Shown: positions 1-64,000 of the stretch, one piece after another | How positions within the stretch are numbered: the stretch's first letter is position 1 | How the letters are laid out: the number at the start of each line of letters is the position of its first letter | Program-made: the position numbers and the translations under genes | Notes under the pieces: model-generated | What the model was told of the DNA's origin: nothing | The model's database searches: none | Seen by the model: only the letters and a program-made list of their open reading frames with translations | Virus record (IMG/VR): IMGVR_UViG_3300042862_000163 | Coordinates: 50,521 to 114,520 of that record | Direction: 5' to 3' (one strand) | From: a virus | Lineage: Duplodnaviria > Caudoviricetes | DNA: 64,000 nucleotides

Positions 1-2
1 TA

Positions 3-3000
3 AACAATAGATCTTTCAATAATAGAGAAGCAGAAGGTATATATGAAACTATTAGAAGAATTGCTAATCAAACTGTAGAACAATCTAATACAGGACAAGC
101 AATAAGTTTCAATAGACAATTTACTAAGTTTTTACAAAATGTATTGTATTGGAAATCAAAAGCTGATACAGCATCTCCAAACCAAATTGGTATAGATGTT
201 AATACATTGAGTTTAAATCTTGGTAATAAAAGTTTTCCATTAGCTGAAATAGATAATTATAAAAAAGAAATAATTGATCATTTAACAGATACTGAAACAT
301 TCAACAGTATTAATACTAAAACATTAACTGATTTACAATCAGCTCCTTTTGAAGAGTGGTATATAAACCAAGAAGGAAACTTTGTTTCAAGTAAATGGGC
401 AAACTACCAAACATATTTATTATCTAGTACATATCCAAGTGGTAAAGCTAGACCAATAGGTGATACACCTCTTTCCACTTCTATAGCTAAGCCTACAGAA
501 GCAATTCCTTATTCTTTTCAACAAAGATATTCTACAATAACACAACCAGATGATTTTAATGTACAAGTAATTGTTGCTACTGCAAAAAAAGAAGAAAAGA
601 AAGAAGAAGCTCCTGCACCAAAAACATTTGAATTTAAAGCTGGTCCTGTAGAATATACATCACAGGAAGATGCTGATGGTAATTTTATTGTTGAAGTGGA
701 AAGAAATGCAACAACAAAAGCTGTAGCTGCTGATACAAATTCTTTAGATGTAGTAATTAATGCATTAAAGGCTGCTGACAAATTTGATGCTTCTATTCCA
801 AAAGGGCAAGAAGAAACATATGTTACAGATTTTATGGCTATGCAAATAGCTGCTTCATTAAAAGCTGAGAATTTAAAACAACAAGAAGCTCCAGTAGCTG
901 AAGAAGTGGTACAACCAATGGCTCCACCAGAAGTTGTAGCTCAACAAGATATAGAAAAAAGAAAAACAAAAGTTATATCTTCTGAAGTTGTAGAAAAAGG
1001 AAGTAGAAAAGGTCAAACAAGAACTGTGACACAAACTAATTCTATAGAAGAAGTAGAAGGTACGCTTGTAAGTGTAACAGAGTATGAAGCAAAAGTTGGA
1101 GACACTACCGTAACATTAGGAGGGAAAACAATGACTGTTAAAGAATTTAAAGAAGAGTTTCCCTTAGATGAAGATTATGAAGGAATATTTGAAGGTCTGG
1201 ATGATGATGCAAAAATTACAGTAAGAAAAGTAAAAAGAACTCCTACTAATTCAAGATTTGATAGTATTGTAAGTATTATGTCTGCCGAGTTTGGTAAAAT
1301 GGATGTAGGTACTAAAAAAAATGATAATACTTATAATGCAGAACTAGCTGCTTTAGAAGGTGGTGAAGAAACAAATATAGGTAAAGAGATTATAGCTGTT
1401 GCTCCTTTCAATAAAGGAACCATCACTGGTAAAATAGTAAGTGTAATAGAAAACAAAGCTAAAAAAGGATTGTATTCTATTATATTAGATAATGGAGAAA
1501 GAGTTTCAGGAAGTTTTGAAGACAATAAATTTACTTGGATAAAAGAAGAAGAAACTCCTCCTAGTGAATTTCCTAGTGGAGATTTTAGAAGAGTTGGTTT
1601 AAATGATAAAGATAGAATGACTGATGCTGACTTTGAAATATTCAAAGAATGGGCAGCAGAAACGCTTCCTTTGATTCCATGGGAAGATTTAGAACACATG
1701 ATTACAATTAGCCCTAATGAAAAAGCTTGGGGTGTATTTGAAAATGGTGTAGCTAAATTTGTTAAAGGAGGTCTTAGAGGTACTGAGTATCATGAAGTTA
1801 TGGAAGCTGTTTGGAAAGGTTTATTAACATCTGAACAAAGACAAGCTCTTCTTAATGAATTTAAAAATAAAAATGGATTTTTTACAGATAGACAAACAGG
1901 TAAAAAGATTCCTTTTCTTGAAGCTACTGACTTACAAGCTAAAGAAAGAATAATGGATGACTTTTCTGATTTTAGACTTGGTAAAATTCCAGCTAGATCA
2001 TTAGGAGAATTTGTTCGTAGATTATTTAATAAAATATTAAACTTCTTTAAAACTTTTAATAATAAACCTTCTCTAAAACAAGAATTATTTGAAGCTATTA
2101 ATGCAGGTAAGTTTAAAGAAAAAGCATTATCTCCTGAATCAATAACTTCTGCTCCTGAATATAGAACTGTAGAAGACTTAACTGTACAACAAGCCAATAA
2201 CTTTGTACAAGATATATTAGCTAGAGCTTCTGGTATATTATTTAGAGATGGAGAAAAAGGATTATTATTTAATCCTCAAGGAATTACTGGTACAGAAATG
2301 TTTAATAAAGTTGAAGAAATGTATATTAAAGAAGGTAGAAGACAATTACTTTCTGATAATGCATGGGAACAACTTAAAGAAAGAGTTAAAGATAAATTAA
2401 GAATACAAGGAATCAACTTTAACGAGGAAGAAGTTCATAATATAAACAATGATGAAACAAATAAAAATGATTATGTTTCTGATCCATTCACTGTAGAAGG
2501 TAAAAAGAGTGCTACACCAGCTGTTAAGTTTTTATTATCTACACAAATTGAAAGAGAATCTACTAATCAAGAAAGTGCTATTACATTAAATACACCACCT
2601 CCTAGTTATTCTGAAATGAAGGTAAAAGGATTTCCTATTAAAGGATATAAACTTATGGACTATAGTAGAACATTTGCTACATTATTAGATAAACTTTCTA
2701 ATTCATCAAGTGTTTCTAAATTTACAGATAAGTTATTTAACCTAGCCCAGGATGATGCTAACTATGTAGGTGTGTTTCAAAAAATTGGTGGTAAAGATAA
2801 AGTGATTCCATTCAGTGAGTTTAAAGCTAATGACTGGAGATTGTTTATTGATTTCATGCAAACATTTGCTAGACAGAAACCAGATGCATTAATTCAATAC
2901 AAATCTATTGACAGTGTTCACACTGGTGCAGCTAATCTATTTACTGCTAATAAACAAACACAACAGTATTGGATGGAGAATATAAAAACTTTAGCCAAAG

Positions 3001-6000
3001 GAACAGGAACTATTGTTAATTTTAATAACAAGACTTACACAATAGATCAAGAAGCTCTTCAATCAATGCCTTTAAGAAAATCTAAAGACATGGTTGCATT
3101 CTTAAATGCTATCGGTATAGAGTTTGATCTTGATACATATAATAAATTAAAGTCTTATCAGAAAACAGGTAAAAATGGCTTTAATGAACAAGTACAAAGT
3201 ATATATGCATTCTTTGGTAGTAATAATAATTTGATGAGCATATCAGGTAAGACACTTGATATCGATGGACCATTAAGTAGATTAGCTGAATTATATAATA
3301 CAGTTAACAATCCTTCACAAGAAAGTACATACTTTGGTGTGGAGAATCAACGTATTGGTGCATTTTCAGAAAATAATGCTCCATCTATATTTGAAAATGA
3401 ATTTAATGAAGCAGATACATTAACTGAATTAAAACAAACAAGAACTGAACTTAATGATATATTCTCTGCAGGTAGTCAAGTATTGAAAGAGGGTGGTTTG
3501 TTTTATGATAAAGATGGTAAACAAATAAAAGAATTCAAATTATCTTATATACAAGGAGAAGATAATCAAGATACTGATAAAGGAACTTCTACATCTAAAT
3601 TAAAAATTGGAGATAGATATACATTAGAGATTAATCAAAATCTTAATGGTAAATATTATATATTGATGCCTGCTGATGGATCTACAGAATGGATGATGAA
3701 CATAGGTAACAATGTTTCATTTGATTCTATAGCAGCTGGATCATATACAGACATCAATGCTATATTCAAGGGATACTTGATGGATGACATTAATTTAGCT
3801 TTAGATTATAAAACTAGAGAAAAACTATTAAATGTTGGTGATAAAGCAAAAGAGTTACGTTTCTTCAAAGATATATTAGCTGATGAGCAATTAGAAGCAA
3901 TCAATAAAATGATTGAGGATAATGAATCATTAGATGATATTAAAAAATACATAGATACAAACATAGGTGCTATTAATAATTCTGTAAAAGAATTTATTGA
4001 TGGTATGAATGTAGGAACAAAGAATGTATTAGTAGAAAACAAGAAAATTGTAGTAGGAGAAAAAACATCTAAGTATTTAGATTTAGATGGTAACTTTGCT
4101 AAAGCTAATTCATTAAATAAAAATGCATTAACAGAAAAATCTGTTAATGATATAATTAATTTTGCTAATGTAAATTATATTATTGCTAATATAGAATATC
4201 ATAAGATTTTATTTGGTGATCCTTATCAATTTGCTGTTAAGAAAGATGGGTCTTTAGATCAAACTAAACGTATCAAATCTTGGTTATCTCCTAGAAGAAC
4301 TACATTTGATTCTGCTGAGTTTAATACATTCTTAAATAACAATGCAAATGAAACTGATGGTATTAAAGTAGATGAATATGTATATGATGCTAAAACTAAT
4401 ACATGGACTGGAGACTTAGGTGGTCACAAATTTAAATCTCATACTAATACTATAACTATTAAAGATGTTACTACAGCAGGTAGCTTAGCTAATATCAATA
4501 AATTGTTTGGTGATAATAATGAAGCAGATGCTGTATCATGGTTGATGGATACTACTCACAGAGAAGTTAAACTTAAAAATAAACAATGGGATTTAGAAGG
4601 ACCAGAAGAAAAATTCTTTCAATGGCAAATGGCTTTTACAAGAACAAATCTTCCTGGATATAAGTATTCAAACTCTGCATTAGAAGCTCATGATAAAGCT
4701 TTGATGGAAACTGAAATGCCTAAACATAAACTTGAAATATTAAAACCAATTGTTACAGGTAATAAGTTTAATAAAAATAATTTTGATCAAGTGTTAGATA
4801 AGTTCTCTCAAGTACCTGTCTACTACAGTATGGTAAAAGGAACTAACCTTGAGAAACTTTATATACAAATGATGAAACAACAAATAGGATATGCTATTGT
4901 TGAATCAGGTAGAAAGGTGGGTACACAAGAAAAACATAGTCTTTATAATGGAGATGGTTCATTTAATACTGAAGCTTTTTCTGAAGAATCAATTGTACAA
5001 GTTCCATGGAAAGCTTATGGTATACAAGTAGAAACTGCTAGTAGTGATAATAAAACACAAACTAGAGGATCTCAGCTTACTAAGTTAGCTAGTATGGATA
5101 TATTTGATAATGGAGAAGCATCTAGTGTTGAAGCTGAAAAAGAATACAATAGAAATAAAGACATTCTTGATTTAATGCATTCTAATGGTTACAAAGAACT
5201 TCTTATTGATTTAGGTATAGAAGATCTTGGTACTGAGTTTGTAATGAAAGATGGTACATCTATATCAGAAACATTAATGAGAGAAATGTTAAGAAGAGAA
5301 GTATCAGATAATTCAAAAGATACTCTTGAACTTAATGAAGAAAATCAATTCATTATCCCATTTGAAGCATCCCCTTCTTATACACAGATTAGAAGTATTC
5401 TTTATTCTATGATAGATAAAGCTATTGGTTCTCCTAAAATGACTGGAGGAGCGCATGTACAAATGCCTGCAACAATGCTTGAATCTGCTACTAAAGGTAG
5501 AAGTATTGTTATGAAGAATGAGAAAGGAATTTGGGAGAAGATAACAAAAGAGAAGTATGCTACATTAAATGCTGCACAAAAAGCTAATGTTATGCTTACA
5601 GATGATACATTGAAATTTTACACAAGAACTGAAAAATGGTGTGAAGTTTATATGCCTCATTGGTTTAAAGATAAGTTCAAAGGTAAATTTAAAAATGATA
5701 GAGAATTATTAAACTATCTTAATGGTACAACAGAAGGAAAAGCTATTCTTTCTGGTATTGGATTTAGAATTCCTACACAAGCACTATCTTCTGTTGAGGT
5801 GTTTAGAGTGAAAGGGTTTCTTCCACAATACATGGGAGCAACAGTTGTTGTACCATCAGAAATTACTACTAAAGCAGGATCAGATTTTGATATTGATAAA
5901 TTGAACATGTATCTTAAATCTGTATATGTAGATAGTAAAGGTGACATCAAGTTAGTTAAGTATTTAGATTCTGAAGAAGCTACAAAAGAATTTTTTAGTA

Positions 6001-8603
6001 GAATATATGATGAAACTATTTTAAAAGATATACAAAAGATCAAAGACTCTGATGCATTTAGAGAAGAGTTGTATAACTTTCTTGATCCTACAAGAGTTGT
6101 TTCAGAAGTAGGAGCTATAAGACAACAAGTTTTTTATGATCAAAATGAAGCAATCATTAATGAGATTATATCACAAGCAGATGCTGCTGATAAAGATCCT
6201 GTAGATTACATCAATAATCAGATTCAAATGTTAGCTGGTAAAGAAGCCAAGTTAAATGCTAAATTATTAAATGATACATTAAGAAATAGATATGTTAAAG
6301 AGATGTATAAAAATTCTCTTGAGAATGAATACTATGATTCTCTTGAGAAACTTATAACATTACCAGAAAACTTTGATAGACTTATCTCTCCTATTGATGA
6401 TGCAGGATTAAAAAAATTAGCAGGTGAATTAGATACATTAAGACAAACTGATGAGACTAGTATTCCAAATAGAATTCTTAATAGAAACTTTATGACTTCT
6501 TTAAGAAACTCGTTTGTAATGGGTAAAAAATGGGTAGGTATTGTAGCTGTTAATATTACAAACCTTTCATTGAAACAAAAGAGTCAAGTGTACATTGATC
6601 CTAAAAGATTTCAACTTGTATCTTTAGATGATCAAGTGTTATTAGGAGATGGAACCATAGCTTTAAAACATAATACAACTAAAGTTAATGGTGAAGAGTT
6701 TGTATCTTTATCAGGAACTACAGTGAAAGATTCTACAGAATTAATATCTAACAGATTATCTGGATACGCAACTGCTGTAGTGGATGTAGCTAAAGATGAC
6801 TTTATTACTAGAATTATACAATCAGATCTTGTTATAGGTACATTTATGTTCCTTGAGAATATAGGTGCAGGAAGACAGACAGCTTTCTTCTTGAATCAAC
6901 CTATTATATCTGAGTATTTAAAAATTGTAAATGCTAACAATGCATCTAACTTATTTGATAAAAAGAACATCGAATTAGTTAAAGATAAGTTTGGATCAAA
7001 GGTTACATTTATTAAATCTAGCACAATAAATCTTGATAATTTAGAAAGTAATATTTCTGATTATTATTCTGATGTAAAATTTGATGAAACTAGAAATGCA
7101 GAACAGTTAAAGATATTCTCTGAATTCCTTAAGTATGCTAAAATGGCTGAATATAATTTCAGTTTTACACAAGCTACTAATTATGATACAAGTAGATTTG
7201 GATCTGGAGATATGTTTGCTAGAAAAGAATGGCAAACACAAGCAGCTAAGGATGTAAACATAATATCTTCTGTAGAAAATATACTTAATTCTACTTTTAT
7301 AGGTAAACAATCTAAGTTTATGTCTAAATCAATGCAAGCAATGAGTGCTGTATTTAATCTAGAAAGAGATGACTTGAGAATTATTACAGAAAGTATAATG
7401 AAGGTTTATGGTAAGAACAAGTATTTAAGTCAAGAGAATTTTAATAAAATTTCTAATAAAGCTAAAATGGCTTTCTTAGACTATATTATACAGACTAAGA
7501 CAGAATTGAGTGATAGAACATATGCATTACTTATCAATCCAAAGTCATGTGTTGCTGTTAAGTTAGAGAGAGCAAAAATAAGATATCCATTTATTCAAAT
7601 TCTAAAAGAGTTACAAGTTACTCCATCTGATAGAATAGATGGAGCTAAGAGTATTCAACTTAGAGTTAACGATAAATCTGCTGAAAGTGAAAACTTAAAT
7701 CAGGAAATGATGAGAGAGCTTAGAGATTACAATGAAGAAACAAAAGAACTATATAATGATATTGTATCAGTTGCTATCCTTCAAGGAAGTTATCAATCAG
7801 CAATATCTATAAAGAATATTATTCCTATTGAAGATTATTCTGCTATTGTAACTCCTGTTGTAACTTCTATATCTTCAACAGAATCATTAAAAGCATTCAG
7901 TGAAGGATTCTTTGAAAGAAATAATTTTGATGATCAATTGATTATGCCTAGAGTGATTCCTTTCTTTAAAGAGAAAGTAGAACCAGGTGATGATCCATTT
8001 TCAGAATATAGAAGATACACATCTGATTCATTTCCTACATTAGAAGGATTAGGTCTTGATACAATGGACAGACAAGTTATGCTTATTACAGATAAGTACA
8101 ATCAAAAAGCTATGAATAGTAATTATGTAGCTGTAAATAAAGTTACAAAACTTAAAGATGGTACAAGAGTAGATATAACAACAGGTACCACAGTTACTAA
8201 AAAAGACTATGCTGTAAGACTTTCTAAAGGAGATTATTCTCTAAATGATGTAATAGGATATAAAAGAGTTTTGCTTTCATCAGGAGAGCCATTGAGGATA
8301 TTTGATTACAATGGAAACTTGCAATCTGTATACAAAATGGTTAATCTTTATGGAGATGGTGCTAAGGCTTCAGAATATTACACAACATTTAGACCTTCTG
8401 TTATTGAAAATGGTACAATGCCAGTTAAAAGAGAAATAGAGGATAGAGATATTGTTAACTATTATGGTGGTGAAATTGCAAAAGAAACAGTATCTTTACC
8501 AACAGAAGCACCTACACAAATGACTGGACAACCTGAAGGAATATCACAAGAAGAATGGGATGGTTTATCTCAAGAAGAAAAAAATAAAATAAACGAATGT
8601 TAA
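3..8603 (+). CDS. Giant virion-associated RNA polymerase, crAss-like (phi14:2 gp66 type); 5' end lies outside the window
   Basis: Frame is open from nt 3, so the TTG at 144 is not the true start. Catalytic AGSDFDIDK motif at about 5874-5900, preceded by GFRIPTQ. Zincin-like YHEVMEA at about 1788-1808. More than 2800 aa. Confidence 0.9.
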   Translation, partial: NNRSFNNREAEGIYETIRRIANQTVEQSNTGQAISFNRQFTKFLQNVLYWKSKADTASPNQIGIDVNTLSLNLGNKSFPLAEIDNYKKEIIDHLTDTETFNSINTKTLTDLQSAPFEEWYINQEGNFVSSKWANYQTYLLSSTYPSGKARPIGDTPLSTSIAKPTEAIPYSFQQRYSTITQPDDFNVQVIVATAKKEEKKEEAPAPKTFEFKAGPVEYTSQEDADGNFIVEVERNATTKAVAADTNSLDVVINALKAADKFDASIPKGQEETYVTDFMAMQIAASLKAENLKQQEAPVAEEVVQPMAPPEVVAQQDIEKRKTKVISSEVVEKGSRKGQTRTVTQTNSIEEVEGTLVSVTEYEAKVGDTTVTLGGKTMTVKEFKEEFPLDEDYEGIFEGLDDDAKITVRKVKRTPTNSRFDSIVSIMSAEFGKMDVGTKKNDNTYNAELAALEGGEETNIGKEIIAVAPFNKGTITGKIVSVIENKAKKGLYSIILDNGERVSGSFEDNKFTWIKEEETPPSEFPSGDFRRVGLNDKDRMTDADFEIFKEWAAETLPLIPWEDLEHMITISPNEKAWGVFENGVAKFVKGGLRGTEYHEVMEAVWKGLLTSEQRQALLNEFKNKNGFFTDRQTGKKIPFLEATDLQAKERIMDDFSDFRLGKIPARSLGEFVRRLFNKILNFFKTFNNKPSLKQELFEAINAGKFKEKALSPESITSAPEYRTVEDLTVQQANNFVQDILARASGILFRDGEKGLLFNPQGITGTEMFNKVEEMYIKEGRRQLLSDNAWEQLKERVKDKLRIQGINFNEEEVHNINNDETNKNDYVSDPFTVEGKKSATPAVKFLLSTQIERESTNQESAITLNTPPPSYSEMKVKGFPIKGYKLMDYSRTFATLLDKLSNSSSVSKFTDKLFNLAQDDANYVGVFQKIGGKDKVIPFSEFKANDWRLFIDFMQTFARQKPDALIQYKSIDSVHTGAANLFTANKQTQQYWMENIKTLAKGTGTIVNFNNKTYTIDQEALQSMPLRKSKDMVAFLNAIGIEFDLDTYNKLKSYQKTGKNGFNEQVQSIYAFFGSNNNLMSISGKTLDIDGPLSRLAELYNTVNNPSQESTYFGVENQRIGAFSENNAPSIFENEFNEADTLTELKQTRTELNDIFSAGSQVLKEGGLFYDKDGKQIKEFKLSYIQGEDNQDTDKGTSTSKLKIGDRYTLEINQNLNGKYYILMPADGSTEWMMNIGNNVSFDSIAAGSYTDINAIFKGYLMDDINLALDYKTREKLLNVGDKAKELRFFKDILADEQLEAINKMIEDNESLDDIKKYIDTNIGAINNSVKEFIDGMNVGTKNVLVENKKIVVGEKTSKYLDLDGNFAKANSLNKNALTEKSVNDIINFANVNYIIANIEYHKILFGDPYQFAVKKDGSLDQTKRIKSWLSPRRTTFDSAEFNTFLNNNANETDGIKVDEYVYDAKTNTWTGDLGGHKFKSHTNTITIKDVTTAGSLANINKLFGDNNEADAVSWLMDTTHREVKLKNKQWDLEGPEEKFFQWQMAFTRTNLPGYKYSNSALEAHDKALMETEMPKHKLEILKPIVTGNKFNKNNFDQVLDKFSQVPVYYSMVKGTNLEKLYIQMMKQQIGYAIVESGRKVGTQEKHSLYNGDGSFNTEAFSEESIVQVPWKAYGIQVETASSDNKTQTRGSQLTKLASMDIFDNGEASSVEAEKEYNRNKDILDLMHSNGYKELLIDLGIEDLGTEFVMKDGTSISETLMREMLRREVSDNSKDTLELNEENQFIIPFEASPSYTQIRSILYSMIDKAIGSPKMTGGAHVQMPATMLESATKGRSIVMKNEKGIWEKITKEKYATLNAAQKANVMLTDDTLKFYTRTEKWCEVYMPHWFKDKFKGKFKNDRELLNYLNGTTEGKAILSGIGFRIPTQALSSVEVFRVKGFLPQYMGATVVVPSEITTKAGSDFDIDKLNMYLKSVYVDSKGDIKLVKYLDSEEATKEFFSRIYDETILKDIQKIKDSDAFREELYNFLDPTRVVSEVGAIRQQVFYDQNEAIINEIISQADAADKDPVDYINNQIQMLAGKEAKLNAKLLNDTLRNRYVKEMYKNSLENEYYDSLEKLITLPENFDRLISPIDDAGLKKLAGELDTLRQTDETSIPNRILNRNFMTSLRNSFVMGKKWVGIVAVNITNLSLKQKSQVYIDPKRFQLVSLDDQVLLGDGTIALKHNTTKVNGEEFVSLSGTTVKDSTELISNRLSGYATAVVDVAKDDFITRIIQSDLVIGTFMFLENIGAGRQTAFFLNQPIISEYLKIVNANNASNLFDKKNIELVKDKFGSKVTFIKSSTINLDNLESNISDYYSDVKFDETRNAEQLKIFSEFLKYAKMAEYNFSFTQATNYDTSRFGSGDMFARKEWQTQAAKDVNIISSVENILNSTFIGKQSKFMSKSMQAMSAVFNLERDDLRIITESIMKVYGKNKYLSQENFNKISNKAKMAFLDYIIQTKTELSDRTYALLINPKSCVAVKLERAKIRYPFIQILKELQVTPSDRIDGAKSIQLRVNDKSAESENLNQEMMRELRDYNEETKELYNDIVSVAILQGSYQSAISIKNIIPIEDYSAIVTPVVTSISSTESLKAFSEGFFERNNFDDQLIMPRVIPFFKEKVEPGDDPFSEYRRYTSDSFPTLEGLGLDTMDRQVMLITDKYNQKAMNSNYVAVNKVTKLKDGTRVDITTGTTVTKKDYAVRLSKGDYSLNDVIGYKRVLLSSGEPLRIFDYNGNLQSVYKMVNLYGDGAKASEYYTTFRPSVIENGTMPVKREIEDRDIVNYYGGEIAKETVSLPTEAPTQMTGQPEGISQEEWDGLSQEEKNKINEC

Positions 8604-8604
8604 T

Positions 8605-11600
8605 ATGGCACATTGTGTAAATAGAAGTTCTCCAGAATTTATAGCATTAGCTGAACAATCTAATATCAATCCAATAATTCTTGCTGCAAAGGTTTCTTTG
8701 TGGCAGGAAGTTAATGGTTTAGATAATTTTCCTGCATTAGAAAATATAGTAAAATCTACAGAAGAAAAAACTATACCACAAACTGCATCACCACAAACCC
8801 TTGCATTAATAAAAGATTTTATTAAACGTATTGGTGTTGATGCAAAATCAATGCAAAATATTGTAGTGAATGGCGTTAAGCAAGATGCTAATGGTGTGGC
8901 ATTGCTTATGCAAAAACTTATTCAAGTAGTAGAGGGTACAGAAGCACAATCTCTTCCTGAAGAAGCTATGCACTTTGCTGTAGCTATTATTAAACAAACC
9001 AACCCTAAGTTGTATAAAAAATTGATGAGTGAAATAAATAACTATCAATTAAAGAATGAAGTGTTTGAAACTTATGGTAGTGATCCAGGATATCAATTAG
9101 ATGGTAAACCAGATGTTATTAAACTTAAAGAAGAAGCTATTGCTAAAGTGTTAGTTGAAACTATAATTAACAATAATGAAAACAACCCTGAAAAACTAGA
9201 GCTTATAGCTAAATCACAATCATGGTGGAATGATATTATAGATTATTTTAAAAACTTATTCATGAAAAGTGGATTTGATAAACTGTCTATGAATATTATT
9301 TCAGGAAAGAATATAGGAACAGCTGAAGATATTAGAGAAGAGGAAGGTACATTCTTTTTACAAAAATCTAGACAAGAACAATTAGTTAGTAGTATAAAAG
9401 AAATATCTGATAGAATAAGTTTAGATACAGTTAAGAATGATGCTGGTGGAGAAGATTCAAAATATTTTATTGATGGTAAAGAAATCAAATGGAGAGTTAG
9501 TAATATAACTAAAACTTGGTATGATATATTACGTAGAGATAAAGCATTGAATGATTCTGAATTTAAAAAAGCAGTTAACACATTAAAGGCTGACAAAGGA
9601 ACTGCTTTACATAAAGATACGGAACATGCTATGTCTATTCTTACTGATGATAGTGGTAAATTAAGAAGTAGAGAAGAGCTAAATGACATTATAGCTAATG
9701 ATAATCATGTATCATTTGGAGATCCAAACAATAATGATATGTATCATCTCTTGAGAGATAATCTAAGAGCTCGTATGGAATCATTTCCTAAAGATACTAT
9801 ATTCATGTCTGAAGTTACAATATACGATGCTAAAAGAGATTTAGCAGGCACCGTAGATTTTTTAGCTATTACACCTACAGGAAAGATTAATATATTAGAT
9901 TGGAAATTTATTGGACTTGATACAGCTAAGTTTAAAGATATTCCTTGGTACAACGTTGCTTCTTGGAATAGACAAATGAATCAGTATAAAACTATAATTA
10001 AAGATAATTATGGTGTAGAAAATAAAGATTTTGAACAAACAAGAATGATTCCTATCAAAGCTGTTTATTCAGAAGCTAATGCAAAAACAGGAGCACTTCC
10101 TAATTTATTAAATGTAATAATAGGAGATGTTAATGTTAAAAATATTAAAGAAGATTATTTAATACCTGTTCCAGCTCCTGGAGAAAAAGTTATTATAGAA
10201 AACGATGTTGCAGCAAGTAAAAAAATTAATTTATTATTAGATAAATTGAATGATGTGTATGCAAAACTTTCTGAACAAAAAGCATTACCATCTGAAAGAC
10301 TTAATAAATCTGAACAATTAAATGCTTTATATTCTGCAATTAGACAATTGCAAATGAAACAAGACATAGGACCTTTGTTATATCAAGCTAAAGTGTTGAA
10401 TGTGCAGATCCAAGGAATTATAGAAACATACAATACTAAATTCAAAGATGTAGATAGAGAAACTTTAAAAGGTGATGAAGTAGAAGATTTCACAAAAACA
10501 ATGTTAGTAGCAGAAGATGCTTTACAACATTATACAACTTTGGATTTAGATTTAGATTTTCTTTTTGAAGGAAAAACTACTGATGAAGAAAAAGCTTTAA
10601 AAGAAGAATTAAGAGAAACAGCTTATCAATCTAGAAAACTTAAAGAAACATTAGGTGAGTTATTTACAGAATTCACTGTAGATAATATTGGAGGTACAGA
10701 AAAAGGAGAGAAAGTTGTAAAAGATATATTTTCTAAATGGTTAGGAACAACTTCTACTATACAGATTAAAAGTGTTCAAGATTTATTCAAAATGGCTAAT
10801 GCAGCATTTGGACGTGCTGGTATGGATACACAATCAGAAGTTAAGAAATTAACAGAATTAAAAAAATCTTTTCAAGCATGGGCAAGTAACAAAGGTCTTA
10901 CATCTAAAAATATGTTTTCTCTTATTAAGAAAAAAGGAGAGAATGAATTAATAGACCAATATCAAAACGAATTTTACAAAACATTAACTTCTAAGATAGA
11001 AGCAAAAGATTTTGATTGGATAAGAGATAATGTTGATGTAGATGCATATAAAGAATATTTAGAAGAAAAATTAAAGACAGAATATAAAAGGATAGAAGAT
11101 AAATCTAGAGTTGGTTCAGAAGAAGAGAATTATAATGCAGTGACTAGAGAACAATTTGAAGCTAAGAACTTATATGACATATCTACACCTAAATCTGTGG
11201 GATGGTTGCTATATAATGATATTAAGAATTTCCCAGTTGAAACTTGGGAATCTAAAGAATGGAAAGAATTACATGCTAAAGATACCAATGGTAATTATAT
11301 AAATAAACCAGCTTTAGATTTTTATAATTATATTATAGAAAGAAATAATGAATATGCAAAAATAGGATATATACAAGATAAAACAGCTAGAACATTTCTT
11401 CCATGGGTTAGAAAAGGTTTTACAGAAAAACTTATATTTGGTGGAAACATAACAGTAGGAGAACAGTTTTTAAAAAGTATATCAGTTGATCCTGATGAAG
11501 TCGGATTTGGTTCTTTTGATCCAATTTCAGGAAAAATAATAAATAAGATTCCTAGATATCTAGTAAGTAAATTTGAAGAAGAGGCATCAGAAGATTTATT

Positions 11601-13392
11601 TAAAACTATGGCAATGTATAATGAATTTGCTATTAAGTTTCAGTATTTATCACAAATAGAAAATCAAGGAAGAGCATTGCTAAGACTTGAACAAAACAAA
11701 AAAGCTATTGCAACCTCTCAATTTGGAAAAACACAAAAGGATGAGTATGGTGAATTAGTATATACAAATGATAATAATGAGAACACTAAACTATATGAAG
11801 ATATGTTCAAAGCTATTGTATATCAACAAAAGTATATACAAAGTGAAGCATTTGATCAATTGCTAGGAAAGTTTGGTAATTTTGGTACAACTATAAATGA
11901 TAAACTTGGATTTAAACTATTACCAGAAAATTTAGATGGAAGACAAATAAGTATTAATAAAGCTATAACACAATTAAATAATACATTTCAAGTGACAGCT
12001 TTAGGTCTTAATATACTATCATCATCATCTAACTACTTTGGAGGTACAGCACAAGGGTTTATTAACGCTGGTAAGTATTTTACTAAAGCAGATTATGCAG
12101 CTACAGAAATGTGGTTACTAGGTAATAAAATGGGTGGTGTAGATAAACAGAAAATTCTTGCTGCACTTGAATATTTTATACCATTCACAGACAATTATAA
12201 TAAACAAGCTACAACGCATCTTTCTTTAAATAAATTAGATGAGCAAGCTGTGCAAGATTGGTTAATGATAATGATGAGAGAAGGAGATGAAGCTGTACAA
12301 AGATTAAACTTTTTTTCTTTCTTGAAAAATTCAATTGTTGTAGATGGTAAAGTGGTTAACTCTAGAGAATATTTAAAAACTACAGAAGAGTATAAAGAAT
12401 TTTATAAAGGAACTGAACAAGAAAGAAAAGATAGAGCTGATAAATTTGAAAAAGATGTAAAGGCTATTAATGAAAAACAAGGAGTATTAGCTTTAAGTAC
12501 AGTAGAAAATGGTGAACTTATTATTCCTGGTGTAGATAGAAAATCTGATTCTGTAATAGAACTAAGAAGAAAAGTGCAAAGTTTTACTGCTGATGCTTTA
12601 GGTTCTATGACAGAAGAAAATAAACGTCTAATGAATTTAAATATATATGGAAACTCATTCATGGTATTTAAAAACTGGATCCCAAGACTTGTAGATGTAC
12701 GTATGGGTAATATTAAATACAATGCTGCTTCTGATGCTTATGAATGGGGAAGAACTAGAATGATAGCTAGATTTGTATCAGATGATCTTAAAGGAGCATT
12801 AGGTAATCTTAAAAATTCTTTAATGGGTAATGATAAAGGAATGGAATATATAAGAGAACTATATGAGAAAAAAAGAGCTGATTATAAAGCTGATACTAAT
12901 AAAGAACTTGAAATGACAGAAGATGAATTTATCGATCTTGTTAGAGCAAATATTAAGAATCAATTAATAGATGTATTATTCTATGCAGGATTGTGGGCAT
13001 TGTTTTTAGGAATGAAAGCATTAGCTCCAGATGATGATGAAGATCCAGCTGTTAGAAGTCAATGGAACTTCATGCTTAAAGCAACAGATAAATTTAAAGA
13101 TGAGGTTGGATATTTTTATAATCCTGGAAGTTTAACAAGTTTAGTATCAAAAGGAGCATTCCCAGCTATGGGACTTATAACTAATTATGAAAAAGCATTA
13201 GGAGGATTTTTAAAAGAATCATATGCTTTAGGAACAGGAGATGATGAATCAGCTGAAAAGAATCAAGTTATAAAATATTGGATGAAAACAAATCCTATAA
13301 CTAATCAAGCTGCAGGATTACTTCCTATGTTTTACCCTGCTTTAGCAAAAGATCTTGGTATAAAGATGCAATCCCAATATGGTATAAGATAG
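8605..13392 (+). CDS. Large virion/ejection protein with degenerate zincin-like and PD-(D/E)xK nuclease-like domains
   Basis: 1595 aa, directly after the vRNAP. LPEEAMHF at about 8953-8976. SEVTIYD..LAGTVDFLAI..ILDWKF at about 9808-9910. Hydrophobic segment near the C-terminus. Confidence 0.7.
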   Translation: MAHCVNRSSPEFIALAEQSNINPIILAAKVSLWQEVNGLDNFPALENIVKSTEEKTIPQTASPQTLALIKDFIKRIGVDAKSMQNIVVNGVKQDANGVALLMQKLIQVVEGTEAQSLPEEAMHFAVAIIKQTNPKLYKKLMSEINNYQLKNEVFETYGSDPGYQLDGKPDVIKLKEEAIAKVLVETIINNNENNPEKLELIAKSQSWWNDIIDYFKNLFMKSGFDKLSMNIISGKNIGTAEDIREEEGTFFLQKSRQEQLVSSIKEISDRISLDTVKNDAGGEDSKYFIDGKEIKWRVSNITKTWYDILRRDKALNDSEFKKAVNTLKADKGTALHKDTEHAMSILTDDSGKLRSREELNDIIANDNHVSFGDPNNNDMYHLLRDNLRARMESFPKDTIFMSEVTIYDAKRDLAGTVDFLAITPTGKINILDWKFIGLDTAKFKDIPWYNVASWNRQMNQYKTIIKDNYGVENKDFEQTRMIPIKAVYSEANAKTGALPNLLNVIIGDVNVKNIKEDYLIPVPAPGEKVIIENDVAASKKINLLLDKLNDVYAKLSEQKALPSERLNKSEQLNALYSAIRQLQMKQDIGPLLYQAKVLNVQIQGIIETYNTKFKDVDRETLKGDEVEDFTKTMLVAEDALQHYTTLDLDLDFLFEGKTTDEEKALKEELRETAYQSRKLKETLGELFTEFTVDNIGGTEKGEKVVKDIFSKWLGTTSTIQIKSVQDLFKMANAAFGRAGMDTQSEVKKLTELKKSFQAWASNKGLTSKNMFSLIKKKGENELIDQYQNEFYKTLTSKIEAKDFDWIRDNVDVDAYKEYLEEKLKTEYKRIEDKSRVGSEEENYNAVTREQFEAKNLYDISTPKSVGWLLYNDIKNFPVETWESKEWKELHAKDTNGNYINKPALDFYNYIIERNNEYAKIGYIQDKTARTFLPWVRKGFTEKLIFGGNITVGEQFLKSISVDPDEVGFGSFDPISGKIINKIPRYLVSKFEEEASEDLFKTMAMYNEFAIKFQYLSQIENQGRALLRLEQNKKAIATSQFGKTQKDEYGELVYTNDNNENTKLYEDMFKAIVYQQKYIQSEAFDQLLGKFGNFGTTINDKLGFKLLPENLDGRQISINKAITQLNNTFQVTALGLNILSSSSNYFGGTAQGFINAGKYFTKADYAATEMWLLGNKMGGVDKQKILAALEYFIPFTDNYNKQATTHLSLNKLDEQAVQDWLMIMMREGDEAVQRLNFFSFLKNSIVVDGKVVNSREYLKTTEEYKEFYKGTEQERKDRADKFEKDVKAINEKQGVLALSTVENGELIIPGVDRKSDSVIELRRKVQSFTADALGSMTEENKRLMNLNIYGNSFMVFKNWIPRLVDVRMGNIKYNAASDAYEWGRTRMIARFVSDDLKGALGNLKNSLMGNDKGMEYIRELYEKKRADYKADTNKELEMTEDEFIDLVRANIKNQLIDVLFYAGLWALFLGMKALAPDDDEDPAVRSQWNFMLKATDKFKDEVGYFYNPGSLTSLVSKGAFPAMGLITNYEKALGGFLKESYALGTGDDESAEKNQVIKYWMKTNPITNQAAGLLPMFYPALAKDLGIKMQSQYGIR

Positions 13393-13484
13393 TGTAAGAT
13401 TAGTTACTATTAAAATATATTTATGTTATGCTATATTATGAAGAAAATATAATATTATCATTTCGTTATAACAAATATAAAATT

Positions 13485-13492
13485 TATATTTG
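13485..13492 (+). promoter_or_regulatory. Candidate Bacteroidota -7 promoter element (TAnnTTTG) upstream of the lysis cassette
   Basis: TATATTTG in the intergenic gap before 13544. Confidence 0.45.
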
Positions 13493-13543
13493 CTATAAAA
13501 TAAAATAATTATTTTATATGTTGTAATATCAGGCAATATCATT

Positions 13544-13864
13544 ATGGAAAGCACATTTGAAAAACAAGTTGAAAAAGAATTAAAAAGTATGGATCAGCGA
13601 TTATATGATTTAGAAGACAAAATGACTTCTATAGACGCTAAATTAACACAAGTTGTGGACGCTATATTAGGTAACGCACTAACAAAAACTGGGGGGTTTG
13701 TTGCTGATTTAACTGAGCTTAAGTCTAAAATGAAAGAATTAGAAGATAAACTTCAAAAACAAGAAGAGTTCAAAAAGAGATTCTCTTGGACAATTGGAAT
13801 AATTATAGGAATTGGTGTACTACTTCAATATCTATCTACATTATATAAAAACATAAAAGGATAA
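13544..13864 (+). CDS. Coiled-coil protein with C-terminal TM helix (holin/antiholin-like)
   Basis: Heptad-rich N-terminus, WTIGIIIGIGVLLQYL TM segment, first gene of the lysis cluster. Confidence 0.5.
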   Translation: MESTFEKQVEKELKSMDQRLYDLEDKMTSIDAKLTQVVDAILGNALTKTGGFVADLTELKSKMKELEDKLQKQEEFKKRFSWTIGIIIGIGVLLQYLSTLYKNIKG

Positions 13865-13865
13865 A

Positions 13866-14483
13866 ATGAAAATATTAAACTATATAAAGACTAATTTTTT
13901 TAATATTATTGTTTTAATATTAGTTTCAGTTATTTTATTGCAGAAATGTACTAGTACACCAGCTAAACCAACTGAACCTAAAATAGTAAAAGATACTGTA
14001 TGGGTAACTACAAAAAATACTGTTGTTACACAGCCTGTAGTTTATAAAACAATTCCAGGAAAACCAGGAACTAATTATACTCCTGATCCAAACTATGCTA
14101 AACTTGTATTGCAATATACTAAACTAGTAGAAGAACATATAGCTCTTAATGTATATAAAGATACAATTAAAATTGACAGTATAGGACATGTTTACATTAA
14201 TGACACTATAAGTAAAAATAATATTTCTTATAGAAAAGTAGCTTGGAATTTAAAATATCCTATAATAACAAATACTATTACACTACCTCCAGTTAGAAAT
14301 AATCAACTCTATGTTGGTGGAGGATTGCAAGGAGAACAAACACAATTGTTAAATCAATTTAATGTTGGTCTTTTATTAAAGACAAAATCAGATCAGATAT
14401 ACAATGTATATTCAGGAATGAATACAGATGGTCAATTGCAAATAGGCTTACAAGCTTATTGGAAAATCAAATTACATAAATGA
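13866..14483 (+). CDS. Putative spanin-like membrane protein or lipoprotein
   Basis: N-terminal hydrophobic helix ending LLQKC, Pro/Thr linker, C-terminal amphipathic beta-strands, lysis-cassette context. Confidence 0.5.
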   Translation: MKILNYIKTNFFNIIVLILVSVILLQKCTSTPAKPTEPKIVKDTVWVTTKNTVVTQPVVYKTIPGKPGTNYTPDPNYAKLVLQYTKLVEEHIALNVYKDTIKIDSIGHVYINDTISKNNISYRKVAWNLKYPIITNTITLPPVRNNQLYVGGGLQGEQTQLLNQFNVGLLLKTKSDQIYNVYSGMNTDGQLQIGLQAYWKIKLHK

Positions 14484-14767
14484 TATATAAATTATTTAAA
14501 TACATTGAACCTATATGGCTAGGAGCTAATAAGAAACTTTCAATAAGAAGATCTTTAGCACTGGCTTTTTCAATAGATTTAATTCTAAATATATCACATA
14601 CAGTGCATAATTGGAAAGCTGGACAATCATATGCTGATATAGCTATGTTGTTAGGACTGGAAGCTGCTCTTGTAGCTGCTCTTTTATCTTTAACCACTTA
14701 TTCAAATAGTCTTATCAATAGACAACCAACAACTAATTTAGACATTCCTCAAGAAGATCAATTATGA
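14480..14767 (+). CDS. Putative holin
   Basis: 95 aa with two hydrophobic segments; ATGA overlap with the endolysin. Confidence 0.55.
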   Translation: MIYKLFKYIEPIWLGANKKLSIRRSLALAFSIDLILNISHTVHNWKAGQSYADIAMLLGLEAALVAALLSLTTYSNSLINRQPTTNLDIPQEDQL

Positions 14768-15261
14768 AAACAAGCAACATAGGAATAGAACTGATTAAAG
14801 AATTTGAATCTCTACATGATGGAGATTCATCTCTTATTGGATTACAACCAAAAATGTGTCCTGCAGGAGTTTGGACAGAAGGATATGGACATGCTATGAG
14901 AGATAGTAAAGGAAATTTCATTAAAGGAAAAGCTAACAAAACACTAGCATATAATAATGCAAAAGTTAAAACAAAAACTGAAGCTACAAAATTGTTATTT
15001 CAAGATTTAGATCCTAGAGAATACATAGTAGAACAAAAAGTTAAAGTGGATCTTAATCAAAATCAATTTGATGCACTTGTATCTTATGTATATAATACAG
15101 GTGGTTCTTCAACATTATATAATTTAATAAACAAAAAAGCTCCTGATGCTGATATAAAGAAATGGATTGAAACTAAATACATTTCAGCAGATGGTGTTAA
15201 ACTAGCTGGTCTAGTTAGAAGAAGAAAAGCAGAAAGTAATTTATTTTTTACACCAGTTTAA
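14764..15261 (+). CDS. Endolysin, GH24 phage lysozyme
   Basis: IKEFE..CPAGVWTEGYGH, LNQNQFDALVS and GLVRRRKAE motifs. Confidence 0.93.
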   Translation: MKTSNIGIELIKEFESLHDGDSSLIGLQPKMCPAGVWTEGYGHAMRDSKGNFIKGKANKTLAYNNAKVKTKTEATKLLFQDLDPREYIVEQKVKVDLNQNQFDALVSYVYNTGGSSTLYNLINKKAPDADIKKWIETKYISADGVKLAGLVRRRKAESNLFFTPV

Positions 15262-15264
15262 ACC

Positions 15265-15399
15265 ATGGCAAAACAAACCAATACATCAACAAAAGCAGTA
15301 GTAATTAAAGTGAGCAGACCTAACGTGCATGCTAAATCTCAGACATCTAAACTTAAATCTTCTAAGAACTACAAGAAGCTTTATAATGGACAAGGATAA
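15265..15399 (+). CDS. Small basic protein (44 aa, MAKQTNTS...KLYNGQG)
   Basis: Hand-translated; packed tightly after the lysozyme; absent from the ORF track. Confidence 0.6.
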   Translation: MAKQTNTSTKAVVIKVSRPNVHAKSQTSKLKSSKNYKKLYNGQG

Positions 15400-15401
15400 A
15401 C

Positions 15402-15551
15402 ATGGAATGGGACTTAGAAATAGCTATACATTGGCCTCATAATAGATTTACTATAGGATGGGATATTATACATGCTGATGAAAAGTATAATTACGAAACA
15501 TATAACTTGTATTTAGCAATATTTACATTAACATTAAATATATATAATTAA
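15402..15551 (+). CDS. Small hypothetical protein (49 aa, MEWDLEIAIHWPH...)
   Basis: Hand-translated; starts 2 nt after the previous stop. Confidence 0.55.
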   Translation: MEWDLEIAIHWPHNRFTIGWDIIHADEKYNYETYNLYLAIFTLTLNIYN

Positions 15552-15590
15552 TTTAGTTAGACTTGTGCTAACTATTTTCGTTATTTTAAT

Positions 15591-15633
15591 TTGGTGAAAA
15601 ACATATACTAATGGTGAAAATCACTTATTTTTG
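15591..15633 (+). promoter_or_regulatory. Candidate promoter/operator
   Basis: TGGTGAAAA repeated at 15592 and 15612, followed by TATTTTTG (TAnnTTTG) at 15626-15633. Confidence 0.4.
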
Positions 15634-15656
15634 TATAATAAATAAAATTTAAACAA

Positions 15657-16175
15657 ATGGCAATACCATCAAAACAAATAGGTCAATCATCAGAATCTAA
15701 TTTACTTTGGAATATATCTAAACAATTAGATCAATTGACAAAAATTACTAATGCTTCTTCTAATGTAACAGTGGAAAATACTGGAGCAAATCCTGTTCCT
15801 ATTAGTCCAAGACCTAATACTACTGGAGCAAATGGAACAACTCCTTATAAATTAATATCATTAGCTACAACAAATGCTAATGTTGTTAAAGCTTCACCAG
15901 GAAATTTATATTCTATTGTAGCCATTGGATTAACTTCAACCGTTAGATATTTAAAATTGTACAATAAAGCAACATCACCAACTGTAGGTACAGATGTTCC
16001 ATTAATGACTATTCCTGTTCCAGCTAATACACAAGGAGCAGGTATATCTATTCCATTCTCTATGGGAGTTAATTTCCCTTTAGGAATTGCTCTTTCCATA
16101 ACAAGTGGATTAGCAGATAATGATACAGGAACAATATTAGCAAATGATGTAGTGATAAACTTAACTTACGCATAA
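15657..16175 (+). CDS. Putative virion structural/decoration protein
   Basis: Helical N-terminus plus beta-rich C-terminal domain (YLKLYNKATSPTVGTD..F.LGI); structural-gene context. Confidence 0.55.
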   Translation: MAIPSKQIGQSSESNLLWNISKQLDQLTKITNASSNVTVENTGANPVPISPRPNTTGANGTTPYKLISLATTNANVVKASPGNLYSIVAIGLTSTVRYLKLYNKATSPTVGTDVPLMTIPVPANTQGAGISIPFSMGVNFPLGIALSITSGLADNDTGTILANDVVINLTYA

Positions 16176-16177
16176 TT

Positions 16178-16327
16178 ATGTTAACTCTATTAGGATGTGG
16201 ACAAGGACAAGCTAGTATAACTGTTATTGCTTTAATCAATGCTTTTAAAGCAAGGGTAGCAGCTGACTCTGGTATGTATGAAGCAGAAGCTTGTCAAATA
16301 ATAACATTAAATACATTAGCAACATGA
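16178..16327 (+). CDS. Small hypothetical protein (49 aa, MLTLLGCGQG...FKARVAADSG)
   Basis: Hand-translated; stop overlaps the next ATG (ATGA). Confidence 0.6.
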   Translation: MLTLLGCGQGQASITVIALINAFKARVAADSGMYEAEACQIITLNTLAT

Positions 16328-18021
16328 GTTTAATTAATAAAGCTTCATTAATAATTACGCCAAACGCTGTTAAGGAAGGAAAACTGTATTCTGTTGTTCC
16401 TAACACACCATTAGGTGATATGACCGTTGTTCGTGCTACAACAGCAACGAGAGTAAATAGTGCAGGATTGATTGAAGTAGTTCCAAGAAATTTGTTTACC
16501 TATAGTAATACTTTTAGTAACCCAATAGATTGGGGTGGTTTTAATCAATTATCACTCACTGCAAATGCAGGAATATCTCCTGATGGAAATAATAATGCTT
16601 TTTTATTCACAAAAAATACAAGTAGTATTTACGGTTGGAAAAGTCAAAATAACACTTCATTTTATTTAGGTGTTACTTACACTTTTTCTGCTTTTGTAAA
16701 AAAAGGAACTGTAGGAAATACAGCTATAATAAGGGTTGCAGGTGGTGCTTTTCCTCCTGCAATTGTTTTTGAATTTAATTTTGATACAGAAACTATTACA
16801 AATGGTGGAAGTTTTACTAAATTAGAAAATGGTTGGTATAGAATTTCAGGACAAAGAACAGCTACGAGTACAGGAAGTGGTGATTTTCAAATAGGTGTTA
16901 TTTCAGCATTAGCGACAGGCTTGAATAACGTATTAATCTATGGTGCTCAATTAGAAGCAGGTTCAACAGCAACAGAATATTTCCCTACAACAACAAGATT
17001 AAACATTCCACGTATTGACTACACAAACGGAAGTTGTCCGAGTTTATTGGTAGAACCGCAGAGAACTAATTTGTTGTTGAGAAGTGAGGAGTTTAATGAT
17101 GCTGCTTGGATAAAAACAAACGCTACTGTAACATCTAATAGTACAATTTCTCCAAGCGGAACTTTAACAGCGGACACAATTAATATTTCAGTTCAAGATG
17201 TTGAACGTGTTATTCAAAGAGTTTTAGTAGGAACTTCTATTGCAGGTGTAACATATACTGCGAGTGTATGGGTAAAAGGACAAGGAAGTAATGTTGGAAA
17301 ACAAGTTAGATTTAGGGTAAAAAGAAATAGCGGAGGTGCTCTTTCAGATGCTATATTAAATTATACACTTACTTCTAATTGGACAAGATTATCTATTAGT
17401 TTTACAGGTGTAACTGATAATACAGGCGTGGCTTATAGTTTTGATGGTGCTACAAATTATGCAGATTCATTTGATGTTTGGGGTGCTCAATTAGAAGCAG
17501 GCTCATACGCTACTTCATATATTCCAACAGTAGCATCAACAGTAACACGTAACGCTGATGTTATTTCTAAAACAGGAATAAGTATTTTAATAGGGCAAAC
17601 AGAAGGAACTATATTTTTAGATTTTGAATTATTACCAAACAATATAAACAGTAGTTATGTATTCGCTTTGAATGACGGTACTAATATAAATATGATAAGA
17701 AGTGAAATTTTTATATTAAGTCCAACAATTTTACAATTCCGAACTGGTGTTAATACTTTAGGAGTCGGTCAAGGTGATTTTTTTACAACTATTACGCAAT
17801 TAAGAAATAAAATGGCAATTTCTTATTCTTTAAATAATGTTAAAATTTTTATAAATGGTACTTTAGTAGCCACCGATACTTCTGTAACGATACCTACAAT
17901 GAATACTTTTAATATAGGAAATAGAACTTTAGACAATATTATTGGTTCAAGTTATAAACAAGCAATACTTTTCAAAACGCAATTAAGCAATGCAGAATGT
18001 ATCGCATTAACAACGCTATAA
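16324..18021 (+). CDS. Head spike/fibre protein with duplicated carbohydrate-binding-like domains
   Basis: RATTATRVNSAGLIE, PRIDY..LLVEPQRTNL, two GAQLEAGS.AT.Y modules, LamG-like C-terminus. Start refined to ATG 16324. Confidence 0.75.
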   Translation: MSLINKASLIITPNAVKEGKLYSVVPNTPLGDMTVVRATTATRVNSAGLIEVVPRNLFTYSNTFSNPIDWGGFNQLSLTANAGISPDGNNNAFLFTKNTSSIYGWKSQNNTSFYLGVTYTFSAFVKKGTVGNTAIIRVAGGAFPPAIVFEFNFDTETITNGGSFTKLENGWYRISGQRTATSTGSGDFQIGVISALATGLNNVLIYGAQLEAGSTATEYFPTTTRLNIPRIDYTNGSCPSLLVEPQRTNLLLRSEEFNDAAWIKTNATVTSNSTISPSGTLTADTINISVQDVERVIQRVLVGTSIAGVTYTASVWVKGQGSNVGKQVRFRVKRNSGGALSDAILNYTLTSNWTRLSISFTGVTDNTGVAYSFDGATNYADSFDVWGAQLEAGSYATSYIPTVASTVTRNADVISKTGISILIGQTEGTIFLDFELLPNNINSSYVFALNDGTNINMIRSEIFILSPTILQFRTGVNTLGVGQGDFFTTITQLRNKMAISYSLNNVKIFINGTLVATDTSVTIPTMNTFNIGNRTLDNIIGSSYKQAILFKTQLSNAECIALTTL

Positions 18022-18350
18022 TGGAAATATATAAATTAAATTACACAGACAAAGAAACTGCAATTGCTGATTTATTAGCTAAAGGAGTTTATGTAGAAAT
18101 AGAAGGAGAATTATCCTATATCAATGGAACTCAAGCTGTAGTTGATATAGGTCAAATAGTGAAAGTTGAAGGAACGTATGATGAACAAGGAAATGTAATT
18201 ACTGAACCTATTTATTTTGAAGGCGTATTCTACGATGTAATGACCACAGAAGTAATTGACTTTGGAAGTAACGAAGTATTTCCTATTGATTGCAAACATA
18301 GTTTTATGGGTTATGCTCAAAATGCTGATGGGCCTGTATTAGAAGTATAA
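18021..18350 (+). CDS. Fibre-associated hypothetical protein
   Basis: TAATG coupling to the fibre gene; acidic. Confidence 0.6.
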   Translation: MEIYKLNYTDKETAIADLLAKGVYVEIEGELSYINGTQAVVDIGQIVKVEGTYDEQGNVITEPIYFEGVFYDVMTTEVIDFGSNEVFPIDCKHSFMGYAQNADGPVLEV

Positions 18351-18376
18351 AGAATAAATTAAAACCAAACTACATA

Positions 18377-19390
18377 ATGAAACCAATATTAATTACATGT
18401 CAACCTACAGATACATACTTTGTATGGCAAAATCATATGTATATAGAATCTTGTATAGCTCAAGGATTTAAAGAAGAGCAAATACATATTCTTTTATACA
18501 ATCCTATAGGGAGAGTTTATAACACTAGCTGGGATAAGTTAAAAGAATGTTATCCAAAACTAAATATATTTATATATGAAGATAAAGGAGTTCAGCAATT
18601 TCTTGGAACTTATATTCCTATATTAAGACCTCATATTCTTTGGCAACATTTTGAAGCTTTTCCAGAATTACAAGATAGAACAATTATATATACAGATAGT
18701 GATATTCTTTGGTTAGATTCATTAAATATAAATCATTTATTAGAAGATGATATAAATTATGTTAGTGATGCTAATTCATATTTGAATCATTCATATTTTG
18801 AAAGTAAGTATAGAGATGTACTTCCTGAAAAATTAGAAGAAGCTAAATCAATAGATTTTTTAAAAGGAGTTTGTGATATAGTTGGTATAGATAAACAAGT
18901 TGTAATAGACAACAATTCTAATACAGGAGGTGTACAATATATTCTAAAAGATATAGATGCATCATTTTGGAAAAAAGTTGAAACAGATGTTCTTAAAATA
19001 AGAATATATCTTCAACAGATGAATAGAGATTATTTCAAAGATGAAAATAGTGGTATACAATCATGGTGTGCAGATCTTTGGGCAGTACAATTTAATCTTT
19101 GGTTCTTCAATAAAGAAAGTAAAGTAGCTAAAGAATTAGCATTTGCTTGGGCTACAGATCCAATTATAAAAATAGAAACATATCCTATTCTTCATAATGC
19201 AGGAATAGTTTCTGAAACAGGAAATGGTTATCCAGCTTTCTACAAAGGAAAGTATCATATGGGTACAGACCCAACAAAAGATCCTAACCTACAATTAATA
19301 CTTAATAATGAACAATCAAAGAAGTATTGTACTTGGTATTATGCAGAAAAATTAAATACAATCAAAAATAAATATAACCTTAATTATTAA
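18377..19390 (+). CDS. GT-A fold glycosyltransferase resembling HPAT/SGT1 (GT95/GT96) protein O-glycosyltransferases
   Basis: YFVWQ, YIPILRP, DxD (YTDSDIL), GGVQYI and SWCADLWA motifs in the HPAT/SGT order. Confidence 0.6.
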   Translation: MKPILITCQPTDTYFVWQNHMYIESCIAQGFKEEQIHILLYNPIGRVYNTSWDKLKECYPKLNIFIYEDKGVQQFLGTYIPILRPHILWQHFEAFPELQDRTIIYTDSDILWLDSLNINHLLEDDINYVSDANSYLNHSYFESKYRDVLPEKLEEAKSIDFLKGVCDIVGIDKQVVIDNNSNTGGVQYILKDIDASFWKKVETDVLKIRIYLQQMNRDYFKDENSGIQSWCADLWAVQFNLWFFNKESKVAKELAFAWATDPIIKIETYPILHNAGIVSETGNGYPAFYKGKYHMGTDPTKDPNLQLILNNEQSKKYCTWYYAEKLNTIKNKYNLNY

Positions 19391-19394
19391 AAAC

Positions 19395-19565
19395 ATGTCA
19401 AATCAGAGAAATTTAAAAGCATTTGTTCGCTTCGATGGAAGTGGAAGAGTTGTCGCAGGCAGCTTGATCTTGAGAAGAAGTAAACCAAAAGTGGGTAAAT
19501 GGCAAGAGATAACAGCATATGAATGTTGTAATCCTACTACCACTACTACTACAACAGTAGTTTAA
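19395..19565 (+). CDS. Small protein (56 aa) ending ECCNPTTTTTTTVV
   Basis: Hand-translated from ATG 19395 to TAA 19563-19565; fills the gap between flanking genes. Confidence 0.75.
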   Translation: MSNQRNLKAFVRFDGSGRVVAGSLILRRSKPKVGKWQEITAYECCNPTTTTTTTVV

Positions 19566-19576
19566 TTTAATGTAAA

Positions 19577-19990
19577 ATGGCACTAAAATCACTATTTCCA
19601 GATGACATGATGAAATCATCATCTGAAGGCTTAACGTTAGAAAGTATAGCTGCAAAGCTTACTTACTTCCATGAGCAATTGCATTTATTGCATTGGCAAA
19701 CTAGTTCATATGCAGAGCACCAAGCTCTTGGTGGATTATATGATTATGTACATGATTTTAAAGATGGTGTAGTTGAAAAGATTATGGGCTATACAGGTAA
19801 AAGACCTGGAGCTTATAAAATAGAACCTCTTGGTGGAGCTAATGCTTCTTCTGTTGTTTCTGAACTTATGAGCTTTGCATCATCATTAAAAGCATATGGT
19901 GAAAAAAATGCTTATCACGATATATGTAATCTTGCAGATAGTTTATCTGGAGAAGCGGCTAAAACAAAATATCTATTAACATTATCATAA
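19577..19990 (+). CDS. Ferritin/Dps-like protein (DUF5856-like)
   Basis: HLLHWQT.SYAEH.AL..LYD...D..VE four-helix iron-binding pattern. Confidence 0.75.
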   Translation: MALKSLFPDDMMKSSSEGLTLESIAAKLTYFHEQLHLLHWQTSSYAEHQALGGLYDYVHDFKDGVVEKIMGYTGKRPGAYKIEPLGGANASSVVSELMSFASSLKAYGEKNAYHDICNLADSLSGEAAKTKYLLTLS

Positions 19991-20274
19991 TGGAAATAAA
20001 CAGAAAACATTTTCCTAAAGTGATGCAAGATAATGATGAAACATTTCTTGCACATCTGGAAGGTGTTATTTCTTCTGTTGATGAACTATGTAGCTTAGAG
20101 ATAACAAAGAGCTTAGAATCATATAGATTCAGAATAGCTTGTAGTCTTCCTAAGTATAATAATATGGTGATTGAAGAAATATTAAAGTTCTGTAATCTAT
20201 TCCATATAAGACTTGATATGAGCAAGAGTATTAAAACAACAAGCGTTATTACGTTTGAAATAAATCTAAATTAA
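19990..20274 (+). CDS. Hypothetical protein
   Basis: Translationally coupled ORF. Confidence 0.6.
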   Translation: MEINRKHFPKVMQDNDETFLAHLEGVISSVDELCSLEITKSLESYRFRIACSLPKYNNMVIEEILKFCNLFHIRLDMSKSIKTTSVITFEINLN

Positions 20275-20275
20275 T

Positions 20276-21598
20276 ATGCCTACATTTATAAAACCAGGAT
20301 TCTGGGAAAAAAGACAAAAAGGATATGACCATTGGTTAAACCTTGATCAATTAATAATTTCATTGAGCCCTCCAGCTACAACTGGTCCATTTGAATACAA
20401 TGCAAATGCAACTGGTATTCAGCCAATATTAGGAACTAATGTTGCAAGTGGTACAAATGCTACAATTGGTGGTGGTATTTATAATACTGCTTCTTGTAAT
20501 TATTCAACAGTTGGTGGTGGTCAAGGTAATACTGCTTCTAATTATCATTCAACTATTAGTGGTGGTTATGGTAATACTGCTTCTAACAGTTATTCAACAG
20601 TTGGTGGTGGTTTAAGTAATACTGCTTCTTCTAATTATTCAACAATTGGAGGTGGTCGAAACAACATTGTTTCTGGATGTTATGCGACAGTTGGTGGAGG
20701 AGGAGGATTTGGATACTCTGGAAACTCTGGTTATCCAGATTATTCTCCTATTTATTCAAGTTTTGGCAACAATGCTTCTGGATGTATTTCAACAATAAGT
20801 GGTGGTAGATGCAATACTGCTTCTAGTTATTATTCAACAATTAGTGGTGGTTCTTTAAATACTGCTTCTGGTTCTAATTCAACAATTGGTGGTGGTAATC
20901 AAAATACCGCTTCTAACGCTTATTCAACAGTTGGTGGTGGTTATAGAAATACTGCTTCTGGTTCCCTTTCAACAGTTGGTGGTGGTTTAAGTAATACTGC
21001 TTCTCAATATGCTTCAACAGTTGGTGGTGGTATATTTAATACTGCTTCTCAATATGCTTCAACAGTTGGTGGTGGTAAATGCAATATTGCCCCTGGTTCT
21101 TGTTCAACAATTGGAGGTGGTTATAAAAATATTACTAGTGATTATTCAACAGTTGGTGGTGGTAGATATAATATTGCTTCTAATTTTACATCAACAATTG
21201 GTGGTGGTCAATATAATACCGCTTCTGGTTTAGGTTCAACAGTTAGTGGTGGCGGAGTGAATTATTATAATAGTAGTGTTTATGGTGCTGGTAATATTGC
21301 TTCTGGCGATTCTTCAACAATCGCTGGTGGTTTGTTTAATACTGCTTCTGGATGTAGGTCAGCAATTGGGGGTGGTTGTATTAATGTTGCTTCTGGTACT
21401 TTTTCTGGAATATTAGGAGGGTCATATAATAACACAAATACTTGCAATTTTGCAATGATTGTCGGTACAAATATAACTGCCGACAGAAGTTGTGCTACAT
21501 TTGTAAATAACTTATCAATCAAAAACATTCCAACTGCAAGTGCTGGTTTACCAAGTGGGTCTGTTTGGAAAAATGGAAATGTATTAAATATAGTTTAA
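20276..21598 (+). CDS. Gly-rich repeat (beta-solenoid/adhesin-like) virion fibre
   Basis: About 20 copies of a 15-aa NTASxxxSTIGGGxx repeat; C-terminal PTASAGLPSGSVW motif. Confidence 0.75.
   Translation: MPTFIKPGFWEKRQKGYDHWLNLDQLIISLSPPATTGPFEYNANATGIQPILGTNVASGTNATIGGGIYNTASCNYSTVGGGQGNTASNYHSTISGGYGNTASNSYSTVGGGLSNTASSNYSTIGGGRNNIVSGCYATVGGGGGFGYSGNSGYPDYSPIYSSFGNNASGCISTISGGRCNTASSYYSTISGGSLNTASGSNSTIGGGNQNTASNAYSTVGGGYRNTASGSLSTVGGGLSNTASQYASTVGGGIFNTASQYASTVGGGKCNIAPGSCSTIGGGYKNITSDYSTVGGGRYNIASNFTSTIGGGQYNTASGLGSTVSGGGVNYYNSSVYGAGNIASGDSSTIAGGLFNTASGCRSAIGGGCINVASGTFSGILGGSYNNTNTCNFAMIVGTNITADRSCATFVNNLSIKNIPTASAGLPSGSVWKNGNVLNIV
20438..21427 (+). repeat. Coding tandem repeat with a 45-bp unit
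   Basis: For example AATACTGCTTCTCAATATGCTTCAACAGTTGGTGGTGGT at 20993 and 21038. Confidence 0.9.
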
Positions 21599-21628
21599 AA
21601 AAAAAACAATAAAACCGAAATACTTTTT

Positions 21629-21636
21629 TATATTTG
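21629..21636 (+). promoter_or_regulatory. Candidate TAnnTTTG -7 element
   Basis: TATATTTG upstream of 21673. Confidence 0.45.
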
Positions 21637-21672
21637 TATTTCAAAAAATAAATAATTTAAAAATAAAATAAA

Positions 21673-21993
21673 ATGGAAAATTTCACAATTCACATCTTTG
21701 GTTACGGAGAAACACAAATCAACTCAAAAGATTTATCTGTAAAAGTTGCAACTGATACGTTAACTACTGTAACGCCTTTAATCACTGGGATATTTGCTAA
21801 AAAACCAGCAGACAATCCAACATTAATTACAGACTTTCACGCAATTAACCTATTTGGTTATAATGATGTTCGTTGGCAAGTAAAAAATAACGGTTTTAAT
21901 GTTAAAGATGATGTAGAGCTAAAACCTCTTATTGATGCTTTAATTGCTGAATTGCAAACTACCACTACTACTACCACTACTACAGTTGTATAA
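21673..21993 (+). CDS. Hypothetical protein ending LQTTTTTTTTTVV
   Basis: ORF track; poly-Thr C-terminus. Confidence 0.75.
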   Translation: MENFTIHIFGYGETQINSKDLSVKVATDTLTTVTPLITGIFAKKPADNPTLITDFHAINLFGYNDVRWQVKNNGFNVKDDVELKPLIDALIAELQTTTTTTTTTVV

Positions 21994-22001
21994 ATAATAT
22001 T

Positions 22002-22030
22002 AGGGCATATATTATATGCCTTTTTTTTTT
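22002..22030 (+). terminator. Intrinsic terminator
   Basis: GGCATAT-att-ATATGCC stem-loop followed by T10. Confidence 0.8.
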
Positions 22031-22047
22031 AAACCAAACTACATACT

Positions 22048-22872
22048 ATGGAAAGAAAATTCTTTTTTAATTCATCTCTACCGAGAGCTGGATCAACATT
22101 ATTACAAAACATAATTGCAGATAATCCAGAATTCTATTGTACACCTACAAGTGGATTTTTAGAATTGATTTTAGCAGCTAAACAAAGTTTTAGTCAATCA
22201 CCAACAGTGAAGGCTCAAGATGATGCATTAATGACTAAAGCATTTCTTTATTTTTGCAAAGGAGCAATGGATGGTTATTTTAATGCTTTAACTGATAAAC
22301 CCTATATATTAGATAAAAATAGAGCATGGGGAATTCATTTACCATTAGTTAAACAATTTACTGGAGAACAGCCTAAAATGGTTTTTATGGTAAGAGACAT
22401 TAGAGCTATTTTTGCTTCTATGGAAAAAAACTTTCGTAAAAATCCAACTAAAGAAAACCATATTCAAAATCCTGATCAGATGGTTGGCACTACCCTTCAG
22501 AAAAGAGTAGAACTTTGGTCTAATAATGTTCCTATAGGAATAACTATGGATAGATTAAAAGATATGATTGACCAAGGAATAGATAAAAAAGTTTTATTTA
22601 TTCGTTATGAAGATCTGATGGACTTTCCAGAACAAGAAATTAAACGTTTTTATGAATATATGGAACTTCCATATTATGAAGGACATAATTTCAATACTGT
22701 AACACAACACACACATGAAAATGATTCATTTCATGGTATATATGGTGATCACGTGCTAAGAGAGAAGTTTGAAAGAAAACCTGATGATTTTGAGGATATA
22801 TTAGGATTTGAGATTTGTCAATCAATAAAGAATGCATATCCTTGGTTCTATAAGAAATTTGGATACGTTTAA
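22048..22872 (+). CDS. PAPS-dependent sulfotransferase
   Basis: 5'-PSB motif SLPRAGSTLL, DKNRAW, 3'-PB motif MVRD....S, IRYEDL. Confidence 0.9.
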   Translation: MERKFFFNSSLPRAGSTLLQNIIADNPEFYCTPTSGFLELILAAKQSFSQSPTVKAQDDALMTKAFLYFCKGAMDGYFNALTDKPYILDKNRAWGIHLPLVKQFTGEQPKMVFMVRDIRAIFASMEKNFRKNPTKENHIQNPDQMVGTTLQKRVELWSNNVPIGITMDRLKDMIDQGIDKKVLFIRYEDLMDFPEQEIKRFYEYMELPYYEGHNFNTVTQHTHENDSFHGIYGDHVLREKFERKPDDFEDILGFEICQSIKNAYPWFYKKFGYV

Positions 22873-22888
22873 TCATAAAAAAACCAAC

Positions 22889-23758
22889 ATGAATATAATA
22901 TTTGATATATCAGGAGGATTGGGTAAAAACATTCTTTCTACAGCAGTATTAAAAGCAATTAGAAAACAACACAGTGATGCTTACATTATTGTTCTTACAT
23001 CTTATCCAGATGTATTTATTTCTAATCCAAGTATAAATAAAGTTATACAACATGGATCTACTACAGGAATCTATAAAGACTATATTATGTCTAAAGATGC
23101 AAAAGTGTTTGTTACAGATCCTTATACATGTTCTGATTACTTAACAGAATCAAAACATTTAATAGAAATTTGGTGTAAGCTTTGTGAAGTTCCTTATGAT
23201 AATGAAATGCCTGAACTTTTTATCTCTAAAGCAGAAATAGAGTATTTTGCTCCTTTTTATAAACTTGATAAACCTATTATGGTTATACAACCTAACGGTG
23301 GTTCACAAGAGCAACCATTAAAATATAGTTGGACAAGAGATATTCCTGCTCCAGTTATAAAAGATGTAATTGAACATTATAAAAATAAATACACTATTGT
23401 ACATGTTAAAAGAGAAGATCAACCTATTTATGAAAATACAATAGCAGCTCTTGATTCATTTAGAAGTATAGCAGTTCTATTAATTTTATCAGAAAGAAGA
23501 CTTCTCATTGATTCTTCTGTACAACATATAGCTGCAGCATTAGATTTACCAAGTCTTGTATGTTGGATAGGAACAAATCATAAAGTGTTTGGTTATGATA
23601 TGCATGCTAATATAGAAGCTAACACACCAGACAAAGAATTAAATTTTGATCATCCATATTTACAAAAACTTCCTTTATTTGAAGATATTTCTAAATGTCC
23701 TTATACAGAATTGAATAAAATATTTGACAGTAAAGATATAATCAAAGCTTTGAAATAA
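22889..23758 (+). CDS. GT9 (heptosyltransferase-like, GT-B) glycosyltransferase
   Basis: GGLGK N-terminal motif; IDSSVQHIAAALDLPSLVCW. Start refined to ATG 22889. Confidence 0.8.
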   Translation: MNIIFDISGGLGKNILSTAVLKAIRKQHSDAYIIVLTSYPDVFISNPSINKVIQHGSTTGIYKDYIMSKDAKVFVTDPYTCSDYLTESKHLIEIWCKLCEVPYDNEMPELFISKAEIEYFAPFYKLDKPIMVIQPNGGSQEQPLKYSWTRDIPAPVIKDVIEHYKNKYTIVHVKREDQPIYENTIAALDSFRSIAVLLILSERRLLIDSSVQHIAAALDLPSLVCWIGTNHKVFGYDMHANIEANTPDKELNFDHPYLQKLPLFEDISKCPYTELNKIFDSKDIIKALK

Positions 23759-24237
23759 TGGCAATCTATTGGTTTACAGGACAACCTTCACATGGTAAAA
23801 CAACCCTTGCTAATGTTTTAGTAAATAATTTAAAATGGAGAGATAGAAAAGTGTTTCACATAGATGGAGACAATTTAAGAGCCCTTACATTAAATACTGA
23901 TTATTCTAAACAGGGTAGGCTTGATAATATTACAGGAGCTCAAAAGATAGCTAACTACCTTCACAATGAAGGATGGGATGTAGTGGTATCCTTAGTTTCT
24001 CCTTATAGAGAACAAAGAGAACAATTTAAAAAACACATAGGCAATCGTCTTGTAGAATTATATGTACATGCAGAAGAACCTAGAGAAAGAGATAATTTAA
24101 AATCTTTAGATTATGAACCTCCTTTAGAAAACTTTATAGATGTTAACACTACAAATATAGATCCTAAAGATAATATTAAAAACATATTATGGTTAATAGA
24201 AAACGACACATCGCTAAGACTATTACTTATAGAATAA
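23758..24237 (+). CDS. cysC: Adenylylsulfate (APS) kinase
   Basis: WFTGQPSHGKTT P-loop, IDGDNLR, VSLVSPY..R, YEPP. Confidence 0.9.
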   Translation: MAIYWFTGQPSHGKTTLANVLVNNLKWRDRKVFHIDGDNLRALTLNTDYSKQGRLDNITGAQKIANYLHNEGWDVVVSLVSPYREQREQFKKHIGNRLVELYVHAEEPRERDNLKSLDYEPPLENFIDVNTTNIDPKDNIKNILWLIENDTSLRLLLIE

Positions 24238-24392
24238 TAAGTACAATTATAGGATTTGGTATTGTGTATATTTTATCAGGATCTCTAAAAACAGGTGTAG
24301 CTTTTAGTTTTTTAGAAATTATATACAAGCCTGTACAATATTACATACATGAAAGAGTTTGGTATCGATATATTAAATATGGATTAAAATAA
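24189..24392 (+). CDS. DUF2061-like small membrane protein
   Basis: [14 protein letters not shown]...YYIHERVW. Confidence 0.75.
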
Positions 24393-24400
24393 AAAAAATT

Positions 24401-25132
24401 ATGGCAACATTTATTAAAGCAGGTTTTTGGCAAAAATTATGTAATCCTTGTAATGGTTACAAAGGATGGCTTAATTTAGATCAGTTGATAGAAAGTATAG
24501 CTGGTCCAGGAGTTCCTGGTCCACAAGGTCCTAAAGGTCCTCAAGGAGTACAAGGAGAACAAGGAGTTAAAGGTGACCAAGGTATACAAGGAGACACAGG
24601 TCCTCAAGGTCCTTCAGGACTTACAGGTTTATTTGCTCAAACTGCTGATAGTGCACCTGTAGTAAATACTGCAGTGGAAACAACAATAGTAGGACCAGGT
24701 GTTGGTTCTCTTACTGTTCCTGCAAATGGATTTCAAATAGGAGATAGTTTTACTTGTGCACTAGATGGATTAGTTACTTGTGGAAGTTCAGCAACATTAC
24801 ATATTCGTATTAGAACATTATCTGGAGTGATTTTAGCTGATACAGGTATAATTGATATGGCAGCTGCAACTGATAAATCTTGGATAATAAATTTATATTT
24901 TACAATAAGAACATTAGGAGGAGTAGGTGTTGCATCAATTTCATCAGGTGGATTATTTTCTTATATTAGAAATGGAGGTACACAGTTTGAAGGATATGTT
25001 TTAAGTACAGTTAATACTACAACATTTAATACAACTATTGATAATACACTTGTAATTACAGCACAATGGGACCCAGGTTCTATAGGTAATTCAATAGTAA
25101 CAAGAAACTTTACGCTCACTAAAGTATATTAA
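24401..25132 (+). CDS. Collagen-like virion fibre protein
   Basis: About 13 G-X-Y triplets followed by a beta-rich head; N-terminus shared with the 20276 protein. Confidence 0.8.
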
Positions 25133-25199
25133 AATATATTTGGTTATTAAATTTATATTTTTTACTTTTACGAATTATTAATAATTTAAAACCAATATT

Positions 25200-25445
25200 A
25201 TGGCACAGTATGACCCAAATTCCAAATATACTTGGAAACCTGAAGACACATTTACATTAACAGGACAAGAGTTTGGTCTAATTCTTAACACAGTTAGATC
25301 TTATTTATCATCAGAAGAAGCTGCAAGATTTCAATTAATGATTCAAACTAATCAAGTGATTGAGAAAATCATGAAAGAAGCAGTAGAAAATGATGTTATT
25401 ACAGAAGTTGTGGAAGAAGTTCCTACAATGGAAGTGGTGCAATAA
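25200..25445 (+). CDS. Hypothetical protein
   Basis: ORF track; preceded by TATATTTG at 25135. Confidence 0.65.
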   Translation: MAQYDPNSKYTWKPEDTFTLTGQEFGLILNTVRSYLSSEEAARFQLMIQTNQVIEKIMKEAVENDVITEVVEEVPTMEVVQ

Positions 25446-25502
25446 CACAACATAGCTGTTGGGAGACGAATAACAGCTGTTTTCAAACAAAAGCTCTTCT
25501 CT

Positions 25503-25706
25503 ATGAGAATATACGAACCAAAGAATAGAATAGATGTTACAACACCCAAGGGAGATGGGATTATCTGGATTATTACAGAATTCGGAACAGAAACAGATAC
25601 CATCTATACAATTATTATTAATGACACAGGTGAGATGTGGCAATACACTCACAAAGATATTATTGTAAAACCCAATATAACATTTAAACGCTATGGCAAC
25701 AATTAA
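25503..25706 (+). CDS. Hypothetical protein (beta-rich)
   Basis: ORF track. Confidence 0.6.
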   Translation: MRIYEPKNRIDVTTPKGDGIIWIITEFGTETDTIYTIIINDTGEMWQYTHKDIIVKPNITFKRYGNN

Positions 25707-26127
25707 AAAAGCACAGAATGGTGCTAAAACTAAAGATAGTACAGCATATTTTTCAAATGTGAAAAATAATGCATATAAAGTTGCAGATGAATACCGTAAC
25801 GCTGCTTTTTCTGGAGGAGATGTAAGAGAAAAAGCTAAAAAAGTTGCATTTAAAGCATCTGATGATTTAATAAGACAATCTAAAAAAGGAAAACCAGGTA
25901 AGGATGCTAATGGTTATCCAGTAAAAAAGAAAATGAAAAATGGTGGAAGTCTAACTGGACTTAAAGCATCTAACAAAAGAGTTGGTCCTGTAGATCCAAA
26001 AGGAGCATTCACAAAGGTACAAAAGAAAACATTAGCTGGTGCTAAAGGAAAAGCTTCTCTTACCAAAGATAAACAACTTGGTGCTACAAAGATGGCTAAA
26101 TGTGGTGCTAAAATGTCTAAGAAATAA
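25693..26127 (+). CDS. Lys-rich basic protein with KAQxG/KxGG motifs
   Basis: KKAQNG, MKNGG, AKCGAKMSKK. Confidence 0.7.
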   Translation: MATIKKAQNGAKTKDSTAYFSNVKNNAYKVADEYRNAAFSGGDVREKAKKVAFKASDDLIRQSKKGKPGKDANGYPVKKKMKNGGSLTGLKASNKRVGPVDPKGAFTKVQKKTLAGAKGKASLTKDKQLGATKMAKCGAKMSKK

Positions 26128-26288
26128 TGGCAACTGATAAAAAGTGGATTCAATCTGCAACAGCCTCTATAAAAAAAAGAGGAACTGCTGGGAAATGCAC
26201 ACCTATCACAAAGAAGGGGTGTTCTGGAAAAGCTAAAACTTTAGCTCTTACATTCAAAAAAATTGCTAAATCTAATAAGAAGAAATAA
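26127..26288 (+). CDS. Small Lys-rich protein (53 aa, MATDKKWIQ...)
   Basis: Hand-translated; TAATG-coupled on both sides. Confidence 0.7.
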   Translation: MATDKKWIQSATASIKKRGTAGKCTPITKKGCSGKAKTLALTFKKIAKSNKKK

Positions 26289-27076
26289 TGGCTAAGATAA
26301 CTAAAGTTCCAGATGGTCCTCTTATTAAAAAGAAAGGCCCATTTAAAGGAAGCACATTAAAAGCTGGTGGTATGATCAAACGTGCTGATGGTTCTACATC
26401 AAAACGTGGTTTATGGGATAACATAAGAGCTAACAAAGGATCTGGTAAGAAACCTACAACAGCTATGTTAAAACAAGAAAAGAAAATTAAAGCTAATGAT
26501 AATGTTAAAAAATCTAATTTTTCTAAAATGAAATTAGGTGGTAAGATAATTAAGAAAGCACAAAGTGGTATTACTACAAGTAGTTCTTATAATCCAGAAA
26601 CTAAAGAAACTACTATAAAGAAATCTTGGTCTGATACTAAATCTGGTAGTTTCAATAAGTCTTCTAATGCAAAAGCTAATAAAAATACTGTATCTAAATC
26701 TATAGCTAAACCAACTATTTCTAAAACTCCTATTAAAGTTATCACTAAAGGTCAAAGAGAGTATAAAACTTTTCCTGGTCCTACTGCTGCTGGTATAGTT
26801 AATAAATCAGAAATAAAAGCTCCTTTATTACCAGCTAATGCTGCTAAAAAACCTGTTACTCCTAAAGAAAGTTTAGAAAACAGACGTGAATATGTTAAAC
26901 AGAAACAAACTACTGAAGACAAAACATATTTAAAACAAAATCCTGGAAAAACATTAGAAGATAGAAGCAAAGATATTCAAAAAAGAAAAAAACAATTAGA
27001 AAGACAATATAATAGAAATTCTCCTGGATTACCTTTACCAAATAAAAAAGGTTCTGGAGGATGTACAAATTGTTAA
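26288..27076 (+). CDS. Lys-rich basic protein
   Basis: LKAGG, GLWDNIRA, MKLGG..KKAQSG. Confidence 0.7.
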   Translation: MAKITKVPDGPLIKKKGPFKGSTLKAGGMIKRADGSTSKRGLWDNIRANKGSGKKPTTAMLKQEKKIKANDNVKKSNFSKMKLGGKIIKKAQSGITTSSSYNPETKETTIKKSWSDTKSGSFNKSSNAKANKNTVSKSIAKPTISKTPIKVITKGQREYKTFPGPTAAGIVNKSEIKAPLLPANAAKKPVTPKESLENRREYVKQKQTTEDKTYLKQNPGKTLEDRSKDIQKRKKQLERQYNRNSPGLPLPNKKGSGGCTNC

Positions 27077-27104
27077 TAAATTATAAATCTAAAACTAAGA
27101 AATA

Positions 27105-27374
27105 ATGGCAACACCTGCATGGACTAGATCTGAAGGAAAATCAAAATCTGGTGGATTAAATGCTAAAGGAATAGCATCATATAGAGCTGCAAACCCAGGT
27201 TCGAAACTCAAAAAAGCTGTTACTACTAAACCTTCTAAACTTAAACCTGGAAGTAAAGATGCAAATAGACGTAAGTCTTTTTGTGCTAGAATGGGTGGTG
27301 TTAAAGGACCTATGAAGAAACCAAGTGGTAAACCTACAAGAAAAGCATTAGCTTTAAAAAAATGGAATTGTTAA
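27105..27374 (+). CDS. Basic protein (DUF6321-like)
   Basis: GGLNAKG...RRKSFCARM...ALKKWNC. Confidence 0.7.
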   Translation: MATPAWTRSEGKSKSGGLNAKGIASYRAANPGSKLKKAVTTKPSKLKPGSKDANRRKSFCARMGGVKGPMKKPSGKPTRKALALKKWNC

Positions 27375-27394
27375 TCAATTAAAAATAATATATA

Positions 27395-27790
27395 ATGGCA
27401 ACAATAAAAAAAGCTCAAGCAGGAATCACTGCTAAAAAACCTGCAGTTAAAATAGAAAAGAAAACTACTGTAACAGCTAAACCTAAGACTGCTTCTCAGA
27501 GAATTGGAGACTTAACATTAAGAGATATTAAAAATTCTACTGAAACAGCTCTTGATCTTTCTACTCTTGGTGCATATGGAGCTGCAAAAAAAGGTATTAA
27601 AAAATTAACTGGTATGAAATCTGGTGGCAATATGAAGAAAGCTAAATCTGGTATATCATTAGGAATGAAATCTGTTAAAGCAGGTGTTGATAAGAATCCT
27701 GGTGTAACTAGAGCTGATATTATTACAGCTGCAACAAAGAAAGCTAAATCAGGAGCTAAGATGACTAAATGTAAAACTGGTTGTAAATAA
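27395..27790 (+). CDS. Lys-rich basic protein with KAQAG/KSG motifs
   Basis: N-terminus MATIKKAQ is identical to that of the 25693 protein. Confidence 0.7.
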   Translation: MATIKKAQAGITAKKPAVKIEKKTTVTAKPKTASQRIGDLTLRDIKNSTETALDLSTLGAYGAAKKGIKKLTGMKSGGNMKKAKSGISLGMKSVKAGVDKNPGVTRADIITAATKKAKSGAKMTKCKTGCK

Positions 27791-27951
27791 TGACTTCTGG
27801 TAAAGCAAAGAAATCAGGAGCTCCAAGAAAAGCTCCAAAGGTTGGTATTCCTAGAAAGGACAAACCTTTTTCAAAGACTAAGTCTATGGATGATAAAGCT
27901 ATAAGAACTTCTCCTCAACAACCAATGAAACAAAAGAGATTATCCAAATAA
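27790..27951 (+). CDS. Small Lys-rich protein (53 aa, MTSGKAKKSG...)
   Basis: Hand-translated; ends at the terminator. Confidence 0.65.
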   Translation: MTSGKAKKSGAPRKAPKVGIPRKDKPFSKTKSMDDKAIRTSPQQPMKQKRLSK

Positions 27952-27952
27952 A

Positions 27953-27977
27953 AAAAGCCCTTGAAATAAGGGCTTTT
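27953..27977. terminator. Bidirectional intrinsic terminator at the convergence of the two genome arms
   Basis: AAAAGCCCTT-gaaat-AAGGGCTTTT. Confidence 0.85.
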
Positions 27978-28065
27978 CTATTTAAAACAATTAAAACAAT
28001 TAAAAAAATAAGAAAGAAAAATAATAATTTTGTTGGAGAGCTTTTGCTTTACAAATATATAACAT

Positions 28066-28743
28066 TTATTTCAATTGATCATAATAATCATTATTAAAAT
28101 GTGGATGAAGAATAATATTTCCTTTTGTATCATCTAACACTCTATCTGCATGATCTAATATAACTTGATTGTCATTATTTCCTAACCCTGAAACATGGAA
28201 TGTGTTCATTCCCCATCTATATATCATTGTATGTTTTAACTTTGATTCATATATTTTTCCATTATTATGAAATGTTATATCTGCATCTTCTCCATTACTT
28301 GTATTAGGCCATTTAATTCTATTTAAATAATCTTTGGTATATATATTACCATTGTTAATATTGCTTGATTCTTTCTCAAATTTATTATCAACAAAGAAAT
28401 ACATTCCTTCACTTCTATAAATATCAAATCCTGGATTAGTATCTATATCAATTTGTGCATTCTTTAGTGCCCATGGAGCAAGTAAATCATCATCATCTAA
28501 TCTATATATGTATGGATAATTACATTGTTTATATCCCCATTCAAGTTTAGCTGATATAGAAGGAAATCTAGTTTCACAATTGATAATCCTTACTCTAGGG
28601 TGATTATAGATATATTTTATATCTGGATTATCATTAACTATAACCATTTCACATTCTGGTGTGAGTTCTTGTGATATAAATGATTGAATTGCTTCTTCAA
28701 GCAAATGATGTCTTTTGTATGTAAGTGTTAAAACTGAAATCAT
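28066..28743 (-). CDS. GT2 family glycosyltransferase
   Basis: ISVLTLTY.R, IVND, RLDDDD, GED. Confidence 0.85.
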   Translation of the reverse strand: MISVLTLTYKRHHLLEEAIQSFISQELTPECEMVIVNDNPDIKYIYNHPRVRIINCETRFPSISAKLEWGYKQCNYPYIYRLDDDDLLAPWALKNAQIDIDTNPGFDIYRSEGMYFFVDNKFEKESSNINNGNIYTKDYLNRIKWPNTSNGEDADITFHNNGKIYESKLKHTMIYRWGMNTFHVSGLGNNDNQVILDHADRVLDDTKGNIILHPHFNNDYYDQLK

Positions 28744-29507
28744 TTTGGTAGTATTAGTCCGTTATTAAAATATGTTGGTAGTATTGTCCAATCTTTACAA
28801 TATATTTCTTGCCATTTACTTGGACCTTTTGGACCAAACCATGTTTCTGGTGCAATAACTATTTTTTCAGTATTTCTAGATAAATAAGCTGCCCACCAAC
28901 TAAATGATGAATTAGATATAATAAAATGATGACACATAGACATAATCCATAATTGTTCATGTATTTCCCAATCTTCTAGATATATCACATTAGGTAAGTT
29001 TATGTGTTCTTTACACCATGGAATATCATCACTAGCAATAATATATTGTTTTGAAGGAACTAGTGATATTGCCTTCATTATATAATCTAATGATATTACA
29101 GGATGATAGTCTGAATATATTAGATAATCTCCTCTTCGAACATTGATTACTGTCACCTCTGTGTTAAAGATGACAGGAATCTCTGTATGTATTCTATTTA
29201 TGAATTCTTTAGTAGGAGAGAATAAAGATTTAATTGCCTCACTGTATTTGTTAAAATAGGTTTCATCTTGAAAGTATCCTGTATACACAGTAACTTTATT
29301 ACTAATAATATCATTTGGATGATCTATGAAAAAATCTAGTTTTCTAAATATATTATTTATAAAATCATTAGTATGTCCTACTTGATTTGCAGGAATTACA
29401 AGTTGTCTATTTTCATCCATAGCTCTTGCATATGCATTAGCAATCATAAACAAATTGTTACCAAGTCTTCCTCCTAAAGAAGGCATTATAAAATCTTCAT
29501 TTAACAT
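28740..29507 (-). CDS. GT11 alpha-1,2-fucosyltransferase-like
   Basis: GGRLGNNLF, GYFQ, VRRGDY, SDD..WC, ISNSSFSWWAAYL. Confidence 0.9.
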   Translation of the reverse strand: MLNEDFIMPSLGGRLGNNLFMIANAYARAMDENRQLVIPANQVGHTNDFINNIFRKLDFFIDHPNDIISNKVTVYTGYFQDETYFNKYSEAIKSLFSPTKEFINRIHTEIPVIFNTEVTVINVRRGDYLIYSDYHPVISLDYIMKAISLVPSKQYIIASDDIPWCKEHINLPNVIYLEDWEIHEQLWIMSMCHHFIISNSSFSWWAAYLSRNTEKIVIAPETWFGPKGPSKWQEIYCKDWTILPTYFNNGLILPK

Positions 29508-29508
29508 T

Positions 29509-30237
29509 CTACCACACCATTATAACATTGTTAAAACACTCCTTGCTACCATTAAACTTTAATAATGGTTTATATTTATTATCTTTATTCATATTTTTTA
29601 ATTTTATTTCTAAATCGTATATATCATTTGAGTCTCCCTCAATGATTTTTAATATAGTATGATTGTAAGGCATTTCTGTTTTAGATTGAAATCTTCTTTT
29701 TATATCAACAAATGTTCTTCCTATCTTGTAAAAAGTTTCTTGGTCATTCCAACATTTAATTATATAAATTTTAAAACTTTCAAATCTTTTAGATTTTTTA
29801 GCAGCATCTTTCCAATTAGTCTTAGACCATCCAGTAGGATTACTAGAATGATGATCTGAACAAATTTTATCACCACATTTAGGACATCCCTGCCCCATAG
29901 AATGTGCTCCAGCAGTTTGTTCAAATAAACCATGATCTTTACATATTATTTTTACTTTATCTAATAAAGTTTTATATTTTAATAAACTATAATCATATTT
30001 ATTATTATGAACAGCTATCATTTTATTTATAAAATATAAATTTTTATCTACTGCAGTTATTATAGTAGGAATAACCCCATCTAAAAGATGGGATTTTCTA
30101 CATTTATTTATTCCATAGATATTATTAACTAAAATATATTCTGAATTACTATTTTCTATATTTTCAAAAGTAAATAGTGAATCAGGAAATTTAGTATAGA
30201 ACTTAAGTTTAAATATGTCAAAACTTTTTTCTGTCAT
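29509..30237 (-). mobile_element. Free-standing homing endonuclease (Zn-binding DUF723-like domain plus GIY-YIG/T5orf172-like domain)
   Basis: H..KYDYS..CKDHG.F.Q....H..G.GCPKC; IYIIKC..YKIGRT..E..KECF. Confidence 0.75.
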
Positions 30238-30246
30238 AATATACTT

Positions 30247-30528
30247 CTACCAGATTTGGATCACATCGAAAGGGCTTACAAGTAATACTTGCTCATCTTC
30301 TGACAAAGGGATTAATGGAGCTTTTGATAATGCTGCTGGATCTATAAGAACTACATCTCCTGGTTTAACTTCCATGTTAGCTGTTCCTACACTGTGTACA
30401 ACTAATTTAGACATTTTTTTAATCATTTCTTTCTCTAAAGCTTCTTTTGTATTATCATCTACAATAAGTTTGCTTTCTTCTTTCTTTGGTATCTCTAAAT
30501 AGATACGGTTTCCTAATAATTTTGCCAT
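30247..30528 (-). CDS. groES: GroES-like co-chaperonin
   Basis: KLLGNRIYL..V.SVG...VKPGDVV...DVI. Confidence 0.75.
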   Translation of the reverse strand: MAKLLGNRIYLEIPKKEESKLIVDDNTKEALEKEMIKKMSKLVVHSVGTANMEVKPGDVVLIDPAALSKAPLIPLSEDEQVLLVSPFDVIQIW

Positions 30529-30833
30529 TATATTGCTATGTTAGTTTGTTGATAAAATCTTGTTTTGTCTTCTGCACTCAATGTAATTTCTGATTGCACT
30601 ACTGCCATCTCTTTCTTACCTTGAATAACTCTATTAGTCTTGATATTGATAGTATCTGGTAGCGTAATCATTTCTTGATGGAAATCATTAAGAATAATCA
30701 TTAACTCTCCAGAAGGTATCTCTACGCTTCTAATTACCATGTCTACATTTAAAGAGGCCATGATTGATTTCTCTTCAGAAGCTTCATCACTTCCTACTTG
30801 TTGTTTAATTGTGTAAAAAAATTGGTTTTTCAT
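30528..30833 (-). CDS. Hypothetical protein
   Basis: Coupled ORF. Confidence 0.65.
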   Translation of the reverse strand: MKNQFFYTIKQQVGSDEASEEKSIMASLNVDMVIRSVEIPSGELMIILNDFHQEMITLPDTINIKTNRVIQGKKEMAVVQSEITLSAEDKTRFYQQTNIAI

Positions 30834-30849
30834 AATTTATATTTAATTT

Positions 30850-31506
30850 TTAATTGTACTCGAGATCTAATATTTTACCAACTAAATCACTTCTGTGATT
30901 AGCTTTAAGTTTAATCCATTCTATTCCTTCAATCTTCTTAGATAATTCAATAGCATAAGATAGACCAGTGTATGATTCTTTAATATCTTTCTGTTCATTA
31001 TCTCCATTGATAATAATCTTACCTGTTTTACCAAGTCTAGTTAAGATAGCAAGCATTTCCCCTTTTGACAGGTTTTGCGCTTCTTCCACCACCAACACAT
31101 CATCAATAGTTTTACCACGTATAAACTGAATAGGATAAGCAAGTATTTTCTTGTCCTTAACCAGGTCTTGAATTTTGAGTTTATCATAACATTTTTCTAA
31201 GTTCTCTTGAAATGCTTCCAAATAAGGATTAAATTTATCTTCAAGACTTCCTGGTAAAAACCCTAGTGACTCTCCCACCTCAACTGTGGCTCTAGTAACA
31301 TACACATGAGCGCATTGTTTCTTCATTAAGAAGTCCAAAGCTGATTGTGCACACACTAATGACTTACCACTTCCAGCTCTACCAGTAACAATTACTATTT
31401 GATTATTAATAATTAGTTCTTTAGCAAGCTTCTGCTCTTCGTTTAAAACTACAGCATACTTAATTTCTGATTTTCTAACTCGATTAGGTTCTTTCATTTT
31501 TTCCAC
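30850..31506 (-). CDS. phoH: PhoH-like ATPase
   Basis: GRAGSGKS, LGFLPG, FIRGKT, EEAQN, TRLG, GD..QKD, HRS. Confidence 0.95.
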   Translation of the reverse strand: MEKMKEPNRVRKSEIKYAVVLNEEQKLAKELIINNQIVIVTGRAGSGKSLVCAQSALDFLMKKQCAHVYVTRATVEVGESLGFLPGSLEDKFNPYLEAFQENLEKCYDKLKIQDLVKDKKILAYPIQFIRGKTIDDVLVVEEAQNLSKGEMLAILTRLGKTGKIIINGDNEQKDIKESYTGLSYAIELSKKIEGIEWIKLKANHRSDLVGKILDLEYN

Positions 31507-31596
31507 TTGTTATATTTCATTGTTGTTTTAGATCCGTAGGTGATTACATCTTTCTTGTTGTCTTTGATATGTTGTTCTATAATAGAGTTAAGTGTA

Positions 31597-31992
31597 TCAA
31601 AGTAAATCATACTTCTCATTGAGACTATTGCGTCTTTTATTAATTTCATCATATTTATACATGTCATTTTCAACATTAGAATGCTCTTCAAGTGTCAAAA
31701 GTATGATATTTTCTTCATCTAGGCAAGCTTCAGGGTATTTTTCTTTAGGTAATATGTGATGGAAGTATGTACTCATAGGTTCACTTCCTAAATATGTGTT
31801 ACTCACTTCTGATCTATGAGGCTTCTTTTTCCATATAGTAAGAAACATTTCTCTTTGTATGATATAACCATCACTAACCCCCTTTTTAGGGGTTAATGTT
31901 GGCTTTAACCTACTTTGAGCTAAAGGTTTTCTAGCTTTATGTTGGAAACAATATTCTCCATCACAATTCTTTCCACATGTTTTACACTTCAT
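31597..31992 (-). CDS. HNH-type nuclease with N-terminal Zn finger
   Basis: CKTCG..C..YCFQH; FHHILPK...ENIILLT.EEH. Confidence 0.65.
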   Translation of the reverse strand: MKCKTCGKNCDGEYCFQHKARKPLAQSRLKPTLTPKKGVSDGYIIQREMFLTIWKKKPHRSEVSNTYLGSEPMSTYFHHILPKEKYPEACLDEENIILLTLEEHSNVENDMYKYDEINKRRNSLNEKYDLL

Positions 31993-31994
31993 CT

Positions 31995-32291
31995 TTAAAT
32001 ATTAGGTGGTTTAGGTGCAAAAGGATCAGGAAAATAAGAATTAAATAGATTAACAAATCCATTATAATCTGCAGTAGATGTAGGTGCCCAATTTAAACCA
32101 GGAGGTGTGCAATCACAACTTCCTTTCCATGGAGCATTCATTTTGTGACATCTATTACATTCCCATGATAGGGAAACTTTTGGACATGTACACATCATTG
32201 GTGGCAGTGTACTATTCCATGTATAAGGAAACGTTTTAATATTTCCACACACTGTACACTTTTGTGGATAATCTATAAAATTACTTTCCAT
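31995..32291 (-). CDS. Cys-rich zinc-ribbon protein
   Basis: CxxC, CxC, WECNRC..NAPW..CDC. Confidence 0.6.
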   Translation of the reverse strand: MESNFIDYPQKCTVCGNIKTFPYTWNSTLPPMMCTCPKVSLSWECNRCHKMNAPWKGSCDCTPPGLNWAPTSTADYNGFVNLFNSYFPDPFAPKPPNI

Positions 32292-32589
32292 CTTTTACAA
32301 ATTGACCATCTACCATAACTCCTGTACGTTTTGAAATTACATTGTATGCACTCTCTAAACATTCTGTTAAGCTCACTCCTTGCATCTCTGCTTGGATAAT
32401 GATTGTTACCAATATATCTCCTAGAGCATCTATTGTTTCATCTTTGTCATCAAATGCTATAGCAGTTATAAGTTCTGTACATTCTTCCATAGTTTTACAC
32501 GCTTGTGCTATTGGTGTTCCTTTTTCAAAGATTCCTTTTTGTGTGGCCCAAGCTATAACTAGAGCTTCTAATTCATTGTAACTTTTCAT
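32281..32589 (-). CDS. MazG-like NTP pyrophosphohydrolase
   Basis: K..EE..EL...DALGDILVT...AYN.I..R.G.MVDG.FVK. Confidence 0.85.
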   Translation of the reverse strand: MKSYNELEALVIAWATQKGIFEKGTPIAQACKTMEECTELITAIAFDDKDETIDALGDILVTIIIQAEMQGVSLTECLESAYNVISKRTGVMVDGQFVKDGK

Positions 32590-32590
32590 A

Positions 32591-33028
32591 TTATATTATT
32601 TTTTGTTCTATTAATAATTGTTCTACTTTTTCCCAGTCTACAAATGGTCTAGATGATAAACTTGTGTCATATTTTAATGGACAGCCAAGAGCTGAATCAT
32701 CTATCATTAAATCAGCAAAGCTTTTAGGGCTCTCTGTCCAATTATGTTGATCTGGATCACTATTTACACCATATAATGGAATTTCATTGTCTATAAACCA
32801 CTGTATAGCATCATTTAAAAATGTTCCTTTTACATCAGGAATAATATGCTTATTGATTGTTTTAAATGTTATTCTATTACTTCTCATAGTAAATAATATG
32901 AGATGGTGCCCTGCATCAGTTAATTTTCTAAGTACTGGTACAGAACCTATACTTTTACCTATTTGTGGAAAACTATGAGTTACACAGGTTCCATCGAAAT
33001 CCACATTAATCGTAAGTTTCTCTTTCAT
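32591..33028 (-). CDS. HAD-family phosphatase
   Basis: VDFDGT, LILFTMR, K..AD..IDD. Confidence 0.8.
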   Translation of the reverse strand: MKEKLTINVDFDGTCVTHSFPQIGKSIGSVPVLRKLTDAGHHLILFTMRSNRITFKTINKHIIPDVKGTFLNDAIQWFIDNEIPLYGVNSDPDQHNWTESPKSFADLMIDDSALGCPLKYDTSLSSRPFVDWEKVEQLLIEQKII

Positions 33029-33029
33029 G

Positions 33030-33302
33030 TTATTTATAAAGATTATGTGTGTCTATATCAGTAAAAGTTTTAATTAAACTTCTAATTGCTTCACCACACG
33101 TTACTGCCATTTCTCCTCTTATCTCAATAGATAAGTTTTCTTTTTCTTGAAGTTCCCACATTTTATCTAGTAATGCACTTTGAAAAATATAAACTGAAGC
33201 TCTAAACCCTTCATCATCGAATCCAGGTTTAGCTTCATAATTTTCTAATAATGTATCTTCTATTTCAGATAATATTGGACTTAGTTTTTTTCCTAATGTC
33301 AT
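33030..33302 (-). CDS. Hypothetical protein
   Basis: ORF track. Confidence 0.6.
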   Translation of the reverse strand: MTLGKKLSPILSEIEDTLLENYEAKPGFDDEGFRASVYIFQSALLDKMWELQEKENLSIEIRGEMAVTCGEAIRSLIKTFTDIDTHNLYK

Positions 33303-33745
33303 ATAATTTTTTCTGTTATTAATATTTGTCTAACTTTTTCAATTAATTCTGGTATTCCAGCATCATTTATAATTTCATAATTAAACTCAGCATCATCAAG
33401 ACTTGTTTCACTAGGATGTTCTTTTTGATATTGTTTAGAACAACTTATTTTGTGATAACCAGTTCCTCCACATTCAGAACAAGGTCTCACCACTCTGATA
33501 GTGATACCTTTACGTCTTACAATAGCTTCTAACTCATTCTCAAATCTCATGTCTGTAATAATCCAGTTAGGATATACAGGCTCTCCATCTGTCAACTTTG
33601 TATCAAATGCTCCTATTAAATAATGTGTAGGAGTATAATCAGCAAACAAAGCAGCTGCCCAAATATTTTTAGATAAATTATCTCTTAAACATTCAGTTCC
33701 AAGAGTTTGCAAAAACTCACGTATTGTTGTATTTTCTGTTATCAT
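33299..33745 (-). CDS. Deoxynucleoside-monophosphate kinase, C-terminal fragment
   Basis: REFLQTLGTE.LR, IW, ITDMRFENE, HPSETSLD. Start refined to ATG 33745. Confidence 0.85.
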   Translation of the reverse strand: MITENTTIREFLQTLGTECLRDNLSKNIWAAALFADYTPTHYLIGAFDTKLTDGEPVYPNWIITDMRFENELEAIVRRKGITIRVVRPCSECGGTGYHKISCSKQYQKEHPSETSLDDAEFNYEIINDAGIPELIEKVRQILITEKII

Positions 33746-33749
33746 TTTT

Positions 33750-34493
33750 TTAGTTTTTAAATTTCCATTTATAACCATAGGCTGTTTTAGCTACATTACC
33801 CTGACTATTTTTTTTACCTGAACATACTCTATTAATTAAACTATTGGAGAATCCTAATTCTCTTTCTACTTTATTAGCTGACTCCCATTCTTTAATAAAA
33901 TTATTTTCTAAATCAAATTGTAAAACAGGTTTTGACAATTTTTTACCTATTTTTTCTCCTACTGATTTATCTCTTTTTTTACCAGTATTTGCTTTTTTCA
34001 TTGCTTCTATTTGTTTGTCAAAGCCAACACCACTTTTAATTAATGAGTTGTTTTTACCTTTTTGATTTTCAGATAATATTTTTTTAACATCATCTGTTCT
34101 TTTTTTACCAATTAATTTTTGTCTTCTTTTTTCAATAGTTTCTTTAGATTGTGTTTTACCTAAATTTATATCTCTTAAAAGTTGTTTAGTTTCTTCTCTT
34201 CTTACCACACCTAAAGAACTACCTGCAATTTTACAGATATTATATTGGGGTAATAATATATCAATGTAATACTGTTCTTTTTCTATTAATTCAGAAATAG
34301 AACAGTATTCTACAACAGTTAATAAAAAATCAACACTTTTTTTATTATAAGCTCTCTGCAAATGTATATTTGGATGATTACCTTTATTTAATCTTTCTAA
34401 ATGTTTTCTCCATCTATTATGTATGTCATAAGAACTACCAATATAAAAGTATTGATTTTCTGGATTTGTGATTTTATATATACCTGATTTCAT
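33750..34493 (-). mobile_element. GIY-YIG homing endonuclease with NUMOD3/NUMOD1-like DNA-binding modules
   Basis: SGIYKI...FYIGSS..R..H...E.EQ.YID...YN; KPVLQFDL..FIKEWES..AYGYKW. Confidence 0.93.
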
Positions 34494-34497
34494 ACTA

Positions 34498-34505
34498 CAA
34501 ATATA
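34498..34505 (-). promoter_or_regulatory. TAnnTTTG element 4 nt before the endonuclease ATG (possible leaderless transcript)
   Basis: Minus strand reads TATATTTG-TAGT-ATG. Confidence 0.6.
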
Positions 34506-34539
34506 TGTTATATATTGTAGAAATTCTCTAACATTTATG

Positions 34540-34800
34540 TTAAGTTTTTGTTAAAGTATTTAATAACTCTTGTGATATATAACCTTCTTCTACTAATTGC
34601 TTAAAAGTTTTTTCCTTAAACTCTTGATCTTCAAAATCCTCTACAGGGAAACCTGTTAATAGAGAAGCTATTGTTTTCAACTTTCCAGCAAATTTCTTAA
34701 CTTCAAACTCTCTTTCTCCATTAGTGATAGATAACCCTTGAATTATCTCTCCAATAGTATCTTTACCAGATCCTATTTTTCCTGATATACCGATAATCAT
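34540..34800 (-). CDS. Deoxynucleoside-monophosphate kinase, N-terminal (P-loop) fragment
   Basis: IIGISGKIGSGKDT...FAGKLK. Confidence 0.85.
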   Translation of the reverse strand: MIIGISGKIGSGKDTIGEIIQGLSITNGEREFEVKKFAGKLKTIASLLTGFPVEDFEDQEFKEKTFKQLVEEGYISQELLNTLTKT

Positions 34801-34929
34801 TCTCTTATCTGTATTATCATTCCACCTTTGAAATTGTTCATAGCTTCTTCTTTAGAATTAGCTTGCACATCTATCCACTCTTTGTCTTCTCTACCAAAAG
34901 GTAGATATATTATTGTGTATGTTTTCATA

Positions 34930-36012
34930 TTATACTTCTTCTTCGTTAAACAAACTATGATTTGCACAAGGAGAAACTATTTCTGCTTCTGCTACTTCTA
35001 TCTCTTCCTCAATAGGAAGATCTGCTTGATTGATTTTGTTAACAATCTTTTGTTTTAATTCATCGTAGAATTCTGGATTATCAACAAGAAGAGTTTTGAA
35101 CTCTTCAAGCTCATACTTAACTTCATCTATAGTCATGTACTTACCATACTTTCTACCAATCTCAAACTCATTGATAAGCTCCATCATTTCTGTCACTTTA
35201 TCAATACCTAATCCATACACTATCTCAAATTCAGATTTGCGATATGGAGGAGACATTTTATTCTTAACAGCTTTCAGTTTAGTAATATTACCATAAGCTT
35301 GATCTCCATCTTTAGCTAATGATTTAGTTATCTCAATTCTTACATCACTATAGAATTTAAGAGCATGTCCTCCTTGAGTTGTTGTAGGATTACCAAACAT
35401 AACACCAATCTTCTCTCTATATTGACTAATTACTATCACACATACATTATGTTGCGATAAAGCCCCTTTTAGCTTTGGATAAGCATTACTGTTCAATAAA
35501 GCTTTTCTACCGATTGTAGAGTCTCCTACGTCCCCATCAAGCATCTTTTTAGGGATTAATGATGAATCACTATCAATAATGACAAGATCTATCTCTCCAG
35601 TTTGGATTAACTCCATAGCAATGTTGAAACCTTCTTCTCCACAGCTTGGTTGAGCAATCAACATCTTTGTTGTATCTACACCAATTTGTTTGAAATACTT
35701 CTTATCAACAGCGTTCTCACCATCGATATATAGCACTGTACCACCTTTCTTTTGACACTCTGCTACAGCATGTGCACAAATTGTAGATTTACCAGTACCT
35801 TCCCATCCCATAAGCTCATATAGCTTACCTTTAACAAATCCTCCAACACCGAGTGTGATATGATCAAACCCAATACTTCCTGTACTGATAACATCATAAT
35901 CTCCTCCTGATTTAGAATCTAATGCTAATACTGAACCAACACCATAAGTCTTGTTTAACTTATCCATTGCATCTTGAAACTTTCCTTTTGTTTCTACTAC
36001 TTTTTTTGCCAT
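34930..36012 (-). CDS. recA: RecA recombinase
   Basis: ISTGS, GWEGTGKST, IDGE, QP.CGEE, QYREKIGVMFGNP.TT.GG.ALKFY, VKNK.SPPYR. Confidence 0.97.
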   Translation of the reverse strand: MAKKVVETKGKFQDAMDKLNKTYGVGSVLALDSKSGGDYDVISTGSIGFDHITLGVGGFVKGKLYELMGWEGTGKSTICAHAVAECQKKGGTVLYIDGENAVDKKYFKQIGVDTTKMLIAQPSCGEEGFNIAMELIQTGEIDLVIIDSDSSLIPKKMLDGDVGDSTIGRKALLNSNAYPKLKGALSQHNVCVIVISQYREKIGVMFGNPTTTQGGHALKFYSDVRIEITKSLAKDGDQAYGNITKLKAVKNKMSPPYRKSEFEIVYGLGIDKVTEMMELINEFEIGRKYGKYMTIDEVKYELEEFKTLLVDNPEFYDELKQKIVNKINQADLPIEEEIEVAEAEIVSPCANHSLFNEEEV

Positions 36013-36165
36013 TATTTAATTGTTTTATTGTTTAAAGTTAATCATTTTTTTAGTTGTTTCCTAACATAAGTATAACTAAAATGTTAGCTAATTACATAGT
36101 ATATAGCGTATTATAGATAATATTTTAGTTATTTTAGTTATTTTTTTATTATTGAAATGTCCGTT

Positions 36166-36222
36166 ATTATATGCATTTACATCTATTTTGTACAGAATAC
36201 TGTACATTATATGTATTTACAT
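36166..36222. repeat. 17-bp direct repeats flanking a perfect hairpin in a long non-coding gap
   Basis: ATTATATG(C/T)ATTTACAT at 36166 and 36206; TGTACAG-aata-CTGTACA at 36189-36206. Confidence 0.7.
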
Positions 36223-36361
36223 ATATTTGTCCTAAATAGGTATTCTTGGTGAAAAACAGGTTGATTTTAATCATTTCTGTGAATAATAGGTTTAGTCAAA
36301 AAAACCCTAAATTTCTTCAGGGCTCTTTCTTTCACAATTAAAAAACACAGTTTTGTAAAAC

Positions 36362-36547
36362 TCAATATTCCTCTTCTTCTTTTCTCAAAGAAGTATTTCC
36401 TTTTATACTTTGATCATACGGACAATGTCTGCAACTATTGCCGCAGCATGTTTTTCTTTTTGCTAAATATTCTTTAGTAAAATGAATTCTTCCATCTTCT
36501 AAATAATAATCAGCTCCTTGGTTAAAATCTTTTTGTTCATTATTCAT
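36362..36547 (-). CDS. DUF5522-like Cys-rich protein
   Basis: FT..YL.KR..CCGNSCRHCPY. Confidence 0.8.
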   Translation of the reverse strand: MNNEQKDFNQGADYYLEDGRIHFTKEYLAKRKTCCGNSCRHCPYDQSIKGNTSLRKEEEEY

Positions 36548-36548
36548 A

Positions 36549-36830
36549 TTATTTATTCATTTTAGATTCATAAATGTAATAAGTAATTGCAACTGGTATT
36601 TGATGGCGTTCATTAATTAAATGAGTATAACTTAAATCATTTAATCTTTTTTTACCACGTAATAATTCAAGTTGATCTTCTGTATATACAGCTATTCCTT
36701 TTTCTCCAGTTGTTTTATATTTTTTTAAACCTAATTTTGATACTTTGTTTCTTACAGATTTTTCATTTATCCCTAACATTATAGATAATTCAAAAATAGT
36801 ATAATATTTAAGTTCCGATATTCCTTTCAT
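36549..36830 (-). CDS. HTH DNA-binding protein
   Basis: YTIFELSIMLGINEKSVRNKV. Confidence 0.6.
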   Translation of the reverse strand: MKGISELKYYTIFELSIMLGINEKSVRNKVSKLGLKKYKTTGEKGIAVYTEDQLELLRGKKRLNDLSYTHLINERHQIPVAITYYIYESKMNK

Positions 36831-37059
36831 GTTTAGATTGTTTTATAAGTTCAGTTTCATTCTCATAAACATATTTATACTTATTGCTTATATAGTCTTC
36901 CATGATAACTGATTCTTTAGGAAGTTTTCTAAATGAATAAGCATGACTACTAGCCTTGATTGCTAATATAAAATGTTCATCATTATAACCGCAAAGAATT
37001 CCTTTATAGTCATCATGTACTATTTCCATTCCTTTAAACTGGTTGAATACTTTTTCCAT
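36808..37059 (-). CDS. Hypothetical protein
   Basis: ORF track. Confidence 0.55.
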   Translation of the reverse strand: MEKVFNQFKGMEIVHDDYKGILCGYNDEHFILAIKASSHAYSFRKLPKESVIMEDYISNKYKYVYENETELIKQSKHERNIGT

Positions 37060-37372
37060 CTTTATCTAGGTTTAAAGTTGCTAATCTATTCTCCACTTCA
37101 AATTCCACTTTGAGAATAAAATTAATCTTATCTTCGATTTCTTGATTTATAATTCTTCCTACGAATGGCATAATATCTTCAAGATTTGTATACACTCTGG
37201 CTAAACCAAATTTACATTTGATTTGTTGATATTGAAAACCAGGTATCTCTGTAAGATCATTAAAGATTTGATCAATGTAACTTAACACTGATGGAACTTC
37301 TATTTGCATACCCCAATTCCCTTCTTCTAAATAATTAACATATTTAGTATTAAACTCTTGATTCGTTCTCAT
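37034..37372 (-). CDS. Hypothetical phage protein (QIK.KFG.R.Y motif)
   Basis: ORF track. Confidence 0.6.
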   Translation of the reverse strand: MRTNQEFNTKYVNYLEEGNWGMQIEVPSVLSYIDQIFNDLTEIPGFQYQQIKCKFGLARVYTNLEDIMPFVGRIINQEIEDKINFILKVEFEVENRLATLNLDKDGKSIQPV

Positions 37373-37392
37373 ATTTTTGTTGTTTTAAAATT

Positions 37393-37423
37393 ATAGGGTA
37401 ACAAAGATAGCTCATTACCCTAT
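37393..37423 (-). promoter_or_regulatory. Promoter-like TATCTTTG in the loop of a 9-bp inverted repeat
   Basis: ATAGGGTAA-caaagatagctca-TTACCCTAT. Confidence 0.65.
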
Positions 37424-37433
37424 CAATTCCTAA

Positions 37434-37865
37434 TTAATCTTCAATAGTTAATTCGTAGTGCTCTCCATCATTACCATTTTGAGCAATTATATCTATTCTA
37501 GCATTAGACAATCCTTCTTCTAAAATATCAAATGCTGCATCTATAGCAAATAGTTCTGCTTCTTTTCTTGTCTTCCAAGATTGTGTAGTAGCTTGTTTAC
37601 CTATTTTACATGTAAATGTATTATCTGGATATAAAAAGATTTCAATAATGATATTGTTATCATCAAATACATCAAGTAACATCCTTGGATTTACATCCAT
37701 TAATGTTCCTATTTTATCATTATCTATACCTGCTTCCCTTACCATTTCTTTAAACTCTTCTGATATAGTATCTGTCTGAAGAGATTCAATCATTTTTTCT
37801 AAAAACCACTCTCGTACAAGAGTGGCAGATAATGGATATTTTTCTAATAATTCGATTCCTTTCAT
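37434..37865 (-). CDS. Hypothetical protein
   Basis: ORF track. Confidence 0.65.
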   Translation of the reverse strand: MKGIELLEKYPLSATLVREWFLEKMIESLQTDTISEEFKEMVREAGIDNDKIGTLMDVNPRMLLDVFDDNNIIIEIFLYPDNTFTCKIGKQATTQSWKTRKEAELFAIDAAFDILEEGLSNARIDIIAQNGNDGEHYELTIED

Positions 37866-37866
37866 A

Positions 37867-38070
37867 TTATTTTATATTAATTTCTTTATTTAATTCAATT
37901 CCTGCATCTCTCCACCAAATTCTTTCAAAATCAAATTCAGTTAATGGATCCTTTTCTTTGCATGCTGTATATTTAATATTATACAACATGGCTGTTATTT
38001 CACAAAACTCAGCAGCTTTGTCTATTCCGTAAACATCAATTATTTTATTTAATATATCGTGGTTATACAT
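37867..38070 (-). CDS. Hypothetical protein
   Basis: ORF track. Confidence 0.5.
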   Translation of the reverse strand: MYNHDILNKIIDVYGIDKAAEFCEITAMLYNIKYTACKEKDPLTEFDFERIWWRDAGIELNKEINIK

Positions 38071-38614
38071 CTTCTTTTATTTTATCAATATTTAATATTT
38101 CTTTTTCTTCGTCCCAACCATCCCAAACTTCATATTCATCAGTAAATGTAATACCAATCTTATCTTCCCAGAATTCTACAAGATCTGTACTCTTTTTAAA
38201 CACCCTAACTTGTAAACTTATTTCATCTCTACTAAGACCTGATTTTACAACTTTTACTGATTTTGGAAATTCACTTTGAAATGTTTTAGATGTTTTGGAA
38301 TATTTACCCTGCTTGACAAGTTCATAATCTTTATTAAACTTCTCATTAAGTTGATATACCACTACAACAAATCCACCTTCATAATCATAATCCTCGATTA
38401 TATTTTTGGTTCGTTCATATTCATCATCTAAGAATTCTCTAAACTTATCCAGATTTTCAGGCTTAAATAAAATGTAGACAGCATTTTTATACTGTCCATC
38501 TTTTCTATCATCACTTATATATCCATTAATAAATCCATTATTCTTCAATACATCTTTGGGAAACCTCAATGTAGGAATTATAAATATACTAGTTATATTC
38601 TTTTTTATATTCAT
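38063..38614 (-). CDS. Hypothetical protein coupled to the exonuclease
   Basis: D...V..GKYS..S motif; coupled to the upstream gene. Confidence 0.65.
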   Translation of the reverse strand: MNIKKNITSIFIIPTLRFPKDVLKNNGFINGYISDDRKDGQYKNAVYILFKPENLDKFREFLDDEYERTKNIIEDYDYEGGFVVVVYQLNEKFNKDYELVKQGKYSKTSKTFQSEFPKSVKVVKSGLSRDEISLQVRVFKKSTDLVEFWEDKIGITFTDEYEVWDGWDEEKEILNIDKIKEDV

Positions 38615-39669
38615 TATACTCCTTTGATATTTACTATTCCGTTAGCTAAATGATTTTTGTGGCTTATGGTCCACGTTCCTGTTTCTTTACACCATATTAA
38701 TGCAGTGATCAAATCTTCTACACCAGGATAAGTTCTTCCTTTGTGTATAAATCCATGATATGCATCTTCCATATCATCTATATCAATTGTATAGATTAAT
38801 GGTTGATAGTAGTTTGTACTATCACATACAATGAATTTTAAATAATCCACTCTATATCCAAAATACTCACTATCTGGATTACTTGCTAAATGTAACATTG
38901 CATTATAATATAGATAGGCCTGAATATATGCTCTTCTGTAAAGATAATACTCTTCATAGAAATTCTCTACACTCCATGTACATTTTAAATCATAAGGCAT
39001 AATTACTTTTTCAGTGTGATCGATTATCACCTTATCAAGCATGCTCTTAAATTCATGTCCTTGTATATGATAACCTTCAACCATCATTTGATCTATCACT
39101 GTATATCTAGAGCTATTTACTAGATTTACAATTGGTGCTGTAGTGCTATTAGTCTTAAGCTGCTCAACAATCTTCTCAGCAATAGATACTTCCATTGTAT
39201 TGATTACAGTTAAATTCTTGCTTCTAACAGTTCTAATTTCATTATAATAGAGTTCTGCATCAGATCCATAAAACTTACCTATTACAGCTTCATATTTAAT
39301 CTTGAATCCTGATAAGTTATAAGCTTCTAATGATATGTCTGCAAAGTCTCTAGCTACTACACCAAATTCATCTGTAGCATCTCTTGTAACACGATATAAC
39401 GCTTCTGCAAATTCCAACATTAATCCTGTTGGTGTAGATGCACAAGATGACATAAAGAACTTCTCATCAAATAGATGTGGTTCCATAAGTAGGGTCTCGA
39501 CTATTCTACCCATATTAGCTGCTGAACTATCTTTGTCTTCTACCTTTTCTCCAAGAAAATACTTTTTATAATACTTCTTTCTATCTGTTGAGAAATCCTT
39601 CAATGAACTCGATGAATCCATTGGTGTTGCTCTGTATTGAGCTTCTGTTTTTGCTACTCCCTTTATCAT
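38614..39669 (-). CDS. PD-(D/E)xK exonuclease (RecE/ExoVIII-like)
   Basis: SSSSLK, G..VE.LL.EP, KSMLDK...YDLK.T, Y.QA..Y. Confidence 0.75.
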   Translation of the reverse strand: MIKGVAKTEAQYRATPMDSSSSLKDFSTDRKKYYKKYFLGEKVEDKDSSAANMGRIVETLLMEPHLFDEKFFMSSCASTPTGLMLEFAEALYRVTRDATDEFGVVARDFADISLEAYNLSGFKIKYEAVIGKFYGSDAELYYNEIRTVRSKNLTVINTMEVSIAEKIVEQLKTNSTTAPIVNLVNSSRYTVIDQMMVEGYHIQGHEFKSMLDKVIIDHTEKVIMPYDLKCTWSVENFYEEYYLYRRAYIQAYLYYNAMLHLASNPDSEYFGYRVDYLKFIVCDSTNYYQPLIYTIDIDDMEDAYHGFIHKGRTYPGVEDLITALIWCKETGTWTISHKNHLANGIVNIKGV

Positions 39670-39675
39670 ATTTAT

Positions 39676-39882
39676 TTATTTACTTGTTACGTATTCCATC
39701 ATTTCCTCTAACTTTTTTATAACTATTGGAAATTCTTGTTTATTTAAAAAAATAAAATTACTTGTTGTTTTATTATCTTGTTCTAATGCTCGCATTTGTA
39801 TTCCATCCATATTATCTGTTGGTGAAATATTTAGACTTTGATCACATTCTAATTGTATTTTTATTGTTATCCAAGGTTTCAT
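39676..39882 (-). CDS. Hypothetical protein
   Basis: ORF track. Confidence 0.5.
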   Translation of the reverse strand: MKPWITIKIQLECDQSLNISPTDNMDGIQMRALEQDNKTTSNFIFLNKQEFPIVIKKLEEMMEYVTSK

Positions 39883-39888
39883 ATCTAT

Positions 39889-40110
39889 TTATTTAATTAT
39901 TGTTACTCCATTATATGTCTCAATCCAAACATGTGCTCCACAACTCAAAGGTTTATCTGGAGAATAGCATATCTTACTATCTCCTTTAATATCCACTTCA
40001 TGTGCATACTTATTATCCTTATATGTCTTAACAGTTAGAACAGGATTGTTGGTCCCATTCTTTCTGTTGGCCTTAATCACATGAGCGTTTACATGTATTA
40101 TCGTTTTCAT
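39889..40110 (-). CDS. Conserved-type phage hypothetical protein
   Basis: IHVN.H.I..N...PV...Y.PDKPLSCGA.VWIET. Confidence 0.65.
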   Translation of the reverse strand: MKTIIHVNAHVIKANRKNGTNNPVLTVKTYKDNKYAHEVDIKGDSKICYSPDKPLSCGAHVWIETYNGVTIIK

Positions 40111-40465
40111 CTGTTTTAATTTTTAATATTTGATTAGTTAAATATTCTAATGTATAAGCATATGCTTCTTCTGATTCATAACAATATTCTATTCCTATTT
40201 TTTTAAATAAATAAACAATAGCATGAAATGATTCATGAGCTACAATACCTGGATTATCTATATCATCTTTAAATCGTATAATAATACATCCAGTTTTTAG
40301 TTTAAATGTAGTTGCTATACTTGTTTGATTTGCAAAGAATTTATCAAATCTTTTCTTAGATATATTTTCTTTAATCTCTTCATAAAGATCATCATCTGAT
40401 TGCCCTATAGATACTACTATATCATGTCCATATACATCTAGTGGTATTATTTTAAATACGTTCAT
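40073..40465 (-). CDS. HExxH metallopeptidase-like protein
   Basis: VAHESFHA...EEAYAY. Confidence 0.65.
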   Translation of the reverse strand: MNVFKIIPLDVYGHDIVVSIGQSDDDLYEEIKENISKKRFDKFFANQTSIATTFKLKTGCIIIRFKDDIDNPGIVAHESFHAIVYLFKKIGIEYCYESEEAYAYTLEYLTNQILKIKTDENDNTCKRSCD

Positions 40466-40627
40466 ATTATTTATAGATTAATATTGCACTATATTTGTAA
40501 ATCTCTTTTTGGTGAGGTACATGTACTAAAGACATAGATACAACAGTCTTCACTATTTTATCATCTAACAATTGCTGTAACTCTCTATTTATAATAAAGA
40601 GATTTTCACTCTCCCATATCCATGTTT

Positions 40628-40858
40628 TCATAATGTTTGTTTAAATGCTTCTATAATTTGTGGGTAAAGAGCTCTTACCTCCCTTGGTACTCTACTGAAG
40701 AACCATCTAACTTCTAGTTCATACTGATCTCCATTTGGATCTAGTCCTTGTGGATGTATTAACCAGAAATAATGATACTTACCTTCGTGCTCTATGTGAC
40801 CTTCATGCCACACCTCATTAAATGAGGGAGTCTTGTTGATTGTTATTGCGTTAGTCAT
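40628..40858 (-). CDS. Hypothetical protein
   Basis: ORF track. Confidence 0.55.
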   Translation of the reverse strand: MTNAITINKTPSFNEVWHEGHIEHEGKYHYFWLIHPQGLDPNGDQYELEVRWFFSRVPREVRALYPQIIEAFKQTL

Positions 40859-41267
40859 CTATTGTTATATTATTTGTTATTCTATTAAACATTTCAATGA
40901 ACATAATATCTTCCATCCATGGAGCAATTTTACCTGTCATGTCTTTTAAAATATTAGATATATGTTTATTTGACATATCTGCTACTGATTTATATGATAA
41001 TGGTTGTAATCCATCTTTACCTCTATTTCCCCAATGAGCAGCTGACCTGTTCATTTCATGATCTTCTGATAGATATATAGTAGAACTAATATCAACTAAA
41101 TCAAGATCTGCTCCTCCATAGCGTTGATATTCATTACCACCATCTACCATTGTCTTATTCTCACATTCACATGTTTTGTAATCATGTCTATGATATGATG
41201 TTAAGACCTGTCCACAGCTTTTACACTGTACCCTATTCAGTATTATTTGATCTTCTAGTCTGTTCAT
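40851..41267 (-). CDS. Zn-binding hypothetical protein
   Basis: CKSC...S.HRHDY.TC.C...VDGG; WG.RGKDG. Confidence 0.65.
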   Translation of the reverse strand: MNRLEDQIILNRVQCKSCGQVLTSYHRHDYKTCECENKTMVDGGNEYQRYGGADLDLVDISSTIYLSEDHEMNRSAAHWGNRGKDGLQPLSYKSVADMSNKHISNILKDMTGKIAPWMEDIMFIEMFNRITNNITIDD

Positions 41268-41390
41268 AACCTAATATTTTTTTTAAATGTTTATACAATC
41301 TATTTTCTCTACAATAAGAACACGACCCATTGTTTCTACATTGACGACTAACAGCTTTAGCTCCTGTGAACTTTTTCTTTTTGGTTCTGC

Positions 41391-41813
41391 TCATCGGTCA
41401 CATTCAACAAATGCTTCTGGATATTCTTTTAAAGCTTTTAAATATTTTTCTATCCAAGGTACAAAATTATGATACATTCCCCAACCATTTGGACTATTAA
41501 ATAGCTCATAATATTCAGGTCTAGCTTTCATGTCTTTCAATCCTTTTTCTATAATAGGAATTATTTCATGAGCTTTTACAGGATTAGCTTCTTCAAACGC
41601 ATACTGAGCATTATAATCACTTTCAGGAATATTATATCCTTCTTTTAATTCATATGGTCTCCATAGTGCTTCATATAATCCAGCAGCTTCAGCCATCTTT
41701 CCTAGATTATGTGTAATGTTTGAACTATACAAAGATTCTCTTTGTGGTTCTAATGTTTTACCTTCGTCATAAGTGACATGGTAATTTCTATATAATGTTA
41801 CGTCTAAACTCAT
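41391..41813 (-). CDS. Hypothetical phage protein
   Basis: MSLDV..NITHNL..MA..NGWG.Y..YP. Confidence 0.65.
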   Translation of the reverse strand: MSLDVTLYRNYHVTYDEGKTLEPQRESLYSSNITHNLGKMAEAAGLYEALWRPYELKEGYNIPESDYNAQYAFEEANPVKAHEIIPIIEKGLKDMKARPEYYELFNSPNGWGMYHNFVPWIEKYLKALKEYPEAFVECDR

Positions 41814-42217
41814 ATTTTTTTCTTTTTAGATTGTTTAAATAAATTAGTTTTGATTGTGTGATCTGGTTTACAGAGAATCTGATAACTGGAAATATCTTCT
41901 TTTGTTAATCTTTGTATAAAAGGAACTATATCATCATAGTTATTTAAACTTCCTGCTTCTTCTATGTGATCAATTTCTACATCTGCTCGTTTGAACCACT
42001 GCTTACAATGATTACATTGATATTCTTTTTTAATACGTTTATTTGTACTTTCAGAAGGTCTGCTGGATGCTTCTAATGCTAATTGCATAGGTTTCCAATA
42101 TCTAAATCCACTTCTTAATATACTACGTATTTTACTAAAATATTGGCTCTCTGTCATGGTTCCTCCATTTCTAGAGCAAACAGTTGTTGCTTTTCTTTTT
42201 ACTACTCTCTTTGCCAT
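41810..42217 (-). CDS. HNH endonuclease
   Basis: YQCNHC...VEIDHI...YQILCKPDH. Confidence 0.8.
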   Translation of the reverse strand: MAKRVVKRKATTVCSRNGGTMTESQYFSKIRSILRSGFRYWKPMQLALEASSRPSESTNKRIKKEYQCNHCKQWFKRADVEIDHIEEAGSLNNYDDIVPFIQRLTKEDISSYQILCKPDHTIKTNLFKQSKKKKI

Positions 42218-42230
42218 ATTGTTATAATTA

Positions 42231-42269
42231 AGTTGGGCTACAAAGTTATGAAAAAATTGTAACCCAACT
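42231..42269 (-). promoter_or_regulatory. Promoter-like TAACTTTG within a 13-bp inverted repeat
   Basis: AGTTGGGCTACAA-13 nt-TTGTAACCCAACT. Confidence 0.6.
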
Positions 42270-42279
42270 ATATTATTTA

Positions 42280-43818
42280 TTACTTAATCGTAGTTACACG
42301 ATCAACAATCTTAGCTTTCATCTCACTTAGATTCAATACAATTGTATTGATTTCTCTAGCTGAAATAGCTGGCATGTTGAATTCATATTTCTTAGACTCT
42401 GTAGCAAATCCTTCTTTAGCTTTCTCTAAAAGAGATTCTAATTCACGAATAGCATAATCTTCATCTAATTGTAATGTATCAAACTCACCATCATGTAATA
42501 TTCTAGTAGCTTCATCTCTTGGAACAGTCATGATTGGAAGATATTCAAAACATCTACCTTTATGTTTACCAATACCTACTACCTTCATAGGATTAATAAG
42601 AACAATTACTGATTGATCTCCACATCCTACATAGTGAATTTGATCAGAAGTAAAGTGTAATCCTGCAGCAGCACAATCTTGTGTACTCCAGTTACAATCT
42701 TCTTGTGGCATACTTGTAACTTGTCCAATACGAATATCAAATGTTTTGGTCCAGTCATCAGTGAATCTATTCTCTTCTCTATTAGGAAGATCTAAATACA
42801 ATTCTGTTAATCCACCAATTCTTTGACCATAGTCTATTGGAACTTGTACAGTGTATTCATATTCTTCTACTTCTCCTGTTCCATTACATGTTTCACAATC
42901 TTCCCAGTTTTCATCTTCATTTTCTTCATCATAATCTTCGTACCATCCACCTGCACCATTACATTCTGGACAATCTGTAGATGTGTGTGTTTCAATTTTT
43001 GTTAAATGACCTTTATCTACAAGTTTATACTCACCATCTTGTAAGAATACAATGTAATTATCTGGATTCTTTTTCCATACAGCTTTCACTTTATTATAAG
43101 AGTTACTTACAAAGTGAACTAGTTCTGGAGATCCATGAAGTGTTACAACGTTTCTTAACGCTACAACAAATCCTTGTCTAGTAATTCTAAAGCTATTCTC
43201 TTCTAAGAATCTGTATAGCTCATGTGCCACTTCAGCTCTTGGGTTTAAACAACACCACATGAAGAAGTTTTTCAATGCTACATAATCATCATTTTGGTTA
43301 AGAGCTTCTTGAACATTTCCAAATCCTGTATAATATTTTACATCATTTACAACTATGATGAATCTTTCTACTAATAATGGAGGAAGACTTCTAGATGTAC
43401 CTTTTAGATACACAGTGTTACCTTCTACAGTGAAATCAGGAAGTGCACCAAGTAATTCAATACCTTGTTGTAAAGCTTGAATTCTAACTGTTTCTTGTCT
43501 AACTGCTTCTAAATCAGCCATCACCTCACGAGAAGACATAATTATATCTATCTCATGCTCATCTGTAGCATTACTTACAGCATAGAAATCTTCTTCTGTT
43601 GCTGCAGGTTTACTTAATACATCACCATTATTCAACACCACGGTGAGTGTATCATTAACCAACTTCATTGTCATATAAGGTTTAACCTTAGCATGACATT
43701 GTTGTTCTACAGGAACTTCTTGCTCCATCAAGCTCTCTAACTTGTTAGCCACCACTTTACCAATTGCATTCTCTGCTGTTTCTTTGAACCAGTCTAACGA
43801 TAAAAATTTACTACTCAT
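42280..43818 (-). CDS. rIIB: rIIB-like protein with an inserted CxxCxGxG zinc finger
   Basis: NFF..C..NP...ELY.FL, IT..G..VA.R.V, C..GLH, LINP..VV, KGRC.EY; follows rIIA. Confidence 0.8.
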   Translation of the reverse strand: MSSKFLSLDWFKETAENAIGKVVANKLESLMEQEVPVEQQCHAKVKPYMTMKLVNDTLTVVLNNGDVLSKPAATEEDFYAVSNATDEHEIDIIMSSREVMADLEAVRQETVRIQALQQGIELLGALPDFTVEGNTVYLKGTSRSLPPLLVERFIIVVNDVKYYTGFGNVQEALNQNDDYVALKNFFMWCCLNPRAEVAHELYRFLEENSFRITRQGFVVALRNVVTLHGSPELVHFVSNSYNKVKAVWKKNPDNYIVFLQDGEYKLVDKGHLTKIETHTSTDCPECNGAGGWYEDYDEENEDENWEDCETCNGTGEVEEYEYTVQVPIDYGQRIGGLTELYLDLPNREENRFTDDWTKTFDIRIGQVTSMPQEDCNWSTQDCAAAGLHFTSDQIHYVGCGDQSVIVLINPMKVVGIGKHKGRCFEYLPIMTVPRDEATRILHDGEFDTLQLDEDYAIRELESLLEKAKEGFATESKKYEFNMPAISAREINTIVLNLSEMKAKIVDRVTTIK

Positions 43819-43852
43819 CTTATTTATTTATTTAATTGTTAATTGTTAAAAG

Positions 43853-43874
43853 AGAGGGACACTGATGTCCCTCT
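43853..43874 (-). terminator. Stem-loop (terminator or processing site) between rIIA and rIIB
   Basis: AGAGGGACA-ctga-TGTCCCTCT, followed by CTTTT on the minus strand. Confidence 0.6.
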
Positions 43875-43880
43875 GTTAAT

Positions 43881-46181
43881 TTATACTAATGCTTCTATTG
43901 ATTCTTCTGTTAATATCTCATCATTAATTCTGATGTTATAATGACTTAAATTCACTCTATGTTTGTAATACTTGAACAAATCAGTCATCACATTAATCAT
44001 TGGATCTTTATCATGTGTATATGATAATCTTGCACACACAGGCTCCAAGAATAAAAGTTTTTCAAATATTTCTTTCATTTGTAAATACTCTGGATAGATG
44101 TCTTGATCAAACAAATTGTGTTTCTCTGCTACTGTTAACATAGCTTTGCTTAATGATTCATCTTGTTGAACATAGTTAGCACGTCTATACTTAGCCAACA
44201 CTTTTAATTTTGTAGCTAAATCAGTAGATACATACTCAAGAGTATCAACTTTGTTAAAGATTGATGCATTCTTTGACATCATGTTGTAAATCAATATTGA
44301 TGTAACCATTCTTTTAAATGGTGCAGTTTTACCTTCCATAAATTTGTCATAAGATATTAAATTGTGAATTTCTAATTGTTCAACTATTTTCAACTCTCTA
44401 TCAGAGAATGTGATGACTTCCATTTTTTGTTTACCAATCATCATTCCATAAAGAGCATCAAGTTTATAAGCATCTTCATGTTTAGCATACACTTTTAAAT
44501 GCTTTGCTTTGTGAAGATCTTCTAACTTGTATAGTTGTGAATCAAACTTACAATTTTTACCACCATTATACCTAGCTAAAGGTACACCTAATTTACAAAC
44601 TATCTCTCCTTGAAGTTTTAATCTTTTACCACTTGATATTGAAGCTTTAGCAACTTTTGCTTTCTTTTTAGAATCAATAAAGTCTTGTGGCACCTCAAGA
44701 TCATCAAGATTGATGAAATTTGCTTCAACCAAAGACATGATATGTTGATATTCTTTGATTACAGTTCTCCATTTTGCTTTTGGAACTTTATTCAATTGCA
44801 AAAGATGATAATATGTATCAAGTCTATACTTAGCAGCAACACCTAATGTCATAGCAGGAGCTGGTTTAACTAAGAATGTACGTCCATATTGTTCACATGT
44901 AGCTCTTAAATAATCTTTCTTAATACCAGCAACTTTATCATGATATACATACACTACAGCTGATCCATCACATACACTTTGTAAGTTGTATCCATACACA
45001 TAATGTTTGTCTACATTCTGTATTCTTCTATTGTTTACATAGAATTTAGCAGGAAATGCTTCAACTAACATGTTTTGTTTATATGATTTATACAATGTAG
45101 GGAAATCTAACAACTTAACTCCTTCAATTTTAGGAATTTGTGGTGCTATAGTAGAAAACTTAACAAATGGTTCAATGTTTCTTGTGAATCCACTAGCCAT
45201 CTCTACATAATATCCACTTTTCTCAATATGATTAATCACAGACTTGATGTCATTTCCTTCAGCAATGTTATCATTATACTTAGTGACAAGATAGTTTGCT
45301 ACTTGAGCTAGTTTATCAGTAATAATCTTCTTGGCCTCTGGTGTATATCTAATGCTCTCTCTATTTGGTGTTGGAAATAATCCATCACTCAAAGAAAATC
45401 TAAGAGCTAAAGGAAAATAAATTGTGTGTATTCCCATTTTTCCAAAATCAAGAGGATAATAAACATTGTCTAAACATAAGTGTAGATTTTTCTCTGTAGA
45501 TAATTCAGAAAACTGAAAATGTTCATGTCTACTGATAACAAAATCATTAACAATAGAAGAATCTTCTGGTACATCAAAATATACACTTTCAAAATAACAC
45601 AATTGCTCTTTGATCTTCTTCATGAACTGATACTTGTCTGAGTACTTAACAGGAATAATAATCTTTACACCATTGTGCTCTTCTGTCTCTTTTTCATATA
45701 AAAGATCGATAGTGTTAGTATCTTCTCCTTCATACATCATATACTTACGCTCCATACCATCTTTTCTACATACAAAGTAGAAACTACTAGAATATGCTAA
45801 AGGGGCTTTAAAACCTAAGCCCATCATTCCTAATTCTGTAGCACTATTTCTTTTAGTAGATTTACCATATTTACTAATAATGTTACGTACATCATCAGCA
45901 TCTAAACCAATACCAAAATCTTCTACACAAAATTCATAATTGTTCTGTGTAGATGCTTTAAATGAAACTACAATTGGTGTGTCCACACCAGCTCTTCTAT
46001 GGCTATCAAGTGCATTACTTGCACATTCTCTGACAGCAGAGCCTATATCATCAGAATATAAATTCTTACTTAACATCTGCATCAAAATTTGTGCAGAATC
46101 TAAGTCTAAGCTCATACCAATTGTTTCTTGTGATTGTCCCTCAATTAGGACGTTTGCTTCTGTTTGCTTTTCTAATATCAT
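43881..46181 (-). CDS. rIIA: rIIA-like protein (N-terminal GHKL/Hsp90-type ATPase)
   Basis: LYSD...VRE..SNA.DSH, EDFGIG, YGKSTK, G.MGLGFKAPLAY, P.RE. Confidence 0.88.
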   Translation of the reverse strand: MILEKQTEANVLIEGQSQETIGMSLDLDSAQILMQMLSKNLYSDDIGSAVRECASNALDSHRRAGVDTPIVVSFKASTQNNYEFCVEDFGIGLDADDVRNIISKYGKSTKRNSATELGMMGLGFKAPLAYSSSFYFVCRKDGMERKYMMYEGEDTNTIDLLYEKETEEHNGVKIIIPVKYSDKYQFMKKIKEQLCYFESVYFDVPEDSSIVNDFVISRHEHFQFSELSTEKNLHLCLDNVYYPLDFGKMGIHTIYFPLALRFSLSDGLFPTPNRESIRYTPEAKKIITDKLAQVANYLVTKYNDNIAEGNDIKSVINHIEKSGYYVEMASGFTRNIEPFVKFSTIAPQIPKIEGVKLLDFPTLYKSYKQNMLVEAFPAKFYVNNRRIQNVDKHYVYGYNLQSVCDGSAVVYVYHDKVAGIKKDYLRATCEQYGRTFLVKPAPAMTLGVAAKYRLDTYYHLLQLNKVPKAKWRTVIKEYQHIMSLVEANFINLDDLEVPQDFIDSKKKAKVAKASISSGKRLKLQGEIVCKLGVPLARYNGGKNCKFDSQLYKLEDLHKAKHLKVYAKHEDAYKLDALYGMMIGKQKMEVITFSDRELKIVEQLEIHNLISYDKFMEGKTAPFKRMVTSILIYNMMSKNASIFNKVDTLEYVSTDLATKLKVLAKYRRANYVQQDESLSKAMLTVAEKHNLFDQDIYPEYLQMKEIFEKLLFLEPVCARLSYTHDKDPMINVMTDLFKYYKHRVNLSHYNIRINDEILTEESIEALV

Positions 46182-46191
46182 TTTTCTAAAT

Positions 46192-46401
46192 TTAAAGTGA
46201 GTTTAATAATTCTTCTTTTGTTCTAAATATATCTGTATCATAAAATGATATCTCTGATTTTTCTATTCTGTAACTATCTCTATATGCAGCTTCTTTAATT
46301 CTTATTCCTGGTGAAACTAGAGAAATGAGATTATTAAATGGTCTATTGTTAAGCATTACCCAAACATCGTCCCCTATGTCAAATTTTGTTTCTATTATCA
46401 T
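46192..46401 (-). CDS. Hypothetical protein (ETKFDIGD.VW...F.TKEELL)
   Basis: Start refined to ATG 46401. Confidence 0.6.
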   Translation of the reverse strand: MIIETKFDIGDDVWVMLNNRPFNNLISLVSPGIRIKEAAYRDSYRIEKSEISFYDTDIFRTKEELLNSL

Positions 46402-46412
46402 TTTTTCTAGTT

Positions 46413-46667
46413 TTAAATTGTTGTTCTTTTTATTAACCAAAGATCATTGTAATTAAGATTTTGATACATTGTTCTCACTACTGTTTGATCATCTAAATTA
46501 TAGACATTCATAATATCTACTTTACTACTACTGTAGTGTCCACTATATCCTTTTTTACTTGCTACTAATGGTCTAGTAATTCTCACTCTTCTAAGACTAC
46601 CGTTACTTGCATAAATAACTTCATCACCTACAAGTAGATTATCTACTTTAATAATTTGATTTTCCAT
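46413..46667 (-). CDS. Hypothetical protein
   Basis: ORF track. Confidence 0.55.
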   Translation of the reverse strand: MENQIIKVDNLLVGDEVIYASNGSLRRVRITRPLVASKKGYSGHYSSSKVDIMNVYNLDDQTVVRTMYQNLNYNDLWLIKRTTI

Positions 46668-46691
46668 AATTTTAATTGTTTAATTGTTACA

Positions 46692-47411
46692 TCAAAAAGG
46701 TACATCAATGGGAATCCATTGAATACCAAATCCGTTACTTTCTAATAATAATACATCTAATTTACTAAATACTCCTTCAGTATCCCATTCAGTATGTTTA
46801 TAAGCTGCTGAAGCTGGATGACTAATTTCAAATACATGTGTAAAGATTCCTGTATATTTTTTATACTTAGCTGCATCCTTACCAAGAAATAGTATTGGTA
46901 CACCTAAATGATTAATAATCTCTTCGAATAGATATTTAACAAATGGTTCCCATATATCTAAATGGCTTCCTGCTTTGTTAATCTCTACAGTTAGAGATGC
47001 GTTGAACATTAACACTCCTTGGTTTGCTAAGTAGCTTACGTCTGGATCTTTTATAATGCTTAAGTTTAATCCATCATATAGATCTCTCTCAACAGCACCA
47101 TAATATTGTTCCAATGATGGTTGTAATTGTTCTGTAATAGAACATCCCATAAGTAATCCATCTGCAACAGGAGCATCATTCTTAAGTGTATGATATGGTG
47201 CCATACCAACCATTACAACTTTTAGGTCATCCAATGAGGTTTCTTTAAAACATCTCCAAACATGCATAGAGAGAGGAGCAACTCTTTTGCCCCTCTTGCT
47301 CTCTGATTTTAGAAATGCATAAATCTTATCACATTGTTCACTCTCTATAAATGGACGCATTTTAGCATGCCATGATGGGTGAAACTGTTCTTTGAAGTTT
47401 TCCCATTTCAT
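46692..47411 (-). CDS. ung: Family-1 uracil-DNA glycosylase-like protein with an atypical active site
   Basis: LKVV.VGMAPYH (for GQDPYH), PSL, QGVL.FN.SLTV..AGSH..W, LG..A, SHPA. Confidence 0.85.
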   Translation of the reverse strand: MKWENFKEQFHPSWHAKMRPFIESEQCDKIYAFLKSESKRGKRVAPLSMHVWRCFKETSLDDLKVVMVGMAPYHTLKNDAPVADGLLMGCSITEQLQPSLEQYYGAVERDLYDGLNLSIIKDPDVSYLANQGVLMFNASLTVEINKAGSHLDIWEPFVKYLFEEIINHLGVPILFLGKDAAKYKKYTGIFTHVFEISHPASAAYKHTEWDTEGVFSKLDVLLLESNGFGIQWIPIDVPF

Positions 47412-47575
47412 AATCCTTTTGCGTCTAAGATGTCTTCTAATCGTGCTACTTCATCATTCAAGTTCTCTATTTCTTTTTCTTGATCATCAATTATATCTAA
47501 TAATTGTTGAATCACCGAATCAACTTCTGTTTTAACAGAGTCAATGTCCCTTTTTAAACTTCTTGATATATTCAT
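47408..47575 (-). CDS. Small coiled-coil protein
   Basis: Start refined to ATG 47575. Confidence 0.55.
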   Translation of the reverse strand: MNISRSLKRDIDSVKTEVDSVIQQLLDIIDDQEKEIENLNDEVARLEDILDAKGL

Positions 47576-47577
47576 AA

Positions 47578-47766
47578 TTATCTTTGTGTTAATGATATTT
47601 TTCTGTGAAAGAATCTTGTTAAAATAGCTTCTAAGTTCTCTATTCCTATACATTCTATGTCATCATCATCTATAGTTGATAACCATTCAATGTTTTCTTT
47701 AATTTCTTCTTCTAGTAGTTCTAACTGTTCATCTTTTACTACCATAAAATCTGTATTGTATTTCAT
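47578..47766 (-). CDS. Hypothetical protein
   Basis: ORF track. Confidence 0.55.
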   Translation of the reverse strand: MKYNTDFMVVKDEQLELLEEEIKENIEWLSTIDDDDIECIGIENLEAILTRFFHRKISLTQR

Positions 47767-47993
47767 AATCCTTTTTCTTTTTTATATATTTCTAATAGTT
47801 CTTTCATATCTGATATTTTAGTCCATCTCTCATCGTGTATCCAATCATTTACTCTCCATTCTGCAAACTCAATAGCATAGACATCAAATATTTTAACTAA
47901 ACAATCTGCTGCTGGTTGTTTGTCTGGTTCACAATCTGATTCATCTTCGGAATACTCATAACATAATTCTTTTAATGTTGCTTGTTTTCTCAT
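47763..47993 (-). CDS. Small paralog family A (AI.FAEW...KELL..YKKEKGL)
   Basis: Similar to 47990-48208. Confidence 0.65.
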   Translation of the reverse strand: MRKQATLKELCYEYSEDESDCEPDKQPAADCLVKIFDVYAIEFAEWRVNDWIHDERWTKISDMKELLEIYKKEKGL

Positions 47994-48208
47994 AATCCTT
48001 TTTCTTTTTTGTAGACTTTTAATAGTTCTTTTGAAGTTTTAGCGTCTTTATCATAATCCCAAGCAATCCAAAAATCTCCATTATCATAATAATTAACTCT
48101 TAACCATTCTGCAAAATCAATAGCAAATTCATCTGCTACTTCTACCAAGCCTTCAAGGTAGTTTGTGTGATAAGGCTCTACTGCCTCAAATTTTTGTTCT
48201 AGTGTCAT
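47990..48208 (-). CDS. Small paralog family A
   Basis: Similar to 47763-47993. Confidence 0.65.
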   Translation of the reverse strand: MTLEQKFEAVEPYHTNYLEGLVEVADEFAIDFAEWLRVNYYDNGDFWIAWDYDKDAKTSKELLKVYKKEKGL

Positions 48209-48210
48209 AA

Positions 48211-48609
48211 TTAATAATTTAAAATTCCTGAATCTCTAATTGCTTCATAAAGTTCTGTCTTCTGTTTTGGAAACAGCACTGTGGCACCTATCAAATCTAA
48301 AAGATATTTCTTCCTAGTAGATATATCTAGTATATTCTCAGGGTTAAGTGATCTTTCTATTCTATTTGATAGTTCTGCTATCACTGTAGCTCCCTTCTTA
48401 AAATGCTCTGCTTCATCTTCATTTCTTACAGATATAAGCTTGCTTACATATCCTTCAATATGTGGAATAGTTTGTCTAAGAGATTGTTTAGCTCTTAATG
48501 TTAATAGACCATTAGCGTCCATTGTCTCAAATCTTTCCAATAGTGTTACAGAAAGTGCTAAACTCTCTATCACTACATCACTTAATTGTTCTGATGTTAA
48601 TTTATTCAT
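48211..48609 (-). CDS. Hypothetical protein
   Basis: ORF track. Confidence 0.6.
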   Translation of the reverse strand: MNKLTSEQLSDVVIESLALSVTLLERFETMDANGLLTLRAKQSLRQTIPHIEGYVSKLISVRNEDEAEHFKKGATVIAELSNRIERSLNPENILDISTRKKYLLDLIGATVLFPKQKTELYEAIRDSGILNY

Positions 48610-48733
48610 TTTCTTTTCTTCTTTTTAGGAGTTAAATGTTTCATTGGATTTCTTTTTTGATAGTTTGGATTCTCAACTTCAAATTCTTCAGAATTACTTC
48701 CAGTCTTGATTATTGTTTTAGGTTGTTTCATAA

Positions 48734-48886
48734 CTATTTATTTAAAGTTGTTACATTAACTACATTTACTTCTTTCTTTTTTCTAATCTTATCAAACTCT
48801 TCCCAGTCTATACTAAAAGTTCTTCCATATTTATCAGTTAGTTGACCATTCTTCATTTGAATATTAGATGGGTTTCTTACTCTCAT
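48734..48886 (-). CDS. Small hypothetical protein (50 aa, MRVRNPSNIQ...)
   Basis: Hand-translated; ATGA overlap with the primase relic. Confidence 0.5.
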   Translation of the reverse strand: MRVRNPSNIQMKNGQLTDKYGRTFSIDWEEFDKIRKKKEVNVVNVTTLNK

Positions 48887-48953
48887 ATAATTTCTCTTTG
48901 TGTTAAATATTTTTCTATTGTCTTTAATCCATGTGTTCTGGCAAGATCAGCCC
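48883..48953 (-). pseudogene. Relic duplicate of the primase 3' end (ADLARTHGLKTIEKYLTQREII-stop)
   Basis: Aligns without gaps to the present primase C-terminus ALLAKEKGLKTVETILKEKGII-stop. Confidence 0.75.
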
Positions 48954-48970
48954 TTAATTGTTTAAACATT

Positions 48971-49153
48971 TTATAATTTTTTTATTTCTAATTTAACTTC
49001 TTGCCAATAATCTAAAGATTCAAATACTCTTTCTTGTAATAAAACAGTTTCTATTTCTTCTACTGCTATAATTGCAGATTGTTTAGCATTGTGTTTATGA
49101 GTTTCAAAACTCATTTTATCAAATAACTCTTCAGCTTTATCTTTTGGACTCAT
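48971..49153 (-). CDS. Small paralog family B (PK.KA.EL...A.IAV.E...EVK.EI..L)
   Basis: Similar to the 55614 and 55841 ORFs. Confidence 0.65.
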   Translation of the reverse strand: MSPKDKAEELFDKMSFETHKHNAKQSAIIAVEEIETVLLQERVFESLDYWQEVKLEIKKL

Positions 49154-49940
49154 AATCTTTAAATTTTTTAAATTTTCTAATAAGTTTTAATTGTTTTTCA
49201 TCTTGATAAATGTAATTACAAAACGTTAATACATCTGCTATTTTACAAATAAATAAATACCAAGAGTTTCCTCTTTTGTCTTGTTTATATTTAGTCTTTA
49301 TGTTTAAATTAGTTTCTAACCAAGAACATAATCCTTTACAAAAATATTCACTACCTGTAAAGTTTAACATTATTCTTCCTTGAGAATTATAAATACAACC
49401 ATCACCATCAAAGTATCCACGAATGAAATCATGCATAAAGTTATCTGGTATATGATTAGGAAAAGTAAGAATCAAAGACTTGTTTTGTACAACTCCTAAT
49501 TTTCTTAAATCTTCTATTAATATCTTAGAGTTAAGTTCTATTTTTGACTGAGCTTTTCCTATATAGGATGTTCCTTTTATCAATTCTGATTTTCTTTGAT
49601 ATAAAGGTTTAGTGCTCTTGATGTCTTTTTTAAACTCTTCTAAGATGTATTCATCTTCTTTTGTAAGTTTTATGGCTAAACTATTCTTCAAAGGATAAAC
49701 ACATCCATCTGCATAGATCAAGCCTAAAAAATAAGCTTTATTAGATGTGTCTATTTCTTTGAAATACTCTTCATCAAATTTATATTTCTGATGACTTACT
49801 TCAATGTTGTTCTCTCTAAGATACTTTCCAACAGTTACATTTGATATTTCTAATTCATCTGCAATATCATAAGTACTTTTTCTACTAGATACATAACTAC
49901 TTATTATATAATCTATTTGTGTTTGTGTTATTTTTTTCAT
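49137..49940 (-). mobile_element. Free-standing LAGLIDADG homing endonuclease with N-terminal HTH
   Basis: AYFLGLIYADGC and FIRGYFDGDGC motifs. Confidence 0.92.
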
Positions 49941-49944
49941 AGTG

Positions 49945-49952
49945 TAAATATA
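49945..49952 (-). promoter_or_regulatory. -7-like element 4 nt before the endonuclease ATG
   Basis: Minus strand reads TATATTTA-CACT-ATG. Confidence 0.5.
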
Positions 49953-49996
49953 AGTAACTTGATTGATTTAGCAAAAGTAATTAGGTTAAATAATTG

Positions 49997-51001
49997 TTAA
50001 ATTATACCTTTTTCTTTTAGTATTGTTTCTACTGTTTTAAGTCCTTTTTCCTTTGCGAGCAATGCCCAATCTTTAATTCCTTCTCCTAGATATAGTCTTG
50101 GTACATTACAATACTCAAATCCAAACTTATCAGTTATTATTTGAGAATTCTTTACACCAGCTTCATCTGAATCAAAGGACAAGATTTGCCTATCAGAGTT
50201 TTCTTTTAGATACTGAACATTCTCTTCAGAGAAACATCCTGATCCTTCATTCTGAACAGCACAACAACATGGGTAAATCTTTTTCATCACCATGTAATCC
50301 TTTTTACTTTTATTGATGAATGCTACATCACAATCTTTGATGTCATCTAATCCATCCATCATAGTAATAGGTACATTATTAGGCATCCACTTATTCTTTC
50401 TATCTGCAAATGGTCTATAAATCTTCCAATGTCCTTCATATAGATAACCAAATCTTAATTCTGAGTCCATTATAGGGAACTTCTTTTTATTTAGATATAC
50501 AGTGTCTATCGAGTATACATTATTAGCTTTAAGATCATCTATGTCCTGATAATATCCATTCCAATATGCTAATTCTTCATGTGTAAACTTTCTTATTTTC
50601 ACTTGAATAAAGAACTCACGTTTAGAGGTGGCAGTTGGTTGAGCATAATCAGCAACAATCCTTTCATAATTCTTTGTAGAAGATATATTAACAATCCCTA
50701 GATCAAAATCTCTATCAATCATTACCAATGCTTCACGTAAGGATGGTAGGTTAAATAGCATTATCACAAAATCAAAACATCCACCTCTTTTGGTAGAATC
50801 TGAGAAATCATGAAAGGTTAATGCTTTTCCTTTATATCCTATAATGAATGAAGGACTCTTTTCATTTCTGAAAGGCGAATAAGTAACAACATTTATTTTC
50901 CAATTCTGGTGTGGCATATAGAACTTATAGATATCAAACTCTGTTATCTTATCTAATATGCTACCAGGTGTTAAGTTTGTTCTCTTTTTTCCTTGTATCA
51001 T
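49997..51001 (-). CDS. DNA primase (DnaG-like, TOPRIM)
   Basis: SPFRNEKSPSF..DF...GGCFDFV; KIYRP; KSKKD; FDSDEAG; KDW. Confidence 0.85.
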   Translation of the reverse strand: MIQGKKRTNLTPGSILDKITEFDIYKFYMPHQNWKINVVTYSPFRNEKSPSFIIGYKGKALTFHDFSDSTKRGGCFDFVIMLFNLPSLREALVMIDRDFDLGIVNISSTKNYERIVADYAQPTATSKREFFIQVKIRKFTHEELAYWNGYYQDIDDLKANNVYSIDTVYLNKKKFPIMDSELRFGYLYEGHWKIYRPFADRKNKWMPNNVPITMMDGLDDIKDCDVAFINKSKKDYMVMKKIYPCCCAVQNEGSGCFSEENVQYLKENSDRQILSFDSDEAGVKNSQIITDKFGFEYCNVPRLYLGEGIKDWALLAKEKGLKTVETILKEKGII

Positions 51002-51013
51002 AGCTTTAAAATA

Positions 51014-51041
51014 AAAACCCCCATCAAATTAATGATGAGGG
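51014..51041 (-). terminator. Intrinsic terminator after the SSB gene
   Basis: CCCCCATCA-aattaa-TGATGAGGG with an A-run (U-tract on the minus strand). Confidence 0.65.
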
Positions 51042-51063
51042 CTAGTATTAACAATTAAATTAA

Positions 51064-51936
51064 TTAATAATCATCACCATCATCAGAGATGAACTGATCA
51101 GATGCAACTAAGTTATCCTCAGAATTGTAATCTTGTAAATCTTTCAATGTATAATAGTCTTTACAACCATATTCACCAATAACATTCACAACAAATTTCT
51201 CATGAGCTTTTAACTCTTTAGGTTTTTTACTCTTAAGAGACTCTTGTGTTCTTTTGTTTCCATAATCAACAAGTCTGAATTGTTTTAATGCATATCCACC
51301 TAGGAATGCTTTGTTATAAATTCCTTGATATTCTTTAGATTCACCATCTCTTTCTTTAATGATAACAGTTGCTAAAGCTAAAATAGACTTAGCCCATTCT
51401 CCATTAACTTGGTCTTTAAGATCTTTTACATTACCTCTCATCAACTTCTTCCATTCTAATTGTAGAACAGTGTCTGCATCACGATAATCAAGATCAGCTA
51501 ACCATGTACGCATAAAGTTATAAAGATCTTCCTCACCTACATTAGCCACTCTGAAATCTCTTCCTTTAGTAAACCATTCAGCAAGATCATTTTCATCACC
51601 TGCCCAAGAACACATACCAATAGAGTTGATATATTGTTTTTTGGTACCATCTTTGTTCTCACGTTCTTTATCTTCTAAGAAGAAGCTCACTTTGAACTTA
51701 TTATCATCTTTAATCTCTTGTAGCCATATATCAATACGAACATAGCTGTTACCATCTTTAGTCTCACCTAAATACTCAGCAGCTTTGCTGTCTTCTTTAA
51801 GCTCCATTCCAAGTTTATCTTTAAACTCTTCAATTGTTGGATTAATGGCAATTACGTTTGCTTCAAACAAACCTACCTTTTTACTGAAATCTCCACCACC
51901 TGTGTTTTCTCTCTTTTTTCCTCCGATACTACTCAT
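51064..51936 (-). CDS. Putative single-stranded DNA-binding protein
   Basis: V.AINP..EE motif, acidic C-terminal tail, located between a Sak4-like ATPase and the primase. Confidence 0.6.
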   Translation of the reverse strand: MSSIGGKKRENTGGGDFSKKVGLFEANVIAINPTIEEFKDKLGMELKEDSKAAEYLGETKDGNSYVRIDIWLQEIKDDNKFKVSFFLEDKERENKDGTKKQYINSIGMCSWAGDENDLAEWFTKGRDFRVANVGEEDLYNFMRTWLADLDYRDADTVLQLEWKKLMRGNVKDLKDQVNGEWAKSILALATVIIKERDGESKEYQGIYNKAFLGGYALKQFRLVDYGNKRTQESLKSKKPKELKAHEKFVVNVIGEYGCKDYYTLKDLQDYNSEDNLVASDQFISDDGDDY

Positions 51937-51958
51937 CTTAATTTATTTATTTAGTTAT

Positions 51959-52237
51959 TTATAATTCTTCTTCTTTTGAAAATCTCTCTTCCCATATCTT
52001 TGTAACTTCATATGGATTAGCAATATAATCATATAATGCATCCATTCCTTCTTTCACTGTGGAAAAAGGAACTGATTTACATCCCACTTCAACTACACAT
52101 CCTATAGATAAGAATCTAATATTAATTTGATGATATCTAAGAAGTTCTATTCTAGATGGTCTGTATTCTGATTTTACATAATCTTCTTGAATTCTTGTTC
52201 CTGTTCCTAATTCTGGCATTACTGCTTCTTCTCCCAT
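51959..52237 (-). CDS. Hypothetical protein
   Basis: ORF track. Confidence 0.55.
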   Translation of the reverse strand: MGEEAVMPELGTGTRIQEDYVKSEYRPSRIELLRYHQINIRFLSIGCVVEVGCKSVPFSTVKEGMDALYDYIANPYEVTKIWEERFSKEEEL

Positions 52238-52247
52238 TTTAATTTAG

Positions 52248-52922
52248 TTAAGCGTTATAATAATTTGTTAAACTGTCTGCAACTATTTGCAGATCATTTG
52301 GAATCTTTAATTCTGGAAACATTCCATCAGGACTTTTAGCTGGGAACTTTCTGTAACGATTAGTTACAAATTGATATGTAGCTGTTCCATCTTTACCTTC
52401 TTCTACAAGTGTGTATAAACATACTGTAAGAAGGCCCTCAAGTAATACTTGGTTATCAATTAACTTACCTGCAGTTTTGATCTTATATCCTAGAACATCT
52501 GATCCATCCATTATTTCTTCTGGATGTGTAAGATAGAATACAGTGACATCATCTCTCAACTGTCTAGCTGTTCTGAATAGATCAACCATGTCTTTAGCCA
52601 TAACACTAAATTTGGTAAATCCTACCTCTGTAGCTTTGTTAACCATATTGAATCCCATAATGTAATTACTGTCTTCAATGATAATGTTCTTGATGTGAGG
52701 AGCTTTATCAGAAATAGTTCTTAGCAATCGAGATATCTCATTAGCATCTTCTACTTCTTTGTAATTCTTGTTCTCTGTGTTGTAAAGCTTTTCACTTCCT
52801 CTAAATGGAAGCTCCTTCTTTGCAACATTAATAATGTACGTTTCCTCTGGATTTAGGTGCTTAATCGCTGTACTTTTTCCTGTACCTGTTGCACCCACAA
52901 TTCCTACTAGCTTTGAACTCAT
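52248..52922 (-). CDS. AAA_24/Sak4-like ATPase
   Basis: GATGTGKST, IIEDS.Y, THPE, KT.GK, EGL, AKSP.GMF, PNDL. Confidence 0.85.
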   Translation of the reverse strand: MSSKLVGIVGATGTGKSTAIKHLNPEETYIINVAKKELPFRGSEKLYNTENKNYKEVEDANEISRLLRTISDKAPHIKNIIIEDSNYIMGFNMVNKATEVGFTKFSVMAKDMVDLFRTARQLRDDVTVFYLTHPEEIMDGSDVLGYKIKTAGKLIDNQVLLEGLLTVCLYTLVEEGKDGTATYQFVTNRYRKFPAKSPDGMFPELKIPNDLQIVADSLTNYYNA

Positions 52923-52983
52923 AGTTTTTAATTTATTTAATTAGTTATTTTCACTATATAAAGATACAAAATAATCTTTTTGA

Positions 52984-54057
52984 TTACAAGTATTTTATCT
53001 TGTTTTTATCAAAGAATTCTAATGCCTTTGATAACCATTTTAGCTCTACAGGCTCATCACTACTGACAATATATATATGTGCTTTCTTATCTGGTGTAGC
53101 ATATTCCATCCCCATGCATCGATTTATTTTTTGTGCAAGATTTTCTGCATTACTATCAAAATAGTTAATAATAACTTTGTCAAGAGGTTTGTATGTTATA
53201 CCAGAATTGCCAATTTTAACAACAGCTAGGTGATTACCTTCTCCTTCAGCAAAGTCTTCAAAAATACTTTTTTCTTTAGACTTATTGTGATAGGAAGGAA
53301 TACCTAGATTATCTGCTACAGCAGTGGTGCCACAGAACACTAATACTCTTTCATCTTTATGTGCAGCCAAAAGTCGCTTTGTAGCATTAGTTTTGGCCAA
53401 GGATGATTGAATAACTCGCATTCTTGCTAGACGCATAAACATTGTATCTCCACCACTATATTGCATTTTATTGATTACCCATGATATTCCATCATAGTGT
53501 TTCTTCTCAGTCTTGAGCTTTCCTTTGTAATCATTATATACAGTATTATCTAGTGGTACTCTTATTACATGTATCTCATAATCTACAATAACTCCTTCTT
53601 CAATTGCTTTTTCAATTGGATAGTGAGCTATTACATGTAAATCAAGTTCTTCTTCAAGAGTTATTTCTGTCTCTCTGGATAATGTACCAGTGAGACCTAG
53701 TATACAAGCATTGTTACTAAATAAATCCTTGCACACTTCTATCTGAGCTTCAGACAAAAGATGTATCTCATCTATAATAATAATATCATACGCATTGTCT
53801 ACTAACTTTTTTAATGATAGATGTGTACTATATGTAACATTGCTATCATCAAATCCTAGATCAGCAAAATCAGCTTGCCAAGAGTCTTTGATCTTGTTAT
53901 CTGGATAAGCAATAAGTATAGATTTTGGTTTGAGTTTTTCTAATGCTAGTATACTAGTTCTAATCTTTCCAAACCTTGGACACAAATTCAATATACCATG
54001 CTTCTCTTTTAACCACACTTTAGCAAATTCTAATTGCCTATCATCTCTTATTGACAT
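52984..54057 (-). CDS. SF2 helicase-like protein (degenerate motifs)
   Basis: Q motif, PRFGKI, DEIH, GLTGT, VLVFC, AQKINR. Confidence 0.75.
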   Translation of the reverse strand: MSIRDDRQLEFAKVWLKEKHGILNLCPRFGKIRTSILALEKLKPKSILIAYPDNKIKDSWQADFADLGFDDSNVTYSTHLSLKKLVDNAYDIIIIDEIHLLSEAQIEVCKDLFSNNACILGLTGTLSRETEITLEEELDLHVIAHYPIEKAIEEGVIVDYEIHVIRVPLDNTVYNDYKGKLKTEKKHYDGISWVINKMQYSGGDTMFMRLARMRVIQSSLAKTNATKRLLAAHKDERVLVFCGTTAVADNLGIPSYHNKSKEKSIFEDFAEGEGNHLAVVKIGNSGITYKPLDKVIINYFDSNAENLAQKINRCMGMEYATPDKKAHIYIVSSDEPVELKWLSKALEFFDKNKIKYL

Positions 54058-54547
54058 ACTTATCTTTTAAAATTACATCGTAATAATCTATCACTGATGT
54101 TACTCCATCAGTATGTCTTGTCCATTCACAAGGAGCAAACTTTCTACATTGAGCTATTCTATCTTCTACAGAGTTCTTTTTATCTGTTTCTCTAGTGTAA
54201 TACAACCAACATTCCCAATAATGATCAGCTTCTGGAGCTACAAACATTAGAGCTGCCTGCCATTTGAAGAACACAAAACTTACCAAAGGACTCCATTCAA
54301 ATCTATAATCATCGTACTTAGTCTTCCAACCTAATGATACAAAATCAAATCCTATTTTCTTAGGAACTGATGTTAGGTATCCTGGGTTTATTTTACTATC
54401 AACCCATCTTCTTGGTAAAAAATATGGTGTACCAATAGCCACCTTACCAAAATACCATTTTATTCTTAATGGTTTGAATGGAGAATTATATGTTCTCAGA
54501 TAATCAAACTCATTAAAGAGTCTCTTTATTCTTCTATTTATTGTCAT
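54041..54547 (-). CDS. Hypothetical protein (Trp-rich)
   Basis: ORF track. Confidence 0.6.
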   Translation of the reverse strand: MTINRRIKRLFNEFDYLRTYNSPFKPLRIKWYFGKVAIGTPYFLPRRWVDSKINPGYLTSVPKKIGFDFVSLGWKTKYDDYRFEWSPLVSFVFFKWQAALMFVAPEADHYWECWLYYTRETDKKNSVEDRIAQCRKFAPCEWTRHTDGVTSVIDYYDVILKDKYVNKR

Positions 54548-54549
54548 AA

Positions 54550-55617
54550 TTATTCTCTTAAAAAATATGATTTATTTACAACTGACTCATAATCTGAATC
54601 AGTCATATCTTTTTTTCTTTTTAACTCCTTGAACATACCGATTTCACCAAGGAATCCAAGACCAATTCTCACGTCGTCTTCACCATAACTATTCTTGAGT
54701 AGTCTCAAGCTTCTGAAGTATTTAGCTCCATATTGATCTGTTAGCTTATCAAGATCATATCCAGAAGGATCTGCCACTTTATATCTCATAGGATCAAATA
54801 ATGCCATAACAACATCAGCATCATTTTGTGTAGCTGAACTGTCTGCAAAATCTTCTAGTTGAGGTTCAACATCACCATTCTTAATCCTAGATGGATTAGA
54901 AATACTTCTGTTAAACTGACTTACCACCACTGGAGAATATCCATAGAAATCTCTAGCATATCTGAGTTCATCAGACATTTTGTCGATAGCTGCTTTCTTT
55001 GTTGGATGATCTTTAGTAGTCTTAAGTAGACCAATGTGATCCATTACCACCATAGTGATTTGAGTTGGATCATTTGGAATATAAATTTTATTCCATTTGT
55101 CTAACTGTTGTATCTCACCATTTTCTTCAGCATAAGTCTTTAGTTGTTTTGCTATACCTACAGGATTCTCTGGACCATCAATAATAGTTACTATCTCACT
55201 AAGATGATCTACATAATCTTTATAATATAAAAACAGATCATGCTCATCATTAGTCATCTTCTCTCTCCAGCCAAGTAACTTACCTACTGGAATGATTATA
55301 CCCTGGTCTAGAAATATCTTACGAGATACCCATTTGGCATACTTGTAAGTTCTACTTCTCTCCATGGACCTATACCATATCTTCACCTTAATACCTGAAG
55401 CAAGTCCTTCTTTAGACATGGCCCAATCAACAGGATTAAGAACAAATGCATCATCAATAAATGATGTCTTACCAGATCCAGTGTTACCACCAATCAAATA
55501 GTACATACCCTTACGAATACCTACATATCTAGTAAGTCTATCAAATCCCATAGGAATCCCTCTATTAAGATCATGCAATCCCTTCTCAACTTCAGCATTT
55601 AATAGTTCAAAACTCAT
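54550..55617 (-). CDS. dnaB: DnaB-like replicative helicase
   Basis: GGNTGSGKTS, SME, DHIGL, SQFNR, D..DS...DADVV.L, LKN.YG. Start refined to ATG 55617. Confidence 0.88.
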   Translation of the reverse strand: MSFELLNAEVEKGLHDLNRGIPMGFDRLTRYVGIRKGMYYLIGGNTGSGKTSFIDDAFVLNPVDWAMSKEGLASGIKVKIWYRSMERSRTYKYAKWVSRKIFLDQGIIIPVGKLLGWREKMTNDEHDLFLYYKDYVDHLSEIVTIIDGPENPVGIAKQLKTYAEENGEIQQLDKWNKIYIPNDPTQITMVVMDHIGLLKTTKDHPTKKAAIDKMSDELRYARDFYGYSPVVVSQFNRSISNPSRIKNGDVEPQLEDFADSSATQNDADVVMALFDPMRYKVADPSGYDLDKLTDQYGAKYFRSLRLLKNSYGEDDVRIGLGFLGEIGMFKELKRKKDMTDSDYESVVNKSYFLRE

Positions 55618-55844
55618 AATAATTCTATTTCTTGTTTTACTTCTAATAGATACTTCCATCGTTCTTTTTCCCATTCTTGAAATTCTCCACCAGCCCATTT
55701 GCTAATTTCTTCAAACATTTCATCAACTGCTATTAATGCACATTGTTTAGAAATTTCAAATGCAACATAAAACATCATAGTTCCTTCTTGAGGAAGTTCT
55801 TTAAATTTTAATACAAGCTCTTCTGCTTTTTCTTTTGGTGTCAT
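55614..55844 (-). CDS. Small paralog family B
   Basis: MTPKEKA..KQCALIAVDE..VKQEI. Confidence 0.7.
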   Translation of the reverse strand: MTPKEKAEELVLKFKELPQEGTMMFYVAFEISKQCALIAVDEMFEEISKWAGGEFQEWEKERWKYLLEVKQEIELL

Positions 55845-56080
55845 AATTTTTCTATTTCTTGTTTAACTTTAGTTAAGTAATCTAATTCAATAGCTTCAAA
55901 TTCACTTCTATCTTCATTAAAAACTTTCATTAAAGATAACATTTGACTAATCATCTCATCAACTGCTATTAATGCACATTGTTTTTCATATTCACATTTA
56001 GACAAATCAATACTATCTTCGTATCCATCTATTCTTGCAAACTTATCTAATAACTCTTTTGCTTTTTCTTTTGGTGTCAT
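55841..56080 (-). CDS. Small paralog family B
   Basis: Tandem paralog; 28-bp identical DNA at 55721 and 55957. Confidence 0.7.
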   Translation of the reverse strand: MTPKEKAKELLDKFARIDGYEDSIDLSKCEYEKQCALIAVDEMISQMLSLMKVFNEDRSEFEAIELDYLTKVKQEIEKL

Positions 56081-56709
56081 TAGATATCAGTACCTCCTGT
56101 TGGTTTTTGTGGAGCAATGTCTATTTTAGCTCCATCATTAATTAATTCAATGAATGCTTCAAATGCTCGTTGATTTAGATATACAGAAGACCCTTGCATG
56201 AATGTCAATCGATTTGTACCAGTGCTAAGAGAAGCTTCTTTCTTTTGAATCACTTCAAAATTAAGAGCAGCTATAAGTTGTGAAGCTGTATATTCTCCTT
56301 CTATTAGTATTTTATCAAACTTCAATCTGCAGTCATCTTTATGTAATCTGAGAGCTCTTGTTCCTTTGAATGTTTTTCCTTTGTACTCAAAAGAATCAGT
56401 TCCTGGATAAGTCTTCCACCATTCTTCAAAATCTGTTGTTGCAGGTTTTCTTCTTATAATCTTTACATCATTTTTAGTTTCTATAAACTTTAAAAGATCT
56501 TTACCTATTAGTGTGAGCTTTTCATCGTCTTTAGTTATCAATCCTTTTCTTATCAAAGACTGATAGACAGAATCAATTTTCATACTTCCTTCACATAGTG
56601 GAGAAATATCAAATTGTTCGTCTATCAGCTTTAAGAGATATATTATATCTAGATTATAACCTTTCTTGATAAGCTCCTCGAACTGTTGAGGTGTTATGCT
56701 TAACTTCAT
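56080..56709 (-). CDS. Replication initiation/helicase-loader-like protein
   Basis: wHTH-like N-terminus; FEEWWKTYP...YLNQR.FE C-terminal motif; near dnaB. Confidence 0.55.
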   Translation of the reverse strand: MKLSITPQQFEELIKKGYNLDIIYLLKLIDEQFDISPLCEGSMKIDSVYQSLIRKGLITKDDEKLTLIGKDLLKFIETKNDVKIIRRKPATTDFEEWWKTYPGTDSFEYKGKTFKGTRALRLHKDDCRLKFDKILIEGEYTASQLIAALNFEVIQKKEASLSTGTNRLTFMQGSSVYLNQRAFEAFIELINDGAKIDIAPQKPTGGTDI

Positions 56710-56866
56710 GTGTTATTGGTGTTAAAACTTTAATAACTGCAGGCAGTCTATTCTTAGCTGCTTGCTCTTCTTCCCATTGATGCCATGAATTCACAACATC
56801 TTGGTATCTTTCGATTGCATAGATGTGATCATTGGGATATTCCCAATCTTCCATTGCCCAATTCAT
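56654..56866 (-). CDS. Hypothetical protein
   Basis: ORF track. Confidence 0.5.
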   Translation of the reverse strand: MNWAMEDWEYPNDHIYAIERYQDVVNSWHQWEEEQAAKNRLPAVIKVLTPITHEVKHNTSTVRGAYQERL

Positions 56867-57093
56867 TATTCAATTGGTTTTTTGGCCTTTGGTTTTCTTT
56901 TGTATTTCTTCTTTGGCTTTGGTGCAATAGGTGTAGGTTCTACATCAGCAGGATCCATACCAAAGTCTCCTATCTTAGGATCGATATTGAACTCATCTTT
57001 CTTTAATTCTTCAGTGGTATCAACTGTATTTGACATAGTCATAACTGCCACAACAATGATTGCAATTAATGCAACAATAATAAGTATTCCCAT
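56866..57093 (-). CDS. Small membrane-anchored protein with a basic tail
   Basis: N-terminal TM helix; KPKKKYKRKPK. Confidence 0.65.
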   Translation of the reverse strand: MGILIIVALIAIIVVAVMTMSNTVDTTEELKKDEFNIDPKIGDFGMDPADVEPTPIAPKPKKKYKRKPKAKKPIE

Positions 57094-57111
57094 AATTTTT
57101 AATTTTTAAGT

Positions 57112-57363
57112 TTATGTTTTAATTCTTAAACCGAACTGTAAATTAAACCAACCAAATGTTGATTCAGCCTTTGCTTTGTTAAATTTAAATGTTTTTTTCA
57201 ATAAAGGTATAGCATACGCTTTGAATACCTCATGCTCCTCTGGTGTCATAGTCCAGTTAAAATACCACATATCATCTGATTTGGCATCTTCTATTGTCTT
57301 TCCAACCATATTTAATTGATATTCAATTAAATGATCAGAAATGTTTGTGCGATTAATTTTCAT
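57112..57363 (-). CDS. Hypothetical protein
   Basis: Coupled to polB. Confidence 0.65.
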   Translation of the reverse strand: MKINRTNISDHLIEYQLNMVGKTIEDAKSDDMWYFNWTMTPEEHEVFKAYAIPLLKKTFKFNKAKAESTFGWFNLQFGLRIKT

Positions 57364-59324
57364 TAGAAAAGATTTAATTGGTTAGGAATATACACTGTTT
57401 TGATTCTTCTACCTTCAGTATTAATCTTTAAGACTAATCTGTTGGCTTTCTCAATATAATAGTCATAGTTAACATTATCAACTTTACTATTCTTGGGTAA
57501 GAAGTTACAAACTTTACAAACCCATTCACCAGCTTCCACTTGACTGATAGCTGCAGCTCTAGTCTGACACTCAGGATTCTTAATCTTAAAGATCTTTTCT
57601 CCAGTGTTAGATACATAATAACGTATCAATTTGTTATAGACAGTAGTTTCTCCTGTAGATCTGTTAGTTCCTTCATAATGGAAACTTCTACTGGCCTTTT
57701 GTCTTAAGCAAAAATCAAATAAATTATTATGAGTACGAATCGTATGCTCCACAGGCACACCATTAACAAAATACTGCTCAAGAGCAATAGGAACAATTCT
57801 TGCTGACTTGTTTTTATGTAACTCAAAGTCAGTAAGGAAATCACCTTTCTTTTTAATTTCTCCATTGGTCATAATTGCTAAATAGTCATTCACTGTACTA
57901 AAGATAATCTTGGAATAGTCTGTGCGTTCTAACTCATAAGCAGTTATCTCACACCACCATTTGTTGATGTCATGCATCAAAGGAATTAAGTCTTTCTTAA
58001 TCTTGATAGTTACACCATCTGTATTTGCAGAGATCACATGTATGCCATTGGTTTCATATTTCTCAATAAGCATCATTAGACTAAGCTCACCAGTTATTGT
58101 GGTGAACATAGTTAACTGCCTATCATATATCCAGTTTTGCATATCAGATGACTTACCATATACAGAGTTAACTGCAAGCTTAAGTGCTCCAACAATTCCT
58201 TTAATCTTCTTATCCTTCTTAGCGAAGGGTTTAAGCTCCAATCTCTTATCAAACATCTGTTTATACCCTCTAAGGAATTCCTTGCCTAAATGGGCAGGAA
58301 ACTTACCGTTGTTGATAATAATAGCTGGATAATAAGAACTAACATCCCAATCAATTATCTCGTACTCTTCATCAGCTTCAAACACTTTAGGTTTGTTTTC
58401 TGTATGAAGGCCACCTTTCATAAAAGAATACACATTTCCATAGAAATGCACATCTTCTTTGAAATCATCTTGAAGACCCAACTGCATCTTATTGATCTTC
58501 TTTAGGAAGTCTTTAAGTTGAGGAGTTTCAAATTTCACATACTTTGCAACACAGTTCTTTACATCAATACTCTTTCTGAAGAATCCTTTCTTAGGAAGCT
58601 CTCTATATTCAATACCTTTCTCTTGGCAATAGAACTTCTTAATCATCTCATCTCCAATCTTACTATCTGAATAGTTTATACAAGGAATACCAAACTCTTC
58701 TTCGATATCTCTTCTCAGTTCTATTCGGTTGTCTCCTCTGTATAATGGATGATCTGTGTCACCAAGTGTTATCTTGTAGAATTCATAGGTAGCATCAACA
58801 TCATTATGACAATAGTCAATAGTCATCTCGACTTCTGCTTTTGTCATATCTGTTTTAGTATGATGTATTGGCATCTCTTCAATATTCTCAAGATCCATCT
58901 CAAACTCTAGTCTCTTAAGACTCACCATACGATTCTTATTATCGTAATGATGTATCTTAAACAGATCTAATTGTTTTAATGATAACTCATGCTCTCTGTA
59001 TTCTGGAAACACATCATAATTAGCATCATGTATAACATCTGCAGCCTTCTGTGCTATCTTAGCACATATCTCCAAGTTGCTTAACTCATGCCAATTCTCA
59101 TGATTCCTAAGAATCCACTCAACTACCTGACTATCAAAGCGTAGATTATTATAACCTACCCAATAAACGTCACTGTGAGCTTCTGTATATCTAACGAAAG
59201 CATCTAATTGATTCTTCCATTTTGACACTTGAAAGCTTTTACCAACTTTACCTGGTACCATTACTACCACAGCAAACAATTCTTGCATGGTTTCAATGTC
59301 ATAAATAATTACTTCTTCATTCAT
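57363..59324 (-). CDS. polB: Family B DNA polymerase with 3'-5' exonuclease
   Basis: YDIE, GYNNLRFD, YCHNDV; DVSSYYP, KLAVNSVYGK, NTDG, VNDY, KKKG. Confidence 0.93.
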   Translation of the reverse strand: MNEEVIIYDIETMQELFAVVVMVPGKVGKSFQVSKWKNQLDAFVRYTEAHSDVYWVGYNNLRFDSQVVEWILRNHENWHELSNLEICAKIAQKAADVIHDANYDVFPEYREHELSLKQLDLFKIHHYDNKNRMVSLKRLEFEMDLENIEEMPIHHTKTDMTKAEVEMTIDYCHNDVDATYEFYKITLGDTDHPLYRGDNRIELRRDIEEEFGIPCINYSDSKIGDEMIKKFYCQEKGIEYRELPKKGFFRKSIDVKNCVAKYVKFETPQLKDFLKKINKMQLGLQDDFKEDVHFYGNVYSFMKGGLHTENKPKVFEADEEYEIIDWDVSSYYPAIIINNGKFPAHLGKEFLRGYKQMFDKRLELKPFAKKDKKIKGIVGALKLAVNSVYGKSSDMQNWIYDRQLTMFTTITGELSLMMLIEKYETNGIHVISANTDGVTIKIKKDLIPLMHDINKWWCEITAYELERTDYSKIIFSTVNDYLAIMTNGEIKKKGDFLTDFELHKNKSARIVPIALEQYFVNGVPVEHTIRTHNNLFDFCLRQKASRSFHYEGTNRSTGETTVYNKLIRYYVSNTGEKIFKIKNPECQTRAAAISQVEAGEWVCKVCNFLPKNSKVDNVNYDYYIEKANRLVLKINTEGRRIKTVYIPNQLNLF

Positions 59325-59514
59325 CTTGTTGTTTTTTATGTTGTTTCCATTCTAACCAAAAACCTATACCCACAATAATATTCATTCCAAAGGATGCTAA
59401 TACTTCATGAATATCTTTATATACATTTAAAGATAGATGTATATGTCCTACTATCCAAAATGGAGTAGCAAGATTTGCAGATATCCAACGTATTAAAAAG
59501 TTTATAAAGTTCAT
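59317..59514 (-). CDS. Small membrane protein
   Basis: Two hydrophobic segments. Confidence 0.55.
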   Translation of the reverse strand: MNFINFLIRWISANLATPFWIVGHIHLSLNVYKDIHEVLASFGMNIIVGIGFWLEWKQHKKQQDE

Positions 59515-59528
59515 AGTTTTAAATTAAA

Positions 59529-59542
59529 GGGTTACAAAGATA
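59529..59542 (-). promoter_or_regulatory. Promoter-like TATCTTTGTAACCC upstream of the polB operon
   Basis: Same extended motif as at 37396 and 42235. Confidence 0.6.
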
Positions 59543-59552
59543 ACTAAAAAGA

Positions 59553-59577
59553 TTAGGGATGCACTATACATCCCTAA
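59553..59577 (-). terminator. Intrinsic terminator
   Basis: TTAGGGATG-cactata-CATCCCTAA followed by TCTTTTT on the minus strand. Confidence 0.7.
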
Positions 59578-59586
59578 CAATTTTTA

Positions 59587-59835
59587 TTATATTGCTCTAA
59601 GTCTTCGATTGATGAATTGTGTTATCACCATTCTATCTACATGTGATATACGTCTGTTATCAAACTCCATGTTAATCGTATTATCATACACTTTCTTTGA
59701 TATAGTATATTTAATACCATTTCTATGTGTAGGATCTTTAGATTCAAATGCTGCAGCTGTAGATTTTAACTTGCTTACAATTACTTCAGCTATTTTTCTT
59801 TCTTTTGTATGCTTATTCGATGCTATTAACTCCAT
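59587..59835 (-). CDS. Hypothetical protein
   Basis: ORF track. Confidence 0.5.
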   Translation of the reverse strand: MELIASNKHTKERKIAEVIVSKLKSTAAAFESKDPTHRNGIKYTISKKVYDNTINMEFDNRRISHVDRMVITQFINRRLRAI

Positions 59836-59836
59836 A

Positions 59837-60436
59837 TTAAAAGTATATTCTGAAATGATCAGAGTGTAACATAATCTTTTTAGGCTTACCCTCGAATGTC
59901 ATACCATGTGGTACTTCTATACCTATCTCTGCAGGTTGTTGTTGTTCTTGTTCTACAACAGGTTCTGACCAAAAAGATTTAGGTCTTTTTCTTTTAACTC
60001 CAGCTTTAATGTCTAATGCTCTTCTTGTTTTATATATTTTAACCTCCACTGAACCTGGAGTTCTATTGTATTTTTCTGAAAATGCGTATGCAGCATCATA
60101 TACACTGACAGTAAAATCATTAGCAATTCTTAATATTTCTTTTTCTTCTTCTTTTGAATAAAATCTAACTGTTTCTTTCATAATTTCTAAATTTTCTTTT
60201 TTAATTTTTACTTTTTCATACATACCAAATCTTGGTTGTTTTAATAAATAAGGCATACAAGACCTTAACAATGCACTAACAGTTCTTGATTGCATATCAA
60301 ACTTTAATGCTAATTTGATAGCATCTTTGCGATGAAACTTATTAGGCAATGCTTCAAAAAACTGTACTTTGTTCTCTCTTGATTTAAAAAGAAAATCTTT
60401 ATAATAATCTAATTGATCTTCTGTTAATGTTTGCAT
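59837..60436 (-). CDS. Putative DNA-binding protein (wHTH/Myb-like segments)
   Basis: LP..F.R..A..LA.K...RTV..LL; YSKEEE...RT..SV..KIY. Confidence 0.45.
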   Translation of the reverse strand: MQTLTEDQLDYYKDFLFKSRENKVQFFEALPNKFHRKDAIKLALKFDMQSRTVSALLRSCMPYLLKQPRFGMYEKVKIKKENLEIMKETVRFYSKEEEKEILRIANDFTVSVYDAAYAFSEKYNRTPGSVEVKIYKTRRALDIKAGVKRKRPKSFWSEPVVEQEQQQPAEIGIEVPHGMTFEGKPKKIMLHSDHFRIYF

Positions 60437-60441
60437 GTTTT

Positions 60442-60987
60442 CTAAATTTTAGCAAAACAACACATAGCTGATGTGTCGAAATACTTGATGAATAAATAGT
60501 TTCCTTTTCTTGTTGTGTAAATTGTGTGAGGCATAGGTGATACATGATCAACACTATCCAACACTTTCTCTTTCCTAGCTTTAAAAAATGTATCAATTGT
60601 TTGTTGTATACCAATTCTTGTGCTAAATGTCATAATGAAGTTCTTTTTGAACTTAGCAATATGTTCTGTTAAATATCTAACAGATGCACAAAAATCAAGA
60701 TCAAATAATACATTTTGTTTCTCTGGATTTGCTTTGAGAATATCACCACATATCAATGCTATCTTAGATGTTGATCTAATTTTAGATAGTTGTTGCAATG
60801 CCACTTGTGAGTTAGTCTCATAAATTTCAAATTCTTTACATCCTTTGGCTTCTAGATATGCTAGATATTCATTGATGTCTGGACCTGCTAATCCAACTAC
60901 AGATTCAAATTGAAATCTTTGGATTATAAATTCTCTTACAGCATGTTTATTGCTGGAATTAATGTAAGTTTTTTTTCTTTCGCTCAT
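60442..60987 (-). CDS. Rossmann/SAM-methyltransferase-like protein
   Basis: VVGLAGP, IYE, GDI, FDLDFC. Confidence 0.4.
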   Translation of the reverse strand: MSERKKTYINSSNKHAVREFIIQRFQFESVVGLAGPDINEYLAYLEAKGCKEFEIYETNSQVALQQLSKIRSTSKIALICGDILKANPEKQNVLFDLDFCASVRYLTEHIAKFKKNFIMTFSTRIGIQQTIDTFFKARKEKVLDSVDHVSPMPHTIYTTRKGNYLFIKYFDTSAMCCFAKI

Positions 60988-60991
60988 AGCT

Positions 60992-61468
60992 TTACTCTTC
61001 TAATCCTTCACTTGTTGTAACATCCCAATCTTCTAGATCATCATCATCATATTCATCTAATGCAAGTCTAAGTACTACAGCATCATCATAAAGTATTGGT
61101 ATCAATTCTTTATCAAGAGTATCATAGTCTTCTACTTCTATTTCAACAAATCCTTCACATTCTCTTAATAAGAAATTGATTTCATCTAATGATATATCTC
61201 TTAATTCATCTGTGTGACTTCCTTCATCCCACCAACCAATTTGATCATGTGTTGCAAGAATATCATCATTACCATCAATAAGAACTAATTCTACTGGGGC
61301 ACCATTTAATGCCATAAATGCATCCATATCTTCAGGAATCTCTTCAAGTTCCCATAATTCAACGTATGGTTCCATTATACCAACAGATATCCTATTGATA
61401 AAAAGCATACCCTCCTCTAATTCATCAGGAAGGTAGCTTTTCAATACTATTTCAGCTGGATACCACAT
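60992..61468 (-). CDS. Acidic hypothetical protein
   Basis: ORF track; very Asp/Glu rich. Confidence 0.6.
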   Translation of the reverse strand: MWYPAEIVLKSYLPDELEEGMLFINRISVGIMEPYVELWELEEIPEDMDAFMALNGAPVELVLIDGNDDILATHDQIGWWDEGSHTDELRDISLDEINFLLRECEGFVEIEVEDYDTLDKELIPILYDDAVVLRLALDEYDDDDLEDWDVTTSEGLEE

Positions 61469-61830
61469 TAGAAATCTACTTTAGACAATGGTTTCAATCT
61501 TTGAAATGTAGAACTTTGAGATTGAAGTCTCAATAGAATATGTAATTGTTCTAATTTAAGATAATCAATTTCTTTATTTACTGATAAATCTTCTACCACT
61601 ACACCATTACCAGTATCTATTATGACCAATGCTACAGTATTTTTAATATGATCTGACCATTCTATACCATTACTATAATATAATGTATGAACAGTTAGTG
61701 TATCATCTGTATCATCTTTTACATAATCATATTCATGAAGACTATCTATGTGGATTTCTTCTTTGGGAACTTCTGTTTGTTTAGCAATTACATTTGCTAT
61801 GTGACTAGTTAATTTCTTTTCTTTTTTCAT
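61468..61830 (-). CDS. Hypothetical protein
   Basis: ORF track. Confidence 0.6.
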   Translation of the reverse strand: MKKEKKLTSHIANVIAKQTEVPKEEIHIDSLHEYDYVKDDTDDTLTVHTLYYSNGIEWSDHIKNTVALVIIDTGNGVVVEDLSVNKEIDYLKLEQLHILLRLQSQSSTFQRLKPLSKVDF

Positions 61831-61832
61831 AA

Positions 61833-62138
61833 TTATTCAAATAAAATTGTAGGTGCTCCTACGTTACACATTAACATTACATAAAATCTAATACAATGTT
61901 GATTTATGTGATCAGCTCTACCAAATGTTCCAGCTAAATCATTATCAACTATAGATTTGACAAAATCTCCTCCTGGATAACCAACTTTCCATTTGGTACA
62001 TAATACTGATGTACCAATATAAATGATATGTTCACGCTCTGTAATTACATAATTATAAAGTATTGATTCTGTTGCATATTTGTCAAAATAGTCAGATACT
62101 ATTATTCTAACTATTTCCTGTTGTTCTTCTAGATTCAT
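61833..62138 (-). CDS. Hypothetical protein (PGGDFV..IV.NDL..FGRAD..N)
   Basis: ORF track. Confidence 0.6.
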   Translation of the reverse strand: MNLEEQQEIVRIIVSDYFDKYATESILYNYVITEREHIIYIGTSVLCTKWKVGYPGGDFVKSIVDNDLAGTFGRADHINQHCIRFYVMLMCNVGAPTILFE

Positions 62139-62413
62139 ATTTTTGATATTATATTTTTAACGTTGTTGATGAGTTCTTTAAGGCTTAATTCTATTTCAGG
62201 TTCTTTTTCAATAAATTGTTCTTTTATTCCAAGAGCTGGATACCAATAAGCATTACTACTAAATTGAACATAATATGCTCCAGTTTTATCGCTAGAAAAT
62301 TCTGTTATTTCTCCAATCTCTCCGACATACTCATTCATATTATCATTCCATCCAACAACTAGATTGTCTTTAAAAGCAAAACCTATTACTTTCTTTCCTA
62401 TAAGATCTTCCAT
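62135..62413 (-). CDS. Hypothetical protein (SH3-like)
   Basis: M..YVG.IG.I...V.F...YWYP. Confidence 0.55.
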   Translation of the reverse strand: MEDLIGKKVIGFAFKDNLVVGWNDNMNEYVGEIGEITEFSSDKTGAYYVQFSSNAYWYPALGIKEQFIEKEPEIELSLKELINNVKNIISKI

Positions 62414-62415
62414 GG

Positions 62416-62649
62416 CTAATATCCTGCTAATTTAGCAATAGCACCTTCTTGACTTAATACATAAGCAAGATCAGATTCTTGTTTAGGTGTAAGAGATTTA
62501 ATAGCAGAAACTAATTCTATTCTACTATAACTAATATCTTTACCATATACATTTATAACTTTCTCTCCAAGCTCTAATAGCTGAGATACATTAAAATTAT
62601 CTACAGGATTGTTATTATCATCCTGCCATCTACCGTTTACTATTTTCAT
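62416..62649 (-). CDS. Hypothetical protein
   Basis: ORF track. Confidence 0.55.
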   Translation of the reverse strand: MKIVNGRWQDDNNNPVDNFNVSQLLELGEKVINVYGKDISYSRIELVSAIKSLTPKQESDLAYVLSQEGAIAKLAGY

Positions 62650-62655
62650 AATTTT

Positions 62656-62952
62656 TTATTTTATATTTGTTAAAGTATAAGAATCATAAACTGATTCATC
62701 ATCTAATGATATATGATAATATCCTTCACAAGCAAATATATTTTTGTTTAAACTTTTGCTTATCCCATTACCATCTTCTTCATGATAATCTTTAGGTCTA
62801 TCAATATCATTCATTTCTGCTTTCTCTAATACTGATTTTAAAGCAGCTTCTACATGTAGTTTTGCAAATTCGATCATTGCATGTGTGATATCAACTTCAG
62901 TGTATACACCACTCTTGTCTTTTTCTAGAAATTCTTTTGCTGTTGGTACCAT
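62656..62952 (-). CDS. Hypothetical phage protein (AMIEFAKLHVEAALK)
   Basis: ORF track. Confidence 0.6.
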   Translation of the reverse strand: MVPTAKEFLEKDKSGVYTEVDITHAMIEFAKLHVEAALKSVLEKAEMNDIDRPKDYHEEDGNGISKSLNKNIFACEGYYHISLDDESVYDSYTLTNIK

Positions 62953-63073
62953 AATTTCTATTTATTAGTTTTGTTTGCTATATAATCTACTATCCAACTT
63001 ACTACTTCACAAAATCCTATCAATGCAAATAAGTACATTAACATTACTATTACTGTCCACATAAGTTTTAATT

Positions 63074-63310
63074 TTAACGTTGATTTTCTAATACTTTTTC
63101 TACTATTTCATCAAATATAGCATCACTAATCAAATCAATGATTTCTGTACCATCTATTTGAACTGATTGTAACTCAAACTCTGCATCACAACCTGGATAA
63201 CCTTCCATGTTACTATCATACATGATAGCATCTTCATCTGGATAATAATATCCACTTACTGTAATGTAGGTTCCTCCAACAGTTAGTCCTAATTCTATTT
63301 CTTTACTCAT
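63074..63310 (-). CDS. Acidic hypothetical protein
   Basis: Start refined to ATG 63310. Confidence 0.55.
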   Translation of the reverse strand: MSKEIELGLTVGGTYITVSGYYYPDEDAIMYDSNMEGYPGCDAEFELQSVQIDGTEIIDLISDAIFDEIVEKVLENQR

Positions 63311-63438
63311 GATCTTATTTCTTTTTAAATTGTTCAAACCATGCATCAGGTTTACTTTTATATTTATTCTGAATCATTAATTTTAATTCCAAAAAACACA
63401 AATACTATCGCTACGCATATAAAAGCTACTATCATAAA

Positions 63439-63753
63439 TTATTTCTTTTTAAATTGTTTGATTATATTTTTGAATCTAATCATATAATCATAATTTTCAT
63501 TTTCATTATAAACATTAATCATTCTATTATAAATCCATTCTAAATGATTAACTTCTTCCTCACTATAACTTCTTTCTTGTTGCCATTTAGCACCATTAGT
63601 AAAGTGTTTGGTAGCTATTTTCTGATGTTTAGTATATCCTGAAGGTACTACTTGTCCTGGTGGGATAGATTGTTTTTCTCCTTGTTTGTTCAAAAGCCAA
63701 ATAAAACTTCTATGAGCATAAATAACAGCGGCTTCTTCAAGTGTTTCTTTCAT
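63439..63753 (-). CDS. Small paralog family C (QQERSYSEEEV...QFKKK)
   Basis: Start refined to ATG 63753. Confidence 0.65.
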   Translation of the reverse strand: MKETLEEAAVIYAHRSFIWLLNKQGEKQSIPPGQVVPSGYTKHQKIATKHFTNGAKWQQERSYSEEEVNHLEWIYNRMINVYNENENYDYMIRFKNIIKQFKKK

Positions 63754-63754
63754 T

Positions 63755-64000
63755 TTATTTCTTTTTAAATTGTTCAAACCATTTTCTTGGGGAAATTTTA
63801 AAATCTATTATCTTATCTCCTTCACATATGTCTCCACAGTGAACATCATACATTAATTTTTGTATAATATTCTCAACTTCTTCCTCACTATAACTTCTTT
63901 CTTGTTGCTTTAACTCATATTCTTCTTTGGCTTTAAGATAACCTTCTCTTGAAGATTTTAAATCATCCATAGCTAAAGTAAATTGATTATAAGTTTCTTG
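63755..64000 (-). CDS. Small paralog family C, probably 5'-truncated
   Basis: Frame open to the window edge; shares about 33 bp of identical DNA with the neighbouring gene. Confidence 0.6.
   Translation of the reverse strand, partial: QETYNQFTLAMDDLKSSREGYLKAKEEYELKQQERSYSEEEVENIIQKLMYDVHCGDICEGDKIIDFKISPRKWFEQFKKK

Follow-up and report, generated by a model that had tools for sequence, protein, structure and literature searches.

We analyzed a stretch of viral DNA (Caudoviricetes) of 64,000 nucleotides, called the window below, that carries a glycosyltransferase gene (GT). The features considered here are:

15657..16175, plus strand: 172-aa protein whose N-terminal ~40 residues are homologous to threonine-tailed micro-proteins of 44-56 aa
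18377..19390, plus strand: glycosyltransferase (GT) gene, a single ORF in the ORF listing with an ATG start and 337 aa; predicted GT-A fold, DxD glycosyltransferase (phrog_4417, model, fold matches) and proposed poly-Thr protein O-glycosyltransferase
19395..19565, plus strand: 56-aa micro-protein (T56), proposed acceptor, ending in seven threonines (T7), then VV and stop
19577..19990, plus strand: DUF5856 protein (PF19174, E 7.2e-13), a conserved cassette neighbor found in 57 of 62 related loci
19990..20274, plus strand: 94-aa protein, a conserved neighbor found in 51 of 62 related loci, with no Pfam or PHROG match
21673..21993, plus strand: 106-aa protein, second proposed acceptor, ending in nine threonines (T9, 21958-21984), then VV and stop
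22048..22872, plus strand: sulfotransferase (PF13469, E 2.6e-14; PF00685, E 8.2e-14), a variable accessory gene that 2 of 62 related loci share
22832..23758, plus strand: GT9-like (heptosyltransferase-like) protein, weakly assigned (PF01075, E 0.0099; phrog_8954, E 8.7e-07), with homologs in 2 of 62 related loci
23758..24237, plus strand: APS kinase (PF01583, E 1.7e-20), absent from the covered flanks of all 62 related loci
28066..28743, minus strand: GT2-family glycosyltransferase (PF00535, E 1.3e-10), candidate glycan extender
28740..29507, minus strand: GT11-family (fucosyltransferase family) glycosyltransferase (PF01531, E 4e-27; phrog_2644, E 6.5e-43), candidate glycan extender

The translation of GT contains all five motifs that an earlier note on this DNA had picked out, in the order it gave: YFVWQ (residues 14-18), YIPILRP (79-85), DSD (107-109), GGVQYI (184-189) and SWCADLWA (229-236). 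In an alignment of 69 relatives with 28-62% identity (alignment A1), Y79, D107, D109, Q228, H273 and K290 are invariant, and conservation reaches at least 90% at G184, G185, Q187 and Y188; because the motifs are conserved across 69 relatives, they are not due to chance. The DxD motif (D107-S-D109), of the kind that binds metal and nucleotide-sugar, lies past the fourth strand, and both of its aspartates are invariant in three alignments, of 69, 17 and 118 relatives. The protein begins with MKPILITCQPTDTYF and passes directly into strand 1 (model residues 4-10) without a hydrophobic segment. Judged by the translation and by the model, in which a beta strand starts at residue 4, neither a signal peptide nor a membrane segment is evident at the N terminus.

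GT is a member of phrog_4417, an unannotated phage family, to which it has a significant full-length profile match (E 5.5e-50) that aligns residues 5-319 with profile positions 3-286 of 293. The family is represented by 719 cluster representatives in metagenomes and by 77 GenBank phage records, including those of well-studied Enterococcus, Lactococcus, Lactobacillus and Staphylococcus phages; when 10 kb of the window were compared with GenBank phages by megablast, nothing matched. None of the 120 proteins listed by a search with a Bacillota-type profile carried a precomputed Pfam family, and the few names among them were 'hypothetical', 'Uncharacterized protein', 'Phage protein' and 'Prophage pi2 protein 34'. 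Fusions to GT2-type domains or methyltransferases, an arrangement known from polysaccharide synthases, are common among the relatives, and one relative is fused to a radical-SAM/SPASM domain; a search for longer fused relatives turned up a single protein. A literature search whose coverage mostly excluded subscription journals gave no paper that deals with phrog_4417-type proteins or with poly-Thr tagging of phage proteins.

The T7 run of T56 (19536-19556) and the T9 run of the 106-aa protein are the only runs of five or more threonines in all six frames of the window. Because threonine makes up only 6.7% of the residues in the long ORFs of the genome, a run of seven is not expected by chance. 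T56 consists of a conserved 45-residue beta domain with an invariant Cys-Cys pair, followed by the T7 tail (alignment A5), and is modeled as three strands with a disordered tail. Homologs occur in 58 of the 62 related loci, usually directly after GT and mostly within about 30 bases of its stop codon. A predicted complex of GT and T56 received a score of 0.00 and a mark of 0.32, values that count neither for nor against an interaction. For the 106-aa protein, we found homologs in 0 of the 62 related loci and no Pfam or PHROG match. The short homologs of the 172-aa protein lie just upstream of GT in relatives and end in a T run, in place of which the protein in the window has a longer C-terminal part; phmmer matches to it occur in 55 of the 62 loci and coincide with T-tailed ORFs (for example, positions 5211-5345 of locus L010). 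Beyond the window, several virion and fiber-region proteins of the same phage carry poly-Thr tags.

The sulfotransferase, the APS kinase and the three additional glycosyltransferases near GT are what sets the window apart. APS kinase produces PAPS, the sulfate donor for sulfotransferases, and the sulfotransferase may be a glycan modifier. The PF01075 score of the GT9-like protein, 15.7 bits, is under the cut-off of 22.

Fold and family of the glycosyltransferase

From its AlphaFold model (pLDDT 96.9, pTM 0.93), we are confident that GT is a DxD glycosyltransferase of GT-A fold, predicted to form a single Rossmann-like alpha/beta/alpha domain, which agrees with the earlier identification of the gene as a phage glycosyltransferase. 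Comparison of the model with solved structures using VIA-align gave 103 PDB representatives at Z >= 8, of which the 22 best-scoring were all GT-A glycosyltransferases. The highest scores were 14.1 for 6mw8 (Skp1 alpha-galactosyltransferase), 13.9 for LgtC, and 13.5 for WbbM, glycogenin and UGGT, with the top alignments (Z 13-14.1) covering 209-250 residues at an rmsd of 3.4-4.5 A. Foldseek returned 320 matches at E <= 0.001, with E values of approximately 1e-6 for UGGT, glycogenin and XXYLT1.

We take glycogenin, LgtC, the UGGT catalytic domain, 6mw8 and GlyE to be CAZy GT8/GT24-type retaining GT-A enzymes. Because these nearest folds belong to retaining enzymes, the mechanism of GT is probably retaining as well. 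The invariant Gln, His and Lys of the family are residues of catalytic type, presumably equivalent to the GT8 catalytic set. GT8/GT24-type enzymes share the DxD motif with GT and are its closest solved folds, but their sequence identity to it is just 6-12%, and GT has about 80 additional residues in the form of helical insertions. The likeness is in fold only: GT had no match to Pfam Glyco_transf_8 (GT8) at E <= 0.1, a sequence search of the PDB with the GT protein yielded no meaningful match (best E 0.52), nor did the same search with a 69-row profile, whose best E was 0.023, to a designed protein, with GT8 chains absent.

The earlier note had gone further and likened GT to the plant and algal peptidyl O-glycosyltransferases HPAT (GT95) and SGT1 (GT96). 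Membership in GT95 or GT96 as stated there is not supported; on sequence comparison, a faint resemblance to HPAT remains. The Pfam model for HPAT, PF23452, did not match GT at E <= 0.1 and nowhere reached its cut-off: it appeared below threshold in 3 of the 69 relatives (at best E 0.012 and 15.4 bits, the gathering cut-off being 23.9), in 0 of 18 further relatives and in 0 of 118 Bacillota-type relatives. These weak matches span only profile positions 70-117, the stretch from YIPxxRP to DxD. Even so, HPAT was the only Pfam family to recur among the 69 relatives, and in a protein-language-model search 21 of 30 named nearest clusters had PF23452 on 10-58% of their members. HPAT thus appears to be the nearest named Pfam family, which we offer only as a lead. 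Searches for PF23452 in the phage's own record, 3 Chitinophagaceae genomes, 401 Bacteroidota genomes and 4 large viral records gave 0 matches, as did 14 control genomes, so that this result has no bearing on absence. The structural comparison that the earlier note had proposed gave a divided answer. The best solved folds were GT8/GT24-type, and no GT95 or GT96 structure was among the fold matches returned for the model; several of the best matches (glycogenin, Skp1 galactosyltransferase, UGGT, GlyE and XXYLT1) are nevertheless directed at proteins or protein-bound glycans, according to their entry titles.

Threonine tracts in related and distant phages

At least one ORF with a terminal T run is present in 55 of the 62 related viral loci. 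Homopolymer runs of six or more residues in these loci are dominated by threonine, with 229 runs compared to 9 for the next residue, glycine. The most common length is seven, which accounts for 170 of the 305 T runs of four or more, and the typical tag is T7, often T7-(V/A/I)AP-T7, placed as a C-terminal tail or an inter-domain linker. We rejected the possibility that the tracts are DNA-level repeats: the poly-Thr tag is a feature of the protein because its synonymous codons are mixed (ACA 808, ACT 784, ACC 343, ACG 23), its reading frame is conserved and it is strand-specific.

Among 15 large relatives, all have 8-26 coding-strand (ACN)7 sites, whereas the reversed control pattern occurs 0-2 times on that strand. 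Fourteen have GT; in the other, G417, which is 88% complete, we counted 12 T-tract sites and could not detect GT. We also ran the test in reverse. When viral loci were chosen solely for an (ACN)8 run, 5 of 121 contained the GT family, and in 4 of these it abuts a T-tract ORF. None of 120 loci chosen for a (GAN)8 run contained it (one-sided exact p ~0.03, by our own arithmetic).

The association extends to distant phages. T or S/T tracts were found in genes adjacent to GT in 7 of 8 GenBank phages (~28-32% identity), which were hand-picked from hit lists and are not a random sample. C-terminal T tails occur on the major proteins of capsid and tail in Enterococcus phage phiFL1A, Lacticaseibacillus phage R9.1, Lactococcus phage P1046 and Arcanobacterium phage TPWB06, and on the major tail protein of Enterococcus phage VPE25. 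In unrelated siphophages, GT sits within the head and tail morphogenesis modules and immediately follows the gene for the major capsid or major tail protein. Lactobacillus phage SAC12B has GT, but no S/T tract lies within 8 kb of it.

GT and the T tags are also lost together. In the GT-carrying phages R3.3 and phiFL1A, 4 of 4 capsid and tail proteins end in T runs, versus 0 of 9 homologous proteins in Bassarid, phiJL-1, cIP1, Javan47 and Javan505, where GT is absent, a contrast that consists of two lineage pairs only. Searches of whole records found GT in 0 of 5 records of the GT-lacking set and in 5 of 5 of the GT-carrying set, and the numbers of (ACN)6 sites per record were 0, 0, 1, 0 and 0 without GT versus 2, 5, 15, 6 and 9 with it.

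Relatives of GT are found on bacterial chromosomes as well. Four Chitinophagaceae loci (L320-L323) have no S/T run of six or more within 8 kb. In Chitinophaga niastensis, the GT domain is fused to a Glyco_transf_7C domain in a peptide-export cluster, between a C39-peptidase ABC exporter with HlyD and a LanC-like gene, and an ORF with a double-glycine-type leader lies nearby.

Proposed function and its alternatives

GT most likely sugar-coats the phage's own proteins, because the gene and runs of about seven threonines come and go together. We put the probability at roughly 0.7 that it is a cytoplasmic protein O-glycosyltransferase for poly-Thr tags on these proteins. The earlier note's link between GT and the adjacent Thr tracts, as hydroxy-amino-acid acceptors, thereby gains strong comparative backing at the level of sequence. 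As we picture it, GT would be a soluble, cytoplasmic, metal-dependent (DxD) GT-A enzyme made during infection, which would transfer sugar from a nucleotide-sugar to the hydroxyls of poly-Thr tags. Its acceptors here would be T56, the 106-aa protein, and the virion and fiber-region proteins encoded beyond the window. The GT2, GT11 and GT9-like enzymes may afterwards extend or decorate the glycan, as may the sulfotransferase, supplied by the phage APS kinase. We infer the acceptor, the sugar, the stereochemistry and the roles of the other enzymes.

Co-occurrence leaves the identity of the acceptor unfixed: the T tracts could be mere linkers, or GT could extend a glycan made by another enzyme. 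In the former case, GT would act on a non-protein acceptor, such as an envelope polysaccharide, a lipid-linked glycan or a small molecule, and poly-Thr would be a flexible linker that happens to be common. The polysaccharide and lipooligosaccharide enzymes LgtC and WbbM are among the nearest solved folds, the fusions to GT2-type domains and methyltransferases point the same way, and SAC12B and the four Chitinophagaceae loci have the GT domain without S/T tracts nearby. We nevertheless judge this unlikely, given that unrelated siphophages place GT just after the major capsid or tail gene, that T tails vanish from the same proteins in close relatives lacking GT, and that the N terminus shows no evident signal peptide or membrane segment. 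That GT extends a glycan begun on threonine by another host or phage enzyme, and is not itself the initiator, seems to us distinctly improbable. Three more GT-like genes in the same phage would fit such a role, as would Skp1 galactosyltransferase, XXYLT1 and GlyE, which, partly according to their entry titles, act on protein-bound sugars. However, in the examined flanks of small siphophages such as phiFL1A, R3.3 and P1046, GT is the sole family member found and no other glycosyltransferase is annotated; moreover, the other glycosyltransferases of the window occur in at most 2 of 62 related loci, whereas GT is always present.

DNA glycosylation is a frequent job of phage glycosyltransferases, and GT might in principle glycosylate hypermodified bases of the phage DNA against restriction, but we regard this as very improbable. 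The gene lies in late structural modules, away from genes for replication and nucleotide metabolism, and is also carried by temperate phages such as phiFL1A. No base-hydroxymethylating or similar enzyme was matched among the genome ORFs scanned (some small ORFs lay outside the scan), and the coupling of GT with T tails would be left unexplained. The one observation in favor concerns VPE25, a carrier of the GT family, whose DNA behaves as glycosylated in restriction digests; that study puts this down to a T4-like beta-glucosyltransferase and notes a second ORF resembling sugar transferases, which may or may not belong to the GT family (PMC4999554).

If GT acts on poly-Thr tags as the comparative data suggest, sugar-coated virions would be widespread, which would bear on phage stability, adsorption, mucus adherence and immune recognition of therapeutic phages. 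A short, genetically encoded T7 tag and a single soluble enzyme would also be usable for glyco-engineering. The hypothesis is directly testable, as cultivable phages with GT have natural relatives without it. A bolder version, which we hold to be doubtful, is that the cytoplasmic GT and the quantized T7 tag form a portable two-part system, in phages of at least three bacterial phyla, that makes tagged proteins mucin-like; here, the GT11, GT2, GT9-like, sulfotransferase and APS-kinase genes that the phage carries would further fucosylate and sulfate the glycan, so that virions and free 56-aa 'mini-mucins' would bear a sulfated mucin-type coat.

Comparison with known systems

With HPAT (GT95, PF23452) and SGT1 (GT96), GT would share a hydroxy-amino-acid acceptor in repetitive tracts. 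The proposed acceptor here is threonine, versus Hyp or Ser-Hyp4 for HPAT and SGT1. Published work predicts a GT-A-like fold for GT95 and a novel fold, not GT-A, for GT96 (PMC8476585), and describes arabinofuranosyltransferases (ArafTs) including HPAT1-3 as type II Golgi membrane proteins (PMC8012813), in contrast to GT, which appears to be soluble and without an N-terminal anchor. Another parallel is A64R of PBCV-1 (2p6w), a cytoplasmic GT-A enzyme that is likewise encoded by a virus and, according to its entry title, is involved in glycosylation of the virus's own major capsid protein. GT8-type enzymes match the GT model better than A64R does (VIA-align Z 10.9), and the virus that encodes A64R is eukaryotic; A64R does not use a poly-Thr tag.

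Within the literature searched, PMC12619734 included, measured protein glycosylation of phage particles is limited to mycobacteriophages. There, as that source cites Freeman et al. (2023, Cell Host Microbe), capsid and tail-tube subunits are reported to carry glycans at their C-termini. By that account, the mycobacteriophage system has in common with the one proposed here that the glycosyltransferases are phage-encoded and that these enzymes of the phage carry out the modification in the cytoplasm of the host (PMC12619734). The GT family differs in its hosts, which are Bacteroidota and Bacillota, and in its tag, seen here at the sequence level as a poly-Thr run of sharply defined length, most often seven, which is carried by tiny stand-alone proteins and fiber linkers as well.

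The glycosyltransferase and its genome setting

The viral record, of 114,520 bases and an estimated 99% complete, belongs to a large tailed phage with a G+C content of about 30%, and the window is its final 64 kb. Upstream of the window lie the terminase, the portal and virion proteins; inside it are a pair of giant ORFs, an endolysin and fibre-like proteins, after which the replication module lies on the minus strand. Neither of the giant ORFs (3-13392; lengths of at least 2819 aa and of 1595 aa) matched a PHROG at E <= 1e-5. The features considered here are as follows.

15657-16175: 172-aa ORF, whose N-terminal ~40 residues are homologous to T7-tailed micro-proteins of relatives
18377-19390, plus strand: glycosyltransferase (GT) ORF, 337 aa
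19395-19565: 56-aa ORF directly after the GT stop, ending CCNP-T7-VV (T7 at 19536-19556)
20276-21598: 440-aa protein with degenerate 'ST(I/V)GGG..NTAS' repeats
21673-21993: 106-aa ORF, 2.3 kb beyond the 56-aa ORF, ending T9-VV
22048-24237: sulfotransferase, weak GT9-like gene and APS kinase, in a row after the 106-aa ORF, ends overlapping or abutting
28066-29507, minus strand: GT2-family and GT11-family (fucosyltransferase family) genes, overlapping by 4 bases
29509-30237, 33750-34493 and 49137-49940, minus strand: HNH-like, GIY-YIG and LAGLIDADG endonuclease ORFs, scattered in the replication module
42280-46181: rIIA- and rIIB-like genes

An earlier note had proposed, from five sequence motifs, that the ORF at 18377-19390 encodes a phage glycosyltransferase. 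The ORF is real, all five motifs are present in the proposed order, and the AlphaFold2 model bears out the proposal: built from a 69-sequence alignment and very confident (pLDDT 96.9, pTM 0.93), it has a GT-A fold. Among solved structures the highest scores were for 6mw8 (Z 14.1), LgtC (13.9), WbbM, glycogenin and UGGT (13.5 each) and GlyE (13.0), with PBCV-1 A64R at Z 10.9, and the Foldseek result agreed with these GT-A matches. In a viral structure library, the only close matches were uncharacterised phage proteins, followed by giant-virus GT8-like proteins. The nearest folds are presumably those of retaining enzymes. Eight positions are invariant in the alignment (Y79, D107, D109, Y135, Q228, F256, H273 and K290), and the D-x-D, Gln, His and Lys putatively match the GT8 catalytic set. 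Because the first strand of the model begins at residue 4 and the N-terminus is not hydrophobic, we read the GT as a soluble cytoplasmic enzyme.

No Pfam family matched the GT at E <= 0.1. It is a member of phrog_4417 ('unknown function'; E 5.5e-50), and an exhaustive search recovered 719 cluster representatives of the family at E <= 0.001. The family occurs in 77 GenBank phage records; among the matches listed, those relatives that have a name are entered as 'hypothetical' or 'prophage pi2 protein 34'.

Threonine tags of the phage and related viruses

The threonine tracts reported earlier beside the GT are both real, and they are the only runs of at least five threonines in any frame of the window. 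Elsewhere in the genome, runs of at least six occur in two further ORFs, all on the structural strand. Outside the window, a 667-aa protein has four such runs, with T7-VAP-T7 joining or preceding a Fib_succ_major domain; a 1714-aa virion structural protein also carries runs of this length, and a 384-aa protein between virion genes has two T5 runs. Upstream of the window, two structural-region proteins of the full record, the 667-aa protein among them (24250-26253 and 27788-28645; 4250-6253 and 7788-8645 of its extract L063), have a C-terminal Fib_succ_major domain, at E-values of 4e-42 and 3e-38. In the 172-aa ORF, a longer C-terminal part stands where the T tail would be, which looks like an exchange of the tag for a domain.

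In 55 of the 62 related viral loci that carry the GT, one or more ORFs terminate in a T run. Upstream of the GT there is usually a 44-56-aa ORF with a terminal T7, and it is the N-terminal part of this ORF that is homologous to the start of the 172-aa ORF. The 56-aa protein has homologues in 58/62 loci, frequently as two or three tandem copies right after the GT; DUF5856 (57/62) and a 94-aa protein (51/62) come next. The 56-aa family consists of a highly conserved 45-residue domain with an invariant Cys-Cys pair, followed by T7 and optionally by (V/A/I)AP-T7; the model of the 56-aa protein has three strands and a disordered tail. The 440-aa protein, with homologues in 23 of the 62 loci, resembles a beta-helical fibre or adhesin; its matches to the UspA1 repeat and to an antifreeze beta-roll were weak and below cut-off.

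In plus-strand ORFs of the 62 loci, the length of T runs has a sharp mode at seven (170 of 305 runs of at least four), with 39 runs at eight. These quantised runs are often arranged as T7-(V/A/I)AP-T7. Threonine accounts for 229 of the 248 homopolymer runs of at least six, and run codons are mixed, with ACC at 17.5% against approximately 4% of threonine codons genome-wide. Searching by terminase gave 15 large relatives. The GT is present in 14 of them, and every one of the 15 has 8-26 (ACN)7 sites (seven threonine codons) on the coding strand, versus 0-2 for the reversed control on the same strand.

Distant phages and bacterial relatives

We took eight GenBank phages from the GT hit list as a distant sample, and in seven of them genes beside the GT contain T or S/T tracts. 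The GT of Enterococcus phage phiFL1A is flanked by the genes for the major tail protein and for the tail chaperones; the tail protein has a long T tract at its end, as does the capsid-like gp45. The GT follows a capsid or tail gene in Lacticaseibacillus phage R9.1, Lactococcus phage P1046, Arcanobacterium phage TPWB06 and Enterococcus phage Planchet, where T runs stand at the ends of capsid or tail proteins, and T- or S/T-rich genes lie immediately upstream of it in Lactobacillus phage Iacchus and Chryseobacterium phage MA9V-3. Lactobacillus phage SAC12B, where the 8 kb examined contained no tract beside the GT, was the sole exception. A phage additional to the eight, Enterococcus phage VPE25, has a major tail protein with a T10 tail. 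In VPE25 and TPWB06, T-tract coding sequence also occurs in a different frame, immediately downstream of the VPE25 capsid gene (L410, 4753-5000) and in overlap with the end of the TPWB06 major tail gene (L312, 7663-7917); these tracts could be unannotated small ORFs, or frameshift extensions that provide some of the subunits with a T-rich tail.

With the phiFL1A tail protein as probe, we compared homologous capsid and tail proteins of phages with and without the GT. In Coetzeevirus R3.3, which has it, the capsid protein ends in ...TTTTTTKAPTTTTTSSHA and the tail protein in ...TTTTTTSHA, whereas Bassarid, phiJL-1 and cIP1 of the same genus lack the GT and have no terminal T run of at least five. 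The same pattern separates phiFL1A from Streptococcus phages Javan47 and Javan505, which lack the GT. T tails were thus present in 4/4 proteins with the GT and 0/9 without, which amounts to two evolutionary contrasts rather than to thirteen points independent of one another. In whole-record searches, the GT family was found in 5/5 GT-bearing and 0/5 GT-less records, with 2, 5, 15, 6 and 9 (ACN)6 sites in the former versus 0, 0, 1, 0 and 0 in the latter. In the reverse direction, among 121 viral loci (1.05 Mb) chosen solely for an (ACN)8 run, the GT family was present in five and abutted a T-tract ORF in four of these; it was absent from 120 control loci (1.08 Mb) chosen for a (GAN)8 run.

Relatives of the GT occur at nine genome loci. 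Eight of these are from Bacteroidota, namely Chitinophagaceae (Chitinophaga, Hanamia, Sediminibacterium, Ferruginibacter), Saprospiraceae and Cytophagales, which suggests that the host phylum is Bacteroidota. Loci L317, L318 and L319 resemble prophages or phage contigs and carry T-tailed ORFs. In Chitinophaga niastensis (L320, 3081-10824), a 587-aa protein fuses the GT domain to a Glyco_transf_7C domain, in the order double-glycine-type-leader ORF, C39-peptidase ABC exporter, HlyD, GT fusion, LanC-like; no S/T tract lies near this cluster, which is a peptide export/modification context. Other fusions involve GT2-type, Methyltransf_24 and radical-SAM/SPASM domains, and 9 of the 24 fused forms had a Pfam match.

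The probable acceptor and known systems

We consider it probable (roughly 0.7) that the GT is a cytoplasmic, DxD-dependent GT-A enzyme that would O-glycosylate the poly-threonine tags of the phage's own proteins. An enzyme acting on a non-protein acceptor seems to us unlikely, set beside the tails that accompany the GT in distant phages, and one that extends a glycan rather than initiating it rather less likely again. That the GT glycosylates DNA is highly improbable. Among the ORFs scanned there was no match to a nucleotide-sugar synthesis or base-hypermodification enzyme.

Further sugar and sulfate genes lie nearby. The sulfotransferase and the GT9-like gene each recur in 2/62 related loci, and the APS kinase in 0/62 within the flanks examined; these three and the GT2 and GT11 genes stand outside the conserved cassette. 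Phage-encoded PAPS supply together with a sulfotransferase is unusual. Next to the GT2/GT11 pair, where the minus-strand module starts, is an HNH/endonuclease-like ORF. Speculatively, the accessory genes might yield a fucosylated, sulfated glycan, their tie to the T tags being proximity alone.

The earlier note had also suggested kinship with the plant families HPAT (GT95) and SGT1 (GT96). The Pfam HPAT model (PF23452) is the sole family recurring among relatives of the GT, yet it matches only 3 of 69, at best with E 0.012 and 15.4 bits (cut-off 23.9), over the YIPxxRP-to-DxD stretch only. It had no matches in the 24 fused forms, 18 further relatives or 118 Bacillota-type relatives. As a lead, a language-model search placed the GT nearest to PF23452-bearing clusters, in which 10% or 58% of the members carry that domain; these made up 21 of the 30 named hits, and DUF7164 clusters another 6. 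What stands of the suggestion is that HPAT would be, at a faint level, the closest named sequence family, short of membership. Against it, the phage GT lacks two defining features: it falls below the Pfam cut-off and has no membrane anchor, whereas PMC8012813, which describes GT95 and GT96 as related, presents the ArafTs, including HPAT1-3, as type II Golgi membrane proteins. Our literature search returned no paper on the GT family or on poly-threonine tagging of phage proteins; glycosylation of virions is reported for mycobacteriophages (PMC12619734).

Follow-up and report, generated by a model that had tools for sequence, protein, structure and literature searches.

In the phage genome analyzed here, a free-standing LAGLIDADG cassette, in which a replacement gene tail is followed by a spacer, the endonuclease gene and a cargo gene, has very probably entered the DNA primase gene at the KDW|AD position of its coding sequence by means of break repair. 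The primase-endonuclease arrangement was confirmed, at the coordinates that a preceding sequence-only reading had assigned to it, from the open reading frames and the letters of the minus strand of the window (the whole stretch of 64,000 nt that was analyzed). As that reading had it, a LAGLIDADG gene and a small cargo ORF lie between the new primase end and a relic of the former one. The features of the locus are the following:

50068..51001, minus strand: primase body, ending with the W codon of KDW; the recipient's own sequence and putative left homology arm
50064..50067, minus strand: GGGC, the last bases that the two tail alleles have in common; the cassette's left edge and putative cleavage region
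49997..50063, minus strand: imported replacement tail (A)LLAKEKGLKTVETILKEKGII plus stop, recognized by identity to ALLAKEK tails elsewhere
49941..49996, minus strand: spacer of 56 nt from the new stop to the endonuclease start; part of the cassette
49137..49940, minus strand: free-standing LAGLIDADG homing endonuclease gene, 267 aa, assigned by Pfam, PHROG and a fold model
48971..49153, minus strand: cargo ORF, 60 aa, PHROG 21441; its start overlaps the last codons of the endonuclease gene
48954..48970, minus strand: filler of 17 nt from the cargo stop to the relic, apparently donor-derived and without an AD-type counterpart; right edge of the cassette
48883..48953, minus strand: relic of the primase tail native to the recipient, GG + ADLARTHGLKTIEKYLTQREII + TGA, which matches AD-type tails
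48734..48886, minus strand: next gene, 50 aa, the original primase neighbor of the recipient and putative right homology arm; its homologues follow (A/S)D-tailed primases

The primase gene, its present tail and the stranded tail

The primase ORF (49997-51001, minus strand, 334 aa) ends with ...GEGIKDW-ALLAKEKGLKTVETILKEKGII-stop, is assigned to PHROG 12622 'DNA primase' (E = 2e-32) and matches Toprim_2 at residues 255-312. The nearest primase bodies, those of protein clusters P0001, P0002 and P0004, all carry (A/S)D tails; in the phage GenBank collection, only crAss-like primases with ~30% identity were found. The imported 22 codons are in frame and complete the primase ORF through to the stop. 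This new tail is identical to the tails of loci L083 and L086 at 64 of 69 nt and to those in other genomes at 62-64 of 69 nt, compared with a mean of only 38.9 of 69 nt for the 65 non-ALLAKEK tails.

Downstream, 22 codons from 48951 down to 48886 read ADLARTHGLKTIEKYLTQREII and are followed by TGA at 48885-48883. The two tails are of the same length and register, as had been suggested, with 22 codons each, 9 of which encode the same residue, and 40 of 69 nt in common. The stop of the relic does overlap the ATG of the next gene (ATGA at 48883-48886, read 48886-48883 on the minus strand). The relic and the next gene align with L007 (89.3% over 234 nt, E = 2e-85) and L026 (88.9% over 81 nt, E = 6e-24), and homologues of the next gene are located directly after (A/S)D-tailed primases in L007, L010, L011 and L016, where they start at the last bases of the primase gene. 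Given that the relic also matches the W(A/S)D tails of endonuclease-free relatives (L045 has a working tail that agrees with it at 65 of 69 nt), the proposal that it is the ancestral tail is borne out, and the alignments indicate that it is not a chance match. The relic frame of the window lacks a start codon, and a TAA limits it to 3 further codons upstream; in L083, an ATG precedes the relic.

The insertion point proposed at KDW-AD was recovered with all six AD-type relatives tested, whose alignments to the window end at 50063-50066 and resume at 48949-48953. The end is at 50064 in four of the six (50063 and 50066 in the others) and the resumption at 48953 in five, so that GGGC is present at both junctions; because both alleles share the codons W-A, which partly accounts for this overlap, it is not by itself a cleavage footprint. 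The 17-nt filler has no counterpart in the AD-type relatives, whose alignments resume just past it, and is colinear in contigs of the runs X3 and X4. A donor of the filler was sought through homologues of the 60-aa ORF, and L088 and L089 have members of that family, without the filler.

Tail alleles among related primases

Endonuclease-free relatives had been predicted to end in an AD tail, and most of them do: W(A/S)D (as KDW(A/S)DLA...) is found in 75 of 80 IMG/VR primase loci, and the KDW(A/S)DLA... ending in 104 of the 120 best protein clusters; ALLAKEK-tailed primases were represented by 16 protein clusters. This endonuclease follows the primase in none of the 80 IMG/VR primase loci, the W(A/S)D-tailed ones included. 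The endonuclease and the ALLAKEK tail occur together in the window, L082 and L083, and the same tail without the endonuclease, with the normal overlap with the next gene, in L081/L084, L085 and L086; L047 and L069 have WALLAK variants. A WALLAKEK tail in empty-site relatives, which the sequence-only reading had named as an outcome contrary to its proposal, is thus confined to this minority. Since endonuclease-free genomes carry the ALLAKEK tail, it is a natural allele in circulation, carried along with the endonuclease, rather than a creation of the cassette. The suggestion that the element supplied a replacement 3' end is retained, and the suggestion that it built this end is not. The distribution suggests that the ALLAKEK tail is able to persist and spread independently of the endonuclease, or else remains after the endonuclease has been lost.

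Mapping tail type onto the primase body yielded 20 changes for 24 ALLAKEK-type rows in a 197-row FastTree tree and 18 changes in a 68-row tree, for which the AU test rejected a single clade (lnL difference 464.5, p = 9e-102). Moreover, the protein clusters P0005 and P0035, and likewise P0016 and P0103, differ only within the last 21 residues. These observations indicate that tail type does not follow the tree of the primase bodies. A third foreign tail, KDFADWAKF..., is present in L033 and L044, which belong to the same clade. L033, the one of the two that was checked for this feature, has no endonuclease immediately downstream of the primase gene; L044 ends about 60 nt past the primase gene and encodes a LAGLIDADG homologue about 2.9 kb upstream. 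The presence of a third tail type without an adjacent endonuclease suggests that some tail swapping may be ordinary recombination.

Filled and empty sites

The filled site in L083 and the empty site in L024 form a closely matching pair, with 97.7% identity over 2077 nt of the left flank and 98.1% over 638 nt of the right flank; the L083 relic and the working tail of L024, which is the sister of L083 by primase body, agree at 69 of 69 nt. In L083, three small ORFs come after the endonuclease gene, then the two initial codons of another gene and the relic from (AT)TGGGC; in the window, the 60-aa ORF comes after it, then the relic from GGGC. The two relic starts are only 1-3 nt apart despite the different cargo, which points to a site-specific break, and the L083 relic is a second, independently formed one.

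The primase body of the window is only about 75-92% identical to those of L083 and L082, and the identity to both rises to 92-95% or more in the tail; in the comparison with L083, it is 95-100% from about 50085 through the tail, the spacer and the endonuclease gene. The 56-nt spacer is identical in L082 and has 2 differences in L083; in the same alignment, it has no counterpart in L081, L085, L086 or the four AD-type loci L039, L007, L016 and L002. By this comparison, the cassette is younger than its flanks. A diverged contig of run X4 is colinear with the window over 48881-50137, with ~2% divergence over 48954-50059, and its relic differs at 8 of 71 nt, decoded by hand as an ADLARIH allele, in a background whose primase body is diverged and whose downstream gene is a different one. 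Judging from these differences, one and the same cassette is present in another genome background together with a different AD relic allele. A contig of run X3, which was not marked as a possible source sample but could stem from the same sampling campaign as the window, is identical to it over 48600-49947, that is, across the relic, the cargo ORF and the endonuclease gene. The sister arrangement of the L083 type is also found, unspliced, in contigs of the runs X19 and X20, which are RNA-library contigs that say nothing on transcription, strand or transcript ends and in which coverage gaps carry no meaning. An assembly artefact is probably not involved. The full cassette with a relic was detected in only two loci and in contigs of four runs. 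Presence/absence polymorphism with co-transferred flanks is apparent from the L083/L024 pair, the jump in identity, X4 and the uncoupling of tail and body, and these alignments show the mobility of the cassette between backgrounds.

The endonuclease and its cargo

LAGLIDADG endonucleases perform site-specific cleavage of a long target and leave 4-nt 3' overhangs. The protein encoded in the cassette matches Pfam LAGLIDADG_3 (E = 1.5e-13) and PHROG 4645 'endonuclease' (E = 4.8e-55) and contains two motifs, around residues 72-79 and 173-181, each with an acidic residue; D78-G79 and D178-G179-D180-G181 are invariant among 40 aligned homologues. An AlphaFold model (pLDDT 92.7, pTM 0.83) shows two LAGLIDADG domains preceded by a three-helix region at the N-terminus, and the model and the Foldseek search agree on a pseudo-dimeric alpha-beta-beta-alpha-beta-beta-alpha fold. 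The best Foldseek matches, with probability 1.00, are I-Tsp061I, bI3 maturase, I-AniI, I-SceI and I-OnuI, and 144 PDB chains were matched at E <= 0.001; a search of the PDB by sequence only returned nothing at E <= 1. Thus, the endonuclease looks intact in its motifs and predicted fold. It is not located within an intron or an intein, having its own start after the primase stop and the 56-nt spacer, in a region with no Rfam match.

The host genome is that of a freshwater crAss-like phage. The endonuclease gene is present in a single copy in this 114.5-kb genome, and is 94% identical to the L083 copy; the endonuclease clusters among the protein clusters are P0121-P0125. An IMG/VR search with the endonuclease found no relative, and further carriers of the cassette came only from a metagenome pattern scan and from sequencing runs; phage GenBank yielded a trivial 90-nt match between the LAGLIDADG motif region and Bacillus phage 0305phi8-36. 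The cargo ORF is assigned to a family of unknown function (PHROG 21441, E = 1.3e-9) and represents an ectopic copy from a family of small genes; native members of the family are located upstream of the helicase gene (55614-56080 in the window; L089).

Alternative explanations

The block could have been placed by ordinary illegitimate or modular recombination, with the endonuclease a mere passenger that made no break here. The replication module of these phages is indeed mosaic and rich in other LAGLIDADG genes, and tails have been swapped without this endonuclease in L081/L084, L085, L086, the mosaic L047 and L033/L044. We nevertheless regard this explanation as improbable given that the two independent relics start almost at the same nucleotide, exactly where the tail alleles diverge, that both edges of the cassette coincide with the allele divergence point in the X4 background as well, and that the endonuclease is paired with the ALLAKEK tail in all three of the window, L082 and L083. 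Duplication of the primase 3' end in place, with divergence of the copies and later settlement of the endonuclease gene between them, would explain the equal length and register of the two tails. This scenario has very little to recommend it because the copies share only 40 of 69 nt while each of them is far closer to tails of other genomes (the upstream copy at 62-64 of 69 nt, the relic at 65 of 69 nt to working AD tails), and the empty-site relative L024 has no duplication.

Phage group I introns often carry homing endonucleases, and excision of the segment from 50063 down to 48954 would restore the AD-type frame exactly, such that KDW would be spliced to the ADLAR... exon and the ALLAKEK stretch would be in frame by chance. 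Against such an intron, a cmscan search (E up to 10) identified no Rfam intron family in 48500-50500, and the ORFs leave only 73 nt (56 + 17) of the segment free, which would not hold a ribozyme core. When every possible boundary within GGGC of the window and ATTGGGC of L083 was read by hand, none combined a U preceding the 5' site with a terminal G. In endonuclease-free genomes the ALLAKEK tail is the only primase end, and this, together with the same 22-codon length and the related sequence, identifies it as a coding tail. Two RNA libraries likewise gave contigs that run colinear with the DNA in its unspliced form, a weak argument because DNA carry-over is possible. We reject the intron as highly unlikely, and with no Rfam match and no fitting boundary, the cassette can still be called intron-less, as it was in the sequence-only reading, which had named splicing as a group I intron as the contrary case. 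An assembly chimera of two co-occurring strains, one for each tail type, could be envisaged considering that the two alleles are found in habitats of the same kind; with the junctions recurring in separate assemblies (X3 over 48600-49947, X4 over 48881-50137, and L083 with X19/X20 for the sister arrangement), its probability is negligible.

A tentative model of cassette insertion and homing

Under the favored explanation, namely insertion of the cassette by break repair, we propose the following model, in which the order of the repair steps is our reconstruction. The endonuclease of a co-infecting donor phage would cut the AD-type allele at or beside TGGGC, the left end of the break would invade the donor primase gene, and repair synthesis would copy the divergent tail, the endonuclease gene and the cargo of the donor. 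In the founding event, the broken right end would be closed by illegitimate joining because the donor had no homology to the recipient there. The recipient's tail from GGGC on would survive as an untranslated relic, still with the start region of the next gene, and the primase would stay whole because the cassette supplies a working end. The encoded enzyme is predicted to cut the AD-type site near TGGGC, and the ALLAKEK allele is predicted to resist cutting; neither new junction rebuilds the full target, and the carrier should therefore be immune to its own enzyme. The relic, once formed, would be the right homology arm for later homing, so that the cassette could home precisely into further AD-type genomes.

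Two extensions of this model are tentative, with the balance of probability slightly against them: that the relic is a working right homology arm of a 'spliceless intron', and that the swapped 22-residue tail changes which protein the primase partners with, candidates being the DnaB-like helicase (54550-55698) and the SSB-like protein (51064-51936) of the phage. If the former is true, the element would home precisely into the coding sequence of a gene that is likely essential, by virtue of carrying a replacement exon end in place of a ribozyme, and each homing event would make the victim's own tail the next relic. If the tail does change the choice of primase partner, the consequence for co-infecting relatives would be replication incompatibility, or marker exclusion, brought about by the cassette.

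Implications

The established routes by which a selfish endonuclease gene enters an essential gene without harm involve splicing, either at the RNA level (introns) or at the protein level (inteins). The locus described here suggests a third route, seen in phages, namely the provision of a replacement gene end. The population data cover most of the predicted stages, with empty sites, two independently founded cassettes and spread to a new background, and also include endonuclease-free carriers of the resistant-looking tail; these snapshots open the life cycle of homing to direct tests, and likewise the idea that one-sided illegitimate repair generates new insertion sites. In addition, a candidate target site is mapped for an uncharacterized LAGLIDADG enzyme, and the C-terminal tail of these primases emerges as an exchangeable module. 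For genome annotation, short orphan gene ends behind endonuclease genes count as informative scars.

Comparison with known systems

The closest counterparts are the mORFs of fungal mitochondria, which form gene hybrids in atp6, atp9, cox2 and nad3 of Glomus sp. and in atp6 of Allomyces macrogynus, as described in PMC3630166. According to that text, a foreign C-terminal segment is in frame with the host gene and is followed by an endonuclease ORF (LAGLIDADG in Glomus atp6), the native C-terminus is left about 1 kb downstream, and the native copy groups with the relatives of the host whereas the inserted copy is divergent. The same pattern is seen here, in that the relic downstream of the endonuclease gene groups with the host lineage (65 of 69 nt with L045 for the window; 69 of 69 nt with L024 for L083), and the identity between the two C-termini is comparable, 63.5% of nucleotides in Glomus atp6 (PMC3630166) vs 58% in the phage primase. 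The phage locus differs in its bacteriophage host and the DNA primase gene involved, in the extra cargo ORFs, and in that the endonuclease is a separate ORF behind the stop and the 56-nt spacer, whereas those of Glomus atp6 and nad3 are, in the same text, fused in phase; furthermore, swaps are numerous in the phage population data, and some of the proteins involved are distinguished by the tail alone. In the openly available literature covered, which includes passages of PMC10448857 and PMC2988022, no phage precedent for a tail-replacing cassette was found. Thus, within that coverage, the arrangement is known from fungal mitochondria and was not found described for phages.

The free-standing endonucleases that T-even phages encode (seg, mob) are treated in the covered sections of PMC2988022 as agents of intronless homing and marker exclusion. 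As with the cassette, the gene of an endonuclease that resides in neither an intron nor an intein is propagated through double-strand-break repair, and flanking gene sequence is co-converted between co-infecting phages. In contrast to the cassette, seg and mob of T4 occupy intergenic positions and their products cut at a distance (PMC2988022); here, the insertion point, the putative cut site and the allele boundary coincide inside a coding sequence. Those sections describe no replaced gene end with a stranded original for T-even endonucleases. They do report, for phage T4, one-sided homing with illegitimate, microhomology-mediated repair, which resembles the proposed founding events in having homology on one side and the other junction at a microhomology; the T4 case is an engineered intron system, whereas the products described here are natural and lack an intron.

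Mobile group I introns with LAGLIDADG ORFs are inserted exactly at the cleavage site, as we propose for the cassette, and in both cases the split halves of the target flank the element and provide, or in our model would provide, the homology for homing. Unlike these introns, the cassette involves neither a ribozyme nor splicing, and the replacement end appears to keep the gene functional at the DNA level.

The primase gene and its insertion

The window covers the right-hand 64 kb of an IMG/VR virus record that is 114,520 nt long, with completeness judged 99%; the minus strand carries the replication genes. The primase shows only ~25-31% identity to the primases of gut crAss-like phages and Cellulophaga phage phi14:2; at least 237 stretches in IMG/VR match it, the best 80 loci being 57-87% identical, and the protein collection contains 1891 relatives. 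The sample labels of the runs containing this stretch are lake, freshwater, river, soil and sediment metagenomes. In a tblastn search of the primase (49997-51001) against crAss-like phages, 18 of the 40 listed alignments stop at query residue 311-312 (KDW); the 22-residue tail thus extends the protein past the conserved Toprim region in a lineage-specific way. The sequence-only reading held that an intron-less LAGLIDADG cassette invaded the primase gene, supplied a new 3' end and left the old tail as a fossil; every element that it listed (primase end, LAGLIDADG gene, small ORF, relic and ATGA overlap) was found:

49997-51001, minus strand: primase ORF, ending in KDW-ALLAKEKGLKTVETILKEKGII
56 nt between the primase stop and the endonuclease ORF: spacer
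49137-49940, minus strand: LAGLIDADG endonuclease ORF, 267 aa (Pfam LAGLIDADG_3, E = 1.5e-13; PHROG 4645 'endonuclease')
48971-49153, minus strand: cargo ORF, 60 aa, its start overlapping the last codons of the endonuclease
17 nt between the cargo ORF and the relic: filler
48951-48886, minus strand: relic of the primase tail, 22 codons, ADLARTHGLKTIEKYLTQREII; its TGA overlaps the ATG of the next gene (ATGA, 48886-48883)

The relic reading frame lacks a start codon and opens just three codons upstream, after TAA. The two tails of the window are identical at 40/69 nt and 9/22 residues.

Two tandem small genes of the cargo ORF family (55614-55844 and 55841-56080, minus strand; 76 and 79 aa) are located just upstream of the DnaB-like helicase gene (54550-55698, minus strand), so the 60-aa cargo ORF is an ectopic third copy. 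The 3' 108 nt of the cargo ORF are 93.5% identical to a native gene of the relative L089. This family recurs beside homing endonucleases, and in L088 (473-1484) the genes directly downstream of a member are a different LAGLIDADG gene and one that is DNA-polymerase-like. The longest helicase ORF begins 27 codons upstream of the MSFELLNAEV... start of its relatives, overlapping the preceding small gene, and the true start is probably an internal ATG.

The relic is a stranded primase tail

Among the best 80 IMG/VR loci (of at least 237 matching stretches), the primase ends in KDW(A/S)D in 75, as had been predicted for endonuclease-free relatives, in WALLAK variants in two (L047, L069) and otherwise in three (L033, L044, L074). 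A homologue of the window endonuclease directly follows the primase in none of these 80 loci; 13 of them carry LAGLIDADG genes, 32-39% identical, elsewhere in the replication module. The AD-type consensus is strongly conserved through GAAGGAATTAAAGATTGGGCTGAT (75 loci), and the best 120 protein clusters comprise 104 with the (A/S)D tail and 16 with the ALLAKEK tail that terminates the window primase.

Alignments of six AD-type relatives (L007, L016, L026, L039, L002, L049) to the window all break at 50063-50066 and restart at 48949-48953, four of them at exactly 50064 and 48953, placing GGGC at both junctions. The alignment of L007 across the relic and the next gene has 89.3% identity over 234 nt (E = 2e-85), and in L007, L010, L011 and L016 the homologue of this gene comes straight after an (A/S)D-tailed primase. 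The relic matches the working tail of L045 at 65/69 nt, with a mean match of 55.1/69 to 65 non-ALLAKEK tails versus 42.0/69 to six ALLAKEK tails. The similarity to AD-type working tails and the resumption of the alignments at the relic bear out the proposal that the old primase end was stranded downstream.

Other carriers and the junctions

A degenerate pattern for KDWALLAKEKG identified one IMG/VR locus (L081) and five metagenome loci (L082-L086). The L082 contig contains the ALLAKEK tail and a spacer identical to that of the window, and breaks off after 22 endonuclease codons. The L083 locus is complete: its ALLAKEK-tailed primase is followed by the spacer and an endonuclease 94% identical to that of the window. 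Next come two genes homologous to the 50-aa and 41-aa genes of the window, separated by another 60-aa ORF, and then the initial two codons of the gene downstream of this pair in the window. The final element is a relic (WADLARIHGLKTIEKYLTQKEII) whose stop overlaps the next gene. The insert-free L024, which has a plain AD tail, is 97.7% identical to L083 over 2077 nt on the left and 98.1% over 638 nt rightward from ATTGGGC; its working tail equals the L083 relic at 69/69 nt. In the primase-body tree, L024 and L022 are sisters of L083.

Between the window and L083, identity is 75-92% in the SSB-like gene and primase body and 95-100% from ~50085 through the tail, spacer and endonuclease; L082 shows the same pattern. 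A contig from sequencing run X4 is colinear with 48881-50137, with 23 listed differences and at most four more (~2%) in 48954-50059 and eight within the 71-nt relic, the first of them 9 nt from the junction; hand decoding of this relic gives the common ADLARIH allele. Upstream of 50137 the X4 primase is diverged, and past the relic lies a different gene, the loose end matching the start of the 54-aa ORF of L081. This layout indicates that the same cassette, with the same right junction, has also entered another genome background, whose own tail survives as the relic. A contig from run X3 shows no difference from the window over 48600-49947. Contigs from X19 and X20, which are RNA libraries with possible DNA carry-over, have the L083 arrangement, including a joint from 48881 to 49149 at which 6 nt are shared and which connects the endonuclease directly to the 50-aa gene.

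The cargoes of the window and L083 differ, which implies separate founding events. The window relic starts with GGGC, preceded by donor filler, and the L083 relic with (AT)TGGGC, preceded by two codons from an unrelated gene; the two starts lie 1-3 nt apart and exactly at the point where the AD and ALLAKEK tails diverge. Such coincidence is what a putative site-specific double-strand break at this point would predict.

Origin and exchange of the tails

The ALLAKEK tail also occurs without the endonuclease in L081/L084, L085 (primase body just 64% identical) and L086. The primase stop overlaps the next gene start, as usual, in L081/L084 and L085; L086 has a plain TAA, with the next ORF ~25 nt later. 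The last ~22 bases of the oriented L086 contig resemble an Illumina adapter, and this contig end is probably an artefact. The distant relatives L078 and L079 end in ...GMKTVEQILKQKGIL, resembling the second half of the ALLAKEK tail. Given this likeness and the endonuclease-free carriers, the tail is probably the allele native to a distant lineage that harboured the endonuclease. Hence the cassette did supply a new primase end, as proposed, but did not build it. The tail may persist after endonuclease loss, for example, via recombination between tail and relic.

L047 carries a mosaic tail, ALLAK-IHGLKTIE-NILKEKELL (L047:2440-2525), and L069, with a primase 67% identical, has WALLAK within an otherwise AD-like tail; both could reflect conversion in patches or escape changes that arose independently at the putative target. 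A third, unrelated type, KDFADWAKF... (KDFADWAKFEGLGAIDKFLREKGF), is present in L033 (3959-4999) and L044, whose primases are nested in the window's clade. Behind this tail, L033 has ~190 nt of non-coding DNA and lacks an endonuclease in the adjoining position; the L044 sequence stops ~60 nt past the primase, so this check covers L033 alone. Tails are thus exchanged also without an endonuclease immediately downstream.

A FastTree phylogeny was built from the 305 residues preceding KDW (197 rows, 159 distinct); on it, the 24 ALLAKEK-type rows require 20 changes (mean of label shuffles 22.6; 23/500 as low), and the starred branches alone force 9. A reduced IQ-TREE set of 68 rows comprised 21 ALLAKEK rows and 47 others, the AD rows being thinned to 17 named and 30 random unique bodies; it omits L084 (= L081), the mosaic L047 and 23 distant-clade rows including L085. 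This tree requires 18 changes; grouping the ALLAKEK rows in a single clade is rejected by the AU test (lnL difference 464.5, p = 9e-102). The protein clusters P0005 and P0035 differ at 10 positions, and P0016 and P0103 at 11, all within the last 21 residues. The bodies nearest to the window primase (P0001, P0002, P0004) all carry relic-like tails of the (A/S)D type.

The endonuclease

In an alignment of 40 endonuclease homologues, D78-G79 and D178-G179-D180-G181 are invariant. The AlphaFold model (pLDDT 92.7) consists of an N-terminal three-helix region and two alpha-beta-beta-alpha-beta-beta-alpha domains, with I-Tsp061I, bI3 maturase, I-AniI, I-SceI and I-OnuI as the best Foldseek matches. 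The protein collection contains 953 relatives, five of them at 82-95% identity. Given these motifs, fold and close relatives, the gene looks functional, with a predicted activity and target.

Other LAGLIDADG genes, 32-39% identical to that of the window, are located between the SSB-like gene and the primase in L007 (3262-3999), at ~500-1170 in L010, L011, L038 and L040-L042, and ~2-3.8 kb downstream of the primase in L022, L024, L029, L043 and L051. The replication module is a hotspot for LAGLIDADG elements.

Intron-less mobility and known systems

Several features speak against a group I intron: ORFs take up all but 73 nt of the segment, no placement of the boundaries yields both canonical splice-site nucleotides, and endonuclease-free genomes with the ALLAKEK tail have no other primase end. 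A search for Rfam families across the inserted segment (E up to 10) gave no match, in line, like the splice-site nucleotides, with an intron-less cassette. The proposed invasion of the primase gene is supported, with one correction, namely that the ALLAKEK tail also exists without the endonuclease.

In the literature searched, including the parts of PMC10448857 consulted, we found no phage case of such an arrangement. In the atp6, atp9, cox2 and nad3 genes of Glomus sp., an inserted foreign C-terminus comes first, then an endonuclease ORF, with the native C-terminus behind it (PMC3630166, in the sections consulted), and the same was described earlier for Allomyces atp6 (as cited in PMC3630166). 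The population data catch most stages of the life cycle of the cassette and map its probable target site. The window cassette is a new, well-documented phage example of an already known type of mobile element: its architecture matches that of the fungal mitochondrial mobile endonuclease ORFs, as far as described in the consulted parts of PMC3630166, and the one-sided, illegitimate homing of phage T4 is, from the portion of PMC2988022 consulted, an experimental precedent for the repair route proposed here.
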